Notes: a model not told the origin generated them from the letters alone. A stretch of 64,000 nucleotides of DNA from Acidobacteriota bacterium (GCA_016125275.1 WGMB01000002.1:253231-317230); one strand, 5' to 3'. Numbered from the stretch's first letter, positions 1 through 64,000 are shown. Program-made: numbers and translations.

Positions 1-1
1 G

Positions 2-1114
2 GCGAAAGCCGATAAGGTTCTGGCCTTCGTCCACCGCGAGATCAAGGACATCTACCACGACCGCTCCGGCATTTCGGCCGAGCAGCGCGGCAACCTCAAG
101 TCCAACAAGGGTCCCGGAGACACCCTCGAGCAGAAGATGGGGACAGCGTACGACATCATGATGCTGTTCGGATCGCTGCTGCAGGCCGGGGGCGTGGATG
201 CTCGCATCGCCAAGCTGCCGCGCCGCGACGACCGCTTCTTCGACCCGAACTTCCTCAATCCCTACTTCCTCGACGGAATGGCCGTGGCCGTTCCGCTGGG
301 CGACTCCAACTGGAAGTTCTACGACCCGGCTTCGCCGTATCTCGGCCCCGGCATGTTGCAGTGGCCCGAAGAGGGCATCGAGGCGCTGGTCACCGACTCC
401 AAGAAGCCCGCCTGGGTGCGCACCGGCTTGACCGAGCCGGGAGGAACGCTCACCCACCGCAGCGGCGAGTTCACCCTGCTGCCCGACGGTACGCTCGAAG
501 GCAAGGTCACCCAGACCTACAGCGGCCACCTCGGCGGCAACCTGAAGAGGATCTACGACGGCCTCAGCGAGGAGGAGCGCATCGAGCGCATCACCGACAA
601 CCTCGAAAGCAGGCTCTCCACGGCGGAGGTCAGCGAGATCAACATTGCCCACATTGACGAGACGGGCGATCAGCTCTCGTATTCCTACAAGATCCGCGTC
701 CCCGGCTACGCCGTGCCGACGGGCAAGCGGCTGTTCCTGCAGCCCGGCTTCTTCGAGCGCAATCGAGCGGCTCTGTTCACCACGAGCGAGCGCCGCCACG
801 ACGTGTACTTCACCTACGGCTGGTCGGAGAAGGATCACGTGACGATCCAGATGCCCGAGGGCTACGAACTCGAGGACGCCGAGGCGCCCCAATCCTTCAA
901 GCTGGGCGAGTTCGGCGAGTACACCGTCAAGCTGGCCAAGACCTCCACCGGCAAGCTCATCTACGACCGTATGTTCGTATGGGGCACGGGGGGCACGCTG
1001 CTGTTTCCGGCCGACGCCTATCCGAACCTCAAAGGCGCCTTTGACGCCATGCACAAGCAGGACGAGCACATGCTGACCTTGCGGCCGGCGGAAAGCGCCG
1101 CGGGGGGCCGCTGA
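2..1114 (+). CDS. DUF3857/3858-type transglutaminase-like protein, paralog 1 (5' end outside window)
   Basis: The frame of ORF 137..1114 stays open back to nt 2. It aligns with the split gene downstream (MGTAYDIMMLFGSLLQAGGV here vs YGDCKDKANLMRALLKAVGV there). The stop overlaps the next start (TGATG at 1112-1116). Confidence 0.6.
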   Translation, partial: AKADKVLAFVHREIKDIYHDRSGISAEQRGNLKSNKGPGDTLEQKMGTAYDIMMLFGSLLQAGGVDARIAKLPRRDDRFFDPNFLNPYFLDGMAVAVPLGDSNWKFYDPASPYLGPGMLQWPEEGIEALVTDSKKPAWVRTGLTEPGGTLTHRSGEFTLLPDGTLEGKVTQTYSGHLGGNLKRIYDGLSEEERIERITDNLESRLSTAEVSEINIAHIDETGDQLSYSYKIRVPGYAVPTGKRLFLQPGFFERNRAALFTTSERRHDVYFTYGWSEKDHVTIQMPEGYELEDAEAPQSFKLGEFGEYTVKLAKTSTGKLIYDRMFVWGTGGTLLFPADAYPNLKGAFDAMHKQDEHMLTLRPAESAAGGR

Positions 1115-2115
1115 TGCGACGCCTCGTCAGCGGAATCGTGGCGGCGCTGGCGCTGTGCGGCGCGTCGGTTGCCAAGGACCGGGCGCCGGACTGGCTGGTG
1201 ACCGCGTCCCAACTGCAGACGCCGTCATACGAGGCCGAGGTTCCCGGCGTCGTGCTGCTCAAGGAAGAGTCGGTGAGCGTGAGCGCCGAAGGCGTGGTGA
1301 CCACGCGGGAGCGCTACGCCGTCAAGATCCTCAACCGCAAGGGGCTGAAGCTCGCGCGCGCCTCGGCGATCTACGACACCCGCAGCAGCAAGGTGCAGAG
1401 CCTCGACGCCTGGATCATCTACCCTTCCGGACAGCTCAAGCAGTTCGGCAAGAAGGAGACCGCCGACGCGGCGCTCACCTCCAACGACATCTACAACGAG
1501 ATCCGCATGAAGCTGATCGTCGGCGATTCGTCCATCGACCCGGGGTCGGTGTGGGGCTTCGAGTCGGTGGTGGAGGATCGCTCGATCTTTACGCAGTTCC
1601 TCTACTCCTTCCAGAACGCCCTGCCCACCCTGAGCTCGCGCTTCTCGCTGACGCTGCCCGCCGGCTGGCGCGCCACGACCGAAACGTTCAACGCCGAGCC
1701 GATCGAAGGCTCGGTGGAGGGTTCGCGGACGACGTGGACTCTGGCGGACCTGCCCTGGATCCGCAACGAGCAGGCGCGCCCCTCGATTGCCGCTCTGGCG
1801 CCGCGCATCGCCGTCAGCTACTTTCCGCCGGAGACGGCGCAGGGGCTGGGGCCGAGCTTCGAGAGCTGGGAGCAAGTCTCCACTTGGCTCGCCGCGCTGC
1901 ACGAGCCGCGGGCGCAACCCGACGCCGCCGTGCAGGCCAAGGCAGCGGAGCTGACCGCCGGCGCGACGACCGAGCTCGACCGCGTGGCCGCCATCGCCCG
2001 CTATGCGCAGAACGTGAAGTACGTGTCGATCCAGACCGGCGTGGGCCGCGGCGGAGGCTACGAGCCGCACGCCGCCTCAGAAGTGCTGGCCAAGTCCTAC
2101 GGCGACTGTAAGTAG
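1114..2115 (+). pseudogene. 5' fragment of transglutaminase-like gene (signal peptide + DUF3857-like N-domain + start of TGase core), truncated by prophage insertion
   Basis: The ORF ends ...SYGDCK then TAG, supplied by the first 3 nt of the prophage. The 3' fragment at 45413.. continues DKANLMRALLKAVGVE in frame. Confidence 0.85.
2108..2112. repeat. Left copy of 5-bp target-site duplication GTAAG
   Basis: GTAAG at 2108-2112 and at 45413-45417. Removing the element plus one copy restores ggc gac tgt aag gac aag (GDCKDK). Confidence 0.85.
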
Positions 2116-2318
2116 AGGGGGCAGAGGTGGGTGGCAAAGTGGGGAGGGGCGGAGGGTGGCGGGGAGGCGTGGGGTAGGTGGTTGGGTTTGTTGGGGTTAG
2201 GGGTGGGTGCGGGCTGGCGGGGCCGGGGCGCGGTGGCGGGTGGTGCGTGGCAAACGCGCGGCGGGCGGTGCGGCTAAGTTGTTGATAATTTCCCCGGTGG
2301 CGGGTGCTGCGTGGCAAG
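2113..2318 (+). promoter_or_regulatory. attL end: putative transposase binding sites L1 (2131-2138), L2 (2247-2254), L3 (2311-2318, GTGGCAAg)
   Basis: GTGGCAAA repeats in + orientation. L1 starts 18 nt from the terminus, and a gap of about 116 bp precedes L2/L3, as at the Mu left end. Confidence 0.6.
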
Positions 2319-2360
2319 TCCTAGCGACATCCAAGCGACAATCCAAGCGACACGGAGCGG

Positions 2361-2855
2361 CTAAAAATCCGCCGGGATCGGGCGGTAGGTAGCAGTCCAC
2401 AGTTTGTCGCCGACGTCGCGCAGCTCTATGAGCTGCTCGTCGGTGCGCCAGACCGTGACCTTTGGTGCGCCGCCAAAGGCAGTCTTCACGGCGGCCGGCT
2501 TGCCGTACTTTTCCTTGAAGGCGTCGCGGACCTCGTGGCGGTACTTGTGGCGCGGCGCGGTGCTGCCGCAATCGTCGACCTCGCGAACGTCGATCGACAC
2601 CCTCGACAAGCGGTCGTCTGAAAACCAGACGAACGCGGTCCCGGCGCAGCCGCCGATATCCACCGGGCCGGTGAGCGCGGCCGATTCTCCGCCTTCAGTG
2701 GCCGGCTCCTCGACCGGGTGAAGATCCGGCAGCGCCTGCTTAGCTTCGGCCTCGGACATGCCGAAGCGGAGGCCGCGCCAGGTGGTCTGGGCCTGGGCCG
2801 CGGCGGCGGCGAGGATGAGCAAAAAACAGACGCTATATATATTGTGTCGGAGCAT
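2361..2855 (-). CDS. Secreted hypothetical protein (moron-like), 164 aa
   Basis: Internal ATG at 2855 of ORF 2361..3074 gives MLRHNIYSVCFLLILAAAAAQAQ, a Sec signal peptide with an AQA site. The upstream part of the ORF is low-complexity. Confidence 0.55.
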   Translation of the reverse strand: MLRHNIYSVCFLLILAAAAAQAQTTWRGLRFGMSEAEAKQALPDLHPVEEPATEGGESAALTGPVDIGGCAGTAFVWFSDDRLSRVSIDVREVDDCGSTAPRHKYRHEVRDAFKEKYGKPAAVKTAFGGAPKVTVWRTDEQLIELRDVGDKLWTATYRPIPADF

Positions 2856-2860
2856 GGGCG

Positions 2861-2895
2861 CCGTGAGCGGTGAACCGTGAGCCGTGAGCCGTGGT
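2861..2895 (+). repeat. Heptamer tandem array copy 1: CCGTGAG CGGTGAA CCGTGAG CCGTGAG CCGTGGT
   Basis: Five consecutive 7-bp units read directly. The array abuts the start codon of the minus-strand gene at 2855. Confidence 0.9.
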
Positions 2896-3516
2896 TGTCC
2901 GCCCACGAGCAGTATGCCACACGGCGGCCCTGCGGCCGAAGCCAAAACGCAGGGCGCCGGCCCGGCCGCAACTGGGCCACAAGATTTTGGGGAGAGGGCG
3001 CAACTGCTCCCAACCAGGCCGATACAGACTTCGCGCGAAGGGTAAGGTATCCACCCTAACCCGCGGAAACACAAGGGCTTGCGCGTTCGCCTTCTATTCG
3101 ATGTGGAGCCAGGCGCGGAGGCTGGTCAAGCCGTTGCAGGGCGGGCAGTTAGTTCTACCCACTGACCAGCGGATTGGCTGTGCTAGACTGGACAAAGTTG
3201 AAAGAAGCCCGGACTGGGCGAATGATTTGGCTTGGAAAGGCCAGATCCCCGAGACGCTGGGGAGCGAGAACCGGGGATCTGGCGAACCTAACCAAACGTT
3301 CGACTCCCAGGAAGGGAGTCGGAGTTGTTTCGTGTCTTTCGCATCGTACCATCAGTGTAGAAATGGTGCAACCGGTTGTAGTCGTACAAACGACTATAAT
3401 TGCTCTCGCCGGTACAAACCGTACAAGCCGGAGAAGCGGCACAAGCGCCGTACTCGCTCCGCAATCCGTACGTTTCTGACCTTGCCTCTCCGGCCGCGGC
3501 CCCCACCAATAGCAGC

Positions 3517-3560
3517 CAGAAAAAGAATTGCCCGCGAAAGCAGTTCGAGCTGCTTCCGCG
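3517..3560 (-). terminator. Intrinsic terminator of the repressor-side operon
   Basis: On the minus strand: CGCGGAAGCAG-CTCGAA-CTGCTTTCGCG (11-bp stem, 1 mismatch), followed by GGCAATTCTTTTTCT. Confidence 0.6.
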
Positions 3561-3674
3561 GGCGCGGAGAACCGCCCGTCGGCTCCGGGATATGGCACTC
3601 AGCAGGCACGGTCAGAATAGGGCATCCCGGCGCGCGACACAAGGACTTAGTCGCGGCGAGGGGACAGCGCAGCA

Positions 3675-4058
3675 CTACCCTTCGGGCAGTTCGGCCTGGA
3701 GAGTGGCCTTGAGCTCAGAAATCGCTTTGCGGATGTCCGTAGGTTTTGCGTCGGCGCGTTTGGCCTTGTGGTACAGCAGGACCGGATAGAGCTTTTGCGT
3801 CTCAACGTCCAGGTAGGCGATCACTCGCAGCGCCTGGCTGGAGCCTGAACCCGCGTCCTGCGACGAAACGCGATATTTCCAGACAGCGCCCTTGAATCCG
3901 AGCAGCGCAGCCGCGGAGCAGGCCGAAGCATAGCTAGATTCGATCCGCCCAAATGCGGCCCCGAGGTCCTCGTCAATGTGAGGCAACTGGCGGCGGAGCT
4001 TCTTGAGGTCCTTTTGATACCGCTCGCTCAGTTGGTCGTCAACGGTGCAGACCGGCAA
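3675..4058 (-). CDS. RelE/HigB (Gp49-like) family toxin-like protein, about 127 aa (TTG start assumed)
   Basis: Pattern ...YQKDLKKL...GAVWKYRV...ALRVIAYLD...LYPVLLYHKAKRADAKPTDIRKAISEL matches the RelE/Gp49-type core by eye. The ORF track's N-terminus overlaps the upstream gene, and TTG at 4058 is in frame. Confidence 0.45.
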   Translation of the reverse strand: MPVCTVDDQLSERYQKDLKKLRRQLPHIDEDLGAAFGRIESSYASACSAAALLGFKGAVWKYRVSSQDAGSGSSQALRVIAYLDVETQKLYPVLLYHKAKRADAKPTDIRKAISELKATLQAELPEG

Positions 4059-4578
4059 GGGGCTGCTCCAGGTCGACGCCGATTTCAACCAGCGAGCCTT
4101 CGAGTTCCGCCAGGAAGTCCGGGTCGACGACGAGCTCCCAGCCTTCGACAACGTTATCGAACTCGTCGATCAAGACGGCGAGACGACGGATGTCACGCCC
4201 AAGCAGCCCGCGATCCATCTTGAGGGCCGCATACCGCTGGAGCAGCGCCTCCGTCACGGTAATACTACGGCGAGCGTCGCGGACCACGGCCGTAAATGCC
4301 CCAGACCGCAACAGCTCTCGTGGGAGGTCGATCTTCCTGGCCCAATGGATGAGGTGCTGGAGCGCCCGGCATTGGAGATGGCCGTAGAAAGAGATCACGA
4401 GCCGCCACCAGAAGATCTTGGCGAACAGCCCCAGCGCCGATAGTCGCCCGGGCTTGGCGTCGGCCATTTCAGACCAATGCCTAGCGTCCAAAGCGATCAG
4501 GAGCATCTTCGCGCCGCTCCGCTCGAGCTGATGTAGGTCGTTTGATGTCGCAGCGCCGGTCATGGCAACGCACCCCAC
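4039..4578 (-). CDS. Hypothetical protein, 179 aa
   Basis: ORF with protein-like composition. Its stop overlaps the start region of the toxin-like ORF. No motif recognised. Confidence 0.5.
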   Translation of the reverse strand: MGCVAMTGAATSNDLHQLERSGAKMLLIALDARHWSEMADAKPGRLSALGLFAKIFWWRLVISFYGHLQCRALQHLIHWARKIDLPRELLRSGAFTAVVRDARRSITVTEALLQRYAALKMDRGLLGRDIRRLAVLIDEFDNVVEGWELVVDPDFLAELEGSLVEIGVDLEQPLAGLHR

Positions 4579-4624
4579 TCTCTCGCATCTTATCGTTCAG
4601 CCATATAAACTGCCCACAAAAAGA

Positions 4625-4927
4625 TCAGTCCGGCGGCTCGACGTGGGCTTGCCAGAGGGCGACGAGCTCGTCGAGCTTGCGGTCGAGCTCGCGCTGGCGG
4701 CGACGGTAGTGGCGGTAGGCCGAGATCGTGAAGCCGGGCCAACCGCTTCTGACGGACGCTTCCATGACCGTGCACACCTTCTTCATGGCAGCGAGAACCG
4801 CTCCCGTGTTGAACGGGTCGAGCATCGCGCGCTCGCATTCGTCGAGGGCCTTCTCGACTTCAGCGAACGGGCCGCGCGCCGGCGGGCCGGGGCGGCCGTT
4901 TGCGTTGCTTCGGTGACGGGTCGGCAC
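4625..4927 (-). CDS. Hypothetical protein, 100 aa
   Basis: ORF co-oriented with the repressor operon, with helical-looking composition. No motif recognised. Confidence 0.45.
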   Translation of the reverse strand: MPTRHRSNANGRPGPPARGPFAEVEKALDECERAMLDPFNTGAVLAAMKKVCTVMEASVRSGWPGFTISAYRHYRRRQRELDRKLDELVALWQAHVEPPD

Positions 4928-4928
4928 T

Positions 4929-4970
4929 GCGTTGACCGTGAACCGTTAGCCGTGAACGGTGAGCCGTGGT
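4929..4970 (+). repeat. Heptamer tandem array copy 2: (GCGTTGA) CCGTGAA CCGTTAG CCGTGAA CGGTGAG CCGTGGT
   Basis: It fills the whole spacer between minus-strand ORFs 4971..5264 and 4625..4927. Confidence 0.9.
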
Positions 4971-5264
4971 TTACACCCGGCGGCGCTCGACGCGCTGAGT
5001 GGAGCCGACGAGCTCCTCATACATCAGCGTCCCGTCGAAGTAGAGACGACGGAACTCGCAGCCGTCGTCGTCCTTCACGATCGTGACCTTGATATCGACG
5101 TCTCCCTCGGGGATGGCGCCGGCGTCGACGGCTTCCATGACCGCCTTGCACTTGCGGCGGTAGATCTCGTCGTTGCGGATCTTGTTGGCGCGCAGCGCGA
5201 AGACCGTGTCAGTGTCGGCCAGGCTGATCGGTTGGACGGGCCTCGGAAACTTGACTATCTCCAC
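4971..5264 (-). CDS. Hypothetical protein, 97 aa
   Basis: ORF MEIVKFPRPVQ... with balanced composition. It is the first gene downstream of the repressor candidate. Confidence 0.5.
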   Translation of the reverse strand: MEIVKFPRPVQPISLADTDTVFALRANKIRNDEIYRRKCKAVMEAVDAGAIPEGDVDIKVTIVKDDDGCEFRRLYFDGTLMYEELVGSTQRVERRRV

Positions 5265-5383
5265 TAAACAACTCCCCTTCTACGGCTCAAACAGGGGGGA
5301 TCGGTGGTCGATCGTGTCGGCGGCGCTTGTCGTGAGCGGCGCTCTGACTACGAGGAACGACAGGCCCATTATAGAGGGGCCTG

Positions 5384-5707
5384 TCAAGCGCTCCGGCGGG
5401 ACTTTTTGACCCGTCCTTGGGCTTGCGCGATTCGATTCGCGGTTCGGACGGTTCGCCGGATGATTTCGACCAGATCAGGCTCGCCGTGGTGCAGCGCATC
5501 AAGGGTTTCCTGCAGAAACTCGGCCTCATGCGGGGGTAATCCAGCGAAAGCGGCGCGCTCCTGCGGCGCCTCTTTCGCCAGGTAGCGATCAAGGGCCGTC
5601 TCGAGGATCGCCTGGACGGTTGTTCGCTCGCGAAACGCCTTCTCCTTCAGGAAGTCCGCCATGTCGGGCGTCGCCCTAAAACCGATCTGTTTGGTCTTTT
5701 CCGCCAA
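5384..5707 (-). CDS. Ribbon-helix-helix (CopG/Arc-like) protein, candidate prophage repressor
   Basis: N-terminus KQIGFRATPDMADFLKEKAFRERTTVQAILETALDRYL fits a beta-strand/helix/helix RHH pattern. It is divergent from the early operon. TTG start with GGGAG upstream. Confidence 0.55.
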   Translation of the reverse strand: MAEKTKQIGFRATPDMADFLKEKAFRERTTVQAILETALDRYLAKEAPQERAAFAGLPPHEAEFLQETLDALHHGEPDLVEIIRRTVRTANRIAQAQGRVKKSRRSA

Positions 5708-5744
5708 TGGTGAAAATTTCTCCCTAAAAGCCCTGGGGTTTGAC

Positions 5745-5774
5745 TTGACAGCTTGTTGTCAGATTGTTAATCTG
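5745..5774 (+). promoter_or_regulatory. Early promoter (TTGACA-17-TAATCT) overlapped by two inverted repeats (operators)
   Basis: -35 TTGACA at 5745-5750 and -10 TAATCT at 5768-5773. IR1 TGACA-N6-TGTCA at 5746-5761. IR2 CAGATT-GTT-AATCTG at 5760-5774. Confidence 0.55.
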
Positions 5775-5806
5775 ACTGCCAACTGGTTAGGTGAACTTCA
5801 ACGAGG

Positions 5807-6034
5807 ATGCCACACTTCACTGACCTTGCAGGGACTACGCTACCACAGCGCATTCTGTTTCTTGCGCGTCATCGCGGACTGATCTCGGCGACGGCTCGCG
5901 AGTTGAATGTCAGTCCGCAGGTCGTATCTCGCGCGTACCAGGCGGGTTCCGGTTCGGAGCGGGTCGAGAAAGGCCTTCTGACCGAAATCATGCGGCGGCT
6001 GGGCGTGAAGCCCAGCAAGGAGAACGCCGCGTGA
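5807..6034 (+). CDS. Ner/Cro-like HTH DNA-binding protein, 75 aa
   Basis: HTH-like ISATARELNVSPQVVSRAY. It is the first gene of the early operon, directly upstream of the transposase. Its size equals that of Mu Ner. Confidence 0.55.
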   Translation: MPHFTDLAGTTLPQRILFLARHRGLISATARELNVSPQVVSRAYQAGSGSERVEKGLLTEIMRRLGVKPSKENAA

Positions 6035-8178
6035 GTCTGCCTGCGCAAGTCGGCGCCGAGGCGCGCTACCTGACCAAAGAAGAGGTCGCTCAGTTCGAGC
6101 AGCAGTCCTGCCGCTGGGTGGAGCGGCACGCTCTGGAACTGGGGGTGGTGGCAGGCCCGAGTGGTGCGAACGGGAAGCCGGAGCCTCGGTACAACCCGCA
6201 TCTGATGTCGCCGGCGGCGCAGGAGCGCTACTTGGCAGCGCGGAAGGAAGCCGACGAGCTGGCGCGGCGCAAGGCGCTGGAGGCGAGCCGGGCGGCGGCG
6301 GACTTGACCTTGTCGCCGCGCGAGTTGGAAGGGCAGACGCTGGAGCTGGGGTCGGACGCCGACCGGCAGATGGCGCTGCACCGCTACCGGGCGATCGCTC
6401 CGTTGCTGCGGGCCGTCGACGGAGAGCGGACGGCCGTGGCGAAGGAGACGGCGGCGGCCGAGGGCGTCGGCTGGCGAACGCTGTACCGCTGGACCGAGCG
6501 CTACCTGGGCAAGTACTACGAGGGCCGCCGGGGGCTGGAAGCGCTGGTCGACCGCGCTCGGGCGGACCGGGGCCGGAGCAAAAAGCTCAACGACGCGGCG
6601 CGGGAGCTGATCGCGGCGCTGCTGACGCCGAACTACGAGACGGACGGCCACGGCCGGGGCGCGCTGTCCGTGCGGCAAGCGCACGACGAGTACGAGGCCG
6701 AGCGCCGGCTGCGGGAGGCGCTGGTGGGCCGCATTCCCGACCAGTTCACCGCGGTGCGCCTGGCGCGCTGGATCGACGCCGACGGACGGCTGAGCGAGGA
6801 CGGGCGGCTACCGCGCATCTGCCGGCGGACGCTGCAGGAGTGGGCGCAGCAGATCCCGGCGTCGTACATGGAGCTGGCGCGGGTGGGCCCGGACAGCCAC
6901 GACAAGAAAACGCTGTACGTCGTTTCCCGCGATTACGACCACCTGGACCCGCTGGAAGTGGTGGTGATGGACCACCGCAAGCTGGACGTGTTCTGCATTC
7001 TGCCGCCGGAGAACGGCAAGGGCGGGCTGACGATCGGGCGGCCCTGGATGACGGCGGCCATGGACATGCGGACGCGCCGCTGGCTGGCCTGGACGGTGGG
7101 CGCCCACGCGAACTCGGCGGGCATTGCGAGCGTGGTGCGGCGCGTGGTGGAGACCTTCGGGAGGCCGGCCAACTTCTACTGGGACAACGGCCAGGACTTC
7201 GACTCGCCGTGGATGGAGGCGGTTTGCCGGGACCTGGGGTCGAACGTGATTCACGCGATCCCGGAGAACGCGCGCGCCAAGATCATCGAGCCGAACTTCA
7301 AGCGGATCGCGGTGGCGGAACCGCAGCTACAGACCTACGTCGGCAACCGGTCGGACCGGCGGCCGGAGCGAGTGACGGAGGAAGCGCGGAAGTGGCAGCG
7401 GGCGTACGACCGCGGTCTCGACAGGGAAACGATCTTCCGGCCCATGCATGAGGTGGCGGAGGTGTACGACGCGCTGCTGGAGCGGTTGAACGAGACGCCG
7501 TGCCGGGGCGAGGGCATGTTGGGCCGAGACGAGGACGGCGTGTATCGGCAGCGTACGCCGATGGCGATCTGGAGCCAGACGGCGGCGAACGTGACGTTCG
7601 AGTTCCTGCCGGATCAGCAACTGCAGTTCCTGTTCATGAAGTCGCGCCAAGTGACGGTGCGGCAGGCGGCGCTGTCGGTGCAGTACCTGGGCAAGACGGT
7701 GCGCTACGCGGCGGAGGGCGACCCGCTACGGCTGACGAAGCTGGAACAGAAGCCGGTGGAAGTGCGCTACGACCCGCACGATCTGCGGCGGGTGGCGGTG
7801 TTCGTGGACGGGATCTTCTGGTGCATGTGTCGAACGGCGACGCGCCAGAAATTCGGCGAGGAAGACTTCAAGCAAGACATAGCGATCCGGCAGCGGCAGG
7901 CGCGGCGCGACCGCGAGACGTTGGCGGCGGTGCGACGGATACCGGTGACGCCGCCGGTGGACCGGCTGTTGGCCGAGCGAAAGGAGCCGCGGGTGGAGCC
8001 GGAGGTCAAGAGGGTCACGGTGATCCAGCCGGAAGTCGGTCGGGCGGCGCTGGCGGCGGCAGGCGGGAGTGCGCCGCTGCGGCCGATCCGGACGGTGCGG
8101 CCGGAGCCGGAGGGCGGGGACGACGAATTCGATTGGCGGCTGATGTCGAGCCGCCGCGAACGGGGGGATACGGAGTGA
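6031..8178 (+). CDS. MuA-like DDE transposase
   Basis: 715 aa. Candidate catalytic triad contexts VVVMDHRKLDV, YWDNGQDFDS, AKIIEPNFKRI. N-terminal HTH-like regions. Position is next to Ner-like and upstream of the MuB-like ATPase. Confidence 0.85.
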   Translation: MSLPAQVGAEARYLTKEEVAQFEQQSCRWVERHALELGVVAGPSGANGKPEPRYNPHLMSPAAQERYLAARKEADELARRKALEASRAAADLTLSPRELEGQTLELGSDADRQMALHRYRAIAPLLRAVDGERTAVAKETAAAEGVGWRTLYRWTERYLGKYYEGRRGLEALVDRARADRGRSKKLNDAARELIAALLTPNYETDGHGRGALSVRQAHDEYEAERRLREALVGRIPDQFTAVRLARWIDADGRLSEDGRLPRICRRTLQEWAQQIPASYMELARVGPDSHDKKTLYVVSRDYDHLDPLEVVVMDHRKLDVFCILPPENGKGGLTIGRPWMTAAMDMRTRRWLAWTVGAHANSAGIASVVRRVVETFGRPANFYWDNGQDFDSPWMEAVCRDLGSNVIHAIPENARAKIIEPNFKRIAVAEPQLQTYVGNRSDRRPERVTEEARKWQRAYDRGLDRETIFRPMHEVAEVYDALLERLNETPCRGEGMLGRDEDGVYRQRTPMAIWSQTAANVTFEFLPDQQLQFLFMKSRQVTVRQAALSVQYLGKTVRYAAEGDPLRLTKLEQKPVEVRYDPHDLRRVAVFVDGIFWCMCRTATRQKFGEEDFKQDIAIRQRQARRDRETLAAVRRIPVTPPVDRLLAERKEPRVEPEVKRVTVIQPEVGRAALAAAGGSAPLRPIRTVRPEPEGGDDEFDWRLMSSRRERGDTE

Positions 8179-8564
8179 CGACTCTCGACAGGGGCGTGAA
8201 GCGGGACCGGCGGTACGAGCTGCGGGGGCATCCGCAGGTGGCCGGGCCGGACGCCGCATTGGCGGCGATGGTCGAGGACGACGTGGAGGAGCCCAAGGCC
8301 GGGCCGGAGGGCTTGGCGGAGCTGCTGGGCGGAACGGCGGTGCGCTACGGCGGGCCGGCGACGGGGGCGCTGTACACGCGCGAGCAGGTGATGGCGCTGC
8401 TGCGGGTGGCGGCGCGGCGGGCGGCGCGGCAGGCGGCGCTCGAGATGGCGACGGCGGCGGAGACGCTGCTGCCGCGGAATGCGACGACGCGCGAGTTCGC
8501 GCGGCGCGCGCGAGAGGCGTCCGGCTCGATCGTCGAGCGCACGGACGTCAGCGTTTGGGGGTGA
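8175..8564 (+). CDS. Hypothetical early protein, 129 aa
   Basis: GTG at 8175 overlaps the transposase stop (GTGA). The downstream part of ORF 7500..8564 is protein-like. Confidence 0.45.
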   Translation: MTTLDRGVKRDRRYELRGHPQVAGPDAALAAMVEDDVEEPKAGPEGLAELLGGTAVRYGGPATGALYTREQVMALLRVAARRAARQAALEMATAAETLLPRNATTREFARRAREASGSIVERTDVSVWG

Positions 8565-8597
8565 GGCGGCCGGGCTGGGGTCCGGAGCCGAGGAGGA

Positions 8598-8855
8598 GTG
8601 GCTGTGGCTATGGCTGTGGAGTGGAAGCAGGACGAATGGGGGATGACGGCGATCGTCGGCGAGTGGCTGACGTTGGCCGCGAATCGGGCCCGGAAGGAGG
8701 GCGAGACGGGCTGGACGGCGTTCGTGGACGGCATGCCGGTGGGCGGCCGGGACCAGGTGCGCTTCGACAACGCCGACGACGCGATGCACGCGGCGGAGAA
8801 GGAGGCGCGGGAGCGCTGCCGGCGGGCGCTGGAGGAGCTGGGGGTGCGGGAATGA
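8598..8855 (+). CDS. Hypothetical early protein, 85 aa
   Basis: ORF with balanced composition. Its stop overlaps the next start (ATGA). Confidence 0.5.
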   Translation: MAVAMAVEWKQDEWGMTAIVGEWLTLAANRARKEGETGWTAFVDGMPVGGRDQVRFDNADDAMHAAEKEARERCRRALEELGVRE

Positions 8856-9142
8856 GCGGCTGGTTTCGGATCGGCAAGCCGGGCGAGGACTGGCTGGCGC
8901 ACGTCCACGCTCGCGGCAAGACTTCGCAGTACTGCGTCTGCGTCTCTCCGCGTTTCCCGGAGGACAAGGCCGAATATGGGCCCGCGTGCGGCCGGATGGT
9001 TGTGGCGCTGTGCGACGCCACGGGCTGCGACGCGCCGATGTGCGAGCTGCACCGGACGAAGGACCCGGTGCTGCCGAACACGGACTTCTGCCCGAAGCAC
9101 AAGGAGATCGCCGAGCGGCGGGAGCAGGGGGTGCGGGGATGA
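8852..9142 (+). CDS. Cys-rich hypothetical protein, 96 aa
   Basis: ATG at 8852 within ORF 8555..9142. Multiple Cys (CVCV, CDATGCDAPMC, FCPKH). ATGA-coupled on both sides. Confidence 0.5.
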   Translation: MSGWFRIGKPGEDWLAHVHARGKTSQYCVCVSPRFPEDKAEYGPACGRMVVALCDATGCDAPMCELHRTKDPVLPNTDFCPKHKEIAERREQGVRG

Positions 9143-9555
9143 TCCTGGCAAACCCAACGTTGAAAGAGATCCGCGCGGCGGTGGAGGCGATTACGTCGGA
9201 ATGGACCGCCGAGGCCAGTCGGCCGAGGTCGGCGAACGGAATGGACCTACTGCAGTCGGTGCCGTTCGAGCCGATTCTGGCGGAGACGCAGGCGCTCTGG
9301 GAGCGCATGAGCGGCACCCGGGAGAAGCGGACGCTGGACGTGATCGTGGGGCTCCAGTGGGGGCTTTGCATCGGGGCGACGATCCAGGCTTCGCGGATGA
9401 CGGCGGAGGCGTTCGGCGGCGACGCCGGGCTGGAAGCCGAGGCCTCGGCCGAGACGCCCTGTGCGGAGTGCGAGGGGAGCGGCCGGGCTTGGTGGCTGGG
9501 GCTGATCAGGACGCGCTGCGGGGCGTGCGGCGGCCGGGGGGTGCGGCGTGGCTGA
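9139..9555 (+). CDS. Hypothetical protein with DnaJ-type zinc-finger repeats, 138 aa
   Basis: The C-terminus CAECEGSG...CGACGGRG gives two CxxCxGxG motifs. ATG at 9139 overlaps the previous stop. Confidence 0.5.
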   Translation: MILANPTLKEIRAAVEAITSEWTAEASRPRSANGMDLLQSVPFEPILAETQALWERMSGTREKRTLDVIVGLQWGLCIGATIQASRMTAEAFGGDAGLEAEASAETPCAECEGSGRAWWLGLIRTRCGACGGRGVRRG

Positions 9556-10552
9556 GCTGCTTTCGGGACAGGCGCTGCTGGAGCGGCTGCGGGCGGCGAT
9601 GGAGGCGCACGGGTGGACCGCCTTCGACGTACACCTGCGGCGGCCGACGATGAGCCGGCAACTGGTGGAGAGCGTGCTGGCTGGGCGGCGGACCGGGGAC
9701 ACCGAGTTCGTGCGGCAGGAGCTGACGGAGTTTCTGGCGCAGGTGGAGACGGGCCGCTGGGACGCGCCGGCGGGCGGCGAGGTGGTGGACATCCGGGACG
9801 CGCGGCGGGGCCGCAGCCGGCGGCGGGCGCAGCCGAAGACGCACTACGAGACGCAGCTCGTGCAGGACGTGCGGCGGGCGCTGGAGTTCGCGGCGACAAG
9901 GGCGCAGATCGTGCTGGTGACCGGCTCGTACGGGCTGGGCAAGACGCACACGATCGAGCGCTGGATGCTGGAGCGGGGCCGGGAGGAACCGGCGTTCTGC
10001 TTCCGCTTCCACTCGGCGAACCAGACGCACCGGCATGTGTTCATCGAGCAGCTCGCGGCGCGGCTGGGGGTGGAGACGCCGCCGGTGGTGAGCGCGCAGA
10101 CGGCGGCGGTGGCCTACGACCGCGTGGTGGAGTTTCTGCGCGAGCAGCCGGCGCTGCTGATCTTCGACCAGTGCGAGGTAGTGCGGCTGGCGCTGCTGCA
10201 GACCATTCGCGACATCTGGGACGACACGCGCGAGGCGGGCGTGGGCATGGCGCTGTTCGCCTCCGAGGAGCTCTACCTGCGGCTGACGCGCAGCCGCGCC
10301 GGGGCGCTGGGGGCGCTGACGAGCCGGATCTCCGGGCACTTCCTGCTGCGCGGTCTGGACGCCGGCGAGCTGCGCGCGATCGCGCAGGCCGAGGGCGTGG
10401 AGATCGACGAGGCGACGGCGCAGACCTGGAGCACCCTGGCGGGCGGGTCGATGCGGCGGTTTTTGGAGACGTTGGAGCTGCTGAAGGCGGCGCACGGCGG
10501 GCGCGCGGTGACGCCGAAGACGGTCGAGGGGCTGTTCGCGATGCAGATCTGA
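9548..10552 (+). CDS. MuB-like AAA+ transposition ATPase
   Basis: Walker A VTGSYGLGKTH, Walker B LLIFDQCE, N-terminal HTH-like segment. 334 aa, lying downstream of the transposase. Confidence 0.75.
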   Translation: MAELLSGQALLERLRAAMEAHGWTAFDVHLRRPTMSRQLVESVLAGRRTGDTEFVRQELTEFLAQVETGRWDAPAGGEVVDIRDARRGRSRRRAQPKTHYETQLVQDVRRALEFAATRAQIVLVTGSYGLGKTHTIERWMLERGREEPAFCFRFHSANQTHRHVFIEQLAARLGVETPPVVSAQTAAVAYDRVVEFLREQPALLIFDQCEVVRLALLQTIRDIWDDTREAGVGMALFASEELYLRLTRSRAGALGALTSRISGHFLLRGLDAGELRAIAQAEGVEIDEATAQTWSTLAGGSMRRFLETLELLKAAHGGRAVTPKTVEGLFAMQI

Positions 10553-10559
10553 GGCAAGT

Positions 10560-10594
10560 CAGTGAGCAGTGAGCAGTGAGCGGTGAGCAGTGGT
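10560..10594 (+). repeat. Heptamer tandem array copy 3: CAGTGAG x3, CGGTGAG, CAGTGGT
   Basis: Lies between the MuB-like stop (10552) and the GGGAGG Shine-Dalgarno sequence of the Gam-like gene. Confidence 0.9.
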
Positions 10595-10609
10595 TTTGGG
10601 AGGTGCGGA

Positions 10610-11089
10610 GTGAGGATCACGACGGAAGTGGAAGCGGCCGCGGCGATGCGGGCCTTGCGGGGCGCGGAAGCCGCGACGGTGGCGGCCGAGGCGGCCTATC
10701 GGCGGCGGATGGCGGCGGCGGAGGAGAAGGCGGCGGCCAGGCGGGACGCGGTGGTGAAGCCGCTCGAGGGGGAGGTCGTGGAGCTTTTCGCGGCGCTCCA
10801 GGAGTGGGCGAAGCGGGCGCGGGCGGGCTGGGGCGACAAGAAGTCGATCGACCTGGCCGGCGGGAAGGTGGGGTTCCGGAAGGGCTCCGACAAGCTCGAG
10901 ATTGTGCACGACAAGGCCGGCGAGCTCGTGCTCGAGAAGTTCGGCGCGGACTACGCGGTGACCACGGTGGCTCCGAAGATCGCGGAGATCAAGCGGTTGG
11001 AGCTGGGCGACGCGGAGCTGGCGCAGATCGGGCTGAAGCGGACGGCGGGCAAGGAGAAGTTCTTCGTGGAGACGGGGGGTGCGAAGTGA
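10610..11089 (+). CDS. Mu Gam-like host-nuclease inhibitor
   Basis: An N-terminal coiled coil followed by ...LQEWAKRARAGWGDKKSIDLAGGKVGFRKG...IEIVHDKAGELV resembles the Phage_Mu_Gam layout. GTG at 10610 lies 6 nt after GGGAGG. Confidence 0.6.
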   Translation: MRITTEVEAAAAMRALRGAEAATVAAEAAYRRRMAAAEEKAAARRDAVVKPLEGEVVELFAALQEWAKRARAGWGDKKSIDLAGGKVGFRKGSDKLEIVHDKAGELVLEKFGADYAVTTVAPKIAEIKRLELGDAELAQIGLKRTAGKEKFFVETGGAK

Positions 11090-11286
11090 TGCAGGGCGGC
11101 GAAGAGCTGACGGTTCCCGGGCCGGTGGAGGTTCGGGGCGAGGACGGCTGGGAGCCGGGCCGGGTGGAACAGCGCGAGGGCAAGGGATTCTGGGTGGAGC
11201 TGGAGCGGCGCGGGCGGGAGGGGTTCCGGATCGTGCGGCTGGTGCAGCGCGCGGACTTGCGGCCGGTGGGCCAGGAGGCGGCTTAG
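11089..11286 (+). CDS. Hypothetical early protein, 65 aa
   Basis: ATG overlaps the Gam-like stop (TGATG). Protein-like sequence MQGGEELTVPGPVEVRGEDGW... Confidence 0.4.
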   Translation: MQGGEELTVPGPVEVRGEDGWEPGRVEQREGKGFWVELERRGREGFRIVRLVQRADLRPVGQEAA

Positions 11287-11288
11287 CG

Positions 11289-11591
11289 ATGCGGACCAAC
11301 TGGGGATACCACCAGAAGAGCTGCTTGAGCTGCGGGAAGCTCTTCCGCTTCCTGCTGATCGCGCGGCACGGGCGGGAGGGCGTGAGCCATACCGGGCCGG
11401 GCGGGTGCCATCGGCTGGGCGTGTTGGCCGGCGCGGTGCAGACGCTGATGGCGGAGTTCGAGGCGGGGCTGCAGGAGGGGCAGCCGCAGGACGGGCGGGA
11501 GCCCTTTGACGGGCGGTTCTGGGAAGGCGAGGCGGCGCCGGTTCCGCCGGTCGCGGAGCAGCACCAAGAGGAGGTGGCGGGCGATGCATAG
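11289..11591 (+). CDS. Hypothetical Cys-containing protein, 100 aa
   Basis: ATG at 11289 within ORF 11079..11591. Contains CLSCGK...GGCH. Confidence 0.4.
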   Translation: MRTNWGYHQKSCLSCGKLFRFLLIARHGREGVSHTGPGGCHRLGVLAGAVQTLMAEFEAGLQEGQPQDGREPFDGRFWEGEAAPVPPVAEQHQEEVAGDA

Positions 11592-12135
11592 GTGCTTGGG
11601 ATGTGGGGAGCCGGTCGTGCTCGACGAGTCCGTGCTGCTCGAGCGCGGGCGGGTGTGCCGGGAGTGCGTGCAGCGGGTGTGCCTGGGCGCATCGAAGGCG
11701 CTGCAGCGGCCGGCGATGGACGCCGGCGGGCTGGCGGGGGCTTTTCGGCGGCTGCAGAGGGACGGCGTGTTACGGACGCTGGGAGCGCTGGTCCTGCTGG
11801 CTCTGCTGCCGCTGGGGTTGGCGGCGCAAGGGTTACCGGCGCAAGAGCCGGCGGATGGTTTGGCGGGGATCGTCTATGCGCCGCCGACGTTCGGCATCGC
11901 CGTGTCCGAAAGCTGCGATGGAATCTGCGAGGCTCCGCTCGTCGAGTGGGCGCAGGGAACGCGGACGATCCGCATCACGCCGACGGCCTTGCGGATGAAG
12001 ATCCAGGTCGCCGAGTCAATCAACAACCTGGCCGTTCTCTATGAGATCGAGCCGTACTACGACGAGCTGGGGCGGCTGGCGTTGCGGCTGCGGGAGGTCC
12101 AACCGGGCGAGCCGGAAGGCGGGCTGCTGCCGTGA
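11584..12135 (+). CDS. Zinc-ribbon + transmembrane hypothetical protein, 183 aa
   Basis: MHRCLGCGE...CRECV, followed by a hydrophobic segment LGALVLLALLPLGLAA. ATG at 11584 is in the frame of ORF 11506..12135. Confidence 0.5.
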   Translation: MHRCLGCGEPVVLDESVLLERGRVCRECVQRVCLGASKALQRPAMDAGGLAGAFRRLQRDGVLRTLGALVLLALLPLGLAAQGLPAQEPADGLAGIVYAPPTFGIAVSESCDGICEAPLVEWAQGTRTIRITPTALRMKIQVAESINNLAVLYEIEPYYDELGRLALRLREVQPGEPEGGLLP

Positions 12136-12566
12136 AAGAGGACCGCGTTTTTCGGAACGAGGAACCGCCGCCGCTGTTTCGGGCGGAGCAGGGTCCGGCG
12201 CGGCTGCCGCTGAGCGGGGCCGAGGGCGCGGTGGGCATGATTCTGCGGCGGCATAGGGGGCGGATGAACCCGGTGTCGCGGCGGGCGATCGAGAAGGCGA
12301 CGGGCTTGTCAGAGCGCGACGTGAAGGCGGCGATCGCGTCGCTGGCCGCGGACCATGACTGGCGGATCGGGCGGCTGCGGGGGAGTCCGGGCGGCTACTT
12401 CATCGTGGAGACGCAAGAGGACGCCGAGGCGGCCTGGACGGGCTACGAGCGGCAGATGGTGACGATGGCGCGGCGGTTGCGGGCGGCGCTGCCGCGGGCG
12501 CGGCGGCTGGAGTTTGCGGGGCAGTTGCGGGTGGCGCTGCTGGAGGAGGGCGAGAGCGATGCGTAA
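12132..12566 (+). CDS. Hypothetical protein, possible winged-helix, 144 aa
   Basis: ORF with the segment VSRRAIEKATGLSERDVKAAIASLAADHDWRIG (HTH-like). Coupled to both neighbours. Confidence 0.45.
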   Translation: MKEDRVFRNEEPPPLFRAEQGPARLPLSGAEGAVGMILRRHRGRMNPVSRRAIEKATGLSERDVKAAIASLAADHDWRIGRLRGSPGGYFIVETQEDAEAAWTGYERQMVTMARRLRAALPRARRLEFAGQLRVALLEEGESDA

Positions 12567-12660
12567 GCGCGGCCGGGAGTGGGCGGTGGCGGCGGCGGTG
12601 GCTTGGCCGTTGCTGCTGGTGTTGGCGTTCGAGGCATGGATGTTGCTGCGGGAGTGGTGA
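12559..12660 (+). CDS. Small membrane peptide, 33 aa
   Basis: ATG overlaps the previous stop. Sequence MRKRGREWAVAAAVAWPLLLVLAFEAWMLLREW has one TM segment. It falls below the ORF-track cutoff. Confidence 0.3.
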   Translation: MRKRGREWAVAAAVAWPLLLVLAFEAWMLLREW

Positions 12661-12673
12661 GGGGAGGCAGGCG

Positions 12674-12931
12674 ATGAGGGGGTACGGGCGGAGTTGGCGG
12701 AGGGATCGGAAGCGAGCGCGGCTGCGGGATGAGCGGCAGGGTAAGGCCGCGCTGGCGGCGGCGCGGCGCAGGCGCAAGGTGATCGCGAGGAAGCGCAAGC
12801 GGGAGGCGGAACGGGCGTGGTTCCTGGTCTTCTTCCAGTGGTTGCGGTGGGAGAAGGGGCTGCGGTGCACGCCGACCCTCCGGGATGGCGTGGTCGTGCG
12901 GAACCTCGACGGCCTCGAGGAGCGGGGCTGA
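12674..12931 (+). CDS. Highly basic hypothetical protein, 85 aa
   Basis: ORF in the track. Arg/Lys-rich N-terminal half. The stop overlaps the next ATG. Confidence 0.35.
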   Translation: MRGYGRSWRRDRKRARLRDERQGKAALAAARRRRKVIARKRKREAERAWFLVFFQWLRWEKGLRCTPTLRDGVVVRNLDGLEERG

Positions 12932-13281
12932 TGCCGAACCTCGGCGGGATGGAGCGGCTTTCGATGGAGGAGGCGCGCACCGCGGGGCGGCGGGCGCGGC
13001 GGATGGGCTGGCGGCGGGCGGACTGTCCTTTGCGGGGCTCGGAGCGCCGGCGGGCGTGGAAGCTCGGCTGGGACGAGGAGGACGCGGATGTCTCGGGGCG
13101 AGTGGCGGGAGACGGAGTGCGGCAAGAAGCAGGCGTACACGAGCTGGGCGGAGGCCAATCGGGTGCTGCGGGCGATGCTGCGGCGAGGGCAGCGGGCGCT
13201 GGGGATGTATCGCTGCCGGTGGTGCAGGGGATGGCACATCGGGCATCAGGTGCTGCGGGACAAGGGGGTGCGGAGAGATGA
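12931..13281 (+). CDS. Hypothetical protein with Rmf-like motif (3' extent uncertain)
   Basis: ARTAGRRARRMGWRRADCPL...RRAWKLGWDEE resembles the ribosome-modulation-factor motif. The tail is low-complexity and overlaps ORF 13088..13312. The stop forms ATGA with the 13278 start. Confidence 0.3.
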   Translation: MPNLGGMERLSMEEARTAGRRARRMGWRRADCPLRGSERRRAWKLGWDEEDADVSGRVAGDGVRQEAGVHELGGGQSGAAGDAAARAAGAGDVSLPVVQGMAHRASGAAGQGGAER

Positions 13282-13312
13282 GCGCGCTAGGAACCGTCGA
13301 GCAATGGACTGA
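13088..13312 (+). CDS. Small zinc-ribbon phage protein, 74 aa
   Basis: ...CGKKQAYTSWAEANRVLRAMLRRG...MYRCRWCRGWHIGH is a small-phage-protein pattern I recognise by eye. It overlaps its neighbours in other frames. Confidence 0.45.
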   Translation: MSRGEWRETECGKKQAYTSWAEANRVLRAMLRRGQRALGMYRCRWCRGWHIGHQVLRDKGVRRDERARNRRAMD

Positions 13313-13637
13313 TTCCTTGGGTCGGCCCTCGCTACGCCGGCTCGACGGTACGACTGAGTGCCCGGAGTGCGGCAAGGAGGTCCAGCTCTGGGCGGAGACC
13401 GTCGAGTGGACCGAAGACGGGAAACCCTCGGACTACGGCCCTCCGGAGGGCATCTGCTGTGGGCTTTTGCTCATGGATGACGGCGAGTTCCTGCAGTGCT
13501 TCGTACTGCCGGTGTTTGATGAGCGGTCCTGCCGGAAGTGCGGGTGCACGGACGATTGCGCTTGCCCGGGCGGCTGCTGGTGGGTGGGCGAGGACCTCTG
13601 CTCGGCCTGCGCGGGGGAGGCGCTGGACCTTGCCTGA
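13278..13637 (+). CDS. Cys-rich hypothetical protein, 119 aa
   Basis: ATG at 13278 in the frame of ORF 12885..13637. Contains CPECGK... and a C-terminal CRKCGCTDDCACPGGCWWVGEDLCSAC cluster. Confidence 0.5.
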   Translation: MSALGTVEQWTDSLGRPSLRRLDGTTECPECGKEVQLWAETVEWTEDGKPSDYGPPEGICCGLLLMDDGEFLQCFVLPVFDERSCRKCGCTDDCACPGGCWWVGEDLCSACAGEALDLA

Positions 13638-14082
13638 GTACGGCAGCCGTGACAAGGCCCTGCGGGGGCTCCACGCCGAAGCGCGGAAGCGCGGCCTGGA
13701 CCACGATGCGCTGCACGAGATCGCCCTCGAACGGTTCCAGCGGGGCTCGTTGCGGGACCTGAGCGTGGCGCAGATCCAGGGCTGGGCGAACGAGCTGCGC
13801 CAAGCGCAGGCGCCGCGGAGCGCGGCGAGCCGGAGGCGGCAAGGGACGGCCGGGCGCAAGACCGCGGGCAAGGCGGCCAAGGTCGTCGAGCTGGTCGGGG
13901 CGAAAGAGCTCGAGCTGATCGGGGGCTACGCCGAGGCGCTGGGCTGGGATCGGGCGCGGTTGGACGGCTTTATCCGCCGGCAGCTCGGCGAGCACGGCCG
14001 CGTGCGGACCGTGGGCGACGCGAACAAGGTGATCGACGGGCTGCGGGCGATGTATCGGAGGTCCGTGAACCGTGAACCGTGA
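13630..14082 (+). CDS. GemA (Mu gp16, DUF1018)-like protein
   Basis: LHAEARKRGLDHDALHEIALERFQRGSLRDLSVAQIQGW... and ...LDGFIRRQLGEHGRVRTVGDANKVIDGLRAMYRR match the GemA-type layout. The TTG start is assumed. Confidence 0.55.
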   Translation: MPEYGSRDKALRGLHAEARKRGLDHDALHEIALERFQRGSLRDLSVAQIQGWANELRQAQAPRSAASRRRQGTAGRKTAGKAAKVVELVGAKELELIGGYAEALGWDRARLDGFIRRQLGEHGRVRTVGDANKVIDGLRAMYRRSVNREP

Positions 14083-14104
14083 GCCGTGAACCGTGAGCCG
14101 GGGC
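14063..14104 (+). repeat. Heptamer tandem array copy 4: CCGTGAA CCGTGAA CCGTGAG CCGTGAA CCGTGAG CCGGGGC
   Basis: Begins inside the last codons of the GemA-like ORF and ends 30 nt before the next start. Confidence 0.9.
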
Positions 14105-14133
14105 GGCTGCGGAGTGGGAATAGGGGGTGCGCG

Positions 14134-14340
14134 ATGGCTCGGTTTTTCTGTGGGCGGTGCGGCAAGGAGTTGGGCGATTACGGCGGCTGTCCGCGCTGCG
14201 GCTCGGCGGCTCGACGGCTCCGGACGGCCGACGGGCGCGAGGTTTGGGGCGGCGCGCCGTGGTGGGCCGCCGCGGCGATCGCCGGCGTCCTGGGCTACCT
14301 GTGGGGCTGGAATGCGGCCGTTGGGAGCTGCGCGCTGTGA
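14134..14340 (+). CDS. Zinc-ribbon membrane protein, 68 aa
   Basis: MARFFCGRCGKELGDYGGCPRCGS..., followed by the hydrophobic stretch WWAAAAIAGVLGYLWGW. Confidence 0.5.
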   Translation: MARFFCGRCGKELGDYGGCPRCGSAARRLRTADGREVWGGAPWWAAAAIAGVLGYLWGWNAAVGSCAL

Positions 14341-14543
14341 TCCCCGCCGGTTCCTGGTTCGGGGGCTATCGGCGCTGCCTGTTCTGCGGCCAGGTGCTGG
14401 TTGTGGAGATCTGCCATGCGAAGGAGCCGCCGGACCGGGCGCCCGAGGTGGAGGAGTCCTGCGGATTGCCACACACGGCCGCTCGCTGCGAGGAAGCCGT
14501 GCGGCTCGGCGGCCGCGGCCGGCACTGGGAGGCGATGGCGTGA
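14337..14543 (+). CDS. Cys-containing hypothetical protein, 68 aa
   Basis: GTG overlaps the previous stop (GTGA). Contains RRCLFCGQ...CHAK. Confidence 0.35.
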   Translation: MIPAGSWFGGYRRCLFCGQVLVVEICHAKEPPDRAPEVEESCGLPHTAARCEEAVRLGGRGRHWEAMA

Positions 14544-14743
14544 CCGGCCAGCTCGACCTGTTTCCGCGGAAGCCGCTGACGGCGCAGCAGCGCCGGGAGC
14601 TGATTCGGGAGCGGCTGTACGGCTTGGACGTGCGCCAGCGGGCCCGGGATGCGCGGCGGCGGGAGCGGCAGGAGCGGCGCCGACGTCCGGAGCGCAGCGC
14701 GGATGGGCCCGCGCAGGCGAGCTTGTTCGGCGAGGAGCGGTGA
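14540..14743 (+). CDS. Hypothetical basic protein, 67 aa
   Basis: GTGA-coupled. Sequence VTGQLDLFPRKPLTAQQRRELIRERLYGL... Confidence 0.35.
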   Translation: MTGQLDLFPRKPLTAQQRRELIRERLYGLDVRQRARDARRRERQERRRRPERSADGPAQASLFGEER

Positions 14744-15033
14744 TGCGGGCGGCGATTTGGGAGCGGATTGCGGGGCGGCTGGAGGCCGGGGCGCGGCTGC
14801 GGGCCGAGCGGCGCGAGCTGGAGCGGGCGCGCGACCTACGGCGCGCATGGGTGGACGCGATGGTGCAGGCCGGGCGGCTGCTGCGCGCGGGACCGGCGGA
14901 GAGCGAGTGCGTGGCCTGGTACGGGCGGTTCGGCGACGCCGAGCGGAGGGCCAAGGCGGCGGGCGGCGTGGTGAGCCTGGGAACCGAGCGCGGCTACCTG
15001 GTTTGGCGGCGGCGATGTTCCGAGGCGCAGTAG
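14743..15033 (+). CDS. Hypothetical protein, 96 aa (last early/middle gene)
   Basis: ATG overlaps the previous stop. Helical, Arg-rich. Followed by the only long intergenic gap on the + strand. Confidence 0.4.
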   Translation: MRAAIWERIAGRLEAGARLRAERRELERARDLRRAWVDAMVQAGRLLRAGPAESECVAWYGRFGDAERRAKAAGGVVSLGTERGYLVWRRRCSEAQ

Positions 15034-15049
15034 TGGCGGGTGCTACGTG

Positions 15050-15076
15050 GCAAAACGGAGCGCGAGTTTTGCGTTT
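15050..15076 (+). terminator. Weak hairpin/terminator after the early operon
   Basis: GCAAAAC-N9-GTTTTGC followed by GTTT. A short A/U-rich stem only. Confidence 0.3.
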
Positions 15077-15279
15077 CGATCGCCGGAAACCGTTGAAATC
15101 GCAGGACTGAAAAAAAAGTTCGCGAAAAAGGTTGAGTCGCCTCAAGGAAAGGGTAGAGGGTGCCAAGTGGAGCGGGGCGGCCGACAGGAGCGAGCGCGGG
15201 CGGGCTCCCAAAACCCCCTAATTCCCACTCCGGGCCCGGCTGAGCGCCGTCCCCGGCCGGCCCGTTCCAGGAGATCACG

Positions 15280-15837
15280 ATGAAGCCTCTCGACAACATC
15301 CCGGGTAACTGGAAAGCCCCGATCGGGCCGTACCAGCAGGCGCCGGCGGAGTACGGCGGCCAGTGGTGGTACGTGAACCCCTTCACCGGCGCGGAGCCGT
15401 GGAAGGCGTTCGCGCCGCAGCCCGCGGTGGAGCTGCCCGAGGGCTTCCGGGAGATCTTCGGGGATCGGCCGCAGGCGAAGGACTACATCGGCCGGCCGCA
15501 GGAGCTGGCGACGGCGCGCGGGCAGTGGGACCAGGACTTGAAGTACTTCGTCCGGGCCGGGCTGCCGGAGTGGATCACGCCGCACGATCAGGCGGCCGCG
15601 GACCAGATCTTCGAGGCCTGGGACATGGGCGACGCCGCCTACTACGAGGGCCGCTACGGCTGGATGGCGCGGTTCCCGCAGTCCGACGTCCCGGACTTCG
15701 AGCTGGCGGCCTCGATGGTGGTGCGGTACCCGCACCAAGCGGTGGCGCTGTACCAGGTCGAGATGCTGCAGCACGGCGACACGCCGGGGCAGCGGCATCC
15801 GTTCACGCCGCCGCAGTTGTTCGAGACGGCGGAGTAA
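15280..15837 (+). CDS. Hypothetical protein, 185 aa, first late-operon gene
   Basis: Clean ORF after the 246-nt intergenic region. Trp/Pro-rich. No motif recognised. Confidence 0.55.
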   Translation: MKPLDNIPGNWKAPIGPYQQAPAEYGGQWWYVNPFTGAEPWKAFAPQPAVELPEGFREIFGDRPQAKDYIGRPQELATARGQWDQDLKYFVRAGLPEWITPHDQAAADQIFEAWDMGDAAYYEGRYGWMARFPQSDVPDFELAASMVVRYPHQAVALYQVEMLQHGDTPGQRHPFTPPQLFETAE

Positions 15838-15928
15838 AGGCCTTGATTTTGCGGCATTCCCCACAGCGCAACAACAGGCACGATGGGCGGCGTGCGTGCC
15901 GCCATGCCGGGGTAGGAGGGTCGGTCCG

Positions 15929-16276
15929 GTGACGGATACGGCCCTCCTGCTTGGCCTGGCTCGCGAGTCGGTGGGCGGCGTGTTGGCGCTGCTGATGTTG
16001 CTGATGGTGTGGCGTTGGCTGCCGCGGTTCCACGCAGCGTTCGAGCAGCACAACGCGAACTCGCAGCGCATGGCGGAGGCGGTGGAGATGTCCGCGGAGG
16101 CGGTCAAACAGAGCGTGCAGGCCGCCCAGCAGACAGCCGAGACGTCGGATTCCGTGCTGATTGCCGTGAGGGCGATGGGCGTGGAGACCGACAGCCAGGG
16201 TAAGCGGCTGGCGCGCATGGAGAACCTGCTCGCCGAGACATTGCGGCGGATGCCGTCGGGGGAGGAGGAGGCTTGA
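15929..16276 (+). CDS. Membrane-anchored coiled-coil protein, about 115 aa
   Basis: GTG at 15929 lies 9 nt after GGAGG. N-terminal TM segment ALLLGLARESVGGVLALLMLLMVW, followed by a helical region. Confidence 0.45.
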   Translation: MTDTALLLGLARESVGGVLALLMLLMVWRWLPRFHAAFEQHNANSQRMAEAVEMSAEAVKQSVQAAQQTAETSDSVLIAVRAMGVETDSQGKRLARMENLLAETLRRMPSGEEEA

Positions 16277-16617
16277 TGTTCCAGGATGACGTGACCGCGA
16301 AGAGGGTGACGCGCTACGTGATCTTGAGCGTCCTGGCGGCGTCGCCGAGCCCTTGGCTGATGTTCTCGCTGCTGTACAAGTCGATGGACGTACGCGGCTG
16401 GCCGACCAGTAAGGAATCGCTGGCGTGGCACCTCGAGCGGGTGCTGCAGCCGATGGGCCTGGTGGAGCTGCGGCGGGTGCGCGATTTGCCGCGCGAGCTG
16501 CGTGAGCGGGACGGCCGGAGCCCGGCTGAAATCGACGCGGTGTGCCTGACGCCGAAGGGCGTGAACGCCGTGAACGACCCGGATCAGCCGGGGCTCGAGG
16601 AGATCGAAGGCATCTAG
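16273..16617 (+). CDS. PadR/MarR-like winged-helix protein, 114 aa
   Basis: VILSVLAASP...SLAWHLERVLQPMGLVELRRV...CLTPKGVNAV resembles a wHTH layout. ATGA-coupled upstream. Confidence 0.35.
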   Translation: MMFQDDVTAKRVTRYVILSVLAASPSPWLMFSLLYKSMDVRGWPTSKESLAWHLERVLQPMGLVELRRVRDLPRELRERDGRSPAEIDAVCLTPKGVNAVNDPDQPGLEEIEGI

Positions 16618-17232
16618 ATGGCGGAGCGGTCGCAGGCTCGGCGGGACGAGACGCGCTTTGCGGCGTTCTACAAGCTCTCGCCCAAGGGTCGGGCCGTGGT
16701 GCAGGCCGGGCTGGACGCCGGCGCGACGCAGCGCACGATCCAGCTCGAGCTGGCGAGGATGACGGGCGAGGAGATCTCGAACGGGAGCCTCGGCCGCTAC
16801 GCCAAGGCCTGGGCGCTGCGGCAGAAGAAGCTCGGCCAGGTGGAAGAGCTCGCCGCGAAGCTGGTGGAGCGGTCCAAGGCCAACGACGTGGAGGCCGAGG
16901 ACTTCGCCCGCGCGATCTTGCAGGTCGGCTTGTTGGCGAACCAGGACGACGTCGAGGGCATGGAGCTCGGCACGTTGCTGGCGGAGAACCGCCGCATGGT
17001 GGAGCTCGGCCTGAAGCGCAAGGAGCTGGAGCTGAAGAAGGCCAAGCTCGAGCTGGTGGAGCGCGAGCTGAAGCTGCACGAGAAGCGCGAGGAGCGCATG
17101 CGCAAGGCGCTGGAAGACGAGCTGGCGAAGGCGGAACGCGGCCTGAAGAAGGGCGACGGCACGGTGTCGCAGGGCACGGTGGACGCGATCCGGCGGATGT
17201 ACGGCTTGCTGACGGAGGCGGAGGCGGCTTGA
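16618..17232 (+). CDS. Terminase small subunit (Mu gp27 / DUF3486-like)
   Basis: N-terminal HTH-like GATQRTIQLELARMTGEEISNGSLGRYAKAW plus a C-terminal coiled coil. Lies directly upstream of the large terminase. Confidence 0.6.
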   Translation: MAERSQARRDETRFAAFYKLSPKGRAVVQAGLDAGATQRTIQLELARMTGEEISNGSLGRYAKAWALRQKKLGQVEELAAKLVERSKANDVEAEDFARAILQVGLLANQDDVEGMELGTLLAENRRMVELGLKRKELELKKAKLELVERELKLHEKREERMRKALEDELAKAERGLKKGDGTVSQGTVDAIRRMYGLLTEAEAA

Positions 17233-18614
17233 ACACGCAGGTGCAGCCGACGATCGTCCCCCTGACGCGCTACCAGCGCGCCTGGGTGGAGGACGGCTCG
17301 CGCTTCAAGCTGTCGGTCAAGTCGCGCCGCATCGGCTATTCGTTCGCCACGACGCTCGAGATCGCGCTGGACATGGTGGCGCGGGGCAGCGAGTGGACGA
17401 TGATCTCGCGCGCCCAATCGAACGCCCGCGAGCTGGTGCGCGACCTGAAGCGGCACCTGCAGGCGATGAGCCTGGCGGCCGCGGACGTCGTGGCGGACGC
17501 CGAGGACGCCAGCGGGCTCGAGCTGGACGGCATGCAGCTCACGGTCTTCCGGCTGGAGCTCGCCAACGGGGCGCGCTGCCATGCGCTGACAGCGCATCCG
17601 GACGCGGCGCGCGGCTTCGGCGGCAACCTTTTCCTGGACGAGTTCGGCTTCCACCGCGACAGCGTGGAGCTGTGGCGCGGCGCGGCCGCGACGGCGATGC
17701 GCGACGCGAACCGCGTGATCGTGGTGAGCACGCCCAACTACCAACAGGGCAAGTACTTCGAGCTGGCGCGCAAGTGCGGGCTGACGGACGGCCTGGTGGA
17801 AGCGCAGCGCGGGCAGGCGGGCATCTGGAGCTGGCACCGCGTGACGCTCGAACAGGCGATTCCGGAGATGGCGGCCGTCGGGCAGCACGTCGACATGGAC
17901 ACGATGCGCGAGCTGGCCGACGACGAGGAGACGTTCCAGCAGGAGTTCTGCTGCGCGTTCCTGACGTCGAGCGAGATGTGGATCGGGCCGGAGCTGATCG
18001 CGGCCGCGCGCTCGGCCTGGGCCACGAAGGAGTGGAATCCGGAGCGCAGCGTGGAGGGCGACCTCTACGTGGGCATGGACATCGGCCGCAAGAAGGACCG
18101 CACGGTGATCTGGATCGATGAGCGGTTCTCGACGGGCCTGTCGATCACGCGCGGCGTGGTGGAGCTGCACAAGATGCCGTTCTATCAGCAGCTTGCGGTG
18201 GCGGAGGAGATCGCGCGGCACCGCAAGGTGAAGCGCTTCGCCGTGGACGCCACGGGCATCGGCATGATGCTGGCCGAGGAGCTGCAGCGCCGGTTCGGCT
18301 CGCGCGTGGAGCCGGTGATGTTCACGCAGCAGAGCAAGGAAGAGATGGCCGTGATCGCGCGTAGGCGCTTTGAGGAACGGCTGTCGAAGATCCCCGAAAA
18401 CGCGCCGGAGATCGAGCGCGCACTGATGGCGATCAAGCGGCAGGCGACGCCGACCGGATCGCTGCGGTTCGACGCCGAGCGCTCGGACCAAGGGCACGCG
18501 GACCACGCCTGGGCGAAGTTTCTGGCGGATTACGCCGGCGAGCGCAAGGGATGCGGCGCGCCGGAATGGCAGGTAGGCGAGCAGCAGGCCTGGTCGCAGG
18601 CGGCGGGCTGGTAG
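17229..18614 (+). CDS. Terminase large subunit (Mu gp28-like)
   Basis: TTG at 17229 overlaps the TerS stop. ATPase-like KSRRIGYSFA, LFLDEFGF (Walker B-like), and a nuclease-like DIGRKKDRTVIW...VDATGIG. Confidence 0.75.
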   Translation: MNTQVQPTIVPLTRYQRAWVEDGSRFKLSVKSRRIGYSFATTLEIALDMVARGSEWTMISRAQSNARELVRDLKRHLQAMSLAAADVVADAEDASGLELDGMQLTVFRLELANGARCHALTAHPDAARGFGGNLFLDEFGFHRDSVELWRGAAATAMRDANRVIVVSTPNYQQGKYFELARKCGLTDGLVEAQRGQAGIWSWHRVTLEQAIPEMAAVGQHVDMDTMRELADDEETFQQEFCCAFLTSSEMWIGPELIAAARSAWATKEWNPERSVEGDLYVGMDIGRKKDRTVIWIDERFSTGLSITRGVVELHKMPFYQQLAVAEEIARHRKVKRFAVDATGIGMMLAEELQRRFGSRVEPVMFTQQSKEEMAVIARRRFEERLSKIPENAPEIERALMAIKRQATPTGSLRFDAERSDQGHADHAWAKFLADYAGERKGCGAPEWQVGEQQAWSQAAGW

Positions 18615-18620
18615 GTACGA

Positions 18621-20096
18621 ATGGCGGCGGAAGCGGCAGTCGAGCTGACACGGGGCGATTCGCGGTTGCGCGAAGAGCTGACGGGGCCTGAGGCGCTCGG
18701 GTCGATGTTCTCGTCCGCCCTGTTGTCTGTGGACTCAACCGACGAGAATCCGACGGGCGTCTGGGGCCGCATGAAACAGGAGCGCGGGGCTGGCGCGATC
18801 CGCTACTACGCCGAGATGGAAGAGAAGGTCGACGTGTACGGGGCGCTGCTCGAGGGGCGGATCAATGCCGTCCTGAGTAAGGGCCAGCACGTCGAGCCGC
18901 GCTCGGACGACGCCCGGGATCAGCGCGTGGCGGAGTACTGCGACCGGCTGATCGACCTGCTGCCGGACTGGCGCGGCGTGCTCGAGCAGATGCTCGATGC
19001 GATGGGCAAGGGCGTCGCGATCGGCGAGCTGATGTGGCAGTTCGATGGCAGCGAGATCTCGCTCGAGTCGATCCGCTTCCGCAACGCCGAGTACTTCGGG
19101 TTTGCGCCGCTGGGCGGAGCCGAGGTGGGCCCGCTGCGGCTGACGGCCGGTGGCCAGGACGTGGAGCTGCCGGAAGCGAAGTTCGTGGTCTGCACGTTCG
19201 GCAAGCGCTACGAGAACCGCTGGGGCCGGCCGCTGGGGCGGCGCTGCTTCTGGCAGGGCTGGTTTTTGAGACAGGGTTCGCGATTTTGGCTGCGGTTCTG
19301 CGAAAAAGGCAACGGCACGGTGCTGGCGAAGTACCAGGGCAGCGCCGATGAGGACACGCGGCGGCGCGCGCTGGCGGCCGCCAAGGCGATCAACGAGCAC
19401 ACGGCCGCGGCGATTCCCGAGGACTTCTTGGTGGAGTTGTTGGAGGGCGCACGGGGCGGCGGCACGGACGTCTACGAACGGCTGGTGCGGCGCTTCGAGG
19501 GCTCGATCGCCAAGACCGTGCTGGGGCAGACGCTCACGAGCGCGGGCAGCGACCAGGGTACGGGCTCGATGGCGCTCGGCCAGGTCCACAACGACGTCCG
19601 CCAGGAGTACGTGGAGGCCGACGCCCACCGGCTGAGCCTGTGGGTGGAGCAACGGATCTTCCGGCCGGCGGTGGCGTTGCAGTTCGGTCCGGACGTGCTG
19701 CCGCCGCGGTATGTGATCGAGGCCGAAGAGGGCGAGGACCTGGGCCAGGCGGCCGACCTGCTGGGCAAGGCGCGCAAGCTGGGGCTGCGGATCGCGCGCA
19801 GCTATGCGCATGAGCGTCTCCAGATTCCGGAACCCGAGCAGGCCGACGCGGACTTGCTGGGCGCGGCCCCGGCCGAGGCCTCGGCCAATGGTCCGAACGG
19901 GCCGGATGGGACGCCGCCGGCGGAGCCTGGCGCTCCGCAGGATGGGTCCCAGTTCAGCGATCAACCGCCGCAGGCGAGCGAGGTCGACAAGATCATGGCC
20001 GCCGGCATTCGGGCGGGCCGGGTGACGTACAAGGCTTGGGTCGACGAGCTGATCGGCGCGGCGCTGCGGGAGCTGCCGGAGGAGGTCGGACGGTGA
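18621..20096 (+). CDS. Portal protein (DUF935, Mu gp29-like)
   Basis: 491 aa. ...AKTVLGQTLTSAGSDQGTGSMALGQVHNDVRQEYVEADA... is the characteristic DUF935 stretch. Lies after the terminase. Confidence 0.8.
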   Translation: MAAEAAVELTRGDSRLREELTGPEALGSMFSSALLSVDSTDENPTGVWGRMKQERGAGAIRYYAEMEEKVDVYGALLEGRINAVLSKGQHVEPRSDDARDQRVAEYCDRLIDLLPDWRGVLEQMLDAMGKGVAIGELMWQFDGSEISLESIRFRNAEYFGFAPLGGAEVGPLRLTAGGQDVELPEAKFVVCTFGKRYENRWGRPLGRRCFWQGWFLRQGSRFWLRFCEKGNGTVLAKYQGSADEDTRRRALAAAKAINEHTAAAIPEDFLVELLEGARGGGTDVYERLVRRFEGSIAKTVLGQTLTSAGSDQGTGSMALGQVHNDVRQEYVEADAHRLSLWVEQRIFRPAVALQFGPDVLPPRYVIEAEEGEDLGQAADLLGKARKLGLRIARSYAHERLQIPEPEQADADLLGAAPAEASANGPNGPDGTPPAEPGAPQDGSQFSDQPPQASEVDKIMAAGIRAGRVTYKAWVDELIGAALRELPEEVGR

Positions 20097-20434
20097 GGAA
20101 GACCTCTCGGCAGTTCGTCTCCCTGCGCCGGCTGAGTCCGATGGCGCGGCAGGTCGCGCTCTCGATCCTGTGCGGCGAAGTCGCTGACGCTGAGGGGATT
20201 GCCCGGGACCTGGACTGCGCCGTAGACCTGGTTTCCGCGGCCATCGGCGAGCTGCAGGCCAAGTTTGCCGGCCTGAACATCAACCGGCTGGCCGCCGACG
20301 CGCGAGGGCTGGTGGTTCTGTCCGGCGGCGTGCGGGCTGTGGCGCTCGACGAGGACGAGCTGGCGGCCCTGCGGGAGATGCGAACCCGGCGGCTCGAATC
20401 CCTGCGGCCTGCGCCCGAGGAGGCGCTGAGTTGA
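20093..20434 (+). CDS. LuxR/GerE-like HTH protein, 113 aa
   Basis: LSPMARQVALSILCGEVADAEGIARDLDCAVDLVSAAIGELQAKFG resembles a GerE-type HTH. GTGA-coupled to the portal gene. Confidence 0.35.
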   Translation: MRKTSRQFVSLRRLSPMARQVALSILCGEVADAEGIARDLDCAVDLVSAAIGELQAKFAGLNINRLAADARGLVVLSGGVRAVALDEDELAALREMRTRRLESLRPAPEEALS

Positions 20435-22032
20435 GGCTCGCGCTCCAGGATGCGCAGGTGCGCGAGCTCGCAACGAGGCTCGGCCTGGTGATGACGCTCG
20501 CCGACCTGGTGGGCCGGGCCCGCGTGGTGGAAGAGGCGCGCGGCGACGGCGTCGACGTTGCTTTGGACCCGACGCCGGCGTTCGCCGACGTGGCCGCGCA
20601 GATCTTGCCGTTCACGTCGATCGAGCCTGAAGCGGCGATGGAGATCTTCCGCCAGAAGTACGCCGTCACGCGCGAGGCCTTCGACAAGATGGCGAAGCGC
20701 TACCGGGCTTCGGCGTTCACGATCGCCCGTGTTGAGTCGGTCGCGCTGATCGAGAAGGTACAGCTCGAGGTCGATCGAGCGATCGCCCAAGGCCTGACGC
20801 AGCAGCAGTTTGCGGCGAACGCCGACCAAGTGCTGCGGGCCGCCGGCGTGACGCTCGACCCGTTCCATATCGAGACGGTGTTTCGCACGAATGTCTTGTC
20901 TGCGTACGGCGCCGGCCGGCTGTCGCAGCAGCTCCGGACCAAGAAGGCGTTGCCCATTTGGGAGTACGTCACGGTTCAGGACAGCCGGGTGCGCGACGAG
21001 CACGCGGCGCTGCATGGCTTTCTGGCGCGTTGGGACGACCCGGTGTGGAAGCGGATCTATCCGCCGAACGGCTACAACTGCCGCTGCGGCGTTCGCGTGC
21101 ACAGCGAAGCGGCCGGCAAGCGCCTGGCGTACGAGCGGCGGCAGGACCTCGACAAGCAGGGCCTGACGCGGCTGCCCGCCGGCGTGAAGATCGACTTCGA
21201 CCGCTGGCCGTTGGCCGATCCGGGGGCGGCGGTGGTGCAGAGCGCGGCCGCGACGGGCGAGCGGAGCGCCCAGGAGATCACGGCCGGAGCGCTCGAGATC
21301 AAGCGCGGCGCGACGAAGCAGCTCGCGCCGCTGCGCAAGGAGCTCGAGGCCGTGGAGCCGCAGTACCTGCGCGAGATCCTCGCCGGCAGCGACGACGCCA
21401 AGAAGACGGCGGCGAAGGTGCGGACGCTGCGCGAGGAGATCGACCAGGTCCGGCGAGCCGCAACGGAACGCATCCACGCGCTGGTGCGGGTGCGGCGGCC
21501 GCAGCGCTGGGAAGCCGCGATCGGCTCCCGGATCGACGCCAAGCGGCGCTCGACGTGGGAGGCCGGGGTGCGGGAGTTCGCCCGGCTGGTCTCGGACCTG
21601 GTGCGCGTGGCTGAGAGCGATTTGAACGTGACGTTCCGGTCGGGGAGCGGCCGGCGGTCGCACTACGACGTGAGCGCGCGGGCCGTGGTGATGGCGCCGC
21701 GGGCCGGAGTCCGGATCGTCGTCCATGAGCTGGGGCACGCGCTCGAGGCGCGGAACCCCGGCGTGGCGCGGAAGGCTCGGGCGTTCCTGCTCGAGCGCGC
21801 CGGCGACGAGACGCTGCAGCGGCTGGCGGCGCTGACTGGAAAACCTTACGGGCCGAAAGAGGTCGCTTATAAGGACCGCTTTCTGGACGCCTATATGGGC
21901 AAGTGGTACGGGTCCGGACCTCACTCGGAGATCGTATCCATGGGCCTGGAGTGGCTGTACGCCGATCCGCTGCGGCTGCTGGATGATCCGGAATATTTCG
22001 GCTTTATCGTCGGTTTGTTGAGGGGCGAATAG
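20431..22032 (+). CDS. MuF-like head morphogenesis protein with C-terminal HExxH domain
   Basis: MuF core PIWEYVTVQDSRVRDEHAALHGF...YPPNGYNCRCGV. A C-terminal region of about 230 aa carries IVVHELGHALE. Confidence 0.75.
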   Translation: MRLALQDAQVRELATRLGLVMTLADLVGRARVVEEARGDGVDVALDPTPAFADVAAQILPFTSIEPEAAMEIFRQKYAVTREAFDKMAKRYRASAFTIARVESVALIEKVQLEVDRAIAQGLTQQQFAANADQVLRAAGVTLDPFHIETVFRTNVLSAYGAGRLSQQLRTKKALPIWEYVTVQDSRVRDEHAALHGFLARWDDPVWKRIYPPNGYNCRCGVRVHSEAAGKRLAYERRQDLDKQGLTRLPAGVKIDFDRWPLADPGAAVVQSAAATGERSAQEITAGALEIKRGATKQLAPLRKELEAVEPQYLREILAGSDDAKKTAAKVRTLREEIDQVRRAATERIHALVRVRRPQRWEAAIGSRIDAKRRSTWEAGVREFARLVSDLVRVAESDLNVTFRSGSGRRSHYDVSARAVVMAPRAGVRIVVHELGHALEARNPGVARKARAFLLERAGDETLQRLAALTGKPYGPKEVAYKDRFLDAYMGKWYGSGPHSEIVSMGLEWLYADPLRLLDDPEYFGFIVGLLRGE

Positions 22033-22034
22033 GG

Positions 22035-22274
22035 ATGGTCAAGATCCAAATCGGCAGGAGCACGGCGACGATCGACGGCTGGAAGTGGACGTCGGAGAAC
22101 GCGCTGCTCCAGCGCGAGCTGAATGCGCTGCTCGACCCGGCGGGACCCGAGGCGTCCGACCCGGACCCGGACTACACGGCCGCAGTGGCTGCGGTGCGCC
22201 GGTTCGACGGGGAGATCGTGGCGGTGGACGGCGCGGGCGATCCGAGCGAGCCGGATGAGGAGGCGATCTATTGA
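22035..22274 (+). CDS. Small strongly acidic hypothetical protein, 79 aa
   Basis: 16 Asp/Glu vs 6 Lys/Arg, counted from the translation. Lies 3 nt after the MuF stop, and its stop overlaps the scaffold start. Confidence 0.5.
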   Translation: MVKIQIGRSTATIDGWKWTSENALLQRELNALLDPAGPEASDPDPDYTAAVAAVRRFDGEIVAVDGAGDPSEPDEEAIY

Positions 22275-23329
22275 GGCTCGACGGCTGGATTGAAGTCTTC
22301 CGGGCCGGCGACTACGGCGCCAAGGGCGAGTGGACGGCCGACGACGTGGCGCGGATCGCGGCGAGCTACGACCGCAGCTACCACGAGTCGCCGCTGGTGC
22401 TGGGCCATCCGAAGACGGATGCGCCGGCCTACGGCTGGGTGGATCAGCTCAAGGCCGAGGGCGGCACGCTGCTGGCGAAGTTGCGCGATGTGCCGGCGGA
22501 GCTGGGCGAGGCGGTGCGGGCCGGGCGGTGGAGGAAGCGGTCGGTCGCACTGTACCGCGACCTGGACGGCAAGGGGCCGTACTTGCGGCACCTGGGTTTG
22601 CTGGGGGCGGAGCCTCCGGCGGTGAAGGGCTTGCAGCCCGCGTTTGGGGAAGCCGGTGATGCGGCGTTCCTCGAGATCGAACAGGAGGCGAGGAAGACGA
22701 TGGACCTGAGCGAAGTGCGTCGCGCGATGAGCGAGGCGCTGACGGAGTTCGGCGAACGCCTCGGGCTGAAGAAGCCGGAGGCGACCGCCGAGGCGGTCAA
22801 GGCTGCCGTGGCGGAACAGGCTGCGGCAATTCGCGCGGAACTGGAGACGGGTTTCTCCGAACGCGAGAAGGAAATGCAGAAGTCAATCGACGAATTGAAG
22901 GCTGCCAACGAAAAGATTTCGCGCTCCGGCGCGGAAAACGAGCTGCTTCAGTTCGTGGAAAAGGCCGCGAACGAGGGCCGTTTGACGCCGGCTGCTCTGC
23001 CCGCCGCGAAGGCGCTGGCGGCGCTGCTGGCCGGGCACTCGACGACGGTCGAGTTCGGCGAGGGCGACGCGAAAAAGAGCGTGACGGCTGGCGCTCTTTT
23101 CGGTGAACTGCTCGCGAAACTCCCCGTGAAGGTGGAGTTCCGGGAGCTGACGGGCAGCCTCAAGACGGCGGCCGGCGGCGAGGTGGTCGAGTTCTCGGCG
23201 CCGGCGCCCGGCGTGGAGGTCGAGGGCGTCGACCTGGCGGCGCGGGCGCAGCGCATCGCCGCCGACCGGAAGCTCGAGTTCGGCGACGCGCTCAAGCTCG
23301 CGCGTCGTGAGCTGCAGGGGGTGGCCTGA
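22271..23329 (+). CDS. Head protease/scaffold (Mu I / GPO-like)
   Basis: N-terminus ...VFRAGDYG...PLVLGHPKTDAPAYGWV...LLAKL...RSVAL, with an Ala/Glu-rich coiled-coil C-terminal half. Position is before the decoration and capsid genes. Confidence 0.6.
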   Translation: MRLDGWIEVFRAGDYGAKGEWTADDVARIAASYDRSYHESPLVLGHPKTDAPAYGWVDQLKAEGGTLLAKLRDVPAELGEAVRAGRWRKRSVALYRDLDGKGPYLRHLGLLGAEPPAVKGLQPAFGEAGDAAFLEIEQEARKTMDLSEVRRAMSEALTEFGERLGLKKPEATAEAVKAAVAEQAAAIRAELETGFSEREKEMQKSIDELKAANEKISRSGAENELLQFVEKAANEGRLTPAALPAAKALAALLAGHSTTVEFGEGDAKKSVTAGALFGELLAKLPVKVEFRELTGSLKTAAGGEVVEFSAPAPGVEVEGVDLAARAQRIAADRKLEFGDALKLARRELQGVA

Positions 23330-24081
23330 TGAGCGCTCGGATCGGAGGAGCGGAGATCGTCCGGACGTACACCGCCGGCGAGGCGGTGGCGGAGGGCGCG
23401 GCGGTCGTCCTGTCGGGCGCCGGCGAGGCGAGCCTGCCCAGCGCGGCGGGCTCGAAGATCCTGGGCGTCACGTCGCAGAAGGGCGACCCCAGCGACGTGA
23501 AGTACACCCGCATGCCGGTGGTGACCACGGGCGAGGCGGACGCGCTGGCGGGCGGCACGATCAGCGAGGGCGACCTGCTGACGGTGACCACGGCCGGCAA
23601 GCTGATCACGGCCACGGGCGGGCAGAACGTGGTGGCGATCGCCCGCGAGGACGCCGTGGCGGACCAGCTCTTTGCGGTGCTGCTGCTGCCGGCGTCGGAG
23701 ACGCGGCTGATCGTGGCCCCGTTCAACCTGACGGGGACGGCGCCGGCCACGGCGGCCAACTTCGGGCACTTCTTCACCGCCGACCGGGCGCTGAAGATCA
23801 TCGGCGGCCGGTTCCGCGTGATCACGCCGGGCTCGGACGGCGGCGCCGTCACGGCCATGCTCAAGAAGGTTCCGAGCGGGACCGCGATGGCGTCGGGAAC
23901 GGACGCGCTGGCGACCGCGATGGACCTGAAGACGACCGCCAACACGAACGCCGCGCTGGCGCTGCACGCGACGGCGGGCAACATCACTTTGGCGGCCGGC
24001 GATTCGCTGGCGCTGGTCCCGACGGGGACGCTAACCGCGCTGGCCGGGCTGCAACTGACGGTCGAGCTGGTGGAGGTCTAG
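23329..24081 (+). CDS. Head decoration protein (DUF2190-like N-domain)
   Basis: ...YTAGEAVAEGAAVVL...ILGVTSQKG...VVTTGEADALAGGTISEGDLLTV...VVAIAREDA fits the DUF2190 pattern. Lies immediately upstream of the capsid gene. Confidence 0.55.
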   Translation: MSARIGGAEIVRTYTAGEAVAEGAAVVLSGAGEASLPSAAGSKILGVTSQKGDPSDVKYTRMPVVTTGEADALAGGTISEGDLLTVTTAGKLITATGGQNVVAIAREDAVADQLFAVLLLPASETRLIVAPFNLTGTAPATAANFGHFFTADRALKIIGGRFRVITPGSDGGAVTAMLKKVPSGTAMASGTDALATAMDLKTTANTNAALALHATAGNITLAAGDSLALVPTGTLTALAGLQLTVELVEV

Positions 24082-24084
24082 GCG

Positions 24085-25029
24085 ATGCCTGATTCGTTCC
24101 AAGGACACATCGACGCTGCGCTGAGCATGTATGCGCAGCGCTACGTCAACCGCGATCTGATCGCGGACATCGTGGCTCCCCGCGTGCCGGTCGGACGGCA
24201 GTCCGACAAGTACTGGCAGTGGGGCCGCGAGGACATGCAGGGCGCGGCCATCGACGACACCCGGGCTCCCGGCGCCGGGGCAATCATGGTCACGAAGACG
24301 CTGTCTAGCGACCTGTACCACTGTCCGGACCACGCCCGCAAGGCGGTGATCGCGGACGAGGAAGCCGCCAACTACGACGCCGGCGACCTGCGCCAGGAGT
24401 ACACCGGGACGCTGACGAACCAGGTGCTGCTGGGGCATGAGTACCGCACGGCGCAACTGCTGACCACGCCGGGCAACTTCCCCTCCGGCAACAAGGTCCA
24501 GCTCTCGAGCAACGACCAGTGGAACTCCGGCGACGCCGCGGCGCAGCCGGTGGAAGACATCATGACCGGCCGCGACGCCATCGTCGCCAAGACCGGCATG
24601 AAGCCGAACGTGCTGGTGCTGGGCTACCAGGTCTACTCCGGCCTGAAGAACAACGCCGCGCTGATCGAGCGGATCAAGTACACCAAACTCGGCAACCCGA
24701 ACGAGCAGGACTTGGCGCAGCTCTTCGAGGTCGATCGCGTGGTGATCGGCTCGGCCATCAGCCGTTCGGCCGCCGGCGTCAACTCGTACATCTGGGGCAA
24801 GCACGCCGTGCTGCTCTACGTGCAGCCGACGCCCAGCCGGACCGACATTTCGGCGGCCAAGACGTTCGTGTGGACCGGCGCGCCGGGCACCTCGGGCGGC
24901 TTCCAAACGGCGTTCTATCGCCACCCGGAAGAGGACCGCAAGGCCGACGTCGGGCATGTGCACTTCTACCACAACGAGAAGGTCACGGCGTCGGACGCCA
25001 TGTACCTGATCGAGGACGCCGTCGCCTAG
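24085..25029 (+). CDS. Major capsid protein (lambda gpE-like, Phage_cap_E)
   Basis: 314 aa. N-terminus ...SMYAQRYVNRDLIADIVAPRVPVGRQSDKYWQWG.... Paired with the DUF2190 gene and followed by a strong hairpin. Confidence 0.7.
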   Translation: MPDSFQGHIDAALSMYAQRYVNRDLIADIVAPRVPVGRQSDKYWQWGREDMQGAAIDDTRAPGAGAIMVTKTLSSDLYHCPDHARKAVIADEEAANYDAGDLRQEYTGTLTNQVLLGHEYRTAQLLTTPGNFPSGNKVQLSSNDQWNSGDAAAQPVEDIMTGRDAIVAKTGMKPNVLVLGYQVYSGLKNNAALIERIKYTKLGNPNEQDLAQLFEVDRVVIGSAISRSAAGVNSYIWGKHAVLLYVQPTPSRTDISAAKTFVWTGAPGTSGGFQTAFYRHPEEDRKADVGHVHFYHNEKVTASDAMYLIEDAVA

Positions 25030-25046
25030 GCGGCGGACCTCCAACT

Positions 25047-25079
25047 GAGGGGCGGCCTGGCGGGCGCGGGCCGCCTCTC
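25047..25079 (+). terminator. Strong stem-loop downstream of capsid gene (attenuator/RNA stabiliser; no U-tract)
   Basis: GAGGGGCGGCC-N11-GGCCGCCTCTC, an 11-bp stem with one G-U pair. Confidence 0.4.
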
Positions 25080-25194
25080 AACCGGAACCGAGGGACCAAA
25101 TGGACAAAGAGCAGCAGCAGGACCGATGGCGCTGGCGCTACGCAAGACGGTCCGCCGGGCGCTGCGGATCAAGCTGCGGGAGGAGGACTAGGCG

Positions 25195-25443
25195 ATGCCG
25201 ATGTATCGAGTCACGAGCGCGATCAAGCACCAGGGCAGGGTCTACGAGGAAGGCCAGGTGGTGGAGCTGCCGGCCGAGCTCGCGGCGCGGCTGCATGTGG
25301 AGCCGCTGCAGGAAGGGACGGCGACTCTGGGCCTTGGGCCGATCGGCCCCGCGGACGGCGGGCCGGCGCTGATCGGCGAGTCGATCGCCGGCGAGCCCGA
25401 GCCGGCTGCGAAGCCGGCCCGGAAGGGCCGCAAGGGGAAGTAA
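25195..25443 (+). CDS. Hypothetical head-associated protein, 82 aa
   Basis: ORF MPMYRVTSAIKHQGRVYEEGQVVELP... with a Lys-rich C-terminus. Confidence 0.45.
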   Translation: MPMYRVTSAIKHQGRVYEEGQVVELPAELAARLHVEPLQEGTATLGLGPIGPADGGPALIGESIAGEPEPAAKPARKGRKGK

Positions 25444-25447
25444 ATCC

Positions 25448-25885
25448 ATGGCTCTCTACGCCACGGTCGAGGACTTCGAGCAACGGCTGCCGGTTGTGCA
25501 GATCGTAGGTCTCTGCGACGGCGCGGCCCAGGGCAGCGCGGCCTATACGGAGCTGGTCACGCGGGCGCTGACGGCCGCGTCGGCCGAGGTCGACAGCTAC
25601 GCCGGCGCGCGCTACGCCCTGCCGCTGCAGTCGAGCGAGCGCCTCGAGCAGCTCACGCTCGACGTGGCCGTCTACTGGCTGCAGAAGCGCCGCAACATGG
25701 CGAGCGAGGCCGTGCGGACGCAGTACGAGGACGCCGTGCGCTTCTTGCGTGACCTGGCCGCCGGCAAGGCCGTGCTGGACCAGCCCTCCGGGGCGGACGC
25801 CCAGACCGTGGCGGGCGGCGGCGCGATCGGCAGCCGCGAGGATGCTGAGTACGTGTTTTCGAGCGAGGCGCTCAAGGGCTACTAG
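25448..25885 (+). CDS. Head-tail connector (Mu gp36 / DUF1320-like)
   Basis: MALYATVEDFEQRL...SAEVDSYAGARYALPL...DVAVYWL matches the DUF1320 layout by eye. Confidence 0.55.
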   Translation: MALYATVEDFEQRLPVVQIVGLCDGAAQGSAAYTELVTRALTAASAEVDSYAGARYALPLQSSERLEQLTLDVAVYWLQKRRNMASEAVRTQYEDAVRFLRDLAAGKAVLDQPSGADAQTVAGGGAIGSREDAEYVFSSEALKGY

Positions 25886-25888
25886 TCG

Positions 25889-26449
25889 ATGGCGGACGTA
25901 CGGATCAGCGTGGAGGACACCGGCGCGCGGCTCAGCTTGGGCCGCCGCGTGTCGTCGATCCAGCGCAAGGAGGTCCGGCACGCGGTCGGCGTCAAGACGC
26001 TCTCGAACATCGACGAGATCTTCGAGCAAGAGGGCTATCCGCCGCGCTCGTGGCGGCTGCTGAACGCGTCGACGCTGATCGAGCAGTTCACGCGCCGCGG
26101 GAAGTCGTCGACCACCAAGCGGGGCCGCCAGCGCAAGCCCTTCCTTCGCTTTGCCGCCGGCAAGAAGATCCTGACCGACACGGCGCGGCTGCGGCGGTCC
26201 ATCCAGTACCGGCTGGCCGGGTCGAATCGCGTGGAGGTCGGCACGTCGGTGATCTACGCGCGAATCCACCAGGAGGGAGGCACGATCGTGCCGCGGCGGG
26301 CGAAGGCGCTGCGCATCCCGCTAGGCGACGGCCGCGTGATCTTCCGCAAGTTCGTCAGGATTCCGGCGCGGCCGTTCCTGCTGTTCCGGCCGCAGGACCA
26401 AGCCTCGCTGGTGGAAGCCGCCGAGGCGGCGCTGGAGGCGTTCCGGTGA
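25889..26449 (+). CDS. Virion morphogenesis protein (Mu G / tail-completion-like)
   Basis: ...SWRLLNASTL...ILTDTARLRRSIQYRL...VEVGTSVIYARIHQEGG fits the phage virion morphogenesis family pattern. Confidence 0.55.
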   Translation: MADVRISVEDTGARLSLGRRVSSIQRKEVRHAVGVKTLSNIDEIFEQEGYPPRSWRLLNASTLIEQFTRRGKSSTTKRGRQRKPFLRFAAGKKILTDTARLRRSIQYRLAGSNRVEVGTSVIYARIHQEGGTIVPRRAKALRIPLGDGRVIFRKFVRIPARPFLLFRPQDQASLVEAAEAALEAFR

Positions 26450-26679
26450 GCCAGGTTGTGATTTCCGTGGAGCTGGCGCGGCGCACGCTGCTGGAGTCGC
26501 GGGCGCTGCTGGTGGGCGCCATGGGCTATGGCGACCGGATGAACGCCACGCTGCGGGCGCTGATCCGCAACGAGGTGGAGAGCTGGGGGCCGGAGGAGCT
26601 CGTGGCCGCCAAGCGCAAGCTGCGCGAGATGGAGAACCGCGAGATGGGCTGCTGCGGCTTCGACGAGGACGGGGAATAG
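26446..26679 (+). CDS. Hypothetical protein, 77 aa
   Basis: GTGA-coupled start at 26446. Protein-like helical sequence. Confidence 0.35.
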   Translation: MSQVVISVELARRTLLESRALLVGAMGYGDRMNATLRALIRNEVESWGPEELVAAKRKLREMENREMGCCGFDEDGE

Positions 26680-27105
26680 ATGACGAAGTCGGAACGGCTG
26701 GACGCGGTGGTGAGCCTGATCGAGGCGCTGAGCCTGGCGGGCGTGACGGTCAAGCCCTTGTCGTCGGCGTCGGTGACGGACGAAGGCGAGCTGCTGCTTA
26801 TACCGCCGGCGATCGCGGTGTACCTGGACGGCGCGGAGTACTCCACGGTGACCGCCGACGGCCGCTTGGCCGACGACCGCACGGCCGGGGCGATCTACAT
26901 CGTCGCCGAGGATTTCGCCGGCGGCGCCGAGCCGGCCAAGGCGGCCTATGCGCTGCTGGACCAGGTGGAGCATGCGCTGCAGGGTCGGCAGCTCAGCGAC
27001 CAGGAGCTGCTGACGATGGACGGCTGGACGACGGCGGCCGCCGCGGCCGGCAAGGTGGCGCTCGAGCTGCGGTTTACCGTACGCGGGCACTTGCAGAGGA
27101 GCTGA
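26680..27105 (+). CDS. Hypothetical connector/tail-proximal protein (Mu gp37-position), 141 aa
   Basis: Clean ORF. The assignment is positional only. Confidence 0.4.
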   Translation: MTKSERLDAVVSLIEALSLAGVTVKPLSSASVTDEGELLLIPPAIAVYLDGAEYSTVTADGRLADDRTAGAIYIVAEDFAGGAEPAKAAYALLDQVEHALQGRQLSDQELLTMDGWTTAAAAAGKVALELRFTVRGHLQRS

Positions 27106-27110
27106 AGACG

Positions 27111-27479
27111 ATGAAGCTGCAACTGAAGAAAGGGGCTCAGCCGGTACGGCATCGCCGGGCCGGGATCGAGCTGCACTTCGAGCCGGGCAAGCCGGTGGAC
27201 CTGCTCGTGGTGCTCGTGGAGCCGGCCTTCGAGGGCGCGCTCGCGGCCGCCGGGGGCGACCTGAAAAAGGCCGACCTGCGCGGCGTGGACGCCATTCTCA
27301 AGCGGGCTCCGGCGCTGTGCCGCGAGCTGCTCAAGAAGCTGCCCGTGGAGCTACTCGACGAGATGCCGGTGGAGCTGGGCCTCGAGGACGTGATCACGCT
27401 CGAGGCCGTTGAGCCGGAACGTCCGGCCCCGGCCAAGCCGGCGAAGGCCAAGGCCGCCAAGGAGGGAGAGGATGCCTGA
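27111..27479 (+). CDS. Hypothetical protein, 122 aa
   Basis: Clean ORF with a Lys/Ala/Pro-rich C-terminus. Confidence 0.4.
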   Translation: MKLQLKKGAQPVRHRRAGIELHFEPGKPVDLLVVLVEPAFEGALAAAGGDLKKADLRGVDAILKRAPALCRELLKKLPVELLDEMPVELGLEDVITLEAVEPERPAPAKPAKAKAAKEGEDA

Positions 27480-28482
27480 AAGGCAATGGCTGGATAACGT
27501 CGTGCTCGGCGTCAAGCAGGAGTCGGCTTACGGCACGGCGCTGGATTTCGCCGATCTGCTCTACCGCCTGAGCTACTCGGGCGAGAAGCGCGCCATCACC
27601 GGCGAGTACCGCAGCGATCGCGCCTACCTGGGCAAGGGCACCAACCACACGACGGTGGACCGCGAGGTGCGGCGCGACGCGCGCTGGACGCCGGAGTTCT
27701 TCCTCTCGACGCTGAGCGGCGGGCTGGCCGCCGGGCTGGTGCTGGGCGCGCTGGCCGAGTCCGGCTCGGGCCCGTACGTCTCGGTGTTTACCGAGCAGGA
27801 CGCGGCGTCGAGCGAGGACGCGATCTCGACGACGGTCTACACCGAGGACGGCGCCGCCAAGGGCCGGCTGCACGGCTGCTCGGCCTCGCAGGCGGCCTAC
27901 CGCTGGCGGCAGGGCGAAGACGCCACGGTGGCCCTGAGCCTGATCGGCTCCGGCGAAGAGACCGCCGGCGCGCACTCCTCGCTGCCCGACGTGACCGTGC
28001 CCAACACGATCATCGGCGCGAACGTGACCACGGAGATCGGCCCGCAGGGCGGCTCGTACACGGACTTCACGTCGAACGTCTTCGAGGGGTCCGTCACCTT
28101 GTCGCAGGTGATCGCCGAAGCGCTGGGGTACGGCGGCAACGGCCTGTACCGCACGCGGTCCTGGTTCTCGGAGTACCGCCACCGCTTCGACATTCGCTTG
28201 TTGAAGGACGGCTCGACCACGATCCGCGACTGGGCCCGCAACCGCACGATGCTGCAGGCGCGGTTCACCTTCACCCACAACGCGAACGAGAAGATCGTGA
28301 TTTTGTTTCCGGGCTGCAAGTTGCTGGAGCCGCGGACGGTCGCCGAACAGGGTTTTAATGCCCAAGACGTCAGCCCGGGCGACGACGGCGTGTTCGTCGA
28401 CGGCAACGGCACGCCCGACGAAGCGGTCGAGGTGACCGTGACGCATCCGGCCGACTACGGCTTTCTGGCGGTGGCAAGCTGA
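27472..28482 (+). CDS. Candidate major tail protein, 336 aa
   Basis: ATG at 27472 in ORF 27409..28482. The assignment is positional (after the connectors, before the chaperone-like genes and tape measure). No sheath or baseplate genes are present. Confidence 0.4.
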   Translation: MPERQWLDNVVLGVKQESAYGTALDFADLLYRLSYSGEKRAITGEYRSDRAYLGKGTNHTTVDREVRRDARWTPEFFLSTLSGGLAAGLVLGALAESGSGPYVSVFTEQDAASSEDAISTTVYTEDGAAKGRLHGCSASQAAYRWRQGEDATVALSLIGSGEETAGAHSSLPDVTVPNTIIGANVTTEIGPQGGSYTDFTSNVFEGSVTLSQVIAEALGYGGNGLYRTRSWFSEYRHRFDIRLLKDGSTTIRDWARNRTMLQARFTFTHNANEKIVILFPGCKLLEPRTVAEQGFNAQDVSPGDDGVFVDGNGTPDEAVEVTVTHPADYGFLAVAS

Positions 28483-28805
28483 TGCGGATCAAGTCGGGAG
28501 CTTCGGTGCGGGGGCTGCGGCCGGAGATCGTGCTGGCGCTGCTGGCCGCCGCGTCGGTGTGGCGCGAGCTCGGCGCGGCCGACCCGCCCACCGTTACCGC
28601 CGGCGTCGACGGCCGCCACTCGCGCGGGTCGCTGCACTATGCCGGCGCGGCCGTGGACCTGCGGCTGCCGCGCAACGTCGAAGCGGCCCAGGCGGCGCTG
28701 TCGCTCGAGGCCGCGCTGGGCGGCGTCGGCGGCGAGTACGACGTGGTGCTCGAGTCCGACCACATCCACGTCGAGTTTCAGCCCAAGGAGGCCGTGGATG
28801 CCTGA
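28482..28805 (+). CDS. Peptidase M15-like (Zn D-Ala-D-Ala carboxypeptidase fold) small protein, 107 aa
   Basis: SLHYAGAAVDLRL (H-x6-D) and SDHIHVEF (H-x-H) match the M15/hedgehog-type zinc site. Confidence 0.5.
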   Translation: MRIKSGASVRGLRPEIVLALLAAASVWRELGAADPPTVTAGVDGRHSRGSLHYAGAAVDLRLPRNVEAAQAALSLEAALGGVGGEYDVVLESDHIHVEFQPKEAVDA

Positions 28806-29466
28806 ACAATTTCCCCTCGACGCCAAAGAGCTGACGGCGACTCTGCGCGTGCGCGGCTGCGAAGTCCGGCACGTCTTTCAGCCCATCACGGCCTCCGACT
28901 GGATCGAGTACGAAAAGCTCTCGGCCGTGGTGAGCTGGCGCGACGACGCCGGTCTGATCCTCACCGACTCGATGGAGCCCCAGGCGGCCGCGGACCTGTG
29001 GCAGCGGCGCATCCTGCGCGTGGACCCTCCGGGCGAGCTTGCCGACTTGTCCGAAACGCCGCTCAAGCACCAGATCGCGGCGATCGCCGGGCTGAGCCAG
29101 GTCTTCGCGACCGGCGACGACCTGGTGACGGGCGGGCTGGTCAAGATCACGCTGGAGGCCGCCCGCAACGGCCAACGGTACGCGGGGCTCGAGCACTTCT
29201 TCCGGCGGCCCAGCATGCAGCAGTCGCTCGCCTATGAGCGGCTCTCCGCGCAGTGCCATGCGATCCGCTACGACGACGGCGTCCGGAAGTCGCTGGTCTT
29301 GTCACGGTTGCCGGAGCTGATCGAGCTGTACGACGCCCTGATCGAGGACGTCTGCGGCTACCAGTTCGGCGACCTGGGGGGCGCTCGTGTGATCGCCGAC
29401 CAGATGGACCCCATGCACAAGAAGCAGGCGGCGCTCGCCTTGTTCGGGGCCGGCCTGGGGGGATGA
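28798..29466 (+). CDS. Hypothetical tail-assembly-region protein, 222 aa
   Basis: ATG at 28798 in ORF 28639..29466. Positional assignment only. Confidence 0.45.
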   Translation: MPEQFPLDAKELTATLRVRGCEVRHVFQPITASDWIEYEKLSAVVSWRDDAGLILTDSMEPQAAADLWQRRILRVDPPGELADLSETPLKHQIAAIAGLSQVFATGDDLVTGGLVKITLEAARNGQRYAGLEHFFRRPSMQQSLAYERLSAQCHAIRYDDGVRKSLVLSRLPELIELYDALIEDVCGYQFGDLGGARVIADQMDPMHKKQAALALFGAGLGG

Positions 29467-29867
29467 CGGCCCAGACCCGTGTCTGCGACGCGGCGGAGCT
29501 GGGCAAGTGGTTGGAGCAGTGGATCGAGTGGCGGGCGACGGAGCCGACGAGCGATGAGCTGGACAAGATTCGAGACGAGCTGGGGGACGACGCGGTGCGG
29601 CGCAAGCTGCGCCAGCGACCGGCGCCGGACCTGCCGCTCGGCGTCGACGAGTGGTGCCGCCACCTCAGCCGCCTCGAGGAGCTGGCGAGCGCAGGCTGCC
29701 AGTTCGGCCTTGACGACCTCACGGCGGCTGAGTGGCGCGGGCGGTCGGCTTATCGCGCGGCGCGCGAACGCTTCTGGCGTCGCTACCGGCCCTGCCCGGG
29801 CTGCGAGCGGCCGATCTTGAGGATCGCGCGAGGGCACGACTGCGGATGGCGGAGCAGTGAGCAGTGA
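29463..29867 (+). CDS. Hypothetical tail-assembly-region protein, 134 aa
   Basis: ATGA-coupled. The C-terminus carries CPGCERP...HDCGW. Its last codons run into heptamer array 5. Confidence 0.45.
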   Translation: MTAQTRVCDAAELGKWLEQWIEWRATEPTSDELDKIRDELGDDAVRRKLRQRPAPDLPLGVDEWCRHLSRLEELASAGCQFGLDDLTAAEWRGRSAYRAARERFWRRYRPCPGCERPILRIARGHDCGWRSSEQ

Positions 29868-29889
29868 GCAGTGAGCGGTGAGCAGTTAG
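29855..29889 (+). repeat. Heptamer tandem array copy 5: CAGTGAG x3, CGGTGAG, CAGTTAG
   Basis: Read directly. Immediately followed by the GGAGG of the next gene. Confidence 0.9.
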
Positions 29890-29894
29890 GAGGG

Positions 29895-30179
29895 ATGACG
29901 GTGGAAGAGATCCAAGAGAAGAAAAGGCGGGGGTGGAAGCGCAAGCTGGGCGGCGGCCTGAAGGCTGCCGGCAAGGTGGCCGTGGCGCTGGGGGCCGGGG
30001 CCGGGCTGCCGGAGGTCGTGAACGCGGTGGGCGCGGCCATGGGCGCGCAGCAGCCGCCGGTGGAGCTGTCGAGCGACCCGCTCGAGGCGGCGCTGACGCG
30101 GCTGGCGATCGCCGTGGTGGCCGTGGTGATGGCGTTGCTCAAGCGGCCGCAGGATCACTTGCGCGAGGCCCGGGACTAA
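29895..30179 (+). CDS. Small membrane protein upstream of tape measure (start 29895 or GTG 29901)
   Basis: A basic N-terminus followed by hydrophobic segments (GKVAVALGAGAG..., LAIAVVAVVMALL). Confidence 0.4.
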   Translation: MTVEEIQEKKRRGWKRKLGGGLKAAGKVAVALGAGAGLPEVVNAVGAAMGAQQPPVELSSDPLEAALTRLAIAVVAVVMALLKRPQDHLREARD

Positions 30180-30184
30180 CGCGT

Positions 30185-32911
30185 ATGGCCGACCGCGTCC
30201 GCATCGTCATCGACGTCGAGGGAGAGGACCAAGCGCGCCGCGCCTTGCAGGGCGTGCAGTCCGAGCTGGCCGGCGTGCAGAAGGCCGCCGGCGCGGGTTC
30301 CGGCCCGGGCGCGGGCGCCAAGCTCTCCGCGCGGGAGCTGTTCCCCGAGCTCGGCGAGATGGAGGAGCGCCTGCACAAGATGCAGGACACGCTCCGCGAG
30401 ACGCCCAAGGCGGCGGGCGTGGCGGCGGACGGGTTGGCCGGGTTCAACGTGGCGGCGGGCGCGACGGCGGCCGCGGCGGTGGCTGCGGCGGCGGTGATCG
30501 GCGGGACTTTGACGAACGCCGTGCGGGCCTTCGGTGAGACCAAGGAAGGCAAGATCGCGCTCGACGACTTGGAGAAGTCGGCGCACCGGGTCTCCGATGC
30601 TTTCGGCCGACAGTTTGCGACAGAGGTTCGCCTCGGTGTCGACGTGCTCGACACCGTCGTCGACAAGGCCGGTAAGAGCACGGTCGGCATGGAGGCCCTG
30701 GCCAACGCAGTGCGCGGGATCGTGCCGGGGAACCTGGCCTATCTGGCGCGGGACCTCGGCAACGTTTACGCCTACCTGAAGGGGATCGACGACGAGACCG
30801 CGAACAAGGTCATCGGCGGGCAAGCCAAGAAAGCGCAGGATCGGGGCTTTGAAGGTTTGCAGGCGCAGGCCGAGCAGGACCGCCTGGCCGCGCTACGCCT
30901 GGCTGAGCGGCGGCAAACGGAGATCCGACAGCAGCAGATCGAGGAGGCGCGCCGCCAGGAGAGCCTGCGGCAATCGCTGGGCGACTTGGCCGCCGGCGAT
31001 GATCCCGAGCTGCGCCGGGCCTTCGCCAACGAACAGAGGCTGCGGCAGATCGCGCAACTGGTGGAGAACAACGCGGAAATCATGAAGGGCGCCGACGACG
31101 AGGTGACCCGACAGTTCGAGGCGAACCGCGAGAAGCAGGTGACGGCGGCCCAGGAGGCCATCGAGCGGATCCAGATCGCGAACCTGACGGGGGAAGAAAG
31201 GATTCGCGCTCAGGGGCAGGCGACCCTCGATCAGATCGCGCGGCTGGAGGATGGTAAAACCGAGCTGGCGGCGACGGCCGCGGCTGCGCGCGTCGAAGTG
31301 AACGCGAACACGGAGCGCGAGATTACCGAGTTTCGCGCGCGCCAGGAAGAAGAGCGCCAGCGGCTGACGGAACGGACGGAACGGGATCGGCTCCGCAGCT
31401 TCGAGCGCATCCAGCGCGAACAGCAGCGGGTCGAGGCTGCGGTCCTTGCCCTCGAGCGCGACGCCAGGTACGCAAGCCTCGATGTATTCGGGCGCATCGA
31501 GCAGAAGCGGCAAGACGACATCGCAAAGATCGAGAACGACAAGGACGCGTCCGCGTCGCAAGTCGAACGCGCCCGCCGCGCGGCCGCGATCACCGCGAGC
31601 GCCGATATCCGCGACGCGAATCAGCGCATCTTCGACGAGCAGCAGGCGCAGCTCGACCGCGGCTTGCAGGAGTGGGAGCTGTTCTGGGACCGCGTGTCGC
31701 GGTCGGCCAACTCCACGAAGGATTTCCTCGGCAATCTAGGCGACGAGATCGCCAACAACTTTCGGCGCACCGTGATTCGGATGGTCGGCTCGCTGGTCTT
31801 CGGACAGCAGCAGGCCGCCGGCGTGACGGGCGGCTATGGAGGGTACGGCGGCGGGGGCGGCGGCGTCTTCGGCGGGATTCTCGGAGCTCTGGGCGGCGGG
31901 ATCTTTGGTGGCGCGGCGGGCGTGGGCGGGTACGGCGGCGTGGGCGGGCTGGCGACGCCGCCCTTCGTGCTCAACGGATTCCCTGGCTCGACGCCTCCGT
32001 TCGTCGTCGGCGGCGGGATCGGAGCCGGCCGTGCGGGCTCGATCCCCGGGCTGGGCTACCCCTCGGCGGCGGGCGTTGGCGGCGGCCTGCTGCAGAACCC
32101 GGCCGCTGGGCTCGGCCTGTTGCTCGGCCTAACGGGGGGGACGCCGGGGTCGGCGGCTCTCCGCGCCACCATCGGCATCGCCGGCGGCACGGCGGCCTTT
32201 GGTGCGGCCGCGGGCGTCGCCGGCGGAATCGGCGCGCTCGGCGGCATCGGTACGGCTTTCCTGGGCCTCGCCACCAACCCGATCGGGCTGGCCGTGCTGG
32301 GCGGCGTGGTGGGCGTCTCGGCTCTGCTCGGCGCGCTGTCGAGGGGCGGCAAGAAGCGCCAGGCGGCCGGGGTGGCGAACGAAGGCTTCGCGGTGATCGA
32401 CGACACGGTCGACGCCTTCAAGCATCGCGAGGTGCGCTACGACCAGGCCGTGACGCAGATGGACCGCCAGTGGCAGTCCATGGTGGAGGCCTGGAACCGC
32501 ATCGGCGGCAGCGTGGGCCGCAACTCGATCCGGACGCAGGAGCCCTACTACGAGCAGCGCCTCGACGAGGTTGACCGCATCCAGGAGGAGCGCCTGCGGC
32601 GGCTGGATGCGATCGAGCAATCCCCCGTGCCGGCGTTTGCGCTGGGCGGGCTGGTGCCGGGCGCCGGGGCCGTGCCGGCCATCGTGCACGGCGGCGAGTA
32701 CGTGGTGCGGCGCGAGGCGGTGCAGCAGATCGGGCCGGCCGCGCTCGACAGCTTGAACCGAGGCGGCGGCATGGGAGGCGACGTGACGATCAACATCAAC
32801 ATCAACGGCGGCGACGCCGCGGGCCTGGCGCGCTACGTGCGCTCGGGCGAGCTCGAGAACGCCGTGGGCCGCGCGGTCCGCAACCTGCGCCGCGACGGGA
32901 GGCTGCGATGA
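30185..32911 (+). CDS. Tail tape-measure protein, 908 aa
   Basis: Long coiled-coil region, Gly-rich/hydrophobic central block (GGYGGYGGGGGG...). Size and position are typical. Confidence 0.8.
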   Translation: MADRVRIVIDVEGEDQARRALQGVQSELAGVQKAAGAGSGPGAGAKLSARELFPELGEMEERLHKMQDTLRETPKAAGVAADGLAGFNVAAGATAAAAVAAAAVIGGTLTNAVRAFGETKEGKIALDDLEKSAHRVSDAFGRQFATEVRLGVDVLDTVVDKAGKSTVGMEALANAVRGIVPGNLAYLARDLGNVYAYLKGIDDETANKVIGGQAKKAQDRGFEGLQAQAEQDRLAALRLAERRQTEIRQQQIEEARRQESLRQSLGDLAAGDDPELRRAFANEQRLRQIAQLVENNAEIMKGADDEVTRQFEANREKQVTAAQEAIERIQIANLTGEERIRAQGQATLDQIARLEDGKTELAATAAAARVEVNANTEREITEFRARQEEERQRLTERTERDRLRSFERIQREQQRVEAAVLALERDARYASLDVFGRIEQKRQDDIAKIENDKDASASQVERARRAAAITASADIRDANQRIFDEQQAQLDRGLQEWELFWDRVSRSANSTKDFLGNLGDEIANNFRRTVIRMVGSLVFGQQQAAGVTGGYGGYGGGGGGVFGGILGALGGGIFGGAAGVGGYGGVGGLATPPFVLNGFPGSTPPFVVGGGIGAGRAGSIPGLGYPSAAGVGGGLLQNPAAGLGLLLGLTGGTPGSAALRATIGIAGGTAAFGAAAGVAGGIGALGGIGTAFLGLATNPIGLAVLGGVVGVSALLGALSRGGKKRQAAGVANEGFAVIDDTVDAFKHREVRYDQAVTQMDRQWQSMVEAWNRIGGSVGRNSIRTQEPYYEQRLDEVDRIQEERLRRLDAIEQSPVPAFALGGLVPGAGAVPAIVHGGEYVVRREAVQQIGPAALDSLNRGGGMGGDVTINININGGDAAGLARYVRSGELENAVGRAVRNLRRDGRLR

Positions 32912-33348
32912 CGACGCTGCGTAACGCGCTGCCGGCGCTGCTGCTGCTGACTGCTGCGGCGGCCTGGGCCGGCAAGGTGCTGGACCACACCTTCCCGGCG
33001 ATGGCGACGACGGGGGCTTGCTCGGACACCCTGGCCGAATGCATCGCCTCGGGCGAGGTGCTGGACCTGGGCAAGCTCGACGTGGTGACGCTCGGCGTGC
33101 AGATCAATCCGACGGGCGACCCGACCGGCTGTGCGCTGGCGCTGGAGGGGAGCTTGGACGGCGAGAGCTGGATGGTGATGGGCTCCACGTCGGACTGCAC
33201 CGCGGACGCGCTGTGCGCCGGCGGCTCGGCCTGCCGCATGGTGGGCAGCGAGGCGCGCCTGGTGCGTTACGTGCGGCCGAACCCGACGACGCTGAGCGGC
33301 GGCACGACGCCGAGCCTCACGGTGATCCTGCGCGGGGTGACGCGATGA
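32908..33348 (+). CDS. Signal-peptide protein, 146 aa, Cys-rich beta-type
   Basis: MTTLRNALPALLLLTAAAAWA|GK. ATGA-coupled to the tape-measure stop. Confidence 0.55.
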   Translation: MTTLRNALPALLLLTAAAAWAGKVLDHTFPAMATTGACSDTLAECIASGEVLDLGKLDVVTLGVQINPTGDPTGCALALEGSLDGESWMVMGSTSDCTADALCAGGSACRMVGSEARLVRYVRPNPTTLSGGTTPSLTVILRGVTR

Positions 33349-35042
33349 GGAGGCTTGCGGCGCTCTTCCTGCTGCTGGCGCTGCCGGCGGCCGCGCAGTG
33401 GACGGTGAGCGGGCCGACGGGCACGGGCGGCGGCGGAGGCGGCGGGGCTTCGACGCTCGACGAGCTGACCGACGTGAACACGAGCGGGGCTGTCGATGGC
33501 TCGCTGCTGACGCTGAGCGGCTCGGACTGGGTTCGGGCGGCGAACCTGCTGCTGTCCGGCACGCAGTGGCAGGTGGGCGACGGGACCGATGGCTCGATCA
33601 AGCTCGGGGATTCGGAGGTCGTCATTCGCCGGCGATCCGGCGGCGGGCTGGAGGCGATCGACCCGCGGCCGACGATCGGCGCGACCATCTTCCGCGTCAC
33701 TTCCGGAGCGGCCGACAGCGGCGGCACGCCGTTGCTGGCGATCAACAACGGGTCGACCGATGTGATCACGCTGCAGAACAGCGGGCTGGTCTACTCGTCG
33801 ACTGGGTTTCGGGTCGGGACCAACTTCAACCTCAGCGGCGCGACCTGGCAGCTCGGCAGCACGGTCGAATCTTGCTGGGCGAACTCGGCGAGCTACACCG
33901 CGACCAAAGACGTCGGGATCATGCGCGGGGGCGTGGGCGTCGCGAAGCTCACGAACTGCGCCGGTGGTTACGGCGGAATCGACCTGGGAAGCATTAAGGT
34001 CAGCGGCTCGGCGCTCGGCTTTACGCACTTGACGGGCTCGATCGCCAACGGCCAGGTGCCGGAGAGCGCTGTGACGCAGCACGCGGACGCCGTCGGCGAT
34101 GCGATAACCACGATTGGTGGCATCTGCACGGTCGGCGGAACCGGAATCTCCTGCCCGACGTTCACGGCGTCCGGCTCCGGGCCGATCGCCATCACGGAGA
34201 TCGCCGCCCCGGGAGCCGGCGGGAGCGCCGGCGTCGCGAACTTCTACATCGACTCGACGACGCACCGGCCTGCGATCCACCTGAATGGAGGCTCCGCCAA
34301 AGACCTGGTCGCTGCGGCCGACGTCCAGACCCTGACGGGCAAGACGATCGACGGGAACTCGAACACGCTGCAGCCGCGGCATGTCGCCAACTGCGCGGCC
34401 GAAACCGGCGGCGTGGTCGGCGAGGCCTGCGTCGACACCGATAACGGCGACACCTACCGCTGCATCCCGTCGAGCGGCGCGTGCGACACGGCCGCGGAGT
34501 GGGTGCTGACGGCGCGGGCTACGCTGTGGCACTCGATCAACTTCTTTAGCCCCGGCGGCGCCGGCTTTGGAACCGCCCAGCCTCAGCTTGTGGGCTGCCA
34601 AGGTAGCGGCACCGTGGTTTCCGGCGGCCAGTACGTGGTCGAGTTCTCTGACTCGGCCTCGGACTACATGTGGTGCAACTTCATCCTGCCGAGCTTCGTG
34701 GACGACACGGTTGCTCCGGTGGTCTTGTTCGCCGTCGGCGGCCCCGTGACCAGCACCGGGCACTTCCAGATGAGCGTCAAGATCGGTTGCTACACGGGGT
34801 CGTCTGACGCTTGGCCGGAGCCGGACTGGGGAAGCGCTCAGCCGGTGACCTGTGACAAGAGCTCAAGCGTCGCGAAGCTCCCGGTCATGTGCGAGGTGAC
34901 GCCTCCCTTGACCGGATCGAACTGGACAGCCGGACAGGCTTGCGCAGTCTTCGTGCAGCGGCTTGGCTCGGACGGCGCTGACGACTTGACTCCGACCGGC
35001 GACGCCTACCTGATGGCGCTCGAGATGGAGGTGCCGCAGTGA
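33345..35042 (+). CDS. Tail-fibre-like protein with N-terminal signal peptide, 565 aa
   Basis: MRRLAALFLLLALPAAAQ. Fibre-type motifs STLDELTDVNTSGAVDGSLLTL and VQTLTGKTIDGNSNTL. ATGA-coupled. Confidence 0.55.
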   Translation: MRRLAALFLLLALPAAAQWTVSGPTGTGGGGGGGASTLDELTDVNTSGAVDGSLLTLSGSDWVRAANLLLSGTQWQVGDGTDGSIKLGDSEVVIRRRSGGGLEAIDPRPTIGATIFRVTSGAADSGGTPLLAINNGSTDVITLQNSGLVYSSTGFRVGTNFNLSGATWQLGSTVESCWANSASYTATKDVGIMRGGVGVAKLTNCAGGYGGIDLGSIKVSGSALGFTHLTGSIANGQVPESAVTQHADAVGDAITTIGGICTVGGTGISCPTFTASGSGPIAITEIAAPGAGGSAGVANFYIDSTTHRPAIHLNGGSAKDLVAAADVQTLTGKTIDGNSNTLQPRHVANCAAETGGVVGEACVDTDNGDTYRCIPSSGACDTAAEWVLTARATLWHSINFFSPGGAGFGTAQPQLVGCQGSGTVVSGGQYVVEFSDSASDYMWCNFILPSFVDDTVAPVVLFAVGGPVTSTGHFQMSVKIGCYTGSSDAWPEPDWGSAQPVTCDKSSSVAKLPVMCEVTPPLTGSNWTAGQACAVFVQRLGSDGADDLTPTGDAYLMALEMEVPQ

Positions 35043-35263
35043 TGGCGCTGAGCCCCGTGCTGCTGTGGTGGCTGCTGTTGGCGCCGCAGGCGACGCTGCA
35101 AGGCATGTCGCTGACCGGCGGCTCGGTGGGCGTGGAGGTCGGCGAGCAGAGCGCGCCGGCGACGTCGACGAGCGTCTGCGACGGGCTGCCTGGCGCGGAC
35201 CCCGTGCAGGTGGGCGACCTGGTGGACTGCTTCGGGGGCGATCGGGCTCTTTTGACGCGATGA
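35039..35263 (+). CDS. Small hydrophobic-N-terminus protein, 74 aa
   Basis: MMALSPVLLWWLLLAPQATLQG. ATGA-coupled on both sides. Confidence 0.4.
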   Translation: MMALSPVLLWWLLLAPQATLQGMSLTGGSVGVEVGEQSAPATSTSVCDGLPGADPVQVGDLVDCFGGDRALLTR

Positions 35264-38200
35264 GGCTCCTGGCCCTAGCACTGCTTGGCGCGTTGCGGCT
35301 GGGAGCGGCCTGCGACGTGGCGTCGTTCGTGATCACGGAGGCGCCCGGGGATACCTGGGTTTCCGCCACGGTCGAGTTCGGCGATGGCCTCAATGCGTCC
35401 ACGGTCGATTTCGTTCGGCTGGCGCGGGCGGTGAGCCCCAGCGTCGACGTCGCGGACATCCCCGGCACGGGCTGGACGACCGGCGGCGCGGCGGTCGGGA
35501 CCAAGCGGTTCGCGGGCGCGCAAGACTTGACCGCGTCGACCACGTACAACTTCGTCCCGCAGCTCTCGGTGGACAACGGGTCGAGCTACGCGCTCGACTA
35601 CGAATCGACCGACTGCCAGGCGGCGCTCTGCCCGTATGGCGAGGGGCCGCAGGCCGATGAAATGGAGGAGATCGACCTCGGCTATTCGTGCGTCGCGAAC
35701 GGCTCCGGCAAGCTGATTCCGCAGTTCACCACGGACAGCAACGGCGGAATGCCGACGCCGGCCGCGCCGACGCACTCGATCAGCCTCAGCGACTTCTCCG
35801 CGGTGACCGGGGAAACCCGCGTCGGGTCGGTGACCGACGGGCTGTGCACCGATTGCGACGCCCTGCTGGCCGACGCCCTCGCGGACGCGTCGGCGGGCGG
35901 TCTGGTCGAGGGGCTCCAGCTCCCGGCCGGGGCGACGTGGCGGCCGGGGAGCTCCGGGGCGGGCATCAACCTTGCGGGGCAGACCAGCGACACCGGCGCC
36001 GTGATCATCCTGGGCAGCGCGCCGGACCCTGACGCCCTGCCGGCGTTGGGCGAGGCGGCCGACCCGAGCCTGGCCGACGTGATGAGCGTGATCGAGTTCT
36101 ACCCGGACGCGGCCTCGCGCTTGACCTCGTTGCTCTACGCCAGCGCGGCGTCGAAGCGCATCCGGATCCAGAACGTTGTGCTGCGAATCCCCGACGTCGA
36201 GGACATCGCCGACGTCGAGTATGAGATCACCAGCGTCAACGACGCCGGCTCGTACGTGCAGCTCTCGGTGGACGGGACGATCCCGGCGGGCGAGCTGGAC
36301 GGCTCGTCGTACTCGACGCTGATCGGCGTCTACGCCGACGGCTTCGAGGGCTGGAGCTTCCGCTACGGCGCGGCGGCCCAGCGGCAGAGCGGCGGGGCGA
36401 TCGCGGGCGTCGCCGTGGCGGAGCCCGCGGGCATCGGCAATTTCACCACGGGCTGGGTAGTGGACTCTGTCTCGAAGCCGTTCGCGTCCGCCACCAAAGC
36501 GAGCGAGCCGGTGCTGACGCTGCCGAGCCCGCACCGCTGGATCGACGGCTACGCGGAGGCCTTGACCGGCTGCTCGTCGGGTACCTGCACGGCGGCTGAC
36601 GGCTCGCACGTCCAGCAGGTGGGGACGGGCTTCCATCCGACGTACCAGATCACGGGTTCGAGCGGCGGAGCTTGCGATGGGTTCTTCGTGGAGGCCGGCG
36701 GATCGCAGGCCTCCGGGACGTTCGTGCTCACCGATGTTCCGGACTGCACCGGCGGCTCGATCAAGCGGGTGGGGACGGCGCTGCTGTCGCACCTGCAGAA
36801 CGTGACGAGCAACCCGCTGGCGCGGTCGTGCATCGTCACGTTCCCAAGCGCGACCGAGGTGAAGCTCTGGCGCTGCCGCGGGGCGGGCTCGACGATCACG
36901 CCGGACTGGTCGGCCGAGAGCGGCACGATCAGCGGCCGCATCAGCTACGGGGCCGAGGACTTCGCGCCGCTGGTCAACTTGACCAACATGCAGCAGGTGA
37001 TCATCGAGCGCTGCATTCTGCGGTCGCCGGGGCCGCCGGTTCGCATCAACAAGCTGATCGCCGGCGGCGGCGCGTCGCAGGTGATCGTCGCCAACAACTA
37101 CATCGACGGGGTCGTCTCGGCGCACCCGATCGACCCGGTGAGCGGGCACCTGGGCGGCCAGTACCGCAACAACTACGGCTTCGACGTGACGACGCTCTAC
37201 GACGGCTCGCAGGCGTCGGACGTGCAGATCGTGGGCAACACGGTGGTCAATTGGATGGGCTTCTTCTGGTTCGCGCCGAACGGGCCGACGCGCGTGAATC
37301 ACCCGGCGGATATCACGATCAGCCGCAACCGCTTCATCGTGCCGCTCGAGCTAGTGGGCGACTCCCCGGTGAACTACGGGATCGTCGACAACGCGCGCCA
37401 GGGGAATGAAGACAAGGACGGCGTGGAGCGGAAGAGGTTCAGCGGCAACAGCGTGCTGGGCTATCCGATCATCGGCGTGAACGCGGCGCACATCCTGGTC
37501 TTCCAGGACCTGCCGCACAGCTCCATCACGACACCGAGGCGGCTCCAGGACATCGGCGTCTACAGCAACATCCTCGAGGGCGGCCAGATCGTCTCCGCCG
37601 GCGCTGTGTCGTATGACGGCTCGATCGCCCCGGACATCCGGGCGCCGCGCAACATCGCGGTCCGGAACAATCTGATCCACGGCAAGGAGACGGTCGGCTA
37701 CCCGAACAACCAGCAGCTGCTGAACCGCGACGCCTGGACGCCCTATTCGGGCGGCAACTCCGTGTTCCGGCGGATCGCGAACATCGACTACAGCTACAAC
37801 ACCCACATCCGCCCCGCGACGGCGCTGCAGCCGGCCAGTGCGGTCTTCATGAACGGCGAGTCGTATGTGTCTCGGATCAACGTCGAGGGCAACATCTGGG
37901 AGCACAGCCCCAACGGGTATGACGCCTTCTGGGTGACGAATCTGGGCGGCGGCAGCGAGGCCAACGGGTGGAACAAGAACTACACCCAGGACGGCGCGCA
38001 ACCTTCGCCGCTGGCGAGCAAGGCCGACAATATCCGGCTGCCGTGCACCACGGACCCCGGCATCACGGACTACGACAGCGACAACAGCGCCGACAGTGAG
38101 AGCGATGCCTCCGCGCTGGGAGCCTACTCCGGCTGGTCCGCGCCGGCCGGCAGCGCGGATGCGCAGTCCTGCAAGGACCGCGAGGAACTGGTGTTCGCGG

Positions 38201-38541
38201 CCGGGACCTGGCAGGCCGCCGGCGACTATGCCGGGCTCGGCGCGGACATCCCGACTCTGCTGACGGAGCACCGCAAGATCAGCGGCGCGCCCGCGATCAC
38301 GCGCTCGAATACGACGGTGAGCGTGGCCTTCACGGCTCCCACGGCGGGCGAGGCGTGCCACATGCGGATGCGGGCGACTAGCGCGGGCAACGGCGGCGCG
38401 TGGACGAGCTGGACCGCGACGACGGGCTCGACGGCGCGGACCGTGCAGGCCACGGGCTTGACGCCGGCGACGAGCTACGACTTTCGGCTGAGCTGCGAGG
38501 GCGGCCAGGCTCCCCTGTTTGGGCAGGTGACGACGCTATGA
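35260..38541 (+). CDS. Large right-handed beta-helix (pectate-lyase-like) + C-terminal FN3 protein with signal peptide, 1093 aa (tailspike/depolymerase-like)
   Basis: MRLLALALLGALRLGAAC. Recurrent turns VIVANNYIDG, IVGNTVVNW, ISRNRFIV, VRNNLIHG, VEGNIWEH. C-terminus ...TVSVAFTAPT...ATGLTPATSYDFRLSC is FN3-like. Confidence 0.55.
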   Translation: MRLLALALLGALRLGAACDVASFVITEAPGDTWVSATVEFGDGLNASTVDFVRLARAVSPSVDVADIPGTGWTTGGAAVGTKRFAGAQDLTASTTYNFVPQLSVDNGSSYALDYESTDCQAALCPYGEGPQADEMEEIDLGYSCVANGSGKLIPQFTTDSNGGMPTPAAPTHSISLSDFSAVTGETRVGSVTDGLCTDCDALLADALADASAGGLVEGLQLPAGATWRPGSSGAGINLAGQTSDTGAVIILGSAPDPDALPALGEAADPSLADVMSVIEFYPDAASRLTSLLYASAASKRIRIQNVVLRIPDVEDIADVEYEITSVNDAGSYVQLSVDGTIPAGELDGSSYSTLIGVYADGFEGWSFRYGAAAQRQSGGAIAGVAVAEPAGIGNFTTGWVVDSVSKPFASATKASEPVLTLPSPHRWIDGYAEALTGCSSGTCTAADGSHVQQVGTGFHPTYQITGSSGGACDGFFVEAGGSQASGTFVLTDVPDCTGGSIKRVGTALLSHLQNVTSNPLARSCIVTFPSATEVKLWRCRGAGSTITPDWSAESGTISGRISYGAEDFAPLVNLTNMQQVIIERCILRSPGPPVRINKLIAGGGASQVIVANNYIDGVVSAHPIDPVSGHLGGQYRNNYGFDVTTLYDGSQASDVQIVGNTVVNWMGFFWFAPNGPTRVNHPADITISRNRFIVPLELVGDSPVNYGIVDNARQGNEDKDGVERKRFSGNSVLGYPIIGVNAAHILVFQDLPHSSITTPRRLQDIGVYSNILEGGQIVSAGAVSYDGSIAPDIRAPRNIAVRNNLIHGKETVGYPNNQQLLNRDAWTPYSGGNSVFRRIANIDYSYNTHIRPATALQPASAVFMNGESYVSRINVEGNIWEHSPNGYDAFWVTNLGGGSEANGWNKNYTQDGAQPSPLASKADNIRLPCTTDPGITDYDSDNSADSESDASALGAYSGWSAPAGSADAQSCKDREELVFAAGTWQAAGDYAGLGADIPTLLTEHRKISGAPAITRSNTTVSVAFTAPTAGEACHMRMRATSAGNGGAWTSWTATTGSTARTVQATGLTPATSYDFRLSCEGGQAPLFGQVTTL

Positions 38542-39122
38542 GCACGGCCGACACGTTCCCGATCGAGATGGAGTTCTCGTCGTCGTTGACGCAGGGCGCC
38601 GGCGTGGCGACGTTCCGGTGCGTGGGCGGCGAGGAGATCTCGCGCATCGTGGAGCCGTTCGCGCGGATCTTCTCGGGCACGGCCGCCCAGCGGCCCAAGG
38701 CCGACGCGATGGCGGTGCTCGAGTTCTACCAGCGCATGGGCGAGGAGTTCTTTTCGTTCGAGGACCCGCTGACCGGCCGTACTTGGTCGGCGGTGTGGGC
38801 GTCGCCGCCCCGGATCGGCTTTGTGGGGTACGAACGCTACGACATCGAGGTGCAGCTCCGCGAGGCCGCCGGCAAGCCGCTGGCGAGCTATCCGACCACG
38901 CCGCTACTCGAGCGGCCGCTCGACCCCGTCGACGTCGGCGACGGCCTGCTGTTCTTTTACTCGGGCTACGGCTACAAGCTCACGGCCACGGGCGTCTCGA
39001 CGGCCGAGCTCGACGGCGCGAGCTCGTCGACGAGCTCGAACTATTCGGTCCCGCTGGGGGCGCATTGCTTGAAGGTGCTGCCGAACTCGGCCAGCGTGAC
39101 GAAGTTGGAGGTGGTGCACTAG
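38538..39122 (+). CDS. Minor/distal tail protein (gpM-position), 194 aa
   Basis: ATGA-coupled. Lies immediately upstream of the L-like and J-like genes. Positional assignment only. Confidence 0.4.
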   Translation: MSTADTFPIEMEFSSSLTQGAGVATFRCVGGEEISRIVEPFARIFSGTAAQRPKADAMAVLEFYQRMGEEFFSFEDPLTGRTWSAVWASPPRIGFVGYERYDIEVQLREAAGKPLASYPTTPLLERPLDPVDVGDGLLFFYSGYGYKLTATGVSTAELDGASSSTSSNYSVPLGAHCLKVLPNSASVTKLEVVH

Positions 39123-39499
39123 TGGCGAAGGTCCTGAATCGCCTGCAGGTCCCGTCGATCGAGGAGCTGGCCGGCGCTGTGATCGACGACTATCTCCAGC
39201 AACGCGGCCCGGTGCTGGACCTGAAAAACCCTGAGCACGTCTCTGCGCTCACGCGCTTGATCGATAGCCGATTGCGGGGCAGCCAGATGGAGCTGCAGGC
39301 GGCCGCCGAGAAGGCTTGTTCCCAGGCGCTCCAACACGTTTGGGCGCTCATGTCGGACCCCGACTATCAAGCCAACCGGCAGCGATCGCGCCGCGAACGC
39401 ATGCGGCGACAGTCAGCGCCGCTAGAGATGGCGGAGAAGTACGGGCTGAACCCCGCAAAGATCCGAGAGGCCGCCTCGGACGCCCGGAGGAAACGCTGA
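39122..39499 (+). CDS. Hypothetical tail-region protein, 125 aa
   Basis: GTG at 39122 overlaps the previous stop. Helical, with a basic C-terminus. Confidence 0.35.
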   Translation: MAKVLNRLQVPSIEELAGAVIDDYLQQRGPVLDLKNPEHVSALTRLIDSRLRGSQMELQAAAEKACSQALQHVWALMSDPDYQANRQRSRRERMRRQSAPLEMAEKYGLNPAKIREAASDARRKR

Positions 39500-40158
39500 T
39501 GGCGCGCACCCTCTCCACCGCGATCGCCGCCGCGGCCGCCTCCGGACGGGCGATGCTCGTGCACGCCCTGTATCTCTCGCTGGGCGGCGTGGACTACTTC
39601 TACGCCGAGCGCGCCATCACCTTCGAGTCGCAGGCCTACCAGGTCGGGCTGCGCTGGTCCGAGGACCTGACGCTGCGCCGCAGCCTGGCGGCCGACACGG
39701 TTCAGGTCGAGGTCGAGAACGTTTCGCTCGGCCTGGCGCAGATCCTGCGTCAGCAGTACGTGATGGGCGACTACGGCGAGCTGCGCCGCCTGTGGCTGGG
39801 CGCGGGCTCGCAGATCGTCTTCGCCGGCCGCGTCGGCGCCGTCGAGGTCGATCGCAACTCGGCGCGCCTGACGCTGCGCAGCCACATCGACCCGCAGGCG
39901 CAGCTCCCCATCCGGACGCCGGGCGCCAAGTGCCCCTGGAGGTTCAAGGGAACGGCCTGCGGCTACGTGGGCGTGGGCGACGAGTGCGACAAGACCACCG
40001 ACGCCTGCATTGCCTACTCCAACATCCACCGCTTCGGCGGGTTCCCCACGCTGACGCGCGAGCTGGCGGAGACCGTCGCGCCGGCGCCCGTGGCGGAGCC
40101 GATCGCGCCCGAGCGGGATTTCTTATCCGACTACTACGGCGAGGAGGCGACCTGGTGA
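39499..40158 (+). CDS. Minor tail protein L-like (Cys-cluster type)
   Basis: CPWRFKGTACGYVGVGDECDKTTDACIAYSNIHRFGGFP parallels the lambda gpL C-terminal Cys motif and the GGFP signature. Confidence 0.65.
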   Translation: MARTLSTAIAAAAASGRAMLVHALYLSLGGVDYFYAERAITFESQAYQVGLRWSEDLTLRRSLAADTVQVEVENVSLGLAQILRQQYVMGDYGELRRLWLGAGSQIVFAGRVGAVEVDRNSARLTLRSHIDPQAQLPIRTPGAKCPWRFKGTACGYVGVGDECDKTTDACIAYSNIHRFGGFPTLTRELAETVAPAPVAEPIAPERDFLSDYYGEEATW

Positions 40159-43145
40159 CCTTACTGCTGCTGCTTCTGGGGTGGATTTCCATGCCGACTA
40201 CGACCGCAACGCTCGAAGACTTGTTCGCCTCCGTCGATCGTCCCCTGGCCTGGGCGTATGGCCGGCACTACGTGGCCGGCAACCTGATTCTGCGCGACGA
40301 CCGCGACGACGGCTCGACCGTGCTGTTCGTCGCCCTGGGCGAGGGGCCGTGGGACGCCGTCGAGGCGCTGTGGGCCAACGGCGCGGAGGTCGCCTCCGAT
40401 CACTACCACTTCCACCCGGGCGTCGACGGCGTCGCGGGCGGCTCCGGCGTGACGGGCGACCAGAAGGCCGACCTGTGGTGGCCGCTCGACGTCTCGCCGG
40501 CGCTGACCTACTCCAAGACGGCCTACGTCGCGGTGAAGATCGACGATCCGGAGTACGCGCCGACCGACGACTTCAGCGTGCTGGGCCGCTACCGCACCCG
40601 CAAAGTGGGCGTGTACAACGCGGCCGGCTCGCAGACCTCGTTCGCCTGGAGCTCCAACCCCGTCTGGCAGATCGCCGACGTGCTGCGGGTGGGCCTGTAC
40701 GAGCTGACCACGCGGTTCAACTGGCAGGCCTTCATCGACGCGGCCGCCTACTGCGACGCCACCGTCACGGTGGACTCGATCGACTACCCGCGCTTCCAGG
40801 CCCACCACGCCTTTCCGCAGGCGACCTCGGCGCAGGACGCGCTCGAGCGGATGCTGGCCGGCTGCCGCGGCTACCTGCTCGAGGAAGACGGCCTGATCAA
40901 GATCGTGATCGACCAGCCGCGCTCGGCAGCGATGACGATCGGCCGCGGCGACATCGCCGACGGCAGCTTCCGCCACTGGATGCGCGACACCTCGGCCGCC
41001 GCGAACCGCCTGCTCGGCAAGTTCCGCGACGTGGAGAACGACTACGCCGAGGCCGAGGAGTACGTGGAGCGGGAGTGGCACCAGGCACTGATCGGGCGGC
41101 CGATCCTCAAGGAGATCGACTTCGGCGCGGCGCCGCAGAATCAGGTGCGCCGGCTGCTCGAGTACTGGGCCAGCAAGTCTCTGGACGACGCCCGCATGGT
41201 CTCGCTCGACGTCGGCATGCAGGCGGCCGCGCTCGAGCCGATGGACCGCGTCGACGTCCAGCTCGACGACGAGGCCCCCTGGCAGGGCCCGAAAGCCTTC
41301 GACGTGATCGAGATCGCCGACCGGACGGACGGCTCGCGCGGCCTGCTCCTGCAGGAGTACGACGCGGCCGCCTTTACCGACGACGGCCGCCCGCACCAGA
41401 CCGTGGAGGGCGGCGTGATCGTCGGCCCGACCACGATCCCCGCTCCGGACGTCGAGAACTTCAGCGCGACGGAGAACCCCTTCGTCACGCCCGACGGTCA
41501 GACGATCAGCCGCATCACCTACAGCTTCGACAAGCCCAGCCCGCTGCGGACCTGGGCGGCGATGGAGGTGTGGGGCCGCCGGCTCGACGACATGGACGCG
41601 CCGATCGAGGAGTACCACTTCCTCGCGAAAGACGACCAAGGACCGGGCATCATCGACTGGGACAAGGAGACCCACGGCGAGAAGCTCGAGCTGCAGGCGC
41701 GCAGCGTCTCGAAGACCGGCCGGCCGAACCCGGGCGGGCCGACCACCACCGTCACGCTCGACCAGCTCCCCAGCGCGCCGGCGCCGGTCTCGGACCTGTG
41801 GTGCCAGCAGGACGCCCAGCGCCTGATCCTGAGCTGGTACGGCGGCGCGGAGACCAACCTGAAGGGCTATGCGATCTACGAGCTCGGCGAGATCGTGCCG
41901 GCCGACGACGCGGCCGTGGCCGAGAAGTATCGGCTGGGCTTCGCGCCGCACGCCGGCGAGGGCGAGCTGCACTGGTGGGAGTTCCTCGAGCGCGACTACC
42001 GCATCATCGCTTCGGACGGGACGGTGGTCGAGCTGGAGGCTGCGGGCGGCATCGCGCTGCGCGTGGACGCGCTGATCGGCCGCAAGATCACGTTCCTCGA
42101 CCCGACCGGCGAGATCGAGCTGACGGCGCTGGACAACGATGAGCGCACGATCACGTTCGCCACGGGCACGGCGCCGACGCAGATCAACATGCCGGTGCGC
42201 ACGCGGCCCAAGTCCGGCGAGCGGCACTTCTACGTGCGGGCGCAGGATTCGCTCGATCAGCTCTCGACGGCCAAGCCCGTGCCGCCGGCGACGCTGGCGT
42301 GCTTTCCGTTCGCGCGGGATGGCTCGAAGGACGTCGGGCCGCCGCGGATGTGGCTGACGGCCTCGAGCTTCCAGGGGACGCAGTGGTCCAGCGGTCCGCT
42401 GGCGGCGCAGACCGGCCATGTGAACGTGTGGGGCGCCGTGCGCTCGGCGGCCGAGGACGAGAGCGACTTCGACCTGGCGCTGAAGCAGAACATCAACGGC
42501 GTGAGCGAGTGGCGGGTAGAGATCGACATCAGCACGACGTCGGCGGGCCCGACCACTGACACGCGCGTGTTCGGCGTGCCGGCGGCCAACGCGCCGGGCA
42601 ACTACTACTACAACCCGCTGGTCGGCCCGCCGGCGGAAAAGTTCTGGATCTTGTTCGAGTTCCTGGGCTCGTTCTACCTGCCGAATGTCTACATCCAGGA
42701 AGTGCGGGTGCAGGCGAAGAACGCCGCCGGCGGATGGTCAAGCCTGACGACCGCGCGGCCGATCTTCATGAGCCCGGGCCAGGAGTACACCGGTGAGATC
42801 GCCGGCATGCGGGCCTCGAGGACAGTGACGCCCGTCTCGAGCGTGATCGACGAGAACCCCGTGCAGAGCGCCGGTACGGTGCAGACGGTCAGCGTGCCGG
42901 CGGCGACCACGACCTACATCGATTTCCCGTCGACGGCTCCCCTCGCCGGCGCGGAGCTGCGCTACCGCCTGGTGCAAGGGGCCACGCCCGGCACGATCAT
43001 CTTCCGCGACGCCAACGGCGGCGTGTGGAGCCGCATGGGCGACCGCAAGGTGCCGGTGGAAGCCGATACGACCACCTGGTGCAAGTTCTACGCAGTCAGC
43101 GCAACGGAGCTCGAGCTATGCCGCATGGACACTTTCTACGCCTAG
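40155..43145 (+). CDS. Host-specificity / central tail fibre protein J-like (start GTG 40155 or ATG 40191)
   Basis: About 990 aa. ...WSSNPVWQIADVLRVGLYELTTRFNWQAFIDAAAYCD... is typical of the gpJ/Phage-tail_3 family. Lies after the L-like gene. Confidence 0.7.
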   Translation: MTLLLLLLGWISMPTTTATLEDLFASVDRPLAWAYGRHYVAGNLILRDDRDDGSTVLFVALGEGPWDAVEALWANGAEVASDHYHFHPGVDGVAGGSGVTGDQKADLWWPLDVSPALTYSKTAYVAVKIDDPEYAPTDDFSVLGRYRTRKVGVYNAAGSQTSFAWSSNPVWQIADVLRVGLYELTTRFNWQAFIDAAAYCDATVTVDSIDYPRFQAHHAFPQATSAQDALERMLAGCRGYLLEEDGLIKIVIDQPRSAAMTIGRGDIADGSFRHWMRDTSAAANRLLGKFRDVENDYAEAEEYVEREWHQALIGRPILKEIDFGAAPQNQVRRLLEYWASKSLDDARMVSLDVGMQAAALEPMDRVDVQLDDEAPWQGPKAFDVIEIADRTDGSRGLLLQEYDAAAFTDDGRPHQTVEGGVIVGPTTIPAPDVENFSATENPFVTPDGQTISRITYSFDKPSPLRTWAAMEVWGRRLDDMDAPIEEYHFLAKDDQGPGIIDWDKETHGEKLELQARSVSKTGRPNPGGPTTTVTLDQLPSAPAPVSDLWCQQDAQRLILSWYGGAETNLKGYAIYELGEIVPADDAAVAEKYRLGFAPHAGEGELHWWEFLERDYRIIASDGTVVELEAAGGIALRVDALIGRKITFLDPTGEIELTALDNDERTITFATGTAPTQINMPVRTRPKSGERHFYVRAQDSLDQLSTAKPVPPATLACFPFARDGSKDVGPPRMWLTASSFQGTQWSSGPLAAQTGHVNVWGAVRSAAEDESDFDLALKQNINGVSEWRVEIDISTTSAGPTTDTRVFGVPAANAPGNYYYNPLVGPPAEKFWILFEFLGSFYLPNVYIQEVRVQAKNAAGGWSSLTTARPIFMSPGQEYTGEIAGMRASRTVTPVSSVIDENPVQSAGTVQTVSVPAATTTYIDFPSTAPLAGAELRYRLVQGATPGTIIFRDANGGVWSRMGDRKVPVEADTTTWCKFYAVSATELELCRMDTFYA

Positions 43146-44656
43146 CGTTGCTGCTGTGTCTGCTGGCGCTGCCGGCGGCCGCGCAGCGCTCGCGCATCCC
43201 GCTCGAGCAGACTGCCGGCGGCACGGCCGGCGACCTCTGCTTCAAGGATGACGCCGGCAGCGAGGTCTGCTGGAGCATGCCGGACGGGACGTTCGGCAGC
43301 GGCCGCTGGATCTTGCCGCCGTCGGACATCGGCGGAGGCGGCTGCTTGACCACGGACGGGAGCCGCACTGTGACGGTGAGCGCCTGCAGCGGCGGAAGCG
43401 GCTCGGCCGGCTCCGACGGCGCCGTGCAGCTTTCCGACGGCATGGGCGGGTTCCGGACGGCGCTGATGATCCTGGACGATGTGACGCCACTGCTCTACGT
43501 CTCGGCCAGCCAGAGCTTCGGCACGCTTTCGGGCCGGTACTTTCAGGGGCTGGACAGCGGAGCGAACACGCGGAAATTCCTGTCGGTGGACGCCAACGAC
43601 AAGCTGCACCTGGGGCTGGAAAACGCCGTCGGCACGGGCACGGTCGTGCTGCACACTTTAGGCAACACAATCGAGCTGCCTGATTCGTTCGTCCCTCCGG
43701 ACGCCGCCGGGAACAACTTCCTCAAGTTCAACTCCAGCGGCAAGGCGACCTGGGATGCGATCGCCGGCGTCGACGTCAGCAATACGCTGTCGGGACTGAC
43801 GCCCCGCGGGACGATCAACTTCGATCAGAGTCTGCTGGCGACGGACAACGTCACCCGGATCGACGTAAAGATCGACCCGGCGGGCATCACGACTTACACG
43901 CGAGCGCAGGGCTTCGAGGGCGGCACGCGAGGCAAGGTGGGCGGCGGCGGGTCGGACAACGACGACCTGGGCGCCGGGCTCGACAGCGGAGCCAGCTACT
44001 CCCGCACTCCCTTCCGCCGGGCCTTCGTCCGCGAGTACGTGCAGGCGCTGCAGACGGTGTGGGCCCCGGCCACCACGGATATCTCGAGCTCGCCGCTCTA
44101 TTGGCGGGCGGGCTACATCGGCTCGGGCGTCTACGGCCTGAGCTGGGAGCGCAACGGCGTGCAGCTCGCCTACTGGGACGGCAACGGGTTCGAGTTCTAC
44201 AAGGACGTGAAGGCGCTCAGCGGCGCGTCGGTGGTCCACACGGCGACGACCACGGACCTGAGCACGCAGCTCACCACGCGGCTGCAGAAGCAGGCTAGCT
44301 CGACCAGCGGAGACGCGATCAAGCTCGAGGACGTCTTCGGCACGGTGTACCTGTCGGCCGGCTACAACAGCGGCGGCGTGGGCAACGGCGGCGTGCTGAC
44401 GGTACAGCGCGCCGGGCTGGAGACGGTGGGCATCTGGTCGACGGGCTCGGACGCGACGCGCGGGCTGTATGTCGGGGTGACCGGCAGCTCGAGCACGAAC
44501 CGGGTGGTCGGACCGCGGCTTTCGGCCGTGGCCGACGTGAGCGGGACGGCCGGCGGCACGTATACCTCGACCGAGCAGAGTCTGCTCAACAGCGTGAAGA
44601 CGCAGCTCAACCTGGTGCTGAGCCGGCTGCGCACGCACGGGCTGATTGCGCCCTAG
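43118..44656 (+). CDS. Tail-fibre-like protein with N-terminal signal peptide, 512 aa
   Basis: MPHGHFLRLALLLCLLALPAAAQ. Gly/Ser-rich fibre-like body. C-terminus ...EQSLLNSVKTQLNLVLSRLRTHGLIAP. Confidence 0.55.
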   Translation: MPHGHFLRLALLLCLLALPAAAQRSRIPLEQTAGGTAGDLCFKDDAGSEVCWSMPDGTFGSGRWILPPSDIGGGGCLTTDGSRTVTVSACSGGSGSAGSDGAVQLSDGMGGFRTALMILDDVTPLLYVSASQSFGTLSGRYFQGLDSGANTRKFLSVDANDKLHLGLENAVGTGTVVLHTLGNTIELPDSFVPPDAAGNNFLKFNSSGKATWDAIAGVDVSNTLSGLTPRGTINFDQSLLATDNVTRIDVKIDPAGITTYTRAQGFEGGTRGKVGGGGSDNDDLGAGLDSGASYSRTPFRRAFVREYVQALQTVWAPATTDISSSPLYWRAGYIGSGVYGLSWERNGVQLAYWDGNGFEFYKDVKALSGASVVHTATTTDLSTQLTTRLQKQASSTSGDAIKLEDVFGTVYLSAGYNSGGVGNGGVLTVQRAGLETVGIWSTGSDATRGLYVGVTGSSSTNRVVGPRLSAVADVSGTAGGTYTSTEQSLLNSVKTQLNLVLSRLRTHGLIAP

Positions 44657-44680
44657 GTTTCAGAAAAGGAGACGAACGCG

Positions 44681-44842
44681 ATGTACCTGGATTTCATGCT
44701 GTTCTGGCTGCTCAGCGGCCTCGGTTTCGTGGACCCTTCGTCCTGCACGGAGGGTCCGCTGGTCCGGCGCGGCGACTTCATGGCCCCGTCGTATGTGTGC
44801 GAGGTTCACGGGATGCCGTCGCCTTCGAGGCGTCGCCGATGA
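44681..44842 (+). CDS. Small membrane protein, 53 aa (holin-like candidate)
   Basis: AAAAGGAGA lies 7 nt upstream of the ATG. Sequence MYLDFMLFWLLSGLGFV... has one TM segment. The stop forms ATGA with the next gene. It falls below the ORF-track cutoff. Confidence 0.4.
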   Translation: MYLDFMLFWLLSGLGFVDPSSCTEGPLVRRGDFMAPSYVCEVHGMPSPSRRRR

Positions 44843-45246
44843 AGCGTCTCGCGGTCTTCCTGCTGGCGGCAATCGCGGCCGCGGCCGCGGCCGCGCCTCC
44901 GGAGCTCACGCAAGCCGAGCAGCTCGCATGGACGCGGCTGGTCTCGGCGCACCGGCAGGCGCTGCTGGAGTCGGCGGAGCTGGATCGGCTGCGCCTGCGC
45001 GCCGAGCTGGCCGCTCAGCAGGCGATGACGGAAGGGCTCGAAGCCGAGCACCAGGCGCTATTGCGTCGCCTGGCGCGGACGCTGGCCGCCCGAGCCACGC
45101 TGTACGAGCTGCAGCGGCGGCCGGCGGCCGACACGCTCGAAGCGCTGAAAGAGTTTGAGGCCGAGCGCCGCGGCGAGGAGCCTTGCCGGCTCACCGACGC
45201 CGCGGTGTGGCATTGCGACGAGGGGGGCTCGGCCGACCAGCAGTAA
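44839..45246 (+). CDS. Signal-anchored coiled-coil protein, 135 aa (i-spanin-like candidate)
   Basis: MKRLAVFLLAAIAAAAAAA, followed by long heptad-like helices (LESAELDRLRLRAELAAQQAMTEGLEAEHQALLRRL) and C-terminal Cys residues. Confidence 0.35.
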   Translation: MKRLAVFLLAAIAAAAAAAPPELTQAEQLAWTRLVSAHRQALLESAELDRLRLRAELAAQQAMTEGLEAEHQALLRRLARTLAARATLYELQRRPAADTLEALKEFEAERRGEEPCRLTDAAVWHCDEGGSADQQ

Positions 45247-45341
45247 CCCGCGCCACTCGCGACACACCGCACCCGGGGCGGAGCGCAACGGTCACACGAA
45301 GCGCCCGCCCTTCGTGCGTCCAGCCCCCAAAAACGCCCCAC

Positions 45342-45412
45342 TTTGCCACCAAGAGCCGCGCACTTTGCCACGCATCACCCGCCGCGTTTGCCACCGATCG
45401 CTGCCGGCACTA
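45342..45412 (-). promoter_or_regulatory. attR end: putative transposase binding sites R1 (45387-45394), R2 (45364-45371), R3 (45342-45349)
   Basis: TTTGCCAC on the + strand (GTGGCAAA on the minus strand), spaced 22-23 bp apart. R1 ends 18 nt from the terminus, mirroring L1. Confidence 0.6.
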
Positions 45413-45417
45413 GTAAG
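45413..45417. repeat. Right copy of 5-bp target-site duplication GTAAG
   Basis: Identical to 2108-2112. Confidence 0.85.
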
Positions 45418-46374
45418 GACAAGGCCAACCTGATGCGAGCCCTGCTCAAGGCCGTCGGCGTGGAATCCTACCCGGTGGCGATCTACTCCGGCGATCGGCG
45501 CTTCGTGCGCGAGCAGTGGCCGTCGCCGCAGCAGTTCAACCACGCCATCCTGGCCGTCCAGGCTCCCGAGGGCGCGGACCTGCCGGCCATCACAGAGGTC
45601 GAGGGGCTGGGGCGCCTTCTGTTTTTCGATCCCACCAGCCAATCGACGGCCTTCGGCTGGCTGCCCGAGCACGAGCAGGACAGTTGGGCGCTGCTGGTCG
45701 ACGCCGACAAGGGCCGCCTCGTCCGGGCCCCGTCTGTGGAGCCCGAGGCCAACCTGCTGCGCCGCACCATCGAGGCCCGCCTGACCGTGGACGGCGCCAT
45801 GGAGGCCAAGATTCGAGAGGTTGCCTCCGGCGCGGCAGCCGCGCACAACCGCTCCCTCTACAAGGAGATGACCGAGCCCGAGTACCGCCGGGTGATCGAG
45901 CGCTGGGTGGCTCGCGGAACCTCTTCGGCGCAGGTCGCCTCGATCCAGGTCGACGCCGCCGAGCCCGGATTTTCGCTCGACGTGGAGCTCAGCGCCCCGA
46001 GCTACGCCCAGTCGATGGCCGGCCGCCTGCTGGTCTTCAAGCCCGCTCTGGTCGAGCGGCGCGGCGGACTGTATTGGGACGAAGAAGACCGGGCCTATCC
46101 CGTGACCCTCGACGCCGACGCCTTCGAGGAGAGCGTGCGCTTCGACCTGCCCGAGGGCTTCCGGCTCGACGAGAAGCCGGAGGACATCGGCGTGGAGAAG
46201 GAGTTCGGCGAGTACACGGCGAGCTGGCGCCTGGAGGAGGGCCGGCTGCTGTTCCAGCGGCGGCTGCTGCTGCGCAACGCCGTGGTTCCGGCCGAGAGCT
46301 ACAACGAGATCCGGGAGTTCTTCAGCGCGGTGGTCTCCGCCGAGCAGGCGCCGGTGGTTCTGGTGAAGGAATAG
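45413..46374 (+). pseudogene. 3' fragment of the prophage-split transglutaminase-like gene (rest of TGase core + DUF3858-like C-domain)
   Basis: In-frame KDKANLMRALLKAVGVESYPVAIYSGDRRFV... continues the GDCK end of the 5' fragment. Homologous to paralog 1 (2..1114). Confidence 0.85.
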
Positions 46375-46426
46375 CGCAGACGGCGGGCGGAAAGCTGTTG
46401 GAAACGGCGCGGCGGTTGGCGGACAA

Positions 46427-48121
46427 TTGGCGGTGATTGGCGCCCCGCCGCCCGAGAGATCGATGCCCAGCCGCCTGATCGTGACGCAGACCGGAGCCCG
46501 AGCCGGCGAGCCGCCCCGTACGATCGAGCTGGGCCGCAAGGCCGTCACGCTGGGGCGTTCGCTCGAGAACGCTCTGCCCTACCCGGACGAGCGCGGTTTG
46601 TCGAGGACGCACGTCTCCTTCGAGCCCGACGGCGGACGCTGCCTGGTCCGCGATCTGGAGAGCCTGAACGGCACCTTCGTCAACGGGAAACGGCTGGCCG
46701 GCGCGCAGGAACTGCGCGACGGCGACCAGATCCAGGTCGCCAGCCTACAGATCCGCTTCTCGCAGGACGCGCCGACCCGGCCGGCGGAGGTGACGTTCGA
46801 AGCGCCCGCCACGGCTCACAGCGACGCGCCCGCGCAGGTCACCAACCTGCAAACCATCCTGTTCCGCTCCAAGCAGCCGACGCAGAGCGACGTGCCGGCA
46901 CTCGACAGCCGCCGCATGGCGGCCGAGGCCTTGCTGCGGGTAGGCCGCGAGCTGGCTCGCAACCAGCCGTTAGCCGAGCTGTTCGAGACGATCCTGCGGC
47001 TGGCCACCAGCGCCGTCGGCGCCGAGCGCGGCGTGCTGATCACCCTGCAGAACGGCAGGCCGACGGTGCAGGCCCGGCAGGGCACGGACTTCCGCATCAG
47101 CCATCGCGTGCGCGACCAGGTGCTCGACGAGAAGCTGTCGCTGCTGATTCGCGACGTGCAGGTGGACCCGAGCTGGGAGGCTCACCAAAGTCTGGTCGCC
47201 CAGGGCGTCCGCAGCCTGATGGCCGTCCCCTTGCAGACGGACGAGAAGGTGATCGGGATGCTCTATCTCGACTCGGCGGGCTCGAAGGGGAAGTTCGACG
47301 CGCACGACCTAGAGTTGCTGACGGTGATGGCCAACGTGGCGGCCATCCGCATCGAGCGCGAGCACCTGATCGAGGCCCAGCGGGCCGCCGAGATGCTCGA
47401 GCGGGAGCTGAGCCAGGCGGCGGAGATCCAGCGCCAGTGCCTGCCCGAAAAGCCTCCTGAGATGCCGGGTGCGGACCTCGCCGCCATCAGCCGGCCCTGC
47501 TACACCGTCGGCGGGGACTACTACGACTTTCTGCCCGCCAAGCGCGGCCGGCTGGGCCTGGTCGTAGCGGATGTGGCCGGCAAGGGCCTGTCGGCGGCGC
47601 TGCTGATGATGAACTTGCAGGCCCGCGTGCAGGTATTGGCCGCGGAGCTCGAGGACCCCTCGGCCGTGGTCGCCCGGCTCAACGAGATGCTGCTGCCGGT
47701 CTGTCCGGCCAACCGCTTCGTCACGCTGGTGTTCGGCTTCTTCGACCCCTCCACCGGCGAGATGCACTATTCCAACGCCGGCCACGAGCCGCCGCTGCTG
47801 GTGCGGGCCGCCGGCGGCGTGGAAACCCTGGCCGAGGGAGGCCCGGTGGTCGGCTTGCTGCCGAACTTGCAGTTTGCCACCGGCCGTTGCACGCTTACGC
47901 CCGGAGACGCCTTGGTCTTCTTCAGCGACGGGCTCACCGAGGCGCGCGGACCGGCCGGGGAGGAGTTCGGCCCGGAACGCATCGCGGCGGCCTTCCGGGA
48001 GGCCGGCCCAGGCTCGGCCTCCGAGCGCCTGCACGGCGTGGCACGGCGCGTGAGCGAGTGGCTGGGCGAGTCCACCTTCCACGACGACATGACCGTGGTG
48101 ACCTTGCTCCGCCCGAGCTGA
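46427..48121 (+). CDS. FHA-GAF-PP2C (SpoIIE-type) phosphatase (start possibly ATG 46463)
   Basis: FHA: LGRSLEN...GLSRTHVSF...VRDLESLNGTFVNGKRL. Central GAF-like region. PP2C: VGGDYYDF...VADVAGKG...FSDGLTEA. Confidence 0.75.
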   Translation: MAVIGAPPPERSMPSRLIVTQTGARAGEPPRTIELGRKAVTLGRSLENALPYPDERGLSRTHVSFEPDGGRCLVRDLESLNGTFVNGKRLAGAQELRDGDQIQVASLQIRFSQDAPTRPAEVTFEAPATAHSDAPAQVTNLQTILFRSKQPTQSDVPALDSRRMAAEALLRVGRELARNQPLAELFETILRLATSAVGAERGVLITLQNGRPTVQARQGTDFRISHRVRDQVLDEKLSLLIRDVQVDPSWEAHQSLVAQGVRSLMAVPLQTDEKVIGMLYLDSAGSKGKFDAHDLELLTVMANVAAIRIEREHLIEAQRAAEMLERELSQAAEIQRQCLPEKPPEMPGADLAAISRPCYTVGGDYYDFLPAKRGRLGLVVADVAGKGLSAALLMMNLQARVQVLAAELEDPSAVVARLNEMLLPVCPANRFVTLVFGFFDPSTGEMHYSNAGHEPPLLVRAAGGVETLAEGGPVVGLLPNLQFATGRCTLTPGDALVFFSDGLTEARGPAGEEFGPERIAAAFREAGPGSASERLHGVARRVSEWLGESTFHDDMTVVTLLRPS

Positions 48122-48208
48122 ACGGTCCTGCATCGGGCCCCGTCTTCTCCCGTCCGCATTCTTCCTTCAGCGCCTGGCTCGAGCGGCCGATAAGACCGCT
48201 CAGGAGCC

Positions 48209-49222
48209 ATGGCCCAAACCCAGACCCAGTCCACGCAGTTGCTCGAGGATCTGCCGCCGTTCCCCCCGGTGGCGGCGCGCCTGACGCAAGCCCTCGAGGC
48301 CAACGACGCCGACATCGGCGAGATCGTCGATCTGGTCGGCTCCGACCCGGCCCTGGCCGCGGACATCGTCCGCCGGGCCAACTCGCCCGCCTACGGTTTC
48401 GGCCGCCGCGTCGATAGCGTCCGCGAAGCGCTGGTGCTGTTGGGCTTTGCGGAACTGCACCGGCTCACCTTGGCGCGCGCCACGGCGGCGCTGGCCGGCG
48501 GCGCGCTGCACGCCTTCCCCGCCTTGCGGCGTTGCTGGCGCAATTCGCTGGCGGTGGCGGCGGTCGCCGAGCAACTGGCCGGCGTGGTCGGCCTCTCGGC
48601 GGATAAGGCCTATACAGCCGGTCTGCTGCACGACATCGGCCGCCTGGGGCTGCTGTCGATCTTCCCCACGCAGTACTCCGAACTGCTGCTGCGGGCCGCC
48701 CGCGAAGCTCCCCCGGACGATGTGGCTTACCTGCTCGACACCGAGCAGCTCATCTTCGGCATCGACCACTGCAGCGCCGGCCGGGTGCTGACCGAGCGCT
48801 GGGAGATGCCGGTCGAGATCCAGCAGGTGGCGGGCCGCCACCACGACCGCATTGAAGGCTCGGACTGGGGCTTCCTGGAGTTGATTCAGGGGGCCGTCAC
48901 GCTGGCTGAAGCGCTGGGCTTCGGGGCGCTCGACCGGGAAGCGCGGTTGACGATGGACAAGGCCCTGGAGCGCTTTCCGGACCTGCTGGCGCTCGAGGTA
49001 CGCATCCGCACCGACGACATCAAGGACCACGTCGACTCGCGCATCGCCAAGCTCGATGGAGACGTCACGGACTCTGCTGCGGAAGGCGGGGAGGCCGACG
49101 AGGCGCCGCCCGCCGAGGCCGAGGGGCGCAAGCAGCCCGAGGAGCCGATCTGGCTCATCGCGGCGGCCTGCGGGCTCGTCGTGGCCGCGATCGCGGCGGG
49201 AGCTCTGGCGTACTTCTACTGA
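48209..49222 (+). CDS. HDOD domain protein with C-terminal TM segment
   Basis: LPPFPPVAARL...IVDLVGSDPALAADIVRRANSPAYGF...REALVLLGF...GLLHDIGRL. Confidence 0.7.
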   Translation: MAQTQTQSTQLLEDLPPFPPVAARLTQALEANDADIGEIVDLVGSDPALAADIVRRANSPAYGFGRRVDSVREALVLLGFAELHRLTLARATAALAGGALHAFPALRRCWRNSLAVAAVAEQLAGVVGLSADKAYTAGLLHDIGRLGLLSIFPTQYSELLLRAAREAPPDDVAYLLDTEQLIFGIDHCSAGRVLTERWEMPVEIQQVAGRHHDRIEGSDWGFLELIQGAVTLAEALGFGALDREARLTMDKALERFPDLLALEVRIRTDDIKDHVDSRIAKLDGDVTDSAAEGGEADEAPPAEAEGRKQPEEPIWLIAAACGLVVAAIAAGALAYFY

Positions 49223-49776
49223 GCCCCGGCCGCGCGCAGCATCGGCTGCACGTAGCCGTCCCAGTCCTTGGAAGCCCGGAACCAGCGACCTTCCCGGCCG
49301 CCGCGCCACATCGTGTGATTGGTCTCGAAGGCCTTCTCTCCCGGCGCGGGCAGGTACACAAAGCCTTGCCCGGTCGCCGGATCGACCAGGTAGCGGACGA
49401 CGTAGACCAGAGCGGGGTCGCCGCCGTGGCAGCCGTAGTCCATGCGGTAGCAGCCCTCGAAGAAACGCGCCTCATAGCGAACGAGGCCTTCCGGCGGCGC
49501 CGGTGACGGGCCGGCTCGCCAGTCGATGATGAAGCCTTCAGTCTCCTCCACGCCCTCCGCGTAGGCGCCCGGGCCCGACCAGACGCTGAAGTCCCGCAAA
49601 GCGTCCCGGTTGGTGATGCTCACCGGTTCGGAGAGCCCGGAACCTTCCACGTCGATGCGGATGAGCTGATGCGCCGCCTGCAAGGGAAGAGCGGCCGGCA
49701 GGAATCCGGCGACGGCGATCGCCCAAAGAGAATTTCTCACGATAGAAAGTCCTCCCGTTGGGGTTAATTCGAACAT
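49216..49776 (-). CDS. Secreted hypothetical protein, 186 aa
   Basis: Signal-peptide-like N-terminus ...LWAIAVAGFLPAALPLQA. Protein-like composition. Confidence 0.55.
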   Translation of the reverse strand: MFELTPTGGLSIVRNSLWAIAVAGFLPAALPLQAAHQLIRIDVEGSGLSEPVSITNRDALRDFSVWSGPGAYAEGVEETEGFIIDWRAGPSPAPPEGLVRYEARFFEGCYRMDYGCHGGDPALVYVVRYLVDPATGQGFVYLPAPGEKAFETNHTMWRGGREGRWFRASKDWDGYVQPMLRAAGAQ

Positions 49777-49896
49777 CAGTCGACGCGATCGTCAACGATT
49801 TCAAACGCTTCCTCGAAACAGTCGCCCGTGTCAATCGTCTTTTTTCAGTAGAGCGGGGCGGCCACGTCGGCGTCCCCCTCGGGAGGATGAAATCCA

Positions 49897-50118
49897 ATGA
49901 CTCGTCGTATGTTGGCTACCTTCGCCTTTGCCTTGATGCTGGGCGGATCGCTCACTTCCACTGCGCTGGCGAAGTCGCACCCGCAGCACAGGACCCAGAC
50001 GCAGGACAGCAAGCAGATGCAGAAGGACGCCAAGGAGGCCAAGAAGGCCGCCAAGCACGCGAAACACTCGCACAAGGAGAACACGAAGACCACGGCCAAC
50101 GACACGCCCCGCAAGTAG
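49897..50118 (+). CDS. Small secreted Lys/His-rich protein, 73 aa
   Basis: GGGAGGATGAAATCCA upstream of the ATG. Signal peptide MTRRMLATFAFALMLGGSLTSTALA. Confidence 0.5.
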   Translation: MTRRMLATFAFALMLGGSLTSTALAKSHPQHRTQTQDSKQMQKDAKEAKKAAKHAKHSHKENTKTTANDTPRK

Positions 50119-50320
50119 GCAGGACTAGCAGCGTCTCGAATAGGGGGCAAAGATCCCCCGAAGTGATAGAAACAACCCGGTATCCCCCGGCGTCTACGCG
50201 GATAGGGAGCCCAAGGTCGGCTCCGCGCTCGGCGCGCTTGCTCAGAGGCTTCGTCCATGGCTGAGCCGCGAGCGCACCAATGGCCGCAGTTGGACGACGG
50301 ATTAGCGAGGAGAAATACTC

Positions 50321-50404
50321 ATGGCCAAATCGAAAGACGCGAAGAAGGAAGTCAAGAAGCCTGCCGCTTCCAAGGACGCCAAGAAGCCGTCGCCCAAGAA
50401 GTAG
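50321..50404 (+). CDS. Lys-rich micro-ORF, 27 aa
   Basis: GAGGAG lies 8 nt upstream. Sequence MAKSKDAKKEVKKPAASKDAKKPSPKK. Followed by a strong terminator hairpin. Confidence 0.3.
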   Translation: MAKSKDAKKEVKKPAASKDAKKPSPKK

Positions 50405-50425
50405 GTCCATTCTCGGTTTCGAAAG

Positions 50426-50466
50426 CGCCGCCCGTCGGGGGTGTCCCCGGCGGGCGGCGTTCGTAT
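50426..50466 (+). terminator. GC-rich hairpin terminator
   Basis: CGCCGCCCGTCGGGG-GTGT-CCCCGGCGGGCGGCG (15-bp stem, one G-U), followed by TTCGTAT. Confidence 0.5.
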
Positions 50467-50480
50467 ATCATGCCCGGGTG

Positions 50481-52370
50481 ATGCCCCGTCTCGCTTCTCT
50501 AGCCCTGCTGCTGTGCGGATTGCTGGTTCCGCTGGCCGCCCAAGATCGCCCCAACATCCTTTGGATTACCGCCGAGGACCACGGTCCCCAGATGGGGGCC
50601 TACGGCGACGCCTACGCCACCACCCCCAACGTCGACGCCCTGGCCGCCAAGGGCATGCTCTACCGCAACGCCTGGTCCACGGCCCCGGTCTGCGCCCCGG
50701 CCCGCACGACCATCATCTCCGGCATGTATCCACCGTCCATCGGCGGACAGCACATGCGCTCGATGACCCGTCTGCCGTCCTCGATGCTGATGTACCCGCA
50801 ATATCTACGCGAAGCCGGCTACTACGTCACCAACAACTCCAAGACGGACTACAACCTCGAAGAGCAAGGCCAAGTGTGGGACGAGTCCTCGCCCAAGGCG
50901 CACTGGAAGAACCGTAAGAAGGATCAGCCCTTCTTTGCGATCTTCAACACCACCATCAGCCACGAGTCCAAGCTCCGCACGCGTCCGCACCAGCAGGTGC
51001 ACGACCCGGCCGGCGTGCGCGTGCCCGCCTACCACCCCGATACGCCGGAAGTGCGCCAGGACTGGGCGCAATACTACGACCGCGTGACCGAGGCCGACGC
51101 CTACGCCGGCGAGCACATGCGCGAGATCGAAGAAGCCGGCTTGGCCGACAACACGATCATCTTCTACTACGCCGACCACGGCTCCGGCATGCCTCGCAGC
51201 AAGCGCTGGCCGTACAACTCCGGCCTGCAGGTGCCGATGGTCGTCTACTTCCCCGAGAAGTGGAAGGATCTGGCGCCGCCGGAGTACCGCCCGGGCAGCG
51301 AGAGCTACCGGCTGGTGGGCTTTGTCGACTTGGCCTCGACGCTGCTTTCAATGGCGGGCATCGAGCCTCCGAAGCACATGCAGGGCCACGCCTTCGCAGG
51401 CAAGTACGTGACGCCCGAGCCGAGGTTCATGTTCGGCTTCCGCGGCCGCATGGACGAGCGCTACGACTTCGTGCGCTCGGTGCGGGATCAGCGCTACATC
51501 TACATCCGCAACTTCAAGCCGCACCGGATCTACGGCCAGTACATCGACTACATGTTCCAGACGCCGACGACGAAGGTCTGGTTCAATCTCTACTCGAGCG
51601 GCCGCGCCAATGGCGCTCAATCCGCGTTCTGGCAGGAGAAGCCGACCGAGGAGCTCTACGACCTTTTCGCGGACCCGGATGAGGTCAACAACCTCGCCGG
51701 CTCGCCCGCCCACAAAGCGGTTCGGGATCGGTTGAACGGAGCCTTGCGCGATTGGCAGGCGCGGATCAGGGACCTGGGTTTCCTGCCCGAAGGCGAGATG
51801 CACGAGCGCGCCCAGGCCGCCCGTAGCACGCCGTATGACATGGGCCACGACGACTACCGCTACGACTTCGAGCGCATCCGCCGCATGGCCGAAATCGCCA
51901 GCGACCGCAGCTTCGAGGACGACGCGCCGATCCGCCGCGGCTTCCACGACCGCGATTCCGCCGTACGCTACTGGGCGGCCACGGCCGCGCTCATTCGCGG
52001 GAAAAAGCAAGACATCGACTCCCCCAGAAACCCCGTCTTCCGCTTCCGCCGCGAGCTGCATGAAGCCCTGCACGACGACTCGCCCTACGTTCGCGCCGTG
52101 GCCGGCGAGGTCCTGGGCCGTTTCGGCGACGACCAAGAAGCCTCGATGGCTCTCGAAACCCTGATGCAACTCGCGTCGGTCGAGAAGAACGGCCTCTACG
52201 TATCGCTCGAAGCCCTCAACGCCATCGATTACATGGACCAGCGCGCCGCGCCGGCCAAGGACCGCATCGCCGCTCTGCCGAAGGTTTCGACGTCGGGTCC
52301 GGGCGTCAAGGGACGCATGGGAGGCTACGTGGGCAACGTGATCGACAAAATTCTGGCCGATCTGAAATAG
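50481..52370 (+). CDS. Secreted sulfatase with C-terminal HEAT-like repeats
   Basis: Signal peptide MPRLASLALLLCGLLVPLAAQ. Formylglycine motif CAPARTTIISG. NILWITAEDHG. C-terminus DSAVRYWAA.../DSPYVRAVAGEVLG. Confidence 0.8.
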   Translation: MPRLASLALLLCGLLVPLAAQDRPNILWITAEDHGPQMGAYGDAYATTPNVDALAAKGMLYRNAWSTAPVCAPARTTIISGMYPPSIGGQHMRSMTRLPSSMLMYPQYLREAGYYVTNNSKTDYNLEEQGQVWDESSPKAHWKNRKKDQPFFAIFNTTISHESKLRTRPHQQVHDPAGVRVPAYHPDTPEVRQDWAQYYDRVTEADAYAGEHMREIEEAGLADNTIIFYYADHGSGMPRSKRWPYNSGLQVPMVVYFPEKWKDLAPPEYRPGSESYRLVGFVDLASTLLSMAGIEPPKHMQGHAFAGKYVTPEPRFMFGFRGRMDERYDFVRSVRDQRYIYIRNFKPHRIYGQYIDYMFQTPTTKVWFNLYSSGRANGAQSAFWQEKPTEELYDLFADPDEVNNLAGSPAHKAVRDRLNGALRDWQARIRDLGFLPEGEMHERAQAARSTPYDMGHDDYRYDFERIRRMAEIASDRSFEDDAPIRRGFHDRDSAVRYWAATAALIRGKKQDIDSPRNPVFRFRRELHEALHDDSPYVRAVAGEVLGRFGDDQEASMALETLMQLASVEKNGLYVSLEALNAIDYMDQRAAPAKDRIAALPKVSTSGPGVKGRMGGYVGNVIDKILADLK

Positions 52371-52433
52371 CGGCTCTTCAACCGCTTCGCCCAATTCGCT
52401 ACATTACGATCTAGGGCGCAGCTTGCTGCGCCC

Positions 52434-54392
52434 TTGCTGCGTCTGAAGAAGGAGATCAAGCCCTTGTCGACTACACCTGTGCTGACCGGAAAAAACAGCG
52501 CCGCCGCCATCGAGCGGGTCGGCCAGACGTACGGCGTCGAAAACTGGGGCTTTGGCTACTTCTTCATCAATGAGGCCGGCAATCTGTCGGTGGCGCCGCT
52601 GGGCGCGCGCAACCGTTCGATCGACTTGCTCGAAGTGGTCGAAAGCTTGGCCGAAGAGCGCTTTCCCACGCCGTTTCTGGTCCGCTTTCCCCAGATCCTG
52701 GAAGATCGTCTGACGGCCATCCACCGGGCGTTCCGCAAGGCGATTCGGGACTTCGAGTACGAGGGCGCGCACCTGGGCGTCTACCCCGTCAAGGTCAACC
52801 AGAAGGCCGAGGTCATCTCGAGCTTGGTGGAAGCCGGCCGCCGCTATCACTATGGACTGGAGGTGGGCAGCAAGGCCGAGCTGCTGGCCGCTCTCGCCGC
52901 GCCCTTGTCTGAGCGCGCCCTGATCGTCTGCAACGGCCTCAAGGACGACCTGTTCCTGCGCATGGCCGTACAGGCCGAGAAGCTCGGCAAGCGCACGATC
53001 ATCGTCGGCGAGGACAAGGCCGAGCTCAAGACCGCTCTCGAGCTGGGCTCGCGGCTGGGTATTCCGGCCGAAGTCGGCGTCCGCGTCAAGCTCTACTCGC
53101 GCGGCAGCGGCAAGTGGGAGGAGTCCGGCGGCGAGTTCGCCAAGTTCGGCATGGGCTCGATCGCTCTGGTCAGCACGCTGAACATGCTCAAGGAGATGGG
53201 CTTCGCCAACCGGCTCAAGATGCTCCATTTCCACATCGGCTCGCAGATTACTGACATTCGCCGCGCCAAACAGGCTTACAAAGAGGCCGCGCGCGTCTAC
53301 GCGAAGGTGCGCCAGATGGGTTTCCCCGTCGAGTTCCTCAACGTAGGCGGCGGCCTGGGCGTGGACTATGACGGCTCCAAGACCGCCTCGGAGTTCTCGG
53401 TCAACTACTCCGTGCAGGAGTTCGCCAACGACGTCATCTACACCATCAGCGAGGTGTGCGTGAGCGAGGACGTGCCGGCCCCGACCATAGTCACCGAAGC
53501 CGGCCGCGCCATGACCGCCTACCACGCCGTGCTCGTCACCGACGTACGCAAAGTCATCCGCCCCGGCATGGAGGTGGAGTACGCGGTGGACACCATCGAG
53601 AGCGAGGCCGAGCCGGTCAAGGAGCTCATCGAGATCGCCAACGGCATCAACTCGAAGAACTTCCGCGAGTACTACCACGACGCCTTGCAGCAGCGCGACG
53701 ACCTGAACAAGCTCTTCGAGCTGGGCTACCTGAGCCTGGAGGACAAGGCCAAGGGCGAGTGGCTGTTCTGGGACGTCTGCCGCCGCGCCATCAAGCTCTC
53801 TCACTCGCTCAAGCAGCGCCCGGAGGAGTTCGAGGACCTCGAGCGGCTGCTGGCGGCAAAGTACGTCTGCAACTTCTCGATGTTCCAGTCGCTGCCCGAT
53901 TTCTGGGCCTTCGACCAGCTCTTCCCGATCATGCCGATCCATCGGCTCAACGAGATCCCCGAGGAGCGCGGCATCCTGTGCGACATCACCTGCGACTCCG
54001 ACGGCGCCGTGGACAAGTTCGTTGACGTGCGCGACGTGAAGGAGACGCTCGAGCTGCACCCGCTGCGTCCCGGCGAACCCTACTACCTGGCGATGCTGCT
54101 CATCGGCGCCTACCAGGAGACGTTAGGCGACATGCACAACCTGTTCGGCGAGGTCAGCGAAGTCAGCGTGACCATCGACGATGAGGGCGAGATCCACAAG
54201 GACGGCTTCCAGCGCGGAGACAGCGTGCGCGAGGTGCTGGCCTTCACCGGCCACGACCCCGACGAGATCCGCGACTCGCTGGCGCAGCAGCTCAGCCGGC
54301 GCATCGAGTCCGGCTCGATCACGCTGGAGGAAGAGCACCAGGTGATGGCCACGGCCTCGCTGGCGCTCGACGACTACACCTACCTGGGGTAG
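52434..54392 (+). CDS. speA: Biosynthetic arginine decarboxylase
   Basis: YGVENWGFGYFFINEAGNLSV near the N-terminus. PLP-fold decarboxylase motifs (VYPVKVNQ, HFHIGSQ, LNVGGGLGVDY). About 650 aa. Confidence 0.8.
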   Translation: MLRLKKEIKPLSTTPVLTGKNSAAAIERVGQTYGVENWGFGYFFINEAGNLSVAPLGARNRSIDLLEVVESLAEERFPTPFLVRFPQILEDRLTAIHRAFRKAIRDFEYEGAHLGVYPVKVNQKAEVISSLVEAGRRYHYGLEVGSKAELLAALAAPLSERALIVCNGLKDDLFLRMAVQAEKLGKRTIIVGEDKAELKTALELGSRLGIPAEVGVRVKLYSRGSGKWEESGGEFAKFGMGSIALVSTLNMLKEMGFANRLKMLHFHIGSQITDIRRAKQAYKEAARVYAKVRQMGFPVEFLNVGGGLGVDYDGSKTASEFSVNYSVQEFANDVIYTISEVCVSEDVPAPTIVTEAGRAMTAYHAVLVTDVRKVIRPGMEVEYAVDTIESEAEPVKELIEIANGINSKNFREYYHDALQQRDDLNKLFELGYLSLEDKAKGEWLFWDVCRRAIKLSHSLKQRPEEFEDLERLLAAKYVCNFSMFQSLPDFWAFDQLFPIMPIHRLNEIPEERGILCDITCDSDGAVDKFVDVRDVKETLELHPLRPGEPYYLAMLLIGAYQETLGDMHNLFGEVSEVSVTIDDEGEIHKDGFQRGDSVREVLAFTGHDPDEIRDSLAQQLSRRIESGSITLEEEHQVMATASLALDDYTYLG

Positions 54393-54402
54393 CGGCGGGA
54401 GC

Positions 54403-55929
54403 CTACGTCCCCAGTACGGCGGGGGCCGGCAACGGCCCCCGCGCCTGCTCAAAAGCGTGTGCCAGTTGCAGCACGCTGAAGTCCGCTTGCACGCGGCCCA
54501 CGATCTGGAAGCCCACCGGCAGTCCTTCCGGCGTGAGGCCGGCCGGCACGGAGATCGCCGGCAGCGCCGTCACCGTCACGTAGTAGCAAGAGCGCATCCA
54601 GTCGATATAGGACTCGAACTGGCGGCCGTCGATCTCTTTCACCCACTCCTGCTCGGTGCTGAAGGCCGGAACCTGAGTGGTCGGCAGCACGAAGTACTCG
54701 TAGTCCTTCAGGAAGTCGCCGACCCGCTCGTGGAGCTTGGAGCGTAGACCTTCAGCGCGCGTGATCTGGGGGCCGGTGAGCTTGGCGCCGCGATCGACCT
54801 CTTCGAGCACGGTGGCCTTGATCTGGTCGCGGTGCTCGGCCGCCTTGGCGGCGTGCTGCTGGTAGAAGCCCATCGCCCGAAAGACCTTGAAGACTTCGTC
54901 GGCGCCGGTCAGGTCCGGCTCCGCGTCGGTCACCCGGCAGCCCAGCGACTCCAGCACGGCGCGCTGCTTGTCGAACACCGCCCGCACGCGCTTGTCGAAC
55001 GGCAGCCCGAGCAGGCCCGCGCACCAAGCGACTCGCACGTTGCGGAAGTCGCGGTCCAGGGGCTTGGCGAACTGCTCGCCCGGCTCCTGAATCGACAGCG
55101 GAATCCGCAGGTCCGGCCCGGCGATCGCCGACAGCATCAGGCCGACATCTTCCGCCGATCGGCCCATCGGTCCGACCACGCTGAGCGTGTTCCAGGCCGT
55201 GCCGGTCGGGACGCGTGGCGAGCGCCCGGGCGAGGTCCGGAAGCCCACCACGCCGCAGAACGCCGCAGGGTTGCGCAACGAGCCGCCGGTGTCGCTGCCG
55301 TCCGCCAGCGGGATCATGCCGCAGGCCAGCGCCGCCGCCGCCCCGCCGCTGCTGCCGCCGGTCGTCTTCGACAGATCGTAGGGATTGTGCGCCGCCCCAA
55401 AGACCGGATTGAAGGTCTGCGAGCCCGCGCCGAACTCCGGCACGTTCGTCTTGCCGATCGTCACCGCACCGGCCTGCTGGATGCGGTCGATCAGCAGCGT
55501 GTTGCGGGTGGGAACGTAGTCACGAAACAGCGGCGAACCGTAGGTGGTGCGGATGCCGGCCGTGTCCTGCAGGTCCTTGTGCGCAATCGGCAGGCCGTGC
55601 AGGGGCCCGGCGAAGCGTCCGCGGGCGGCCTGCTCGTCGAGCTCGGCGGCCTTCTTGCGCGCCTGATCGGCCACCAGTGTGACCACTGCGTTGACCTTCG
55701 GATTGACCGCCTCGATGCGCGCCAGGCAGGCGTCGAGGACCTCCCTCGCCGAGAGCTTCTTCTTGCGCAGCAGACGCGCCAGATCCACGGCCTTGGCGCC
55801 GCAGATCTCGTCGCCGGGCAACGACCGAGCCGGAGAAGCGGCTGCGGCGGCCGCGCCGGCCAGCAGCAATCCGCGGCGGGAGAGATGGTTGGGGGAATCC
55901 ACGAGCCGAGTATAGCCGGGTTCGGCCAT
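54403..55929 (-). CDS. Amidase-signature family amidase with Tat-type signal
   Basis: SRRGLLLAGAAAAAA twin-arginine leader. GGSSGGAAAALA and GSDTGGSLRNPA are amidase-signature motifs. Confidence 0.8.
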   Translation of the reverse strand: MAEPGYTRLVDSPNHLSRRGLLLAGAAAAAASPARSLPGDEICGAKAVDLARLLRKKKLSAREVLDACLARIEAVNPKVNAVVTLVADQARKKAAELDEQAARGRFAGPLHGLPIAHKDLQDTAGIRTTYGSPLFRDYVPTRNTLLIDRIQQAGAVTIGKTNVPEFGAGSQTFNPVFGAAHNPYDLSKTTGGSSGGAAAALACGMIPLADGSDTGGSLRNPAAFCGVVGFRTSPGRSPRVPTGTAWNTLSVVGPMGRSAEDVGLMLSAIAGPDLRIPLSIQEPGEQFAKPLDRDFRNVRVAWCAGLLGLPFDKRVRAVFDKQRAVLESLGCRVTDAEPDLTGADEVFKVFRAMGFYQQHAAKAAEHRDQIKATVLEEVDRGAKLTGPQITRAEGLRSKLHERVGDFLKDYEYFVLPTTQVPAFSTEQEWVKEIDGRQFESYIDWMRSCYYVTVTALPAISVPAGLTPEGLPVGFQIVGRVQADFSVLQLAHAFEQARGPLPAPAVLGT

Positions 55930-55961
55930 CCCGGCGCCGGCGGAGCCAAAAGCTAAGCTGA

Positions 55962-56978
<1,017 letters not shown>

Positions 56979-56983
56979 GGCCG

Positions 56984-58378
56984 CTACCAGCCGATGTCCC
57001 GCAGCAGGCTGGTCGTCAGGTCGGCCGGCGGCGTCACTTGCAGCGTCAGATCCCGGTTGATGAACGGCTCCATCAACTGGTTGGGGAACAGCGAGGTGTC
57101 CCAGTGGACGACCGACGAGCCCTGCTCATAAGGATTGGGCGCGTAGAGTCGGGGATAGCCGCCGGAGGTTCCCTGGCGCACCGACGGGCTCAGCCGCAGG
57201 GTCGCCTCGAGGCCTTGCGCGTTGGGGTCGTTGACGGGGGGCAGCAGTTTCAGAATGCCGCCCCACAGTTGCGCCACGCCGATCGACGGAATCGTCACGG
57301 AGCCGCTCGCGCCGGTGATCGCCGGGATGCCGTTGGGATCGTTGTTGACGATCACGACGCCGATGGCTCCGGCCGCCTGCGCGTTGAGGACTTTCTGCAC
57401 GTAAGAGCAGGTTCCGCGGTCCACCAGGGCAATGCGCCCTTGCAGCGGAGAGACGATCGGCTCACAGGCGTCCGTGGGTGAGACGCCGCCGGAATCAGTA
57501 GGCAACGTCAACCGGCCCTGCAACCCGGTCTGGTCCAGGGTCGGGCCGAACGACGCCGGCAGCGCCTCGAAGTCCCGCAGTTGAAAGGGCCCTTGCACCA
57601 ACAGCTCGGTCCGGAAGCCCAGCACCGACTGCAAGTCCACCTGCACGTTCGGCCCCGTCCAGACGAGGTTGTTCGTATTCAGCGAGGAGAAGATCAGCTC
57701 CAGGCCGTTCATCGTGTTCCAGGCCTTGCCGCTGGTCAGGTCGCGCACGAATTGCTCCCACACCGAGGGGTAGACCAGCCGCAGCCCCAGCGACGGCACG
57801 GTGGGACCGACGGTGAAGCCCAACCCGTGGCCGAACTCATGCAGCACCACGGTCAGCAGATCCACCTGCCCCGACGGCGCCGCCCCGTCGAGCCCGTAGT
57901 ACCAGCTCGCGCCGGTAAGGCAGCCCGCCTGGCCGATGTCGCTGTTGAAGGCCGCCACGATCTCGTAGTTCACGATCATGTCCGCGCCGAGATCGGCGTT
58001 CGAGAGCTTTTCGGCCAGGGCCGCCGCATACCAGGTCTGCGCCTGCAGGCCGGGCTGATCGGCGTAAGACCAGAACGGGCTGGCGCCGCCGAGCACGGCC
58101 GAGCTGTCCGTGCACGCCAGCGACTCGAACAAGGCCGCCACGCGGATCGTCTGCGTGCTGGTGAGCGTGGCCCCCCAGATATTGGCCGCCGCGTCAAACA
58201 CCCTCTGCCGCTGCTCGCCCACCGTCACGCCCGGGTTGCCCCCCACAGGGCTCGCCGGCGTCGGATCGTTGAAGCCTTCGCCTGGAAAGTCGAAATTCAC
58301 CACCTCGAAGGCCGCGGCCGCCGGCAGGGCAACCGGCGCGGCGAGAGCCAGCAGGACGACCAGGCTCCTAACGCGCAT
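56984..58378 (-). CDS. Secreted zinc metalloprotease with PA domain
   Basis: Internal start MRVRSLVVLLALAAPVALPAAAA. HEFGHGLGF (HExxH). PA-domain-like IALVDRGTCSYVQKVLNAQAAGAIGVVIVNN. Confidence 0.7.
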   Translation of the reverse strand: MRVRSLVVLLALAAPVALPAAAAFEVVNFDFPGEGFNDPTPASPVGGNPGVTVGEQRQRVFDAAANIWGATLTSTQTIRVAALFESLACTDSSAVLGGASPFWSYADQPGLQAQTWYAAALAEKLSNADLGADMIVNYEIVAAFNSDIGQAGCLTGASWYYGLDGAAPSGQVDLLTVVLHEFGHGLGFTVGPTVPSLGLRLVYPSVWEQFVRDLTSGKAWNTMNGLELIFSSLNTNNLVWTGPNVQVDLQSVLGFRTELLVQGPFQLRDFEALPASFGPTLDQTGLQGRLTLPTDSGGVSPTDACEPIVSPLQGRIALVDRGTCSYVQKVLNAQAAGAIGVVIVNNDPNGIPAITGASGSVTIPSIGVAQLWGGILKLLPPVNDPNAQGLEATLRLSPSVRQGTSGGYPRLYAPNPYEQGSSVVHWDTSLFPNQLMEPFINRDLTLQVTPPADLTTSLLRDIGW

Positions 58379-58790
58379 CGGAAGCCCCCTCCCCCGCCGT
58401 CGGCGCGCCATGGCTGGTCTCGAGCGTGCCATCCGCACGGCGGGTGACGACCATGTAGTCGGCTCCCACGGCGTCGAACCCGACCGCGAAGCCGCGCCGC
58501 AGCCGCCGCGGGCCGGCGGCGAAAGCGGCCGCTCGCGCGCCGTGCAGAGCTCCGCGCTCGCCGGCGCGCGGCGCGCGGAACTCGCCGGTCTTCGGATCCC
58601 GGAAGACCACGCTGGCCGGCTCCGGCGGGTGCAGCTCATAGCCGGGCGGTAAGACGCCCTTCTTCAAGACTTGGCGCACCTGCTGAGCGGGCGGCGCCGG
58701 CTCGGGCGGGGCGACGCTGCGGAGCAGCAGAGAGCCCGCCGCCGCGGCGGCAAGCAGAAGCAAAGCGAGTTTGGAGGATGGCAGGCGCAT
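58368..58790 (-). CDS. Secreted hypothetical protein, 140 aa
   Basis: Internal start MRLPSSKLALLLLAAAAAGSLLL. Overlaps the protease start by 11 nt (operon-like). Confidence 0.45.
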   Translation of the reverse strand: MRLPSSKLALLLLAAAAAGSLLLRSVAPPEPAPPAQQVRQVLKKGVLPPGYELHPPEPASVVFRDPKTGEFRAPRAGERGALHGARAAAFAAGPRRLRRGFAVGFDAVGADYMVVTRRADGTLETSHGAPTAGEGASDAR

Positions 58791-59145
58791 GGGGACGCCG
58801 GAAGTGTGACACTTCCCCAGCCGCTCGGGCAACCCTTTTCCTCGGCGCATGCGGCCATCCTCCCGTCCCGGTCCGCCCTGCCTCCATCCGAGGCCGAGGT
58901 CCATGCGATCGGCCTCCGCAGACGGGGGACCCTATCGGCGTATCGCCTCCCCTGCGGCAGAACCCCTGTCCTTTCGGTCAAGAGAAATCGTCCGGCCATC
59001 CAAACCGGTGGACATCCGATGAACTATCCCTGGGCCTAAGCTTTTCTCTATCATCGATACGCTACCTTGGGGTCCTTCCCTGGGCCTCGAGGCTCAATCG
59101 CCGGAGGGGTCTCCGGCATCCCCTGAATCCGGAAACTACGGAGGA

Positions 59146-62100
59146 ATGATGAAGAATGTGATCCGATCGACCGGTCTGGCCCTGATCAGCCTGATCCTGC
59201 CCCTGGCAGCCTACGCCCAAGGAACGGGTGTCGTCGTGGGGGCGGTCACCGATCCCAGCGGCGCCGTCGCGCCGGGCGTGGAGGTCTCGGTTATCAATGT
59301 GGACACGGGCGTGGCGCGCCAAGCCACCTCGGATGAGCAGGGCCGCTTCCAGTTCCCGCGGCTGCCCGTCGGTCAATATCGTGTGGAGGCCCAGCTCGCA
59401 GGCTTTTCCACCTTCTCGTCGGAAGCTTTCCAGCTCGATGTGGACACCAGCCGCCGCGTCAACGTGCAACTCCAGGTCGGCGAGGTCACCGAAACCGTGC
59501 AAGTCACCGGCTCGGTGCTTCACGTCGACACCGAAGGCAGCACGCTCAAGGAGACTATCGACGCCCGGCGCATCGAAGAGCTGCCCCTCAACGGCCGCAA
59601 CGCGCTGCAACTCCAGTTGCTCGTGCCCGGCACCAACACGGGTCCCGGCGTGCCCAACCTGTCGCAGAACACGGGCGTGTCCGTGAACGGCTCGCGCGGC
59701 ATCTCCAACAGCTACATGCTCGACGGCGGCGACAACAACGATCCGCTGAGCAACTCCGCCGCCACCGCGCCCAACCCGGACGCCGTCGCCGAGTTCACGA
59801 TCATGACCAACAACTATGAGGCGAAGTACGGCCGCAACGCCGGCGCCGTCGTGAACGTGGCGACCAAATCGGGCACCAACGAGTTCCACGGCAGCCTCTT
59901 CGAGTTCCTGCGCAACGACAACGTCGACGCCCGCAACTTCTTCGCCCTCGAGAAGGGCAAGCTGCGCCGCAACCAGTTCGGCGGTTCCCTCGGCGGCGCC
60001 ATCGTCAAGAACAAGACCTTCTTCTTCGTCTCCGACCAGGTGTTGCGCGAGCGGCTGGGAGCCACCTTCTCCGGCCTGACCGTGCCGACCCAGGCCATGC
60101 GCGGCGGCGACTTCTCCTCGGCGACGCGCAAGCCCGTCGATCCGGACACCGGCGAGCGTTTCGCCAACGACCAGATCCCGACCGGCCGCATCGACCAAGC
60201 CGGCCAGAACTTTCTGGATCTGCTGATCCCGCTGCCCAACGCGCCGAACAACCGGCACGTCTTCAACCGCCCGCAGGATACGAACGGCAACCAGGTGATC
60301 GGCCGCGTCGACCACTTCGTCTCCGAGAAGCACCGCATCTTCGGCCGCTTCTTCATCGACCGCTCGAACCAGCAGGGCACGCTGGCGGCTCAGGTGCCGA
60401 CGCTGACCTCGAAGGTCGCCTTCGAGACCATGAACAGCACCGTCAACTACACCTTCACGCCGACGGCTAACTTCATGAACTCGGCTCAGTTCACCCTCGG
60501 CAAGTCCTTGGTGGACCGCGGGCCACTGCCGATCGGCGGCGGGCTGGGGACGAACTATCAGGACCTCGGCGTGAACGTGCACCGCGGCGCGCCGGACGAC
60601 CAGATCGAACAGTACGGCCTGGTGGCGCACTATCGCGGCAGCGTCAGCGGCTACTGGAACCTCAACCAGATCAACTTGGTGAAGATCGACCGCAAGACCT
60701 ACCAGTTCAAGGATGACGTGAGCTGGATTCTCGGCGCCCACACCATCGAGTTCGGCGGCGAGACCCGCGAGACCACCAATGATCGCGTGACCGCCAACGG
60801 CGTCGACCTGCAGTATTCGTTCACCGGACGCTTCACGGATGAGGCCTTCGGCGACTTCCTGATCGGCCGGGCCGCCTCGGCCAACCAGGGCTCGCTGCGC
60901 ATCAACCAGTTGCGGGGCAAGGCGTTCAACTTCTACGTGCAGGACAAGTGGCAGGCAACCTCCAACCTCACCGTGTCGGTCGGTCTGCGCTATGACCCGT
61001 TCATCCCCTTCTATGACAAGGCGTTCTCGCCCAGCCAAGTGTCGATCTTCCGTCCCGGCGTGCAGTCCACGCTGTTCCCGACCGCGCCGCTCGGCTTGGT
61101 CTACGGCGGAGACCTCAACGGCAAAATCCCGCGTGGGGGAACGGTCTCGGACTGGAACAACTTCGCGCCGCGACTGTCGGTCGCCTGGCGGCCCCTAGCC
61201 AAGACCAGCATCCGCGCCGGCTACGGCATGTTCTTTGAGCAGCCACGCTACTTCACGCTCAGCAACTTCGTGAACTCGCCGCCGTTCGCCCAACAGGTGC
61301 GGTTGAACGACGTACAGTTCAGCGACCCCTACGCCGGCCGGGTCGATCCCTTCCCGTTCCCCGGCGCCAGTAACCTCTCGCAGGACGTTCTGCAAAACTT
61401 CAACTTCCTCACCCCAATCGGCTTCGGCCTCTCGGTGCAGGACCAGCTCAAGGCCGGCTACAGCCAACAGTGGAACTTCAACATCCAGCGCGAGTTCGGC
61501 GACATCCTGTTCACCGCGGCCTACGTTGGGGCCAAGTCGACTAAACTGCCTACCACCCAGGAAGTCAATCCGTCGATCTACAACCCCACCGCCACCACGG
61601 CCAATATCGACTCGCGCCGCCTGTACCCGAACTTCCAAGGCGTCAACAGCTTCAACAACGTGGGCTTCTCCAACTACAACGCGGTGCAACTCACGGTAAA
61701 CAAGCGCTTCAGCCAGGGATTCACGCTGCTGGCGCACTACACCTACGCCAAGACGATCGACAACGCCTCCGAGGACGGCAGCCTCCCGGCGCAGTTCTCA
61801 CTCGATCCCTCTGACGCCAAGGGCTTGGCGGACTTCCACCTCGCTCACCGCTTCGTCTCGTCGTTCCTGTGGGAGTTGCCCGGGCCGAAGCAGAACGTGC
61901 TGGCCAAGAGCGTCTTCGGCGGCTGGCAGGCCAACGGCATCTTCACCTCGCAGAGCGGTTCGCCGTTCAACGTCATCAGCGGACGGGACGTGGCGATCTG
62001 CGCCTGCGGCACGAACCGCCCCAACCTGGTGGGTGATCCCTACCTGTCGAGCGACCGTACTCGCGCCGAGAAAATCCAGCAGTTCTACGACCCCTCGGCG

Positions 62101-62367
62101 TTCGCCTTGCCGGCCGCCGGTGGTTTCGGCAACGTGGGTCGCAACGTCCTCACCGGTCCCATGCTCTGGAACCTCGACTTTGCCTTATTCAAGAACATTC
62201 CGGTCAAGGAACGCATGGAGGTCGAGTTCCGGGCGGAGTTCTTCAACTTCCTCAACCACGCCAACCTGAGCAACCCGCAGGGCAACATCAGCTCGGCGGT
62301 GCGGGGTCAGATCACAGACGCCGGAGCTGCGCGCATCACGCAGTTCGGGCTGAAGTTCATCTTCTGA
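59146..62367 (+). CDS. TonB-dependent-receptor-like outer-membrane protein with CarboxypepD_reg N-domain
   Basis: Signal peptide. VVGAVTDPSGAVAPGVEVSVINVDTG...GRFQFPRLPVGQYRV. Plug-like LNGRNALQL. C-terminal ...FGLKFIF beta-barrel terminus. Confidence 0.8.
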   Translation: MMKNVIRSTGLALISLILPLAAYAQGTGVVVGAVTDPSGAVAPGVEVSVINVDTGVARQATSDEQGRFQFPRLPVGQYRVEAQLAGFSTFSSEAFQLDVDTSRRVNVQLQVGEVTETVQVTGSVLHVDTEGSTLKETIDARRIEELPLNGRNALQLQLLVPGTNTGPGVPNLSQNTGVSVNGSRGISNSYMLDGGDNNDPLSNSAATAPNPDAVAEFTIMTNNYEAKYGRNAGAVVNVATKSGTNEFHGSLFEFLRNDNVDARNFFALEKGKLRRNQFGGSLGGAIVKNKTFFFVSDQVLRERLGATFSGLTVPTQAMRGGDFSSATRKPVDPDTGERFANDQIPTGRIDQAGQNFLDLLIPLPNAPNNRHVFNRPQDTNGNQVIGRVDHFVSEKHRIFGRFFIDRSNQQGTLAAQVPTLTSKVAFETMNSTVNYTFTPTANFMNSAQFTLGKSLVDRGPLPIGGGLGTNYQDLGVNVHRGAPDDQIEQYGLVAHYRGSVSGYWNLNQINLVKIDRKTYQFKDDVSWILGAHTIEFGGETRETTNDRVTANGVDLQYSFTGRFTDEAFGDFLIGRAASANQGSLRINQLRGKAFNFYVQDKWQATSNLTVSVGLRYDPFIPFYDKAFSPSQVSIFRPGVQSTLFPTAPLGLVYGGDLNGKIPRGGTVSDWNNFAPRLSVAWRPLAKTSIRAGYGMFFEQPRYFTLSNFVNSPPFAQQVRLNDVQFSDPYAGRVDPFPFPGASNLSQDVLQNFNFLTPIGFGLSVQDQLKAGYSQQWNFNIQREFGDILFTAAYVGAKSTKLPTTQEVNPSIYNPTATTANIDSRRLYPNFQGVNSFNNVGFSNYNAVQLTVNKRFSQGFTLLAHYTYAKTIDNASEDGSLPAQFSLDPSDAKGLADFHLAHRFVSSFLWELPGPKQNVLAKSVFGGWQANGIFTSQSGSPFNVISGRDVAICACGTNRPNLVGDPYLSSDRTRAEKIQQFYDPSAFALPAAGGFGNVGRNVLTGPMLWNLDFALFKNIPVKERMEVEFRAEFFNFLNHANLSNPQGNISSAVRGQITDAGAARITQFGLKFIF

Positions 62368-62566
62368 GGTCCGTTGGCGACACGAGGCTGCCGCGGCGCT
62401 CGGCAACGGGCTCCGCGGCAGCCCTCCCGCCTCCCGGCGGGCGCTTTCTAGCCGAAAACGCGTTTGACCGTGCCTTGCGGTCTTGTTACACTCAAAGTTC
62501 GTCAGGCGTTGAGTCCGGCGCGGACTCGGCGCCTTTCTTGCGTCTGATAACAAGGTTCCGATTACC

Positions 62567-62722
62567 ATGCCGAAGAGAACGTTTCAACCCAACCGTCGGC
62601 GGCGCTCCAAGACGCACGGCTTTCGCGCGCGGATGAAGACCGTGGGCGGCCGTCGCGTGCTGGCGGCTCGCCGCGCCAAGGGGCGTCATGCCCTCACCGT
62701 CAGCGACGAGCGCCAGGGCTGA
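62567..62722 (+). CDS. rpmH: 50S ribosomal protein L34
   Basis: [45 protein letters not shown].... Not in the ORF track (<60 aa). Confidence 0.9.
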
Positions 62723-63134
62723 GCTTCCGGCTGAGTCGGTCGACCAGCGCTTCCCGAAATCGCGGCGCTTGCTGCGGCGCTCGCAGTTCCGAGCCGTTTA
62801 TGACGCCGGCTCGAGGCTGCCGGGCCCCTACTTTCTCATCTTCTGGCGTGATCGCCAGGATGCAGAGCCCAGCTTGGTCGGCCTCACGGCCTCGCGCAAG
62901 GTCGGCAAGGCGGTGGTCCGCAACCGAGGCAAGCGATTGATCCGCGAAGCCGCGCGGCGCCACTGGGACGCTTTTCCGGCCGGCTGCGACATCATCTTCC
63001 ACCTTCGCCGAGACATCCGCGGCGCCGTGTTCGAGCACGTCGAGGGCGAGCTTCTACGTCTGCTCGGCAAGCTATCTCGACGGCGCGAAGAGCTCCCGGC
63101 CGCGCCTCCTCCAGCTACAGTAAAGAAGCAGTGA
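62688..63134 (+). CDS. rnpA: RNase P protein component (start uncertain)
   Basis: [18 protein letters not shown]...[25 protein letters not shown]. Lies directly after rpmH. Confidence 0.85.
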
Positions 63135-63355
63135 ATTGGGGCCAGAAGATCGTCGTCTTCCTACTGCTGTTCTACAAGACTCAGCTTTCGCCGTTCCTTC
63201 CTTCAGCGTGCAAGTATCAACCAACCTGTTCGATGTACGCTAAGGAAGTGGTGGAGAGATTCGGGGTCCTCAAGGGCCTCTGGTTGACGACCCTCCGCCT
63301 GCTGCGTTGTAACCCGTTCGCCCGCGGCGGCTACGACCCGGCGCCCGATGCCTGA
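63131..63355 (+). CDS. yidD: Membrane protein insertion efficiency factor YidD
   Basis: YKTQLSPFLPSACKYQPTCSMYAKEVVERFGVLKGLWLTTLRLLRCNPFARGGYDP. Confidence 0.9.
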   Translation: MNWGQKIVVFLLLFYKTQLSPFLPSACKYQPTCSMYAKEVVERFGVLKGLWLTTLRLLRCNPFARGGYDPAPDA

Positions 63356-63363
63356 TCACCCCG

Positions 63364-64000
63364 ATGCCTGATCACAATGACGAACAGTTCGTGCAGCGCC
63401 GCCTGCTGCTGGCCTCCCTGCTTTCGGCGGCGGTGATTCTGGGATATTTTTACACCCAGTCGTTGTTTGCGCCCCCCGCTCCGGCTCCCGAGCCGGGCGG
63501 TGAGACGGCCGCCATCGAACAGCCCGCTACCCCGCAGAGCCCCACGCCGGCCGCAGAGCCCGACGCCGCCGCAGAGCCCACGGACGGCCCTGAGATAGCC
63601 GCCGCGAACGGTCCCGAACAGGTCGTCGCGGCATCCGAGCAAGAGATCGTCGTCGAGTCCGACGCCTTTCGCGCAGTCTTCTCCAACCGCGGCGCAGTGG
63701 TCAAGAGCTGGACGCTCAAGAACTACAAGAGCTCCGCCGGCGAGCCCCTCGACCTGGTCAACCAAGAGGGCGCCAAGGAGCACGGCTTCCCTTTCACCTT
63801 CGTCGACTCCGGCGGAGAGAAGATCCCGGCCGTCGCCGACGCCCTGTTTCGCGTGAACGAAGGTCCCGCTGAGCGCATGGCGCCGACGACGCTCGAGTTC
63901 GAGCTGGTCCACAACGGCGTGCGCGCCCGCAAGACCTTTCACTTCGACAAACAAGGCTACGTCTTCGAGGTGAACTCGGAGCTGACCCAGAACGGGACCG
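63364..64000 (+). CDS. yidC: Membrane insertase YidC (3' end outside window)
   Basis: Open frame from ATG 63364 to the window end. TM segment RRLLLASLLSAAVILGYFY, followed by the periplasmic domain ...VESDAFRAVFSNRGAVVKSWTLKNYK.... Synteny rpmH-rnpA-yidD-yidC. Confidence 0.8.
   Translation, partial: MPDHNDEQFVQRRLLLASLLSAAVILGYFYTQSLFAPPAPAPEPGGETAAIEQPATPQSPTPAAEPDAAAEPTDGPEIAAANGPEQVVAASEQEIVVESDAFRAVFSNRGAVVKSWTLKNYKSSAGEPLDLVNQEGAKEHGFPFTFVDSGGEKIPAVADALFRVNEGPAERMAPTTLEFELVHNGVRARKTFHFDKQGYVFEVNSELTQNGT

Follow-up and report, generated by a model that had tools for sequence, protein, structure and literature searches.

Genes with probable export leaders in a tail operon

Because tailed-phage particles are built in the cytoplasm, exported proteins are unexpected in a tail operon. 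The locus described here raises the question of why six genes in or beside the tail genes of a prophage begin with what look like cleavable signal peptides, and where their products would act. The window, that is, the whole 64-kb stretch of DNA that was analysed, is 70% GC and contains a Mu-like siphovirus prophage of ~40 kb (~5.3-45.4 kb, right end at ~45400). Its Mu-like nature, proposed in the initial annotation, is borne out by a transposase, a MuB-like ATPase, Gam, Mu portal, Mu F and protease I. The host is diderm: the window encodes a YidC with a periplasmic domain and an amidase with a Tat signal. A TonB-like receptor of the host, also encoded in the window, has a leader ending in ...AYA↓QG (arrows mark cleavage sites). 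Given the 70% GC of the window, a classical Bacteroidetes host is unlikely.

The genes described below between 30185 and 45246 are all on the + strand. The six leader genes are found between the tape-measure and hub genes and directly 3' of the J-like gene. The tape-measure protein (30185-32911) is followed by the first leader genes, with its stop codon overlapped by the start of the cassette (translational coupling). The core tail-tip genes (38538-43145) encode a 194-aa ORF, a 125-aa ORF, a 219-aa hub-like protein (weak Gp84_N/BR0599 matches, under Pfam cut-offs) and a 996-aa J-like protein (Phage-tail_3) whose gene ends at 43145.

The first leader gene encodes a 146-aa ORFan (32908-33348; leader MTTLRNALPALLLLTAAAAWA↓G, positive in our n-h-c heuristic; 6 Cys in the mature part, 4.1%), and its ATGA start overlaps the stop of the tape-measure gene. 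It is followed by a 565-aa fibre-like protein (33345-35042; leader MRRLAALFLLLALPAAA↓Q, 14 Cys), a small protein of 73 or 74 aa (35039-35263; hydrophobic N-terminus (V)MALSPVLLWWLLLAPQATLQG, 2 Cys) and a 1093-aa protein (35260-38541; leader MRLLALALLGALRLGAAC, 16 Cys after C18). Downstream of the tail-tip genes lie a 512-aa ORFan (43118-44656; leader MPHGHFLRLALLLCLLALPAAA↓Q, 4 Cys in the mature part) and the final prophage gene, encoding a 135-aa protein (44839-45246) with a leader or anchor, MKRLAVFLLAAIAAAAAAA, followed by PP, an Ala/Leu/Glu/Arg-rich, probably helical body and 2 C-terminal Cys. Translation from the six starts exactly reproduces the N-termini given in the initial annotation, which did not include a 53-aa ORF (44681-44842). 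This ORF has a hydrophobic N-terminus (MYLDFMLFWLLSGLGFV), a C-terminal RRRR and a good AGGAG ribosome-binding site, and is probably a small membrane protein.

ATGA overlaps had been described for five of the six starts. They are present at 32908, 33345, 35260 and 44839, but at 35039 the overlap is GTGA, followed by an ATG at 35042. At 44839 the overlap is real, but its partner is the stop of the 53-aa ORF and not that of the 43118 gene. The remaining start, 43118, does lie 28 nt within the J-like gene. These starts agree with a public gene call made independently for this contig, except that the latter takes 35042 for 35039, which yields 73 aa.

The leaders have the layout of Sec signal peptides

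Sec signal peptides have a short basic n-region, an uncharged, hydrophobic h-region of about 8-16 residues near the N-terminus and small residues at -3 and -1, with no Pro at +1. Leaders were called with a simple home-made n-h-c heuristic. The heuristic flagged 0 of the 27 prophage genes upstream of 32908 versus 8 of the 10 genes from 32908 on (Fisher p = 1.2e-6). The window leaders are 17-22 residues long; all six have a hydrophobic h-region and five have K/R ahead of it. Small residues at -3/-1 are clear at 32908 (AWA↓G), 33345 (AAA↓Q) and 43118 (AAA↓Q), the last two having a small↓Gln junction. The other three leaders are atypical: that of 35039 lacks a basic n-region and has an ambiguous cleavage site (LQG↓M); that of 35260 has an Arg at position 12, inside the hydrophobic run, and is also ambiguous (GAA↓C or AAC↓D); and that of 44839 has an Ala run and then Pro-Pro, which signal peptidase I disfavours there, so it may be an uncleaved anchor.

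Two other export routes were considered and rejected. A lipoprotein (signal peptidase II) signal, defined by the lipobox [LVI][ASTVI][GAS]C, does not describe 35260, where LGAAC has Gly at -3 and homologues end in A-x-A↓Q without a Cys. A Tat signal would consist of an S/T-R-R-x-F-L-K motif and a long, weakly hydrophobic leader; the leaders here are short, and K and R are interchangeable in relatives, whereas the host amidase carries SRRGLL.

It is highly improbable that these N-termini are an artefact, either Ala/Leu-rich stretches arising by chance in 70% GC DNA or the product of real starts located downstream. High GC does favour Ala, Leu, Pro and Gly codons, and alternative GTG/TTG starts are present for several of the genes. 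However, none of the 27 upstream genes of equal composition was flagged, leaders are also seen at 36-41% GC, and leader and junction are conserved in homologues (see below), while the starts are fixed by start/stop overlaps and agree with the independent gene call. The initial annotation's reading of the leaders as translated, with the n-h-c layout of cleavable Sec signal peptides, and as unusual for a tail operon, is upheld. We consider it very probable that the hydrophobic N-termini are true Sec (signal peptidase I) signals and that the proteins are exported and cleaved.

An identical 27-nt stretch had also been noted in two of the leaders. Exact copies of this segment, CTGCTGGCGCTGCCGGCGGCCGCGCAG (LLALPAAAQ), are found at 33372-33398 and 43160-43186. 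The window has just one other exact direct repeat of 20 nt or longer, and no repeated 24-mer arose in 20 fifth-order Markov simulations. Identity breaks off sharply at either end of the copies, and the expected probability that the shared 9 residues would use the same codons is 0.002-0.011. The repeat and codon statistics support the view that the two leaders share a copied segment.

Leaders are conserved in a recurrent phage cassette

On other contigs (L002, L023 and L024), hydrophobic leaders of diverged sequence are likewise present in homologues of the 565-, 74- and 1093-aa proteins, in line with a leader conserved as a feature. The L002 homologue of the 565-aa protein, P0002, is 51% identical and retains its leader. 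The 74-aa protein is the conserved middle gene of the cassette, with homologues in the same position on L002 (MSAVLLLWLHLLAPQSVISG), L023 and L024, and homologues of the 1093-aa protein on L002 (E 6e-22) and L023 have leaders ending in A-x-A↓Q. A profile search from the 565-aa family retrieved 323 relatives, including uncultured phages. Among the best 148 of the 323, 128 bear leaders; the n-region contains K/R in 120 of these 128 leaders, and a small residue↓Gln forms the end of 83. The leader-bearing relatives are set in phage structural modules and span 36-71% GC, so the leaders are independent of base composition. In alignment A4, the A-Q junction is invariant and the N-P after it nearly so; the junction residues are conserved, the hydrophobic core is not, and leader sequences vary freely.

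In the window the cassette follows the tape-measure gene, in L002 and L024 a gene encoding a 613-aa LamG tail protein, and in L023 the terminase gene. This change of position between phages fits a self-contained function.

Leaders go together with even cysteine counts

In each of the six window proteins the mature part has an even number of Cys, which make up about 1-4% of its residues; head and tail structural proteins contain 0-0.8%. The mature Cys count is even in 114 of the 128 leader-bearing relatives among the best 148 of 323 (p = 1e-20), and in 65 of 147 leaderless phage ORFs with at least 3 Cys from the same loci. Leaderless relatives with the same domains contain few Cys. P0002 lacks both C503 and C516 of the 565-aa protein.

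Even Cys counts are also compatible with virion proteins whose oxidation follows their release, an example being phage Milano (PMC10811340). The tail proteins of that phage form an extensive disulfide network, and no signal peptides are reported for them (PMC10811340).

The Milano network is one argument for an alternative in which the N-termini are not export signals and instead serve as structural or assembly anchors of cytoplasmically assembled tails, with cysteines that oxidise after release. Two further points agree with it: the J-like protein, a sure virion part, may itself have MTLLLLLLGWISM as its N-terminus, should translation begin at the GTG at 40155, and both 35039 and the 53-aa ORF are without a basic n-region. 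We nevertheless judge it unlikely. The leaders show the canonical n-h-c layout, with the K/R and small↓Gln frequencies reported above for the best 148 of 323; what is conserved is the junction and not the hydrophobic core, and the freedom of the leader sequences to vary is signal-peptide-like. Moreover, the same domains also occur in leaderless relatives and hence do not depend on a hydrophobic anchor.

Identity and predicted structure of the products

The description of all six products as tail-fibre or tailspike-like proteins is not supported, as evidence of fibre homology was obtained for the 565-aa protein family only. No Pfam or PHROG family was detected for the 146-, 74-, 512- and 135-aa proteins; the search for the 512-aa protein returned no homologue among 5.8e9 proteins and no PDB match, and that for the 135-aa protein, which included spanin families, no family match. 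The 135-aa protein does share with spanins an anchor-like N-terminus and an Ala/Leu/Glu/Arg-rich body. A spanin identity was rejected: there is no lipobox ORF nearby and no PHROG spanin match, and a weak Rz-like match lies elsewhere (15896-16276), away from the six leader genes.

The 565-aa protein consists of a leader, a Gly-rich linker, fibre-type repeats, a 4-Cys motif (residues ~345-386) and a C-terminal beta-sandwich (residues ~430-565). Its family contains PHROG tail-fibre matches, and the N-domain and repeats of the family are common to fibres; the window protein is missing the conserved N-domain. The AF2 model of this protein is confident for residues 341-390 and 430-565 only. Foldseek gave weak matches of the C-terminal domain to carbohydrate-binding modules (E~1e-3), and this weak match of a half-confident model hints that the domain may resemble such modules and bind glycans. 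For the 1093-aa protein, the single-sequence AF2 model was not confident (pLDDT 34). The protein has a weak FN3 match, with an FN3-like domain at its C-terminus (residues ~1013-1081). Its x-x-N-x-x rungs, conserved in alignment A5, suggest from sequence motifs alone a beta-helix, for which no Pfam or PDB sequence match was found.

Possible roles as free envelope factors or as fibres matured in the periplasm

Leader layout, leader conservation, the link between leaders and cysteines and the phage context are directly supported. Building on these, we propose that in the late lytic phase the proteins would be made from the tail operon, translationally coupled to the tape-measure and J-like genes, and threaded unfolded via SecYEG to the periplasm of the diderm host. 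There, the leaders would be cleaved, mostly at small-x-small↓Gln or Gly, and the mature proteins would fold with disulfide bonds. Three of the genes make up a mobile cassette, found again in unrelated phages, that encodes the fibre-like 565-aa protein, whose distal domain is putatively of the carbohydrate-binding type, the small hydrophobic-N 74-aa protein and the 1093-aa protein, a probable beta-helix/FN3 protein. The cassette would act on receptors of the infected cell in the envelope or exopolysaccharide; once the cell has lysed, debris and matrix would be its targets. We favour the reading that the cassette encodes free glycan-binding or glycan-cutting factors acting outside the cytoplasm, not tail parts built within it, and give it a probability of about 0.45.

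Some features of the locus tell against free factors. Fibre-type domains, a conserved N-domain with variable C-terminal parts and a position in the tail module are what would be expected of virion fibres. The tight translational coupling, with neither promoter-like nor convincing terminator-like internal sites found across the operon (a weak scan for this host), points the same way.

In a second reading, the proteins are side fibres that are exported, disulfide-bonded and matured in the periplasm, and dock on finished tails once holin lesions and lysis mix the cytoplasm with the periplasm. PHROG "tail fiber" and "virion structural protein" entries are matched among the relatives, which combine, like fibres, a conserved N-terminal domain with variable distal parts; the core of this N-domain is also found in leaderless phage proteins, such as the Pelagibacter phage region "tail tube B". 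In the window, L002, L019 and L024 the genes close the tail module, and about 7 kb of a ~40-kb headful-limited genome would be costly for accessories. T4 tail fibres are able to attach to particles in lysates. Against this reading, the cassette changes position between phages, with a terminase neighbour in L023, the window 565-aa protein is without the conserved N-domain, and a central fibre is already supplied by the J-like protein. Furthermore, a Sec-exported virion protein is not known to us from any tailed phage, and literature searches on this question brought up no case. We regard periplasm-matured fibres as possible but doubtful. We are similarly hesitant about the general proposition that tailed phages of several phyla export a class of fibres via Sec, to be folded with disulfides in the periplasm and joined to tails at lysis; if true, part of virion assembly would lie outside the cytoplasm.

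A third reading holds that the genes are lysogenic-conversion morons, through which the resting prophage would alter the host surface (adhesion, phage exclusion, matrix remodelling). Genes for exported proteins that adjoin tail-fibre genes count among the classic morons (lambda lom and bor, cor, T5 llp), and the 53- and 135-aa genes are located at the prophage end, a typical cargo site. Signal-peptide genes of Porphyromonas gingivalis phage have been read likewise (PMC10367356). However, ATGA/GTGA overlaps couple four of the genes with one another and with the tape-measure gene, and the promoter and terminator scan, weak as it is for this host, gave no convincing site. The GC content of the leader genes (0.67-0.72) matches the rest of the prophage. 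In addition, two genome scans of 185,579 species returned no relative of the J-like protein or of the leader-bearing fibre family, and relatives of the latter were found in viral contigs. We regard morons as quite improbable here.

Comparison with known systems

Lom and Bor of lambda, Cor of T1, phi80 and N15, and Llp of T5 are exported proteins encoded beside tail-fibre genes. Like the window genes, theirs lie in or near a tail or host-range region and encode signal peptides, and the products act in the envelope, as proposed here. In contrast to the window genes, most have expression signals of their own, and they specify small lipoproteins or outer-membrane proteins that are neither fibre-like nor cysteine-rich and do not form a multi-gene cassette. 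No sequence similarity of the window proteins to this group was found with Pfam and PHROG. Sec-exported or SAR endolysins and spanins (Rz/Rz1) are also late phage proteins that use the host Sec pathway, spanins with periplasmic disulfides, but they serve in lysis and are encoded in a lysis cassette, and no lysis family was matched by any of the six window proteins. The pIII protein of filamentous phages, which binds the receptor as part of the virion, has a cleavable signal peptide and acquires its disulfides in the periplasm. It belongs to non-tailed, membrane-assembled phages and is not homologous, whereas the element here is a Mu-like siphovirus.

WceF of Pantoea stewartii is an exported tailspike-fold enzyme that trims exopolysaccharide (PMC7949094). 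As proposed for the window proteins, a tailspike-like protein here crosses the inner membrane and works on a surface glycan (PMC7949094), but WceF carries a Tat signal and is encoded on the chromosome, within a gene cluster for polysaccharide synthesis, and the fold of our 1093-aa protein is only putative. Small↓Gln cleavage is the style of exported Bacteroidetes proteins known as the Q-rule (PMC5837995), and Porphyromonas gingivalis phage genes carry Q-rule signal peptides of unknown function (PMC10367356). These share with two of the six window proteins, and with 83 of the 128 leader-bearing relatives, a signal peptidase I leader that exposes an N-terminal Gln, but are reported from one host genus and not as a widespread cysteine-rich fibre-like family or cassette. 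Canonical tail fibres (phrog_7578 N-domain; leaderless ORFs, L027-L058) have in common with the 565-aa family the N-domain core and TLTNKTIDG-type repeats, and differ from it in having no leader and 0-6 cysteines.

Layout of the prophage

Coding frames in the window, whose DNA is about 70% GC, were set by third-position GC. Judged by Pfam and PHROG matches, the element is a Mu-like transposable siphovirus prophage whose genes lie on the + strand. A Mu-type transposase (6031-8178), a MuB-like ATPase (9548-10552) and Gam (10583-11089) are accompanied by a gp27-like protein (16618-17232), the large terminase (17229-18614), Mu portal (18621-20096), Mu F (20431-22032), protease I (22271-23329), capsid proteins, the tape measure (30185-32911) and a J-like tail-tip protein with a Phage-tail_3 domain (40155-43145), all on the + strand. 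Weak matches on the same strand point to a cement-like protein (under Pfam's cut-off), the tail tube (27409-28482) and a hub-like protein (39499-40158).

The prophage probably ends at ~5299 on the left and, near 45400, at ~45330-45407 on the right. The right end has TTTGCCAC in three copies and a terminal CCACCGATC, of which the GATCGGTGG at the left end is the inverted counterpart; there is no obvious 5-bp target duplication at these ends. Host genes lie beyond the right end, so the 135-aa gene is the last gene of the prophage. The host is diderm, and the destination of a Sec leader is therefore the periplasm.

A 32-nt stretch of CAGTGAG heptamers (CAGTGAGCAGTGAGCAGTGAGCGGTGAGCAGT), itself one of the two exact repeats of at least 20 nt in the window, stands at two intergenic places, directly before gam (10560-10591) and directly before the tail chaperone/tape-measure genes (29855-29886), and may be a prophage regulatory site. 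Immediately 5' of the terminase genes lie three small genes (15280-16617, +), the place occupied in Mu by the lysis genes. Of these, a 126-aa ORF (15896-16276, +) has a weak Rz-like spanin match (E 0.004) and adjoins the terminase genes as in Mu; a 185-aa ORF matches no family. A spanin role for the 135-aa protein was rejected, as it has neither a lipoprotein partner nor a family match and the weak Rz-like match lies elsewhere, in the 126-aa ORF. Minus-strand ORFs of very high third-position GC at 17336-18436 are shadows that the large terminase gene casts on its antisense strand, and show that ORF lists are misleading for this DNA.

Probable signal peptides at the start of late genes

The initial annotation had assigned Sec-type signal peptides to six late-operon proteins, starting at 32908 (146 aa), 33345 (565 aa), 35039 (74 aa), 35260 (1093 aa), 43118 (512 aa) and 44839 (135 aa). 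Translation from these starts agrees with all six N-termini, and the starts are confirmed by a public gene call made independently for this contig. The ATGA overlaps with a preceding stop, described for five of the starts, are present at 32908, 33345, 35260 and 44839, whereas 35039 has a GTGA and then the ATG. The overlap partner at 44839, absent from that description, is the stop of a 53-aa ORF (44681-44842, +) with a good AGGAG ribosome-binding site, a hydrophobic N-terminus (MYLDFMLFWLLSGLGFV), two cysteines and a C-terminal RRRR; a small membrane protein is its probable product.

With a home-made signal-peptide classifier (the n-h-c heuristic), none of the 27 prophage genes upstream of 32908 was flagged, against 8 of the 10 from 32908 onward (Fisher p = 1.2e-6), namely the six proteins, the 53-aa ORF and, only with its GTG start, the J-like protein. 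As expected, the heuristic flags a host TonB-like receptor (ending AYA, with the junction before QG) and leaves unflagged a host amidase with a Tat-type SRRGLL N-terminus. The twin-arginine type leader of this amidase (54403-55929, -), SRRGLLLAGAAAAAAS, offers a contrast, from within the window, to the phage's short Sec-type leaders. Tat export of the leaders was rejected, as was a lipoprotein signal at 35260.

From GTG 40155, the J-like gene begins MTLLLLLLGWISM, a hydrophobic stretch without a basic residue (40155-40193, +). The public call chose this start, for which there are a GAGGAGG ribosome-binding site and a GTGA overlap; a start at the ATG at 40191 would drop the stretch. The alignment with relatives in cultured phages, all of them distant, begins only at residue ~26; no close relative was found in IMG/VR, nor any relative in a scan of 185,579 species genomes.

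The leaders of the 565-aa and 512-aa proteins share exact copies of a 27-nt stretch at 33372 and 43160, as had been noticed initially. Apart from the CAGTGAG run, the window has no other exact repeat of at least 20 nt, and Markov simulations (n = 20) gave no repeated 24-mer. Paralogy of the two proteins was rejected, since beyond this segment they have nothing in common. Given the same nine residues, the probability of identical codons is 0.002-0.011; we prefer the reading that a leader segment was copied, in line with the duplicated leader module first proposed.

A cassette shared between phage genomes

A word-index search of 5.8 billion proteins returned a single homologue of the 565-aa protein, P0002 (51% identity over the C-terminal 55%), and searches of this kind were empty for the 1093-aa and 512-aa proteins. 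On L002, the phage contig that carries P0002, the tape-measure gene is followed by genes for a leaderless tail protein of 613 aa, for P0002, for a homologue of the 74-aa protein (77 aa) and for a homologue of the 1093-aa protein. The leader of P0002 is MRLAILALLGVLAMHA with the junction before Q, the 77-aa protein starts MSAVLLLWLHLLAPQSVISG, and the homologue of the 1093-aa protein has the leader MRLPILLLLLAVPALA, again before Q. The same fibre/small/large order is placed after the terminase gene on a second contig (L023), and the fibre/small pair after a homologue of the 613-aa protein on a third (L024). This shared gene order indicates that the three genes form a cassette moving between phage genomes, and the homologues on the three contigs show that its leaders are kept while their sequences diverge.

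L002 (1825-3666), L024 (1-1110) and a further contig, L019 (6738-8495), each encode a large tail protein that has a LamG-type 'LLHFDG'-like domain and no leader; its gene lies immediately 5' of the leader-bearing fibre gene on the first two and a few ORFs upstream on L019. If the fibres attach to virions, this protein is a candidate docking partner.

A wider family of leader-bearing, cysteine-rich proteins

A profile of the two fibre proteins, searched against 1.84 billion representative proteins (E <= 0.001), identified 323 relatives, each match standing for a 50%-identity cluster; the class is thus met again in phages that are uncultured. Among the best 148 of the 323, 128 have a hydrophobic leader; K or R stands ahead of the hydrophobic stretch in 120 of these 128, and in 83 the hydrophobic core ends in a small residue followed by Gln. 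Within the closest subfamily the A-Q junction is invariant, the N-P after it nearly invariant and the hydrophobic core variable. N-terminal Gln exposure is the 'Q-rule' of Bacteroidetes signal peptidase I substrates (PMC5837995), also noted for a few Porphyromonas gingivalis phage genes (PMC10367356).

On 20 IMG/VR contigs an ORF with the cysteine motif was found; classical leaders open at least 15 of these ORFs, at 36-71% GC. Because classical leaders occur across this range, composition is no explanation, and a GC artefact was rejected on this ground and on the unflagged upstream prophage genes; we regard an artefact of any kind as very improbable. Overall, we estimate the probability that the leaders are genuine export signals at about 0.85.

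The genomic surroundings of the leader-bearing relatives are phage structural. L019 has the order tape measure, Dit, LamG/baseplate-like protein, three further ORFs and leader protein, and L014 has portal and capsid genes, then three leader proteins. Large, cysteine-rich ORFs with a leader stand in series of two to five on L003, L007, L013, L015, L020 and L022, and a single, very large one is present on L011. Extreme cases among the leader-bearing phage ORFs are one of 1264 aa with 94 Cys (L013, 11816-15610), one of 1758 aa with 70 Cys (L011, 6050-11326) and one of 1304 aa with 41 Cys (L020, 2169-6083). Pfam has no family for these fibre-like relatives, and their PHROGs are phrog_7578, a family of unknown function, and a scatter of families labelled tail-fibre or virion-structural. 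The 565-aa and 1093-aa proteins match nothing in 50,697 cultured phage records, where the family is represented by its N-domain core alone, in records of Pelagibacter phages and cyanophages. A second scan of the 185,579 species genomes, with the fibre-family alignment, gave no relative.

Cysteines in the mature parts of the six window proteins number 6, 14, 2, 16, 4 and 2, all even (about 1-4%); head and tail structural proteins have 0-0.8% Cys. The count is even in 114 of the 128 leader-bearing relatives among the best 148 of 323 (binomial p = 1e-20), and in 65 of 147 leaderless phage ORFs with at least 3 Cys at the same loci. Leaderless versions of the same domains have few or no cysteines, and P0002 lacks both C503 and C516 of the 565-aa protein, the pattern to be expected of two cysteines joined by a disulfide. 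Exported bacterial proteins are known to form disulfides, and on this established basis a leader that goes together with paired cysteines is a signature of folding in an oxidising compartment. We give little weight to the leaders being anchors that are not exported. One caveat to the cysteine argument is phage Milano (PMC10811340), which shows that virion proteins, too, can be oxidised once released.

Possible roles of the leader-bearing proteins

Five of the six proteins have no family in Pfam (even at E <= 10), PHROGs, NCBIfam or PDB sequence searches, and the 146-, 512- and 135-aa proteins have no detectable relatives or family. An AF2 model of the 565-aa protein from an 18-sequence alignment is confident only at the 4-Cys motif and the C-terminal beta-sandwich, and its C-terminal domain weakly resembles carbohydrate-binding modules (E~1e-3). 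In the 1093-aa protein, a weak C-terminal FN3 match was found and conserved x-x-N-x-x rungs are suggestive of a beta-helix; its single-sequence model has a pLDDT of only 34.

We tentatively favour, at somewhat under even odds, a role as free envelope-side or extracellular glycan-targeting factors, because the cassette is portable and self-contained and its position shifts relative to the core tail genes. The main rival, in which fibres are matured in the periplasm and dock on tails at lysis, draws on the fibre architecture, the position in the tail module and the tight coupling, and we consider it rather unlikely. Expression from the lysogen, as morons, is less probable still. As free factors, these proteins would be a novel kind of secreted, phage-encoded tool directed at glycans, of consequence for receptor masking, the degradation of matrix and the prediction of host range. 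In the textbook view tailed-phage assembly is cytoplasmic; were the proteins on virions, it would not be purely so, and the finding would be categorically new. In either case, 'tail fibre' labels on such genes, used for host prediction, need a caveat.

The literature searched gave no account of Sec-exported fibre-like tailed-phage proteins, which is not proof of absence, and no widespread class of large cysteine-rich exported fibre-like proteins within tail operons. To our knowledge, the exported phage proteins known so far are lysis proteins or small exclusion/conversion factors. Lom, Bor, Cor and Llp are already-known exported phage proteins near tail genes, and Sec-dependent lysis proteins are likewise known in phages. 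In contrast to these, the proteins described here are large, fibre-like and cysteine-rich, carry canonical export signals and are encoded inside a tail operon.
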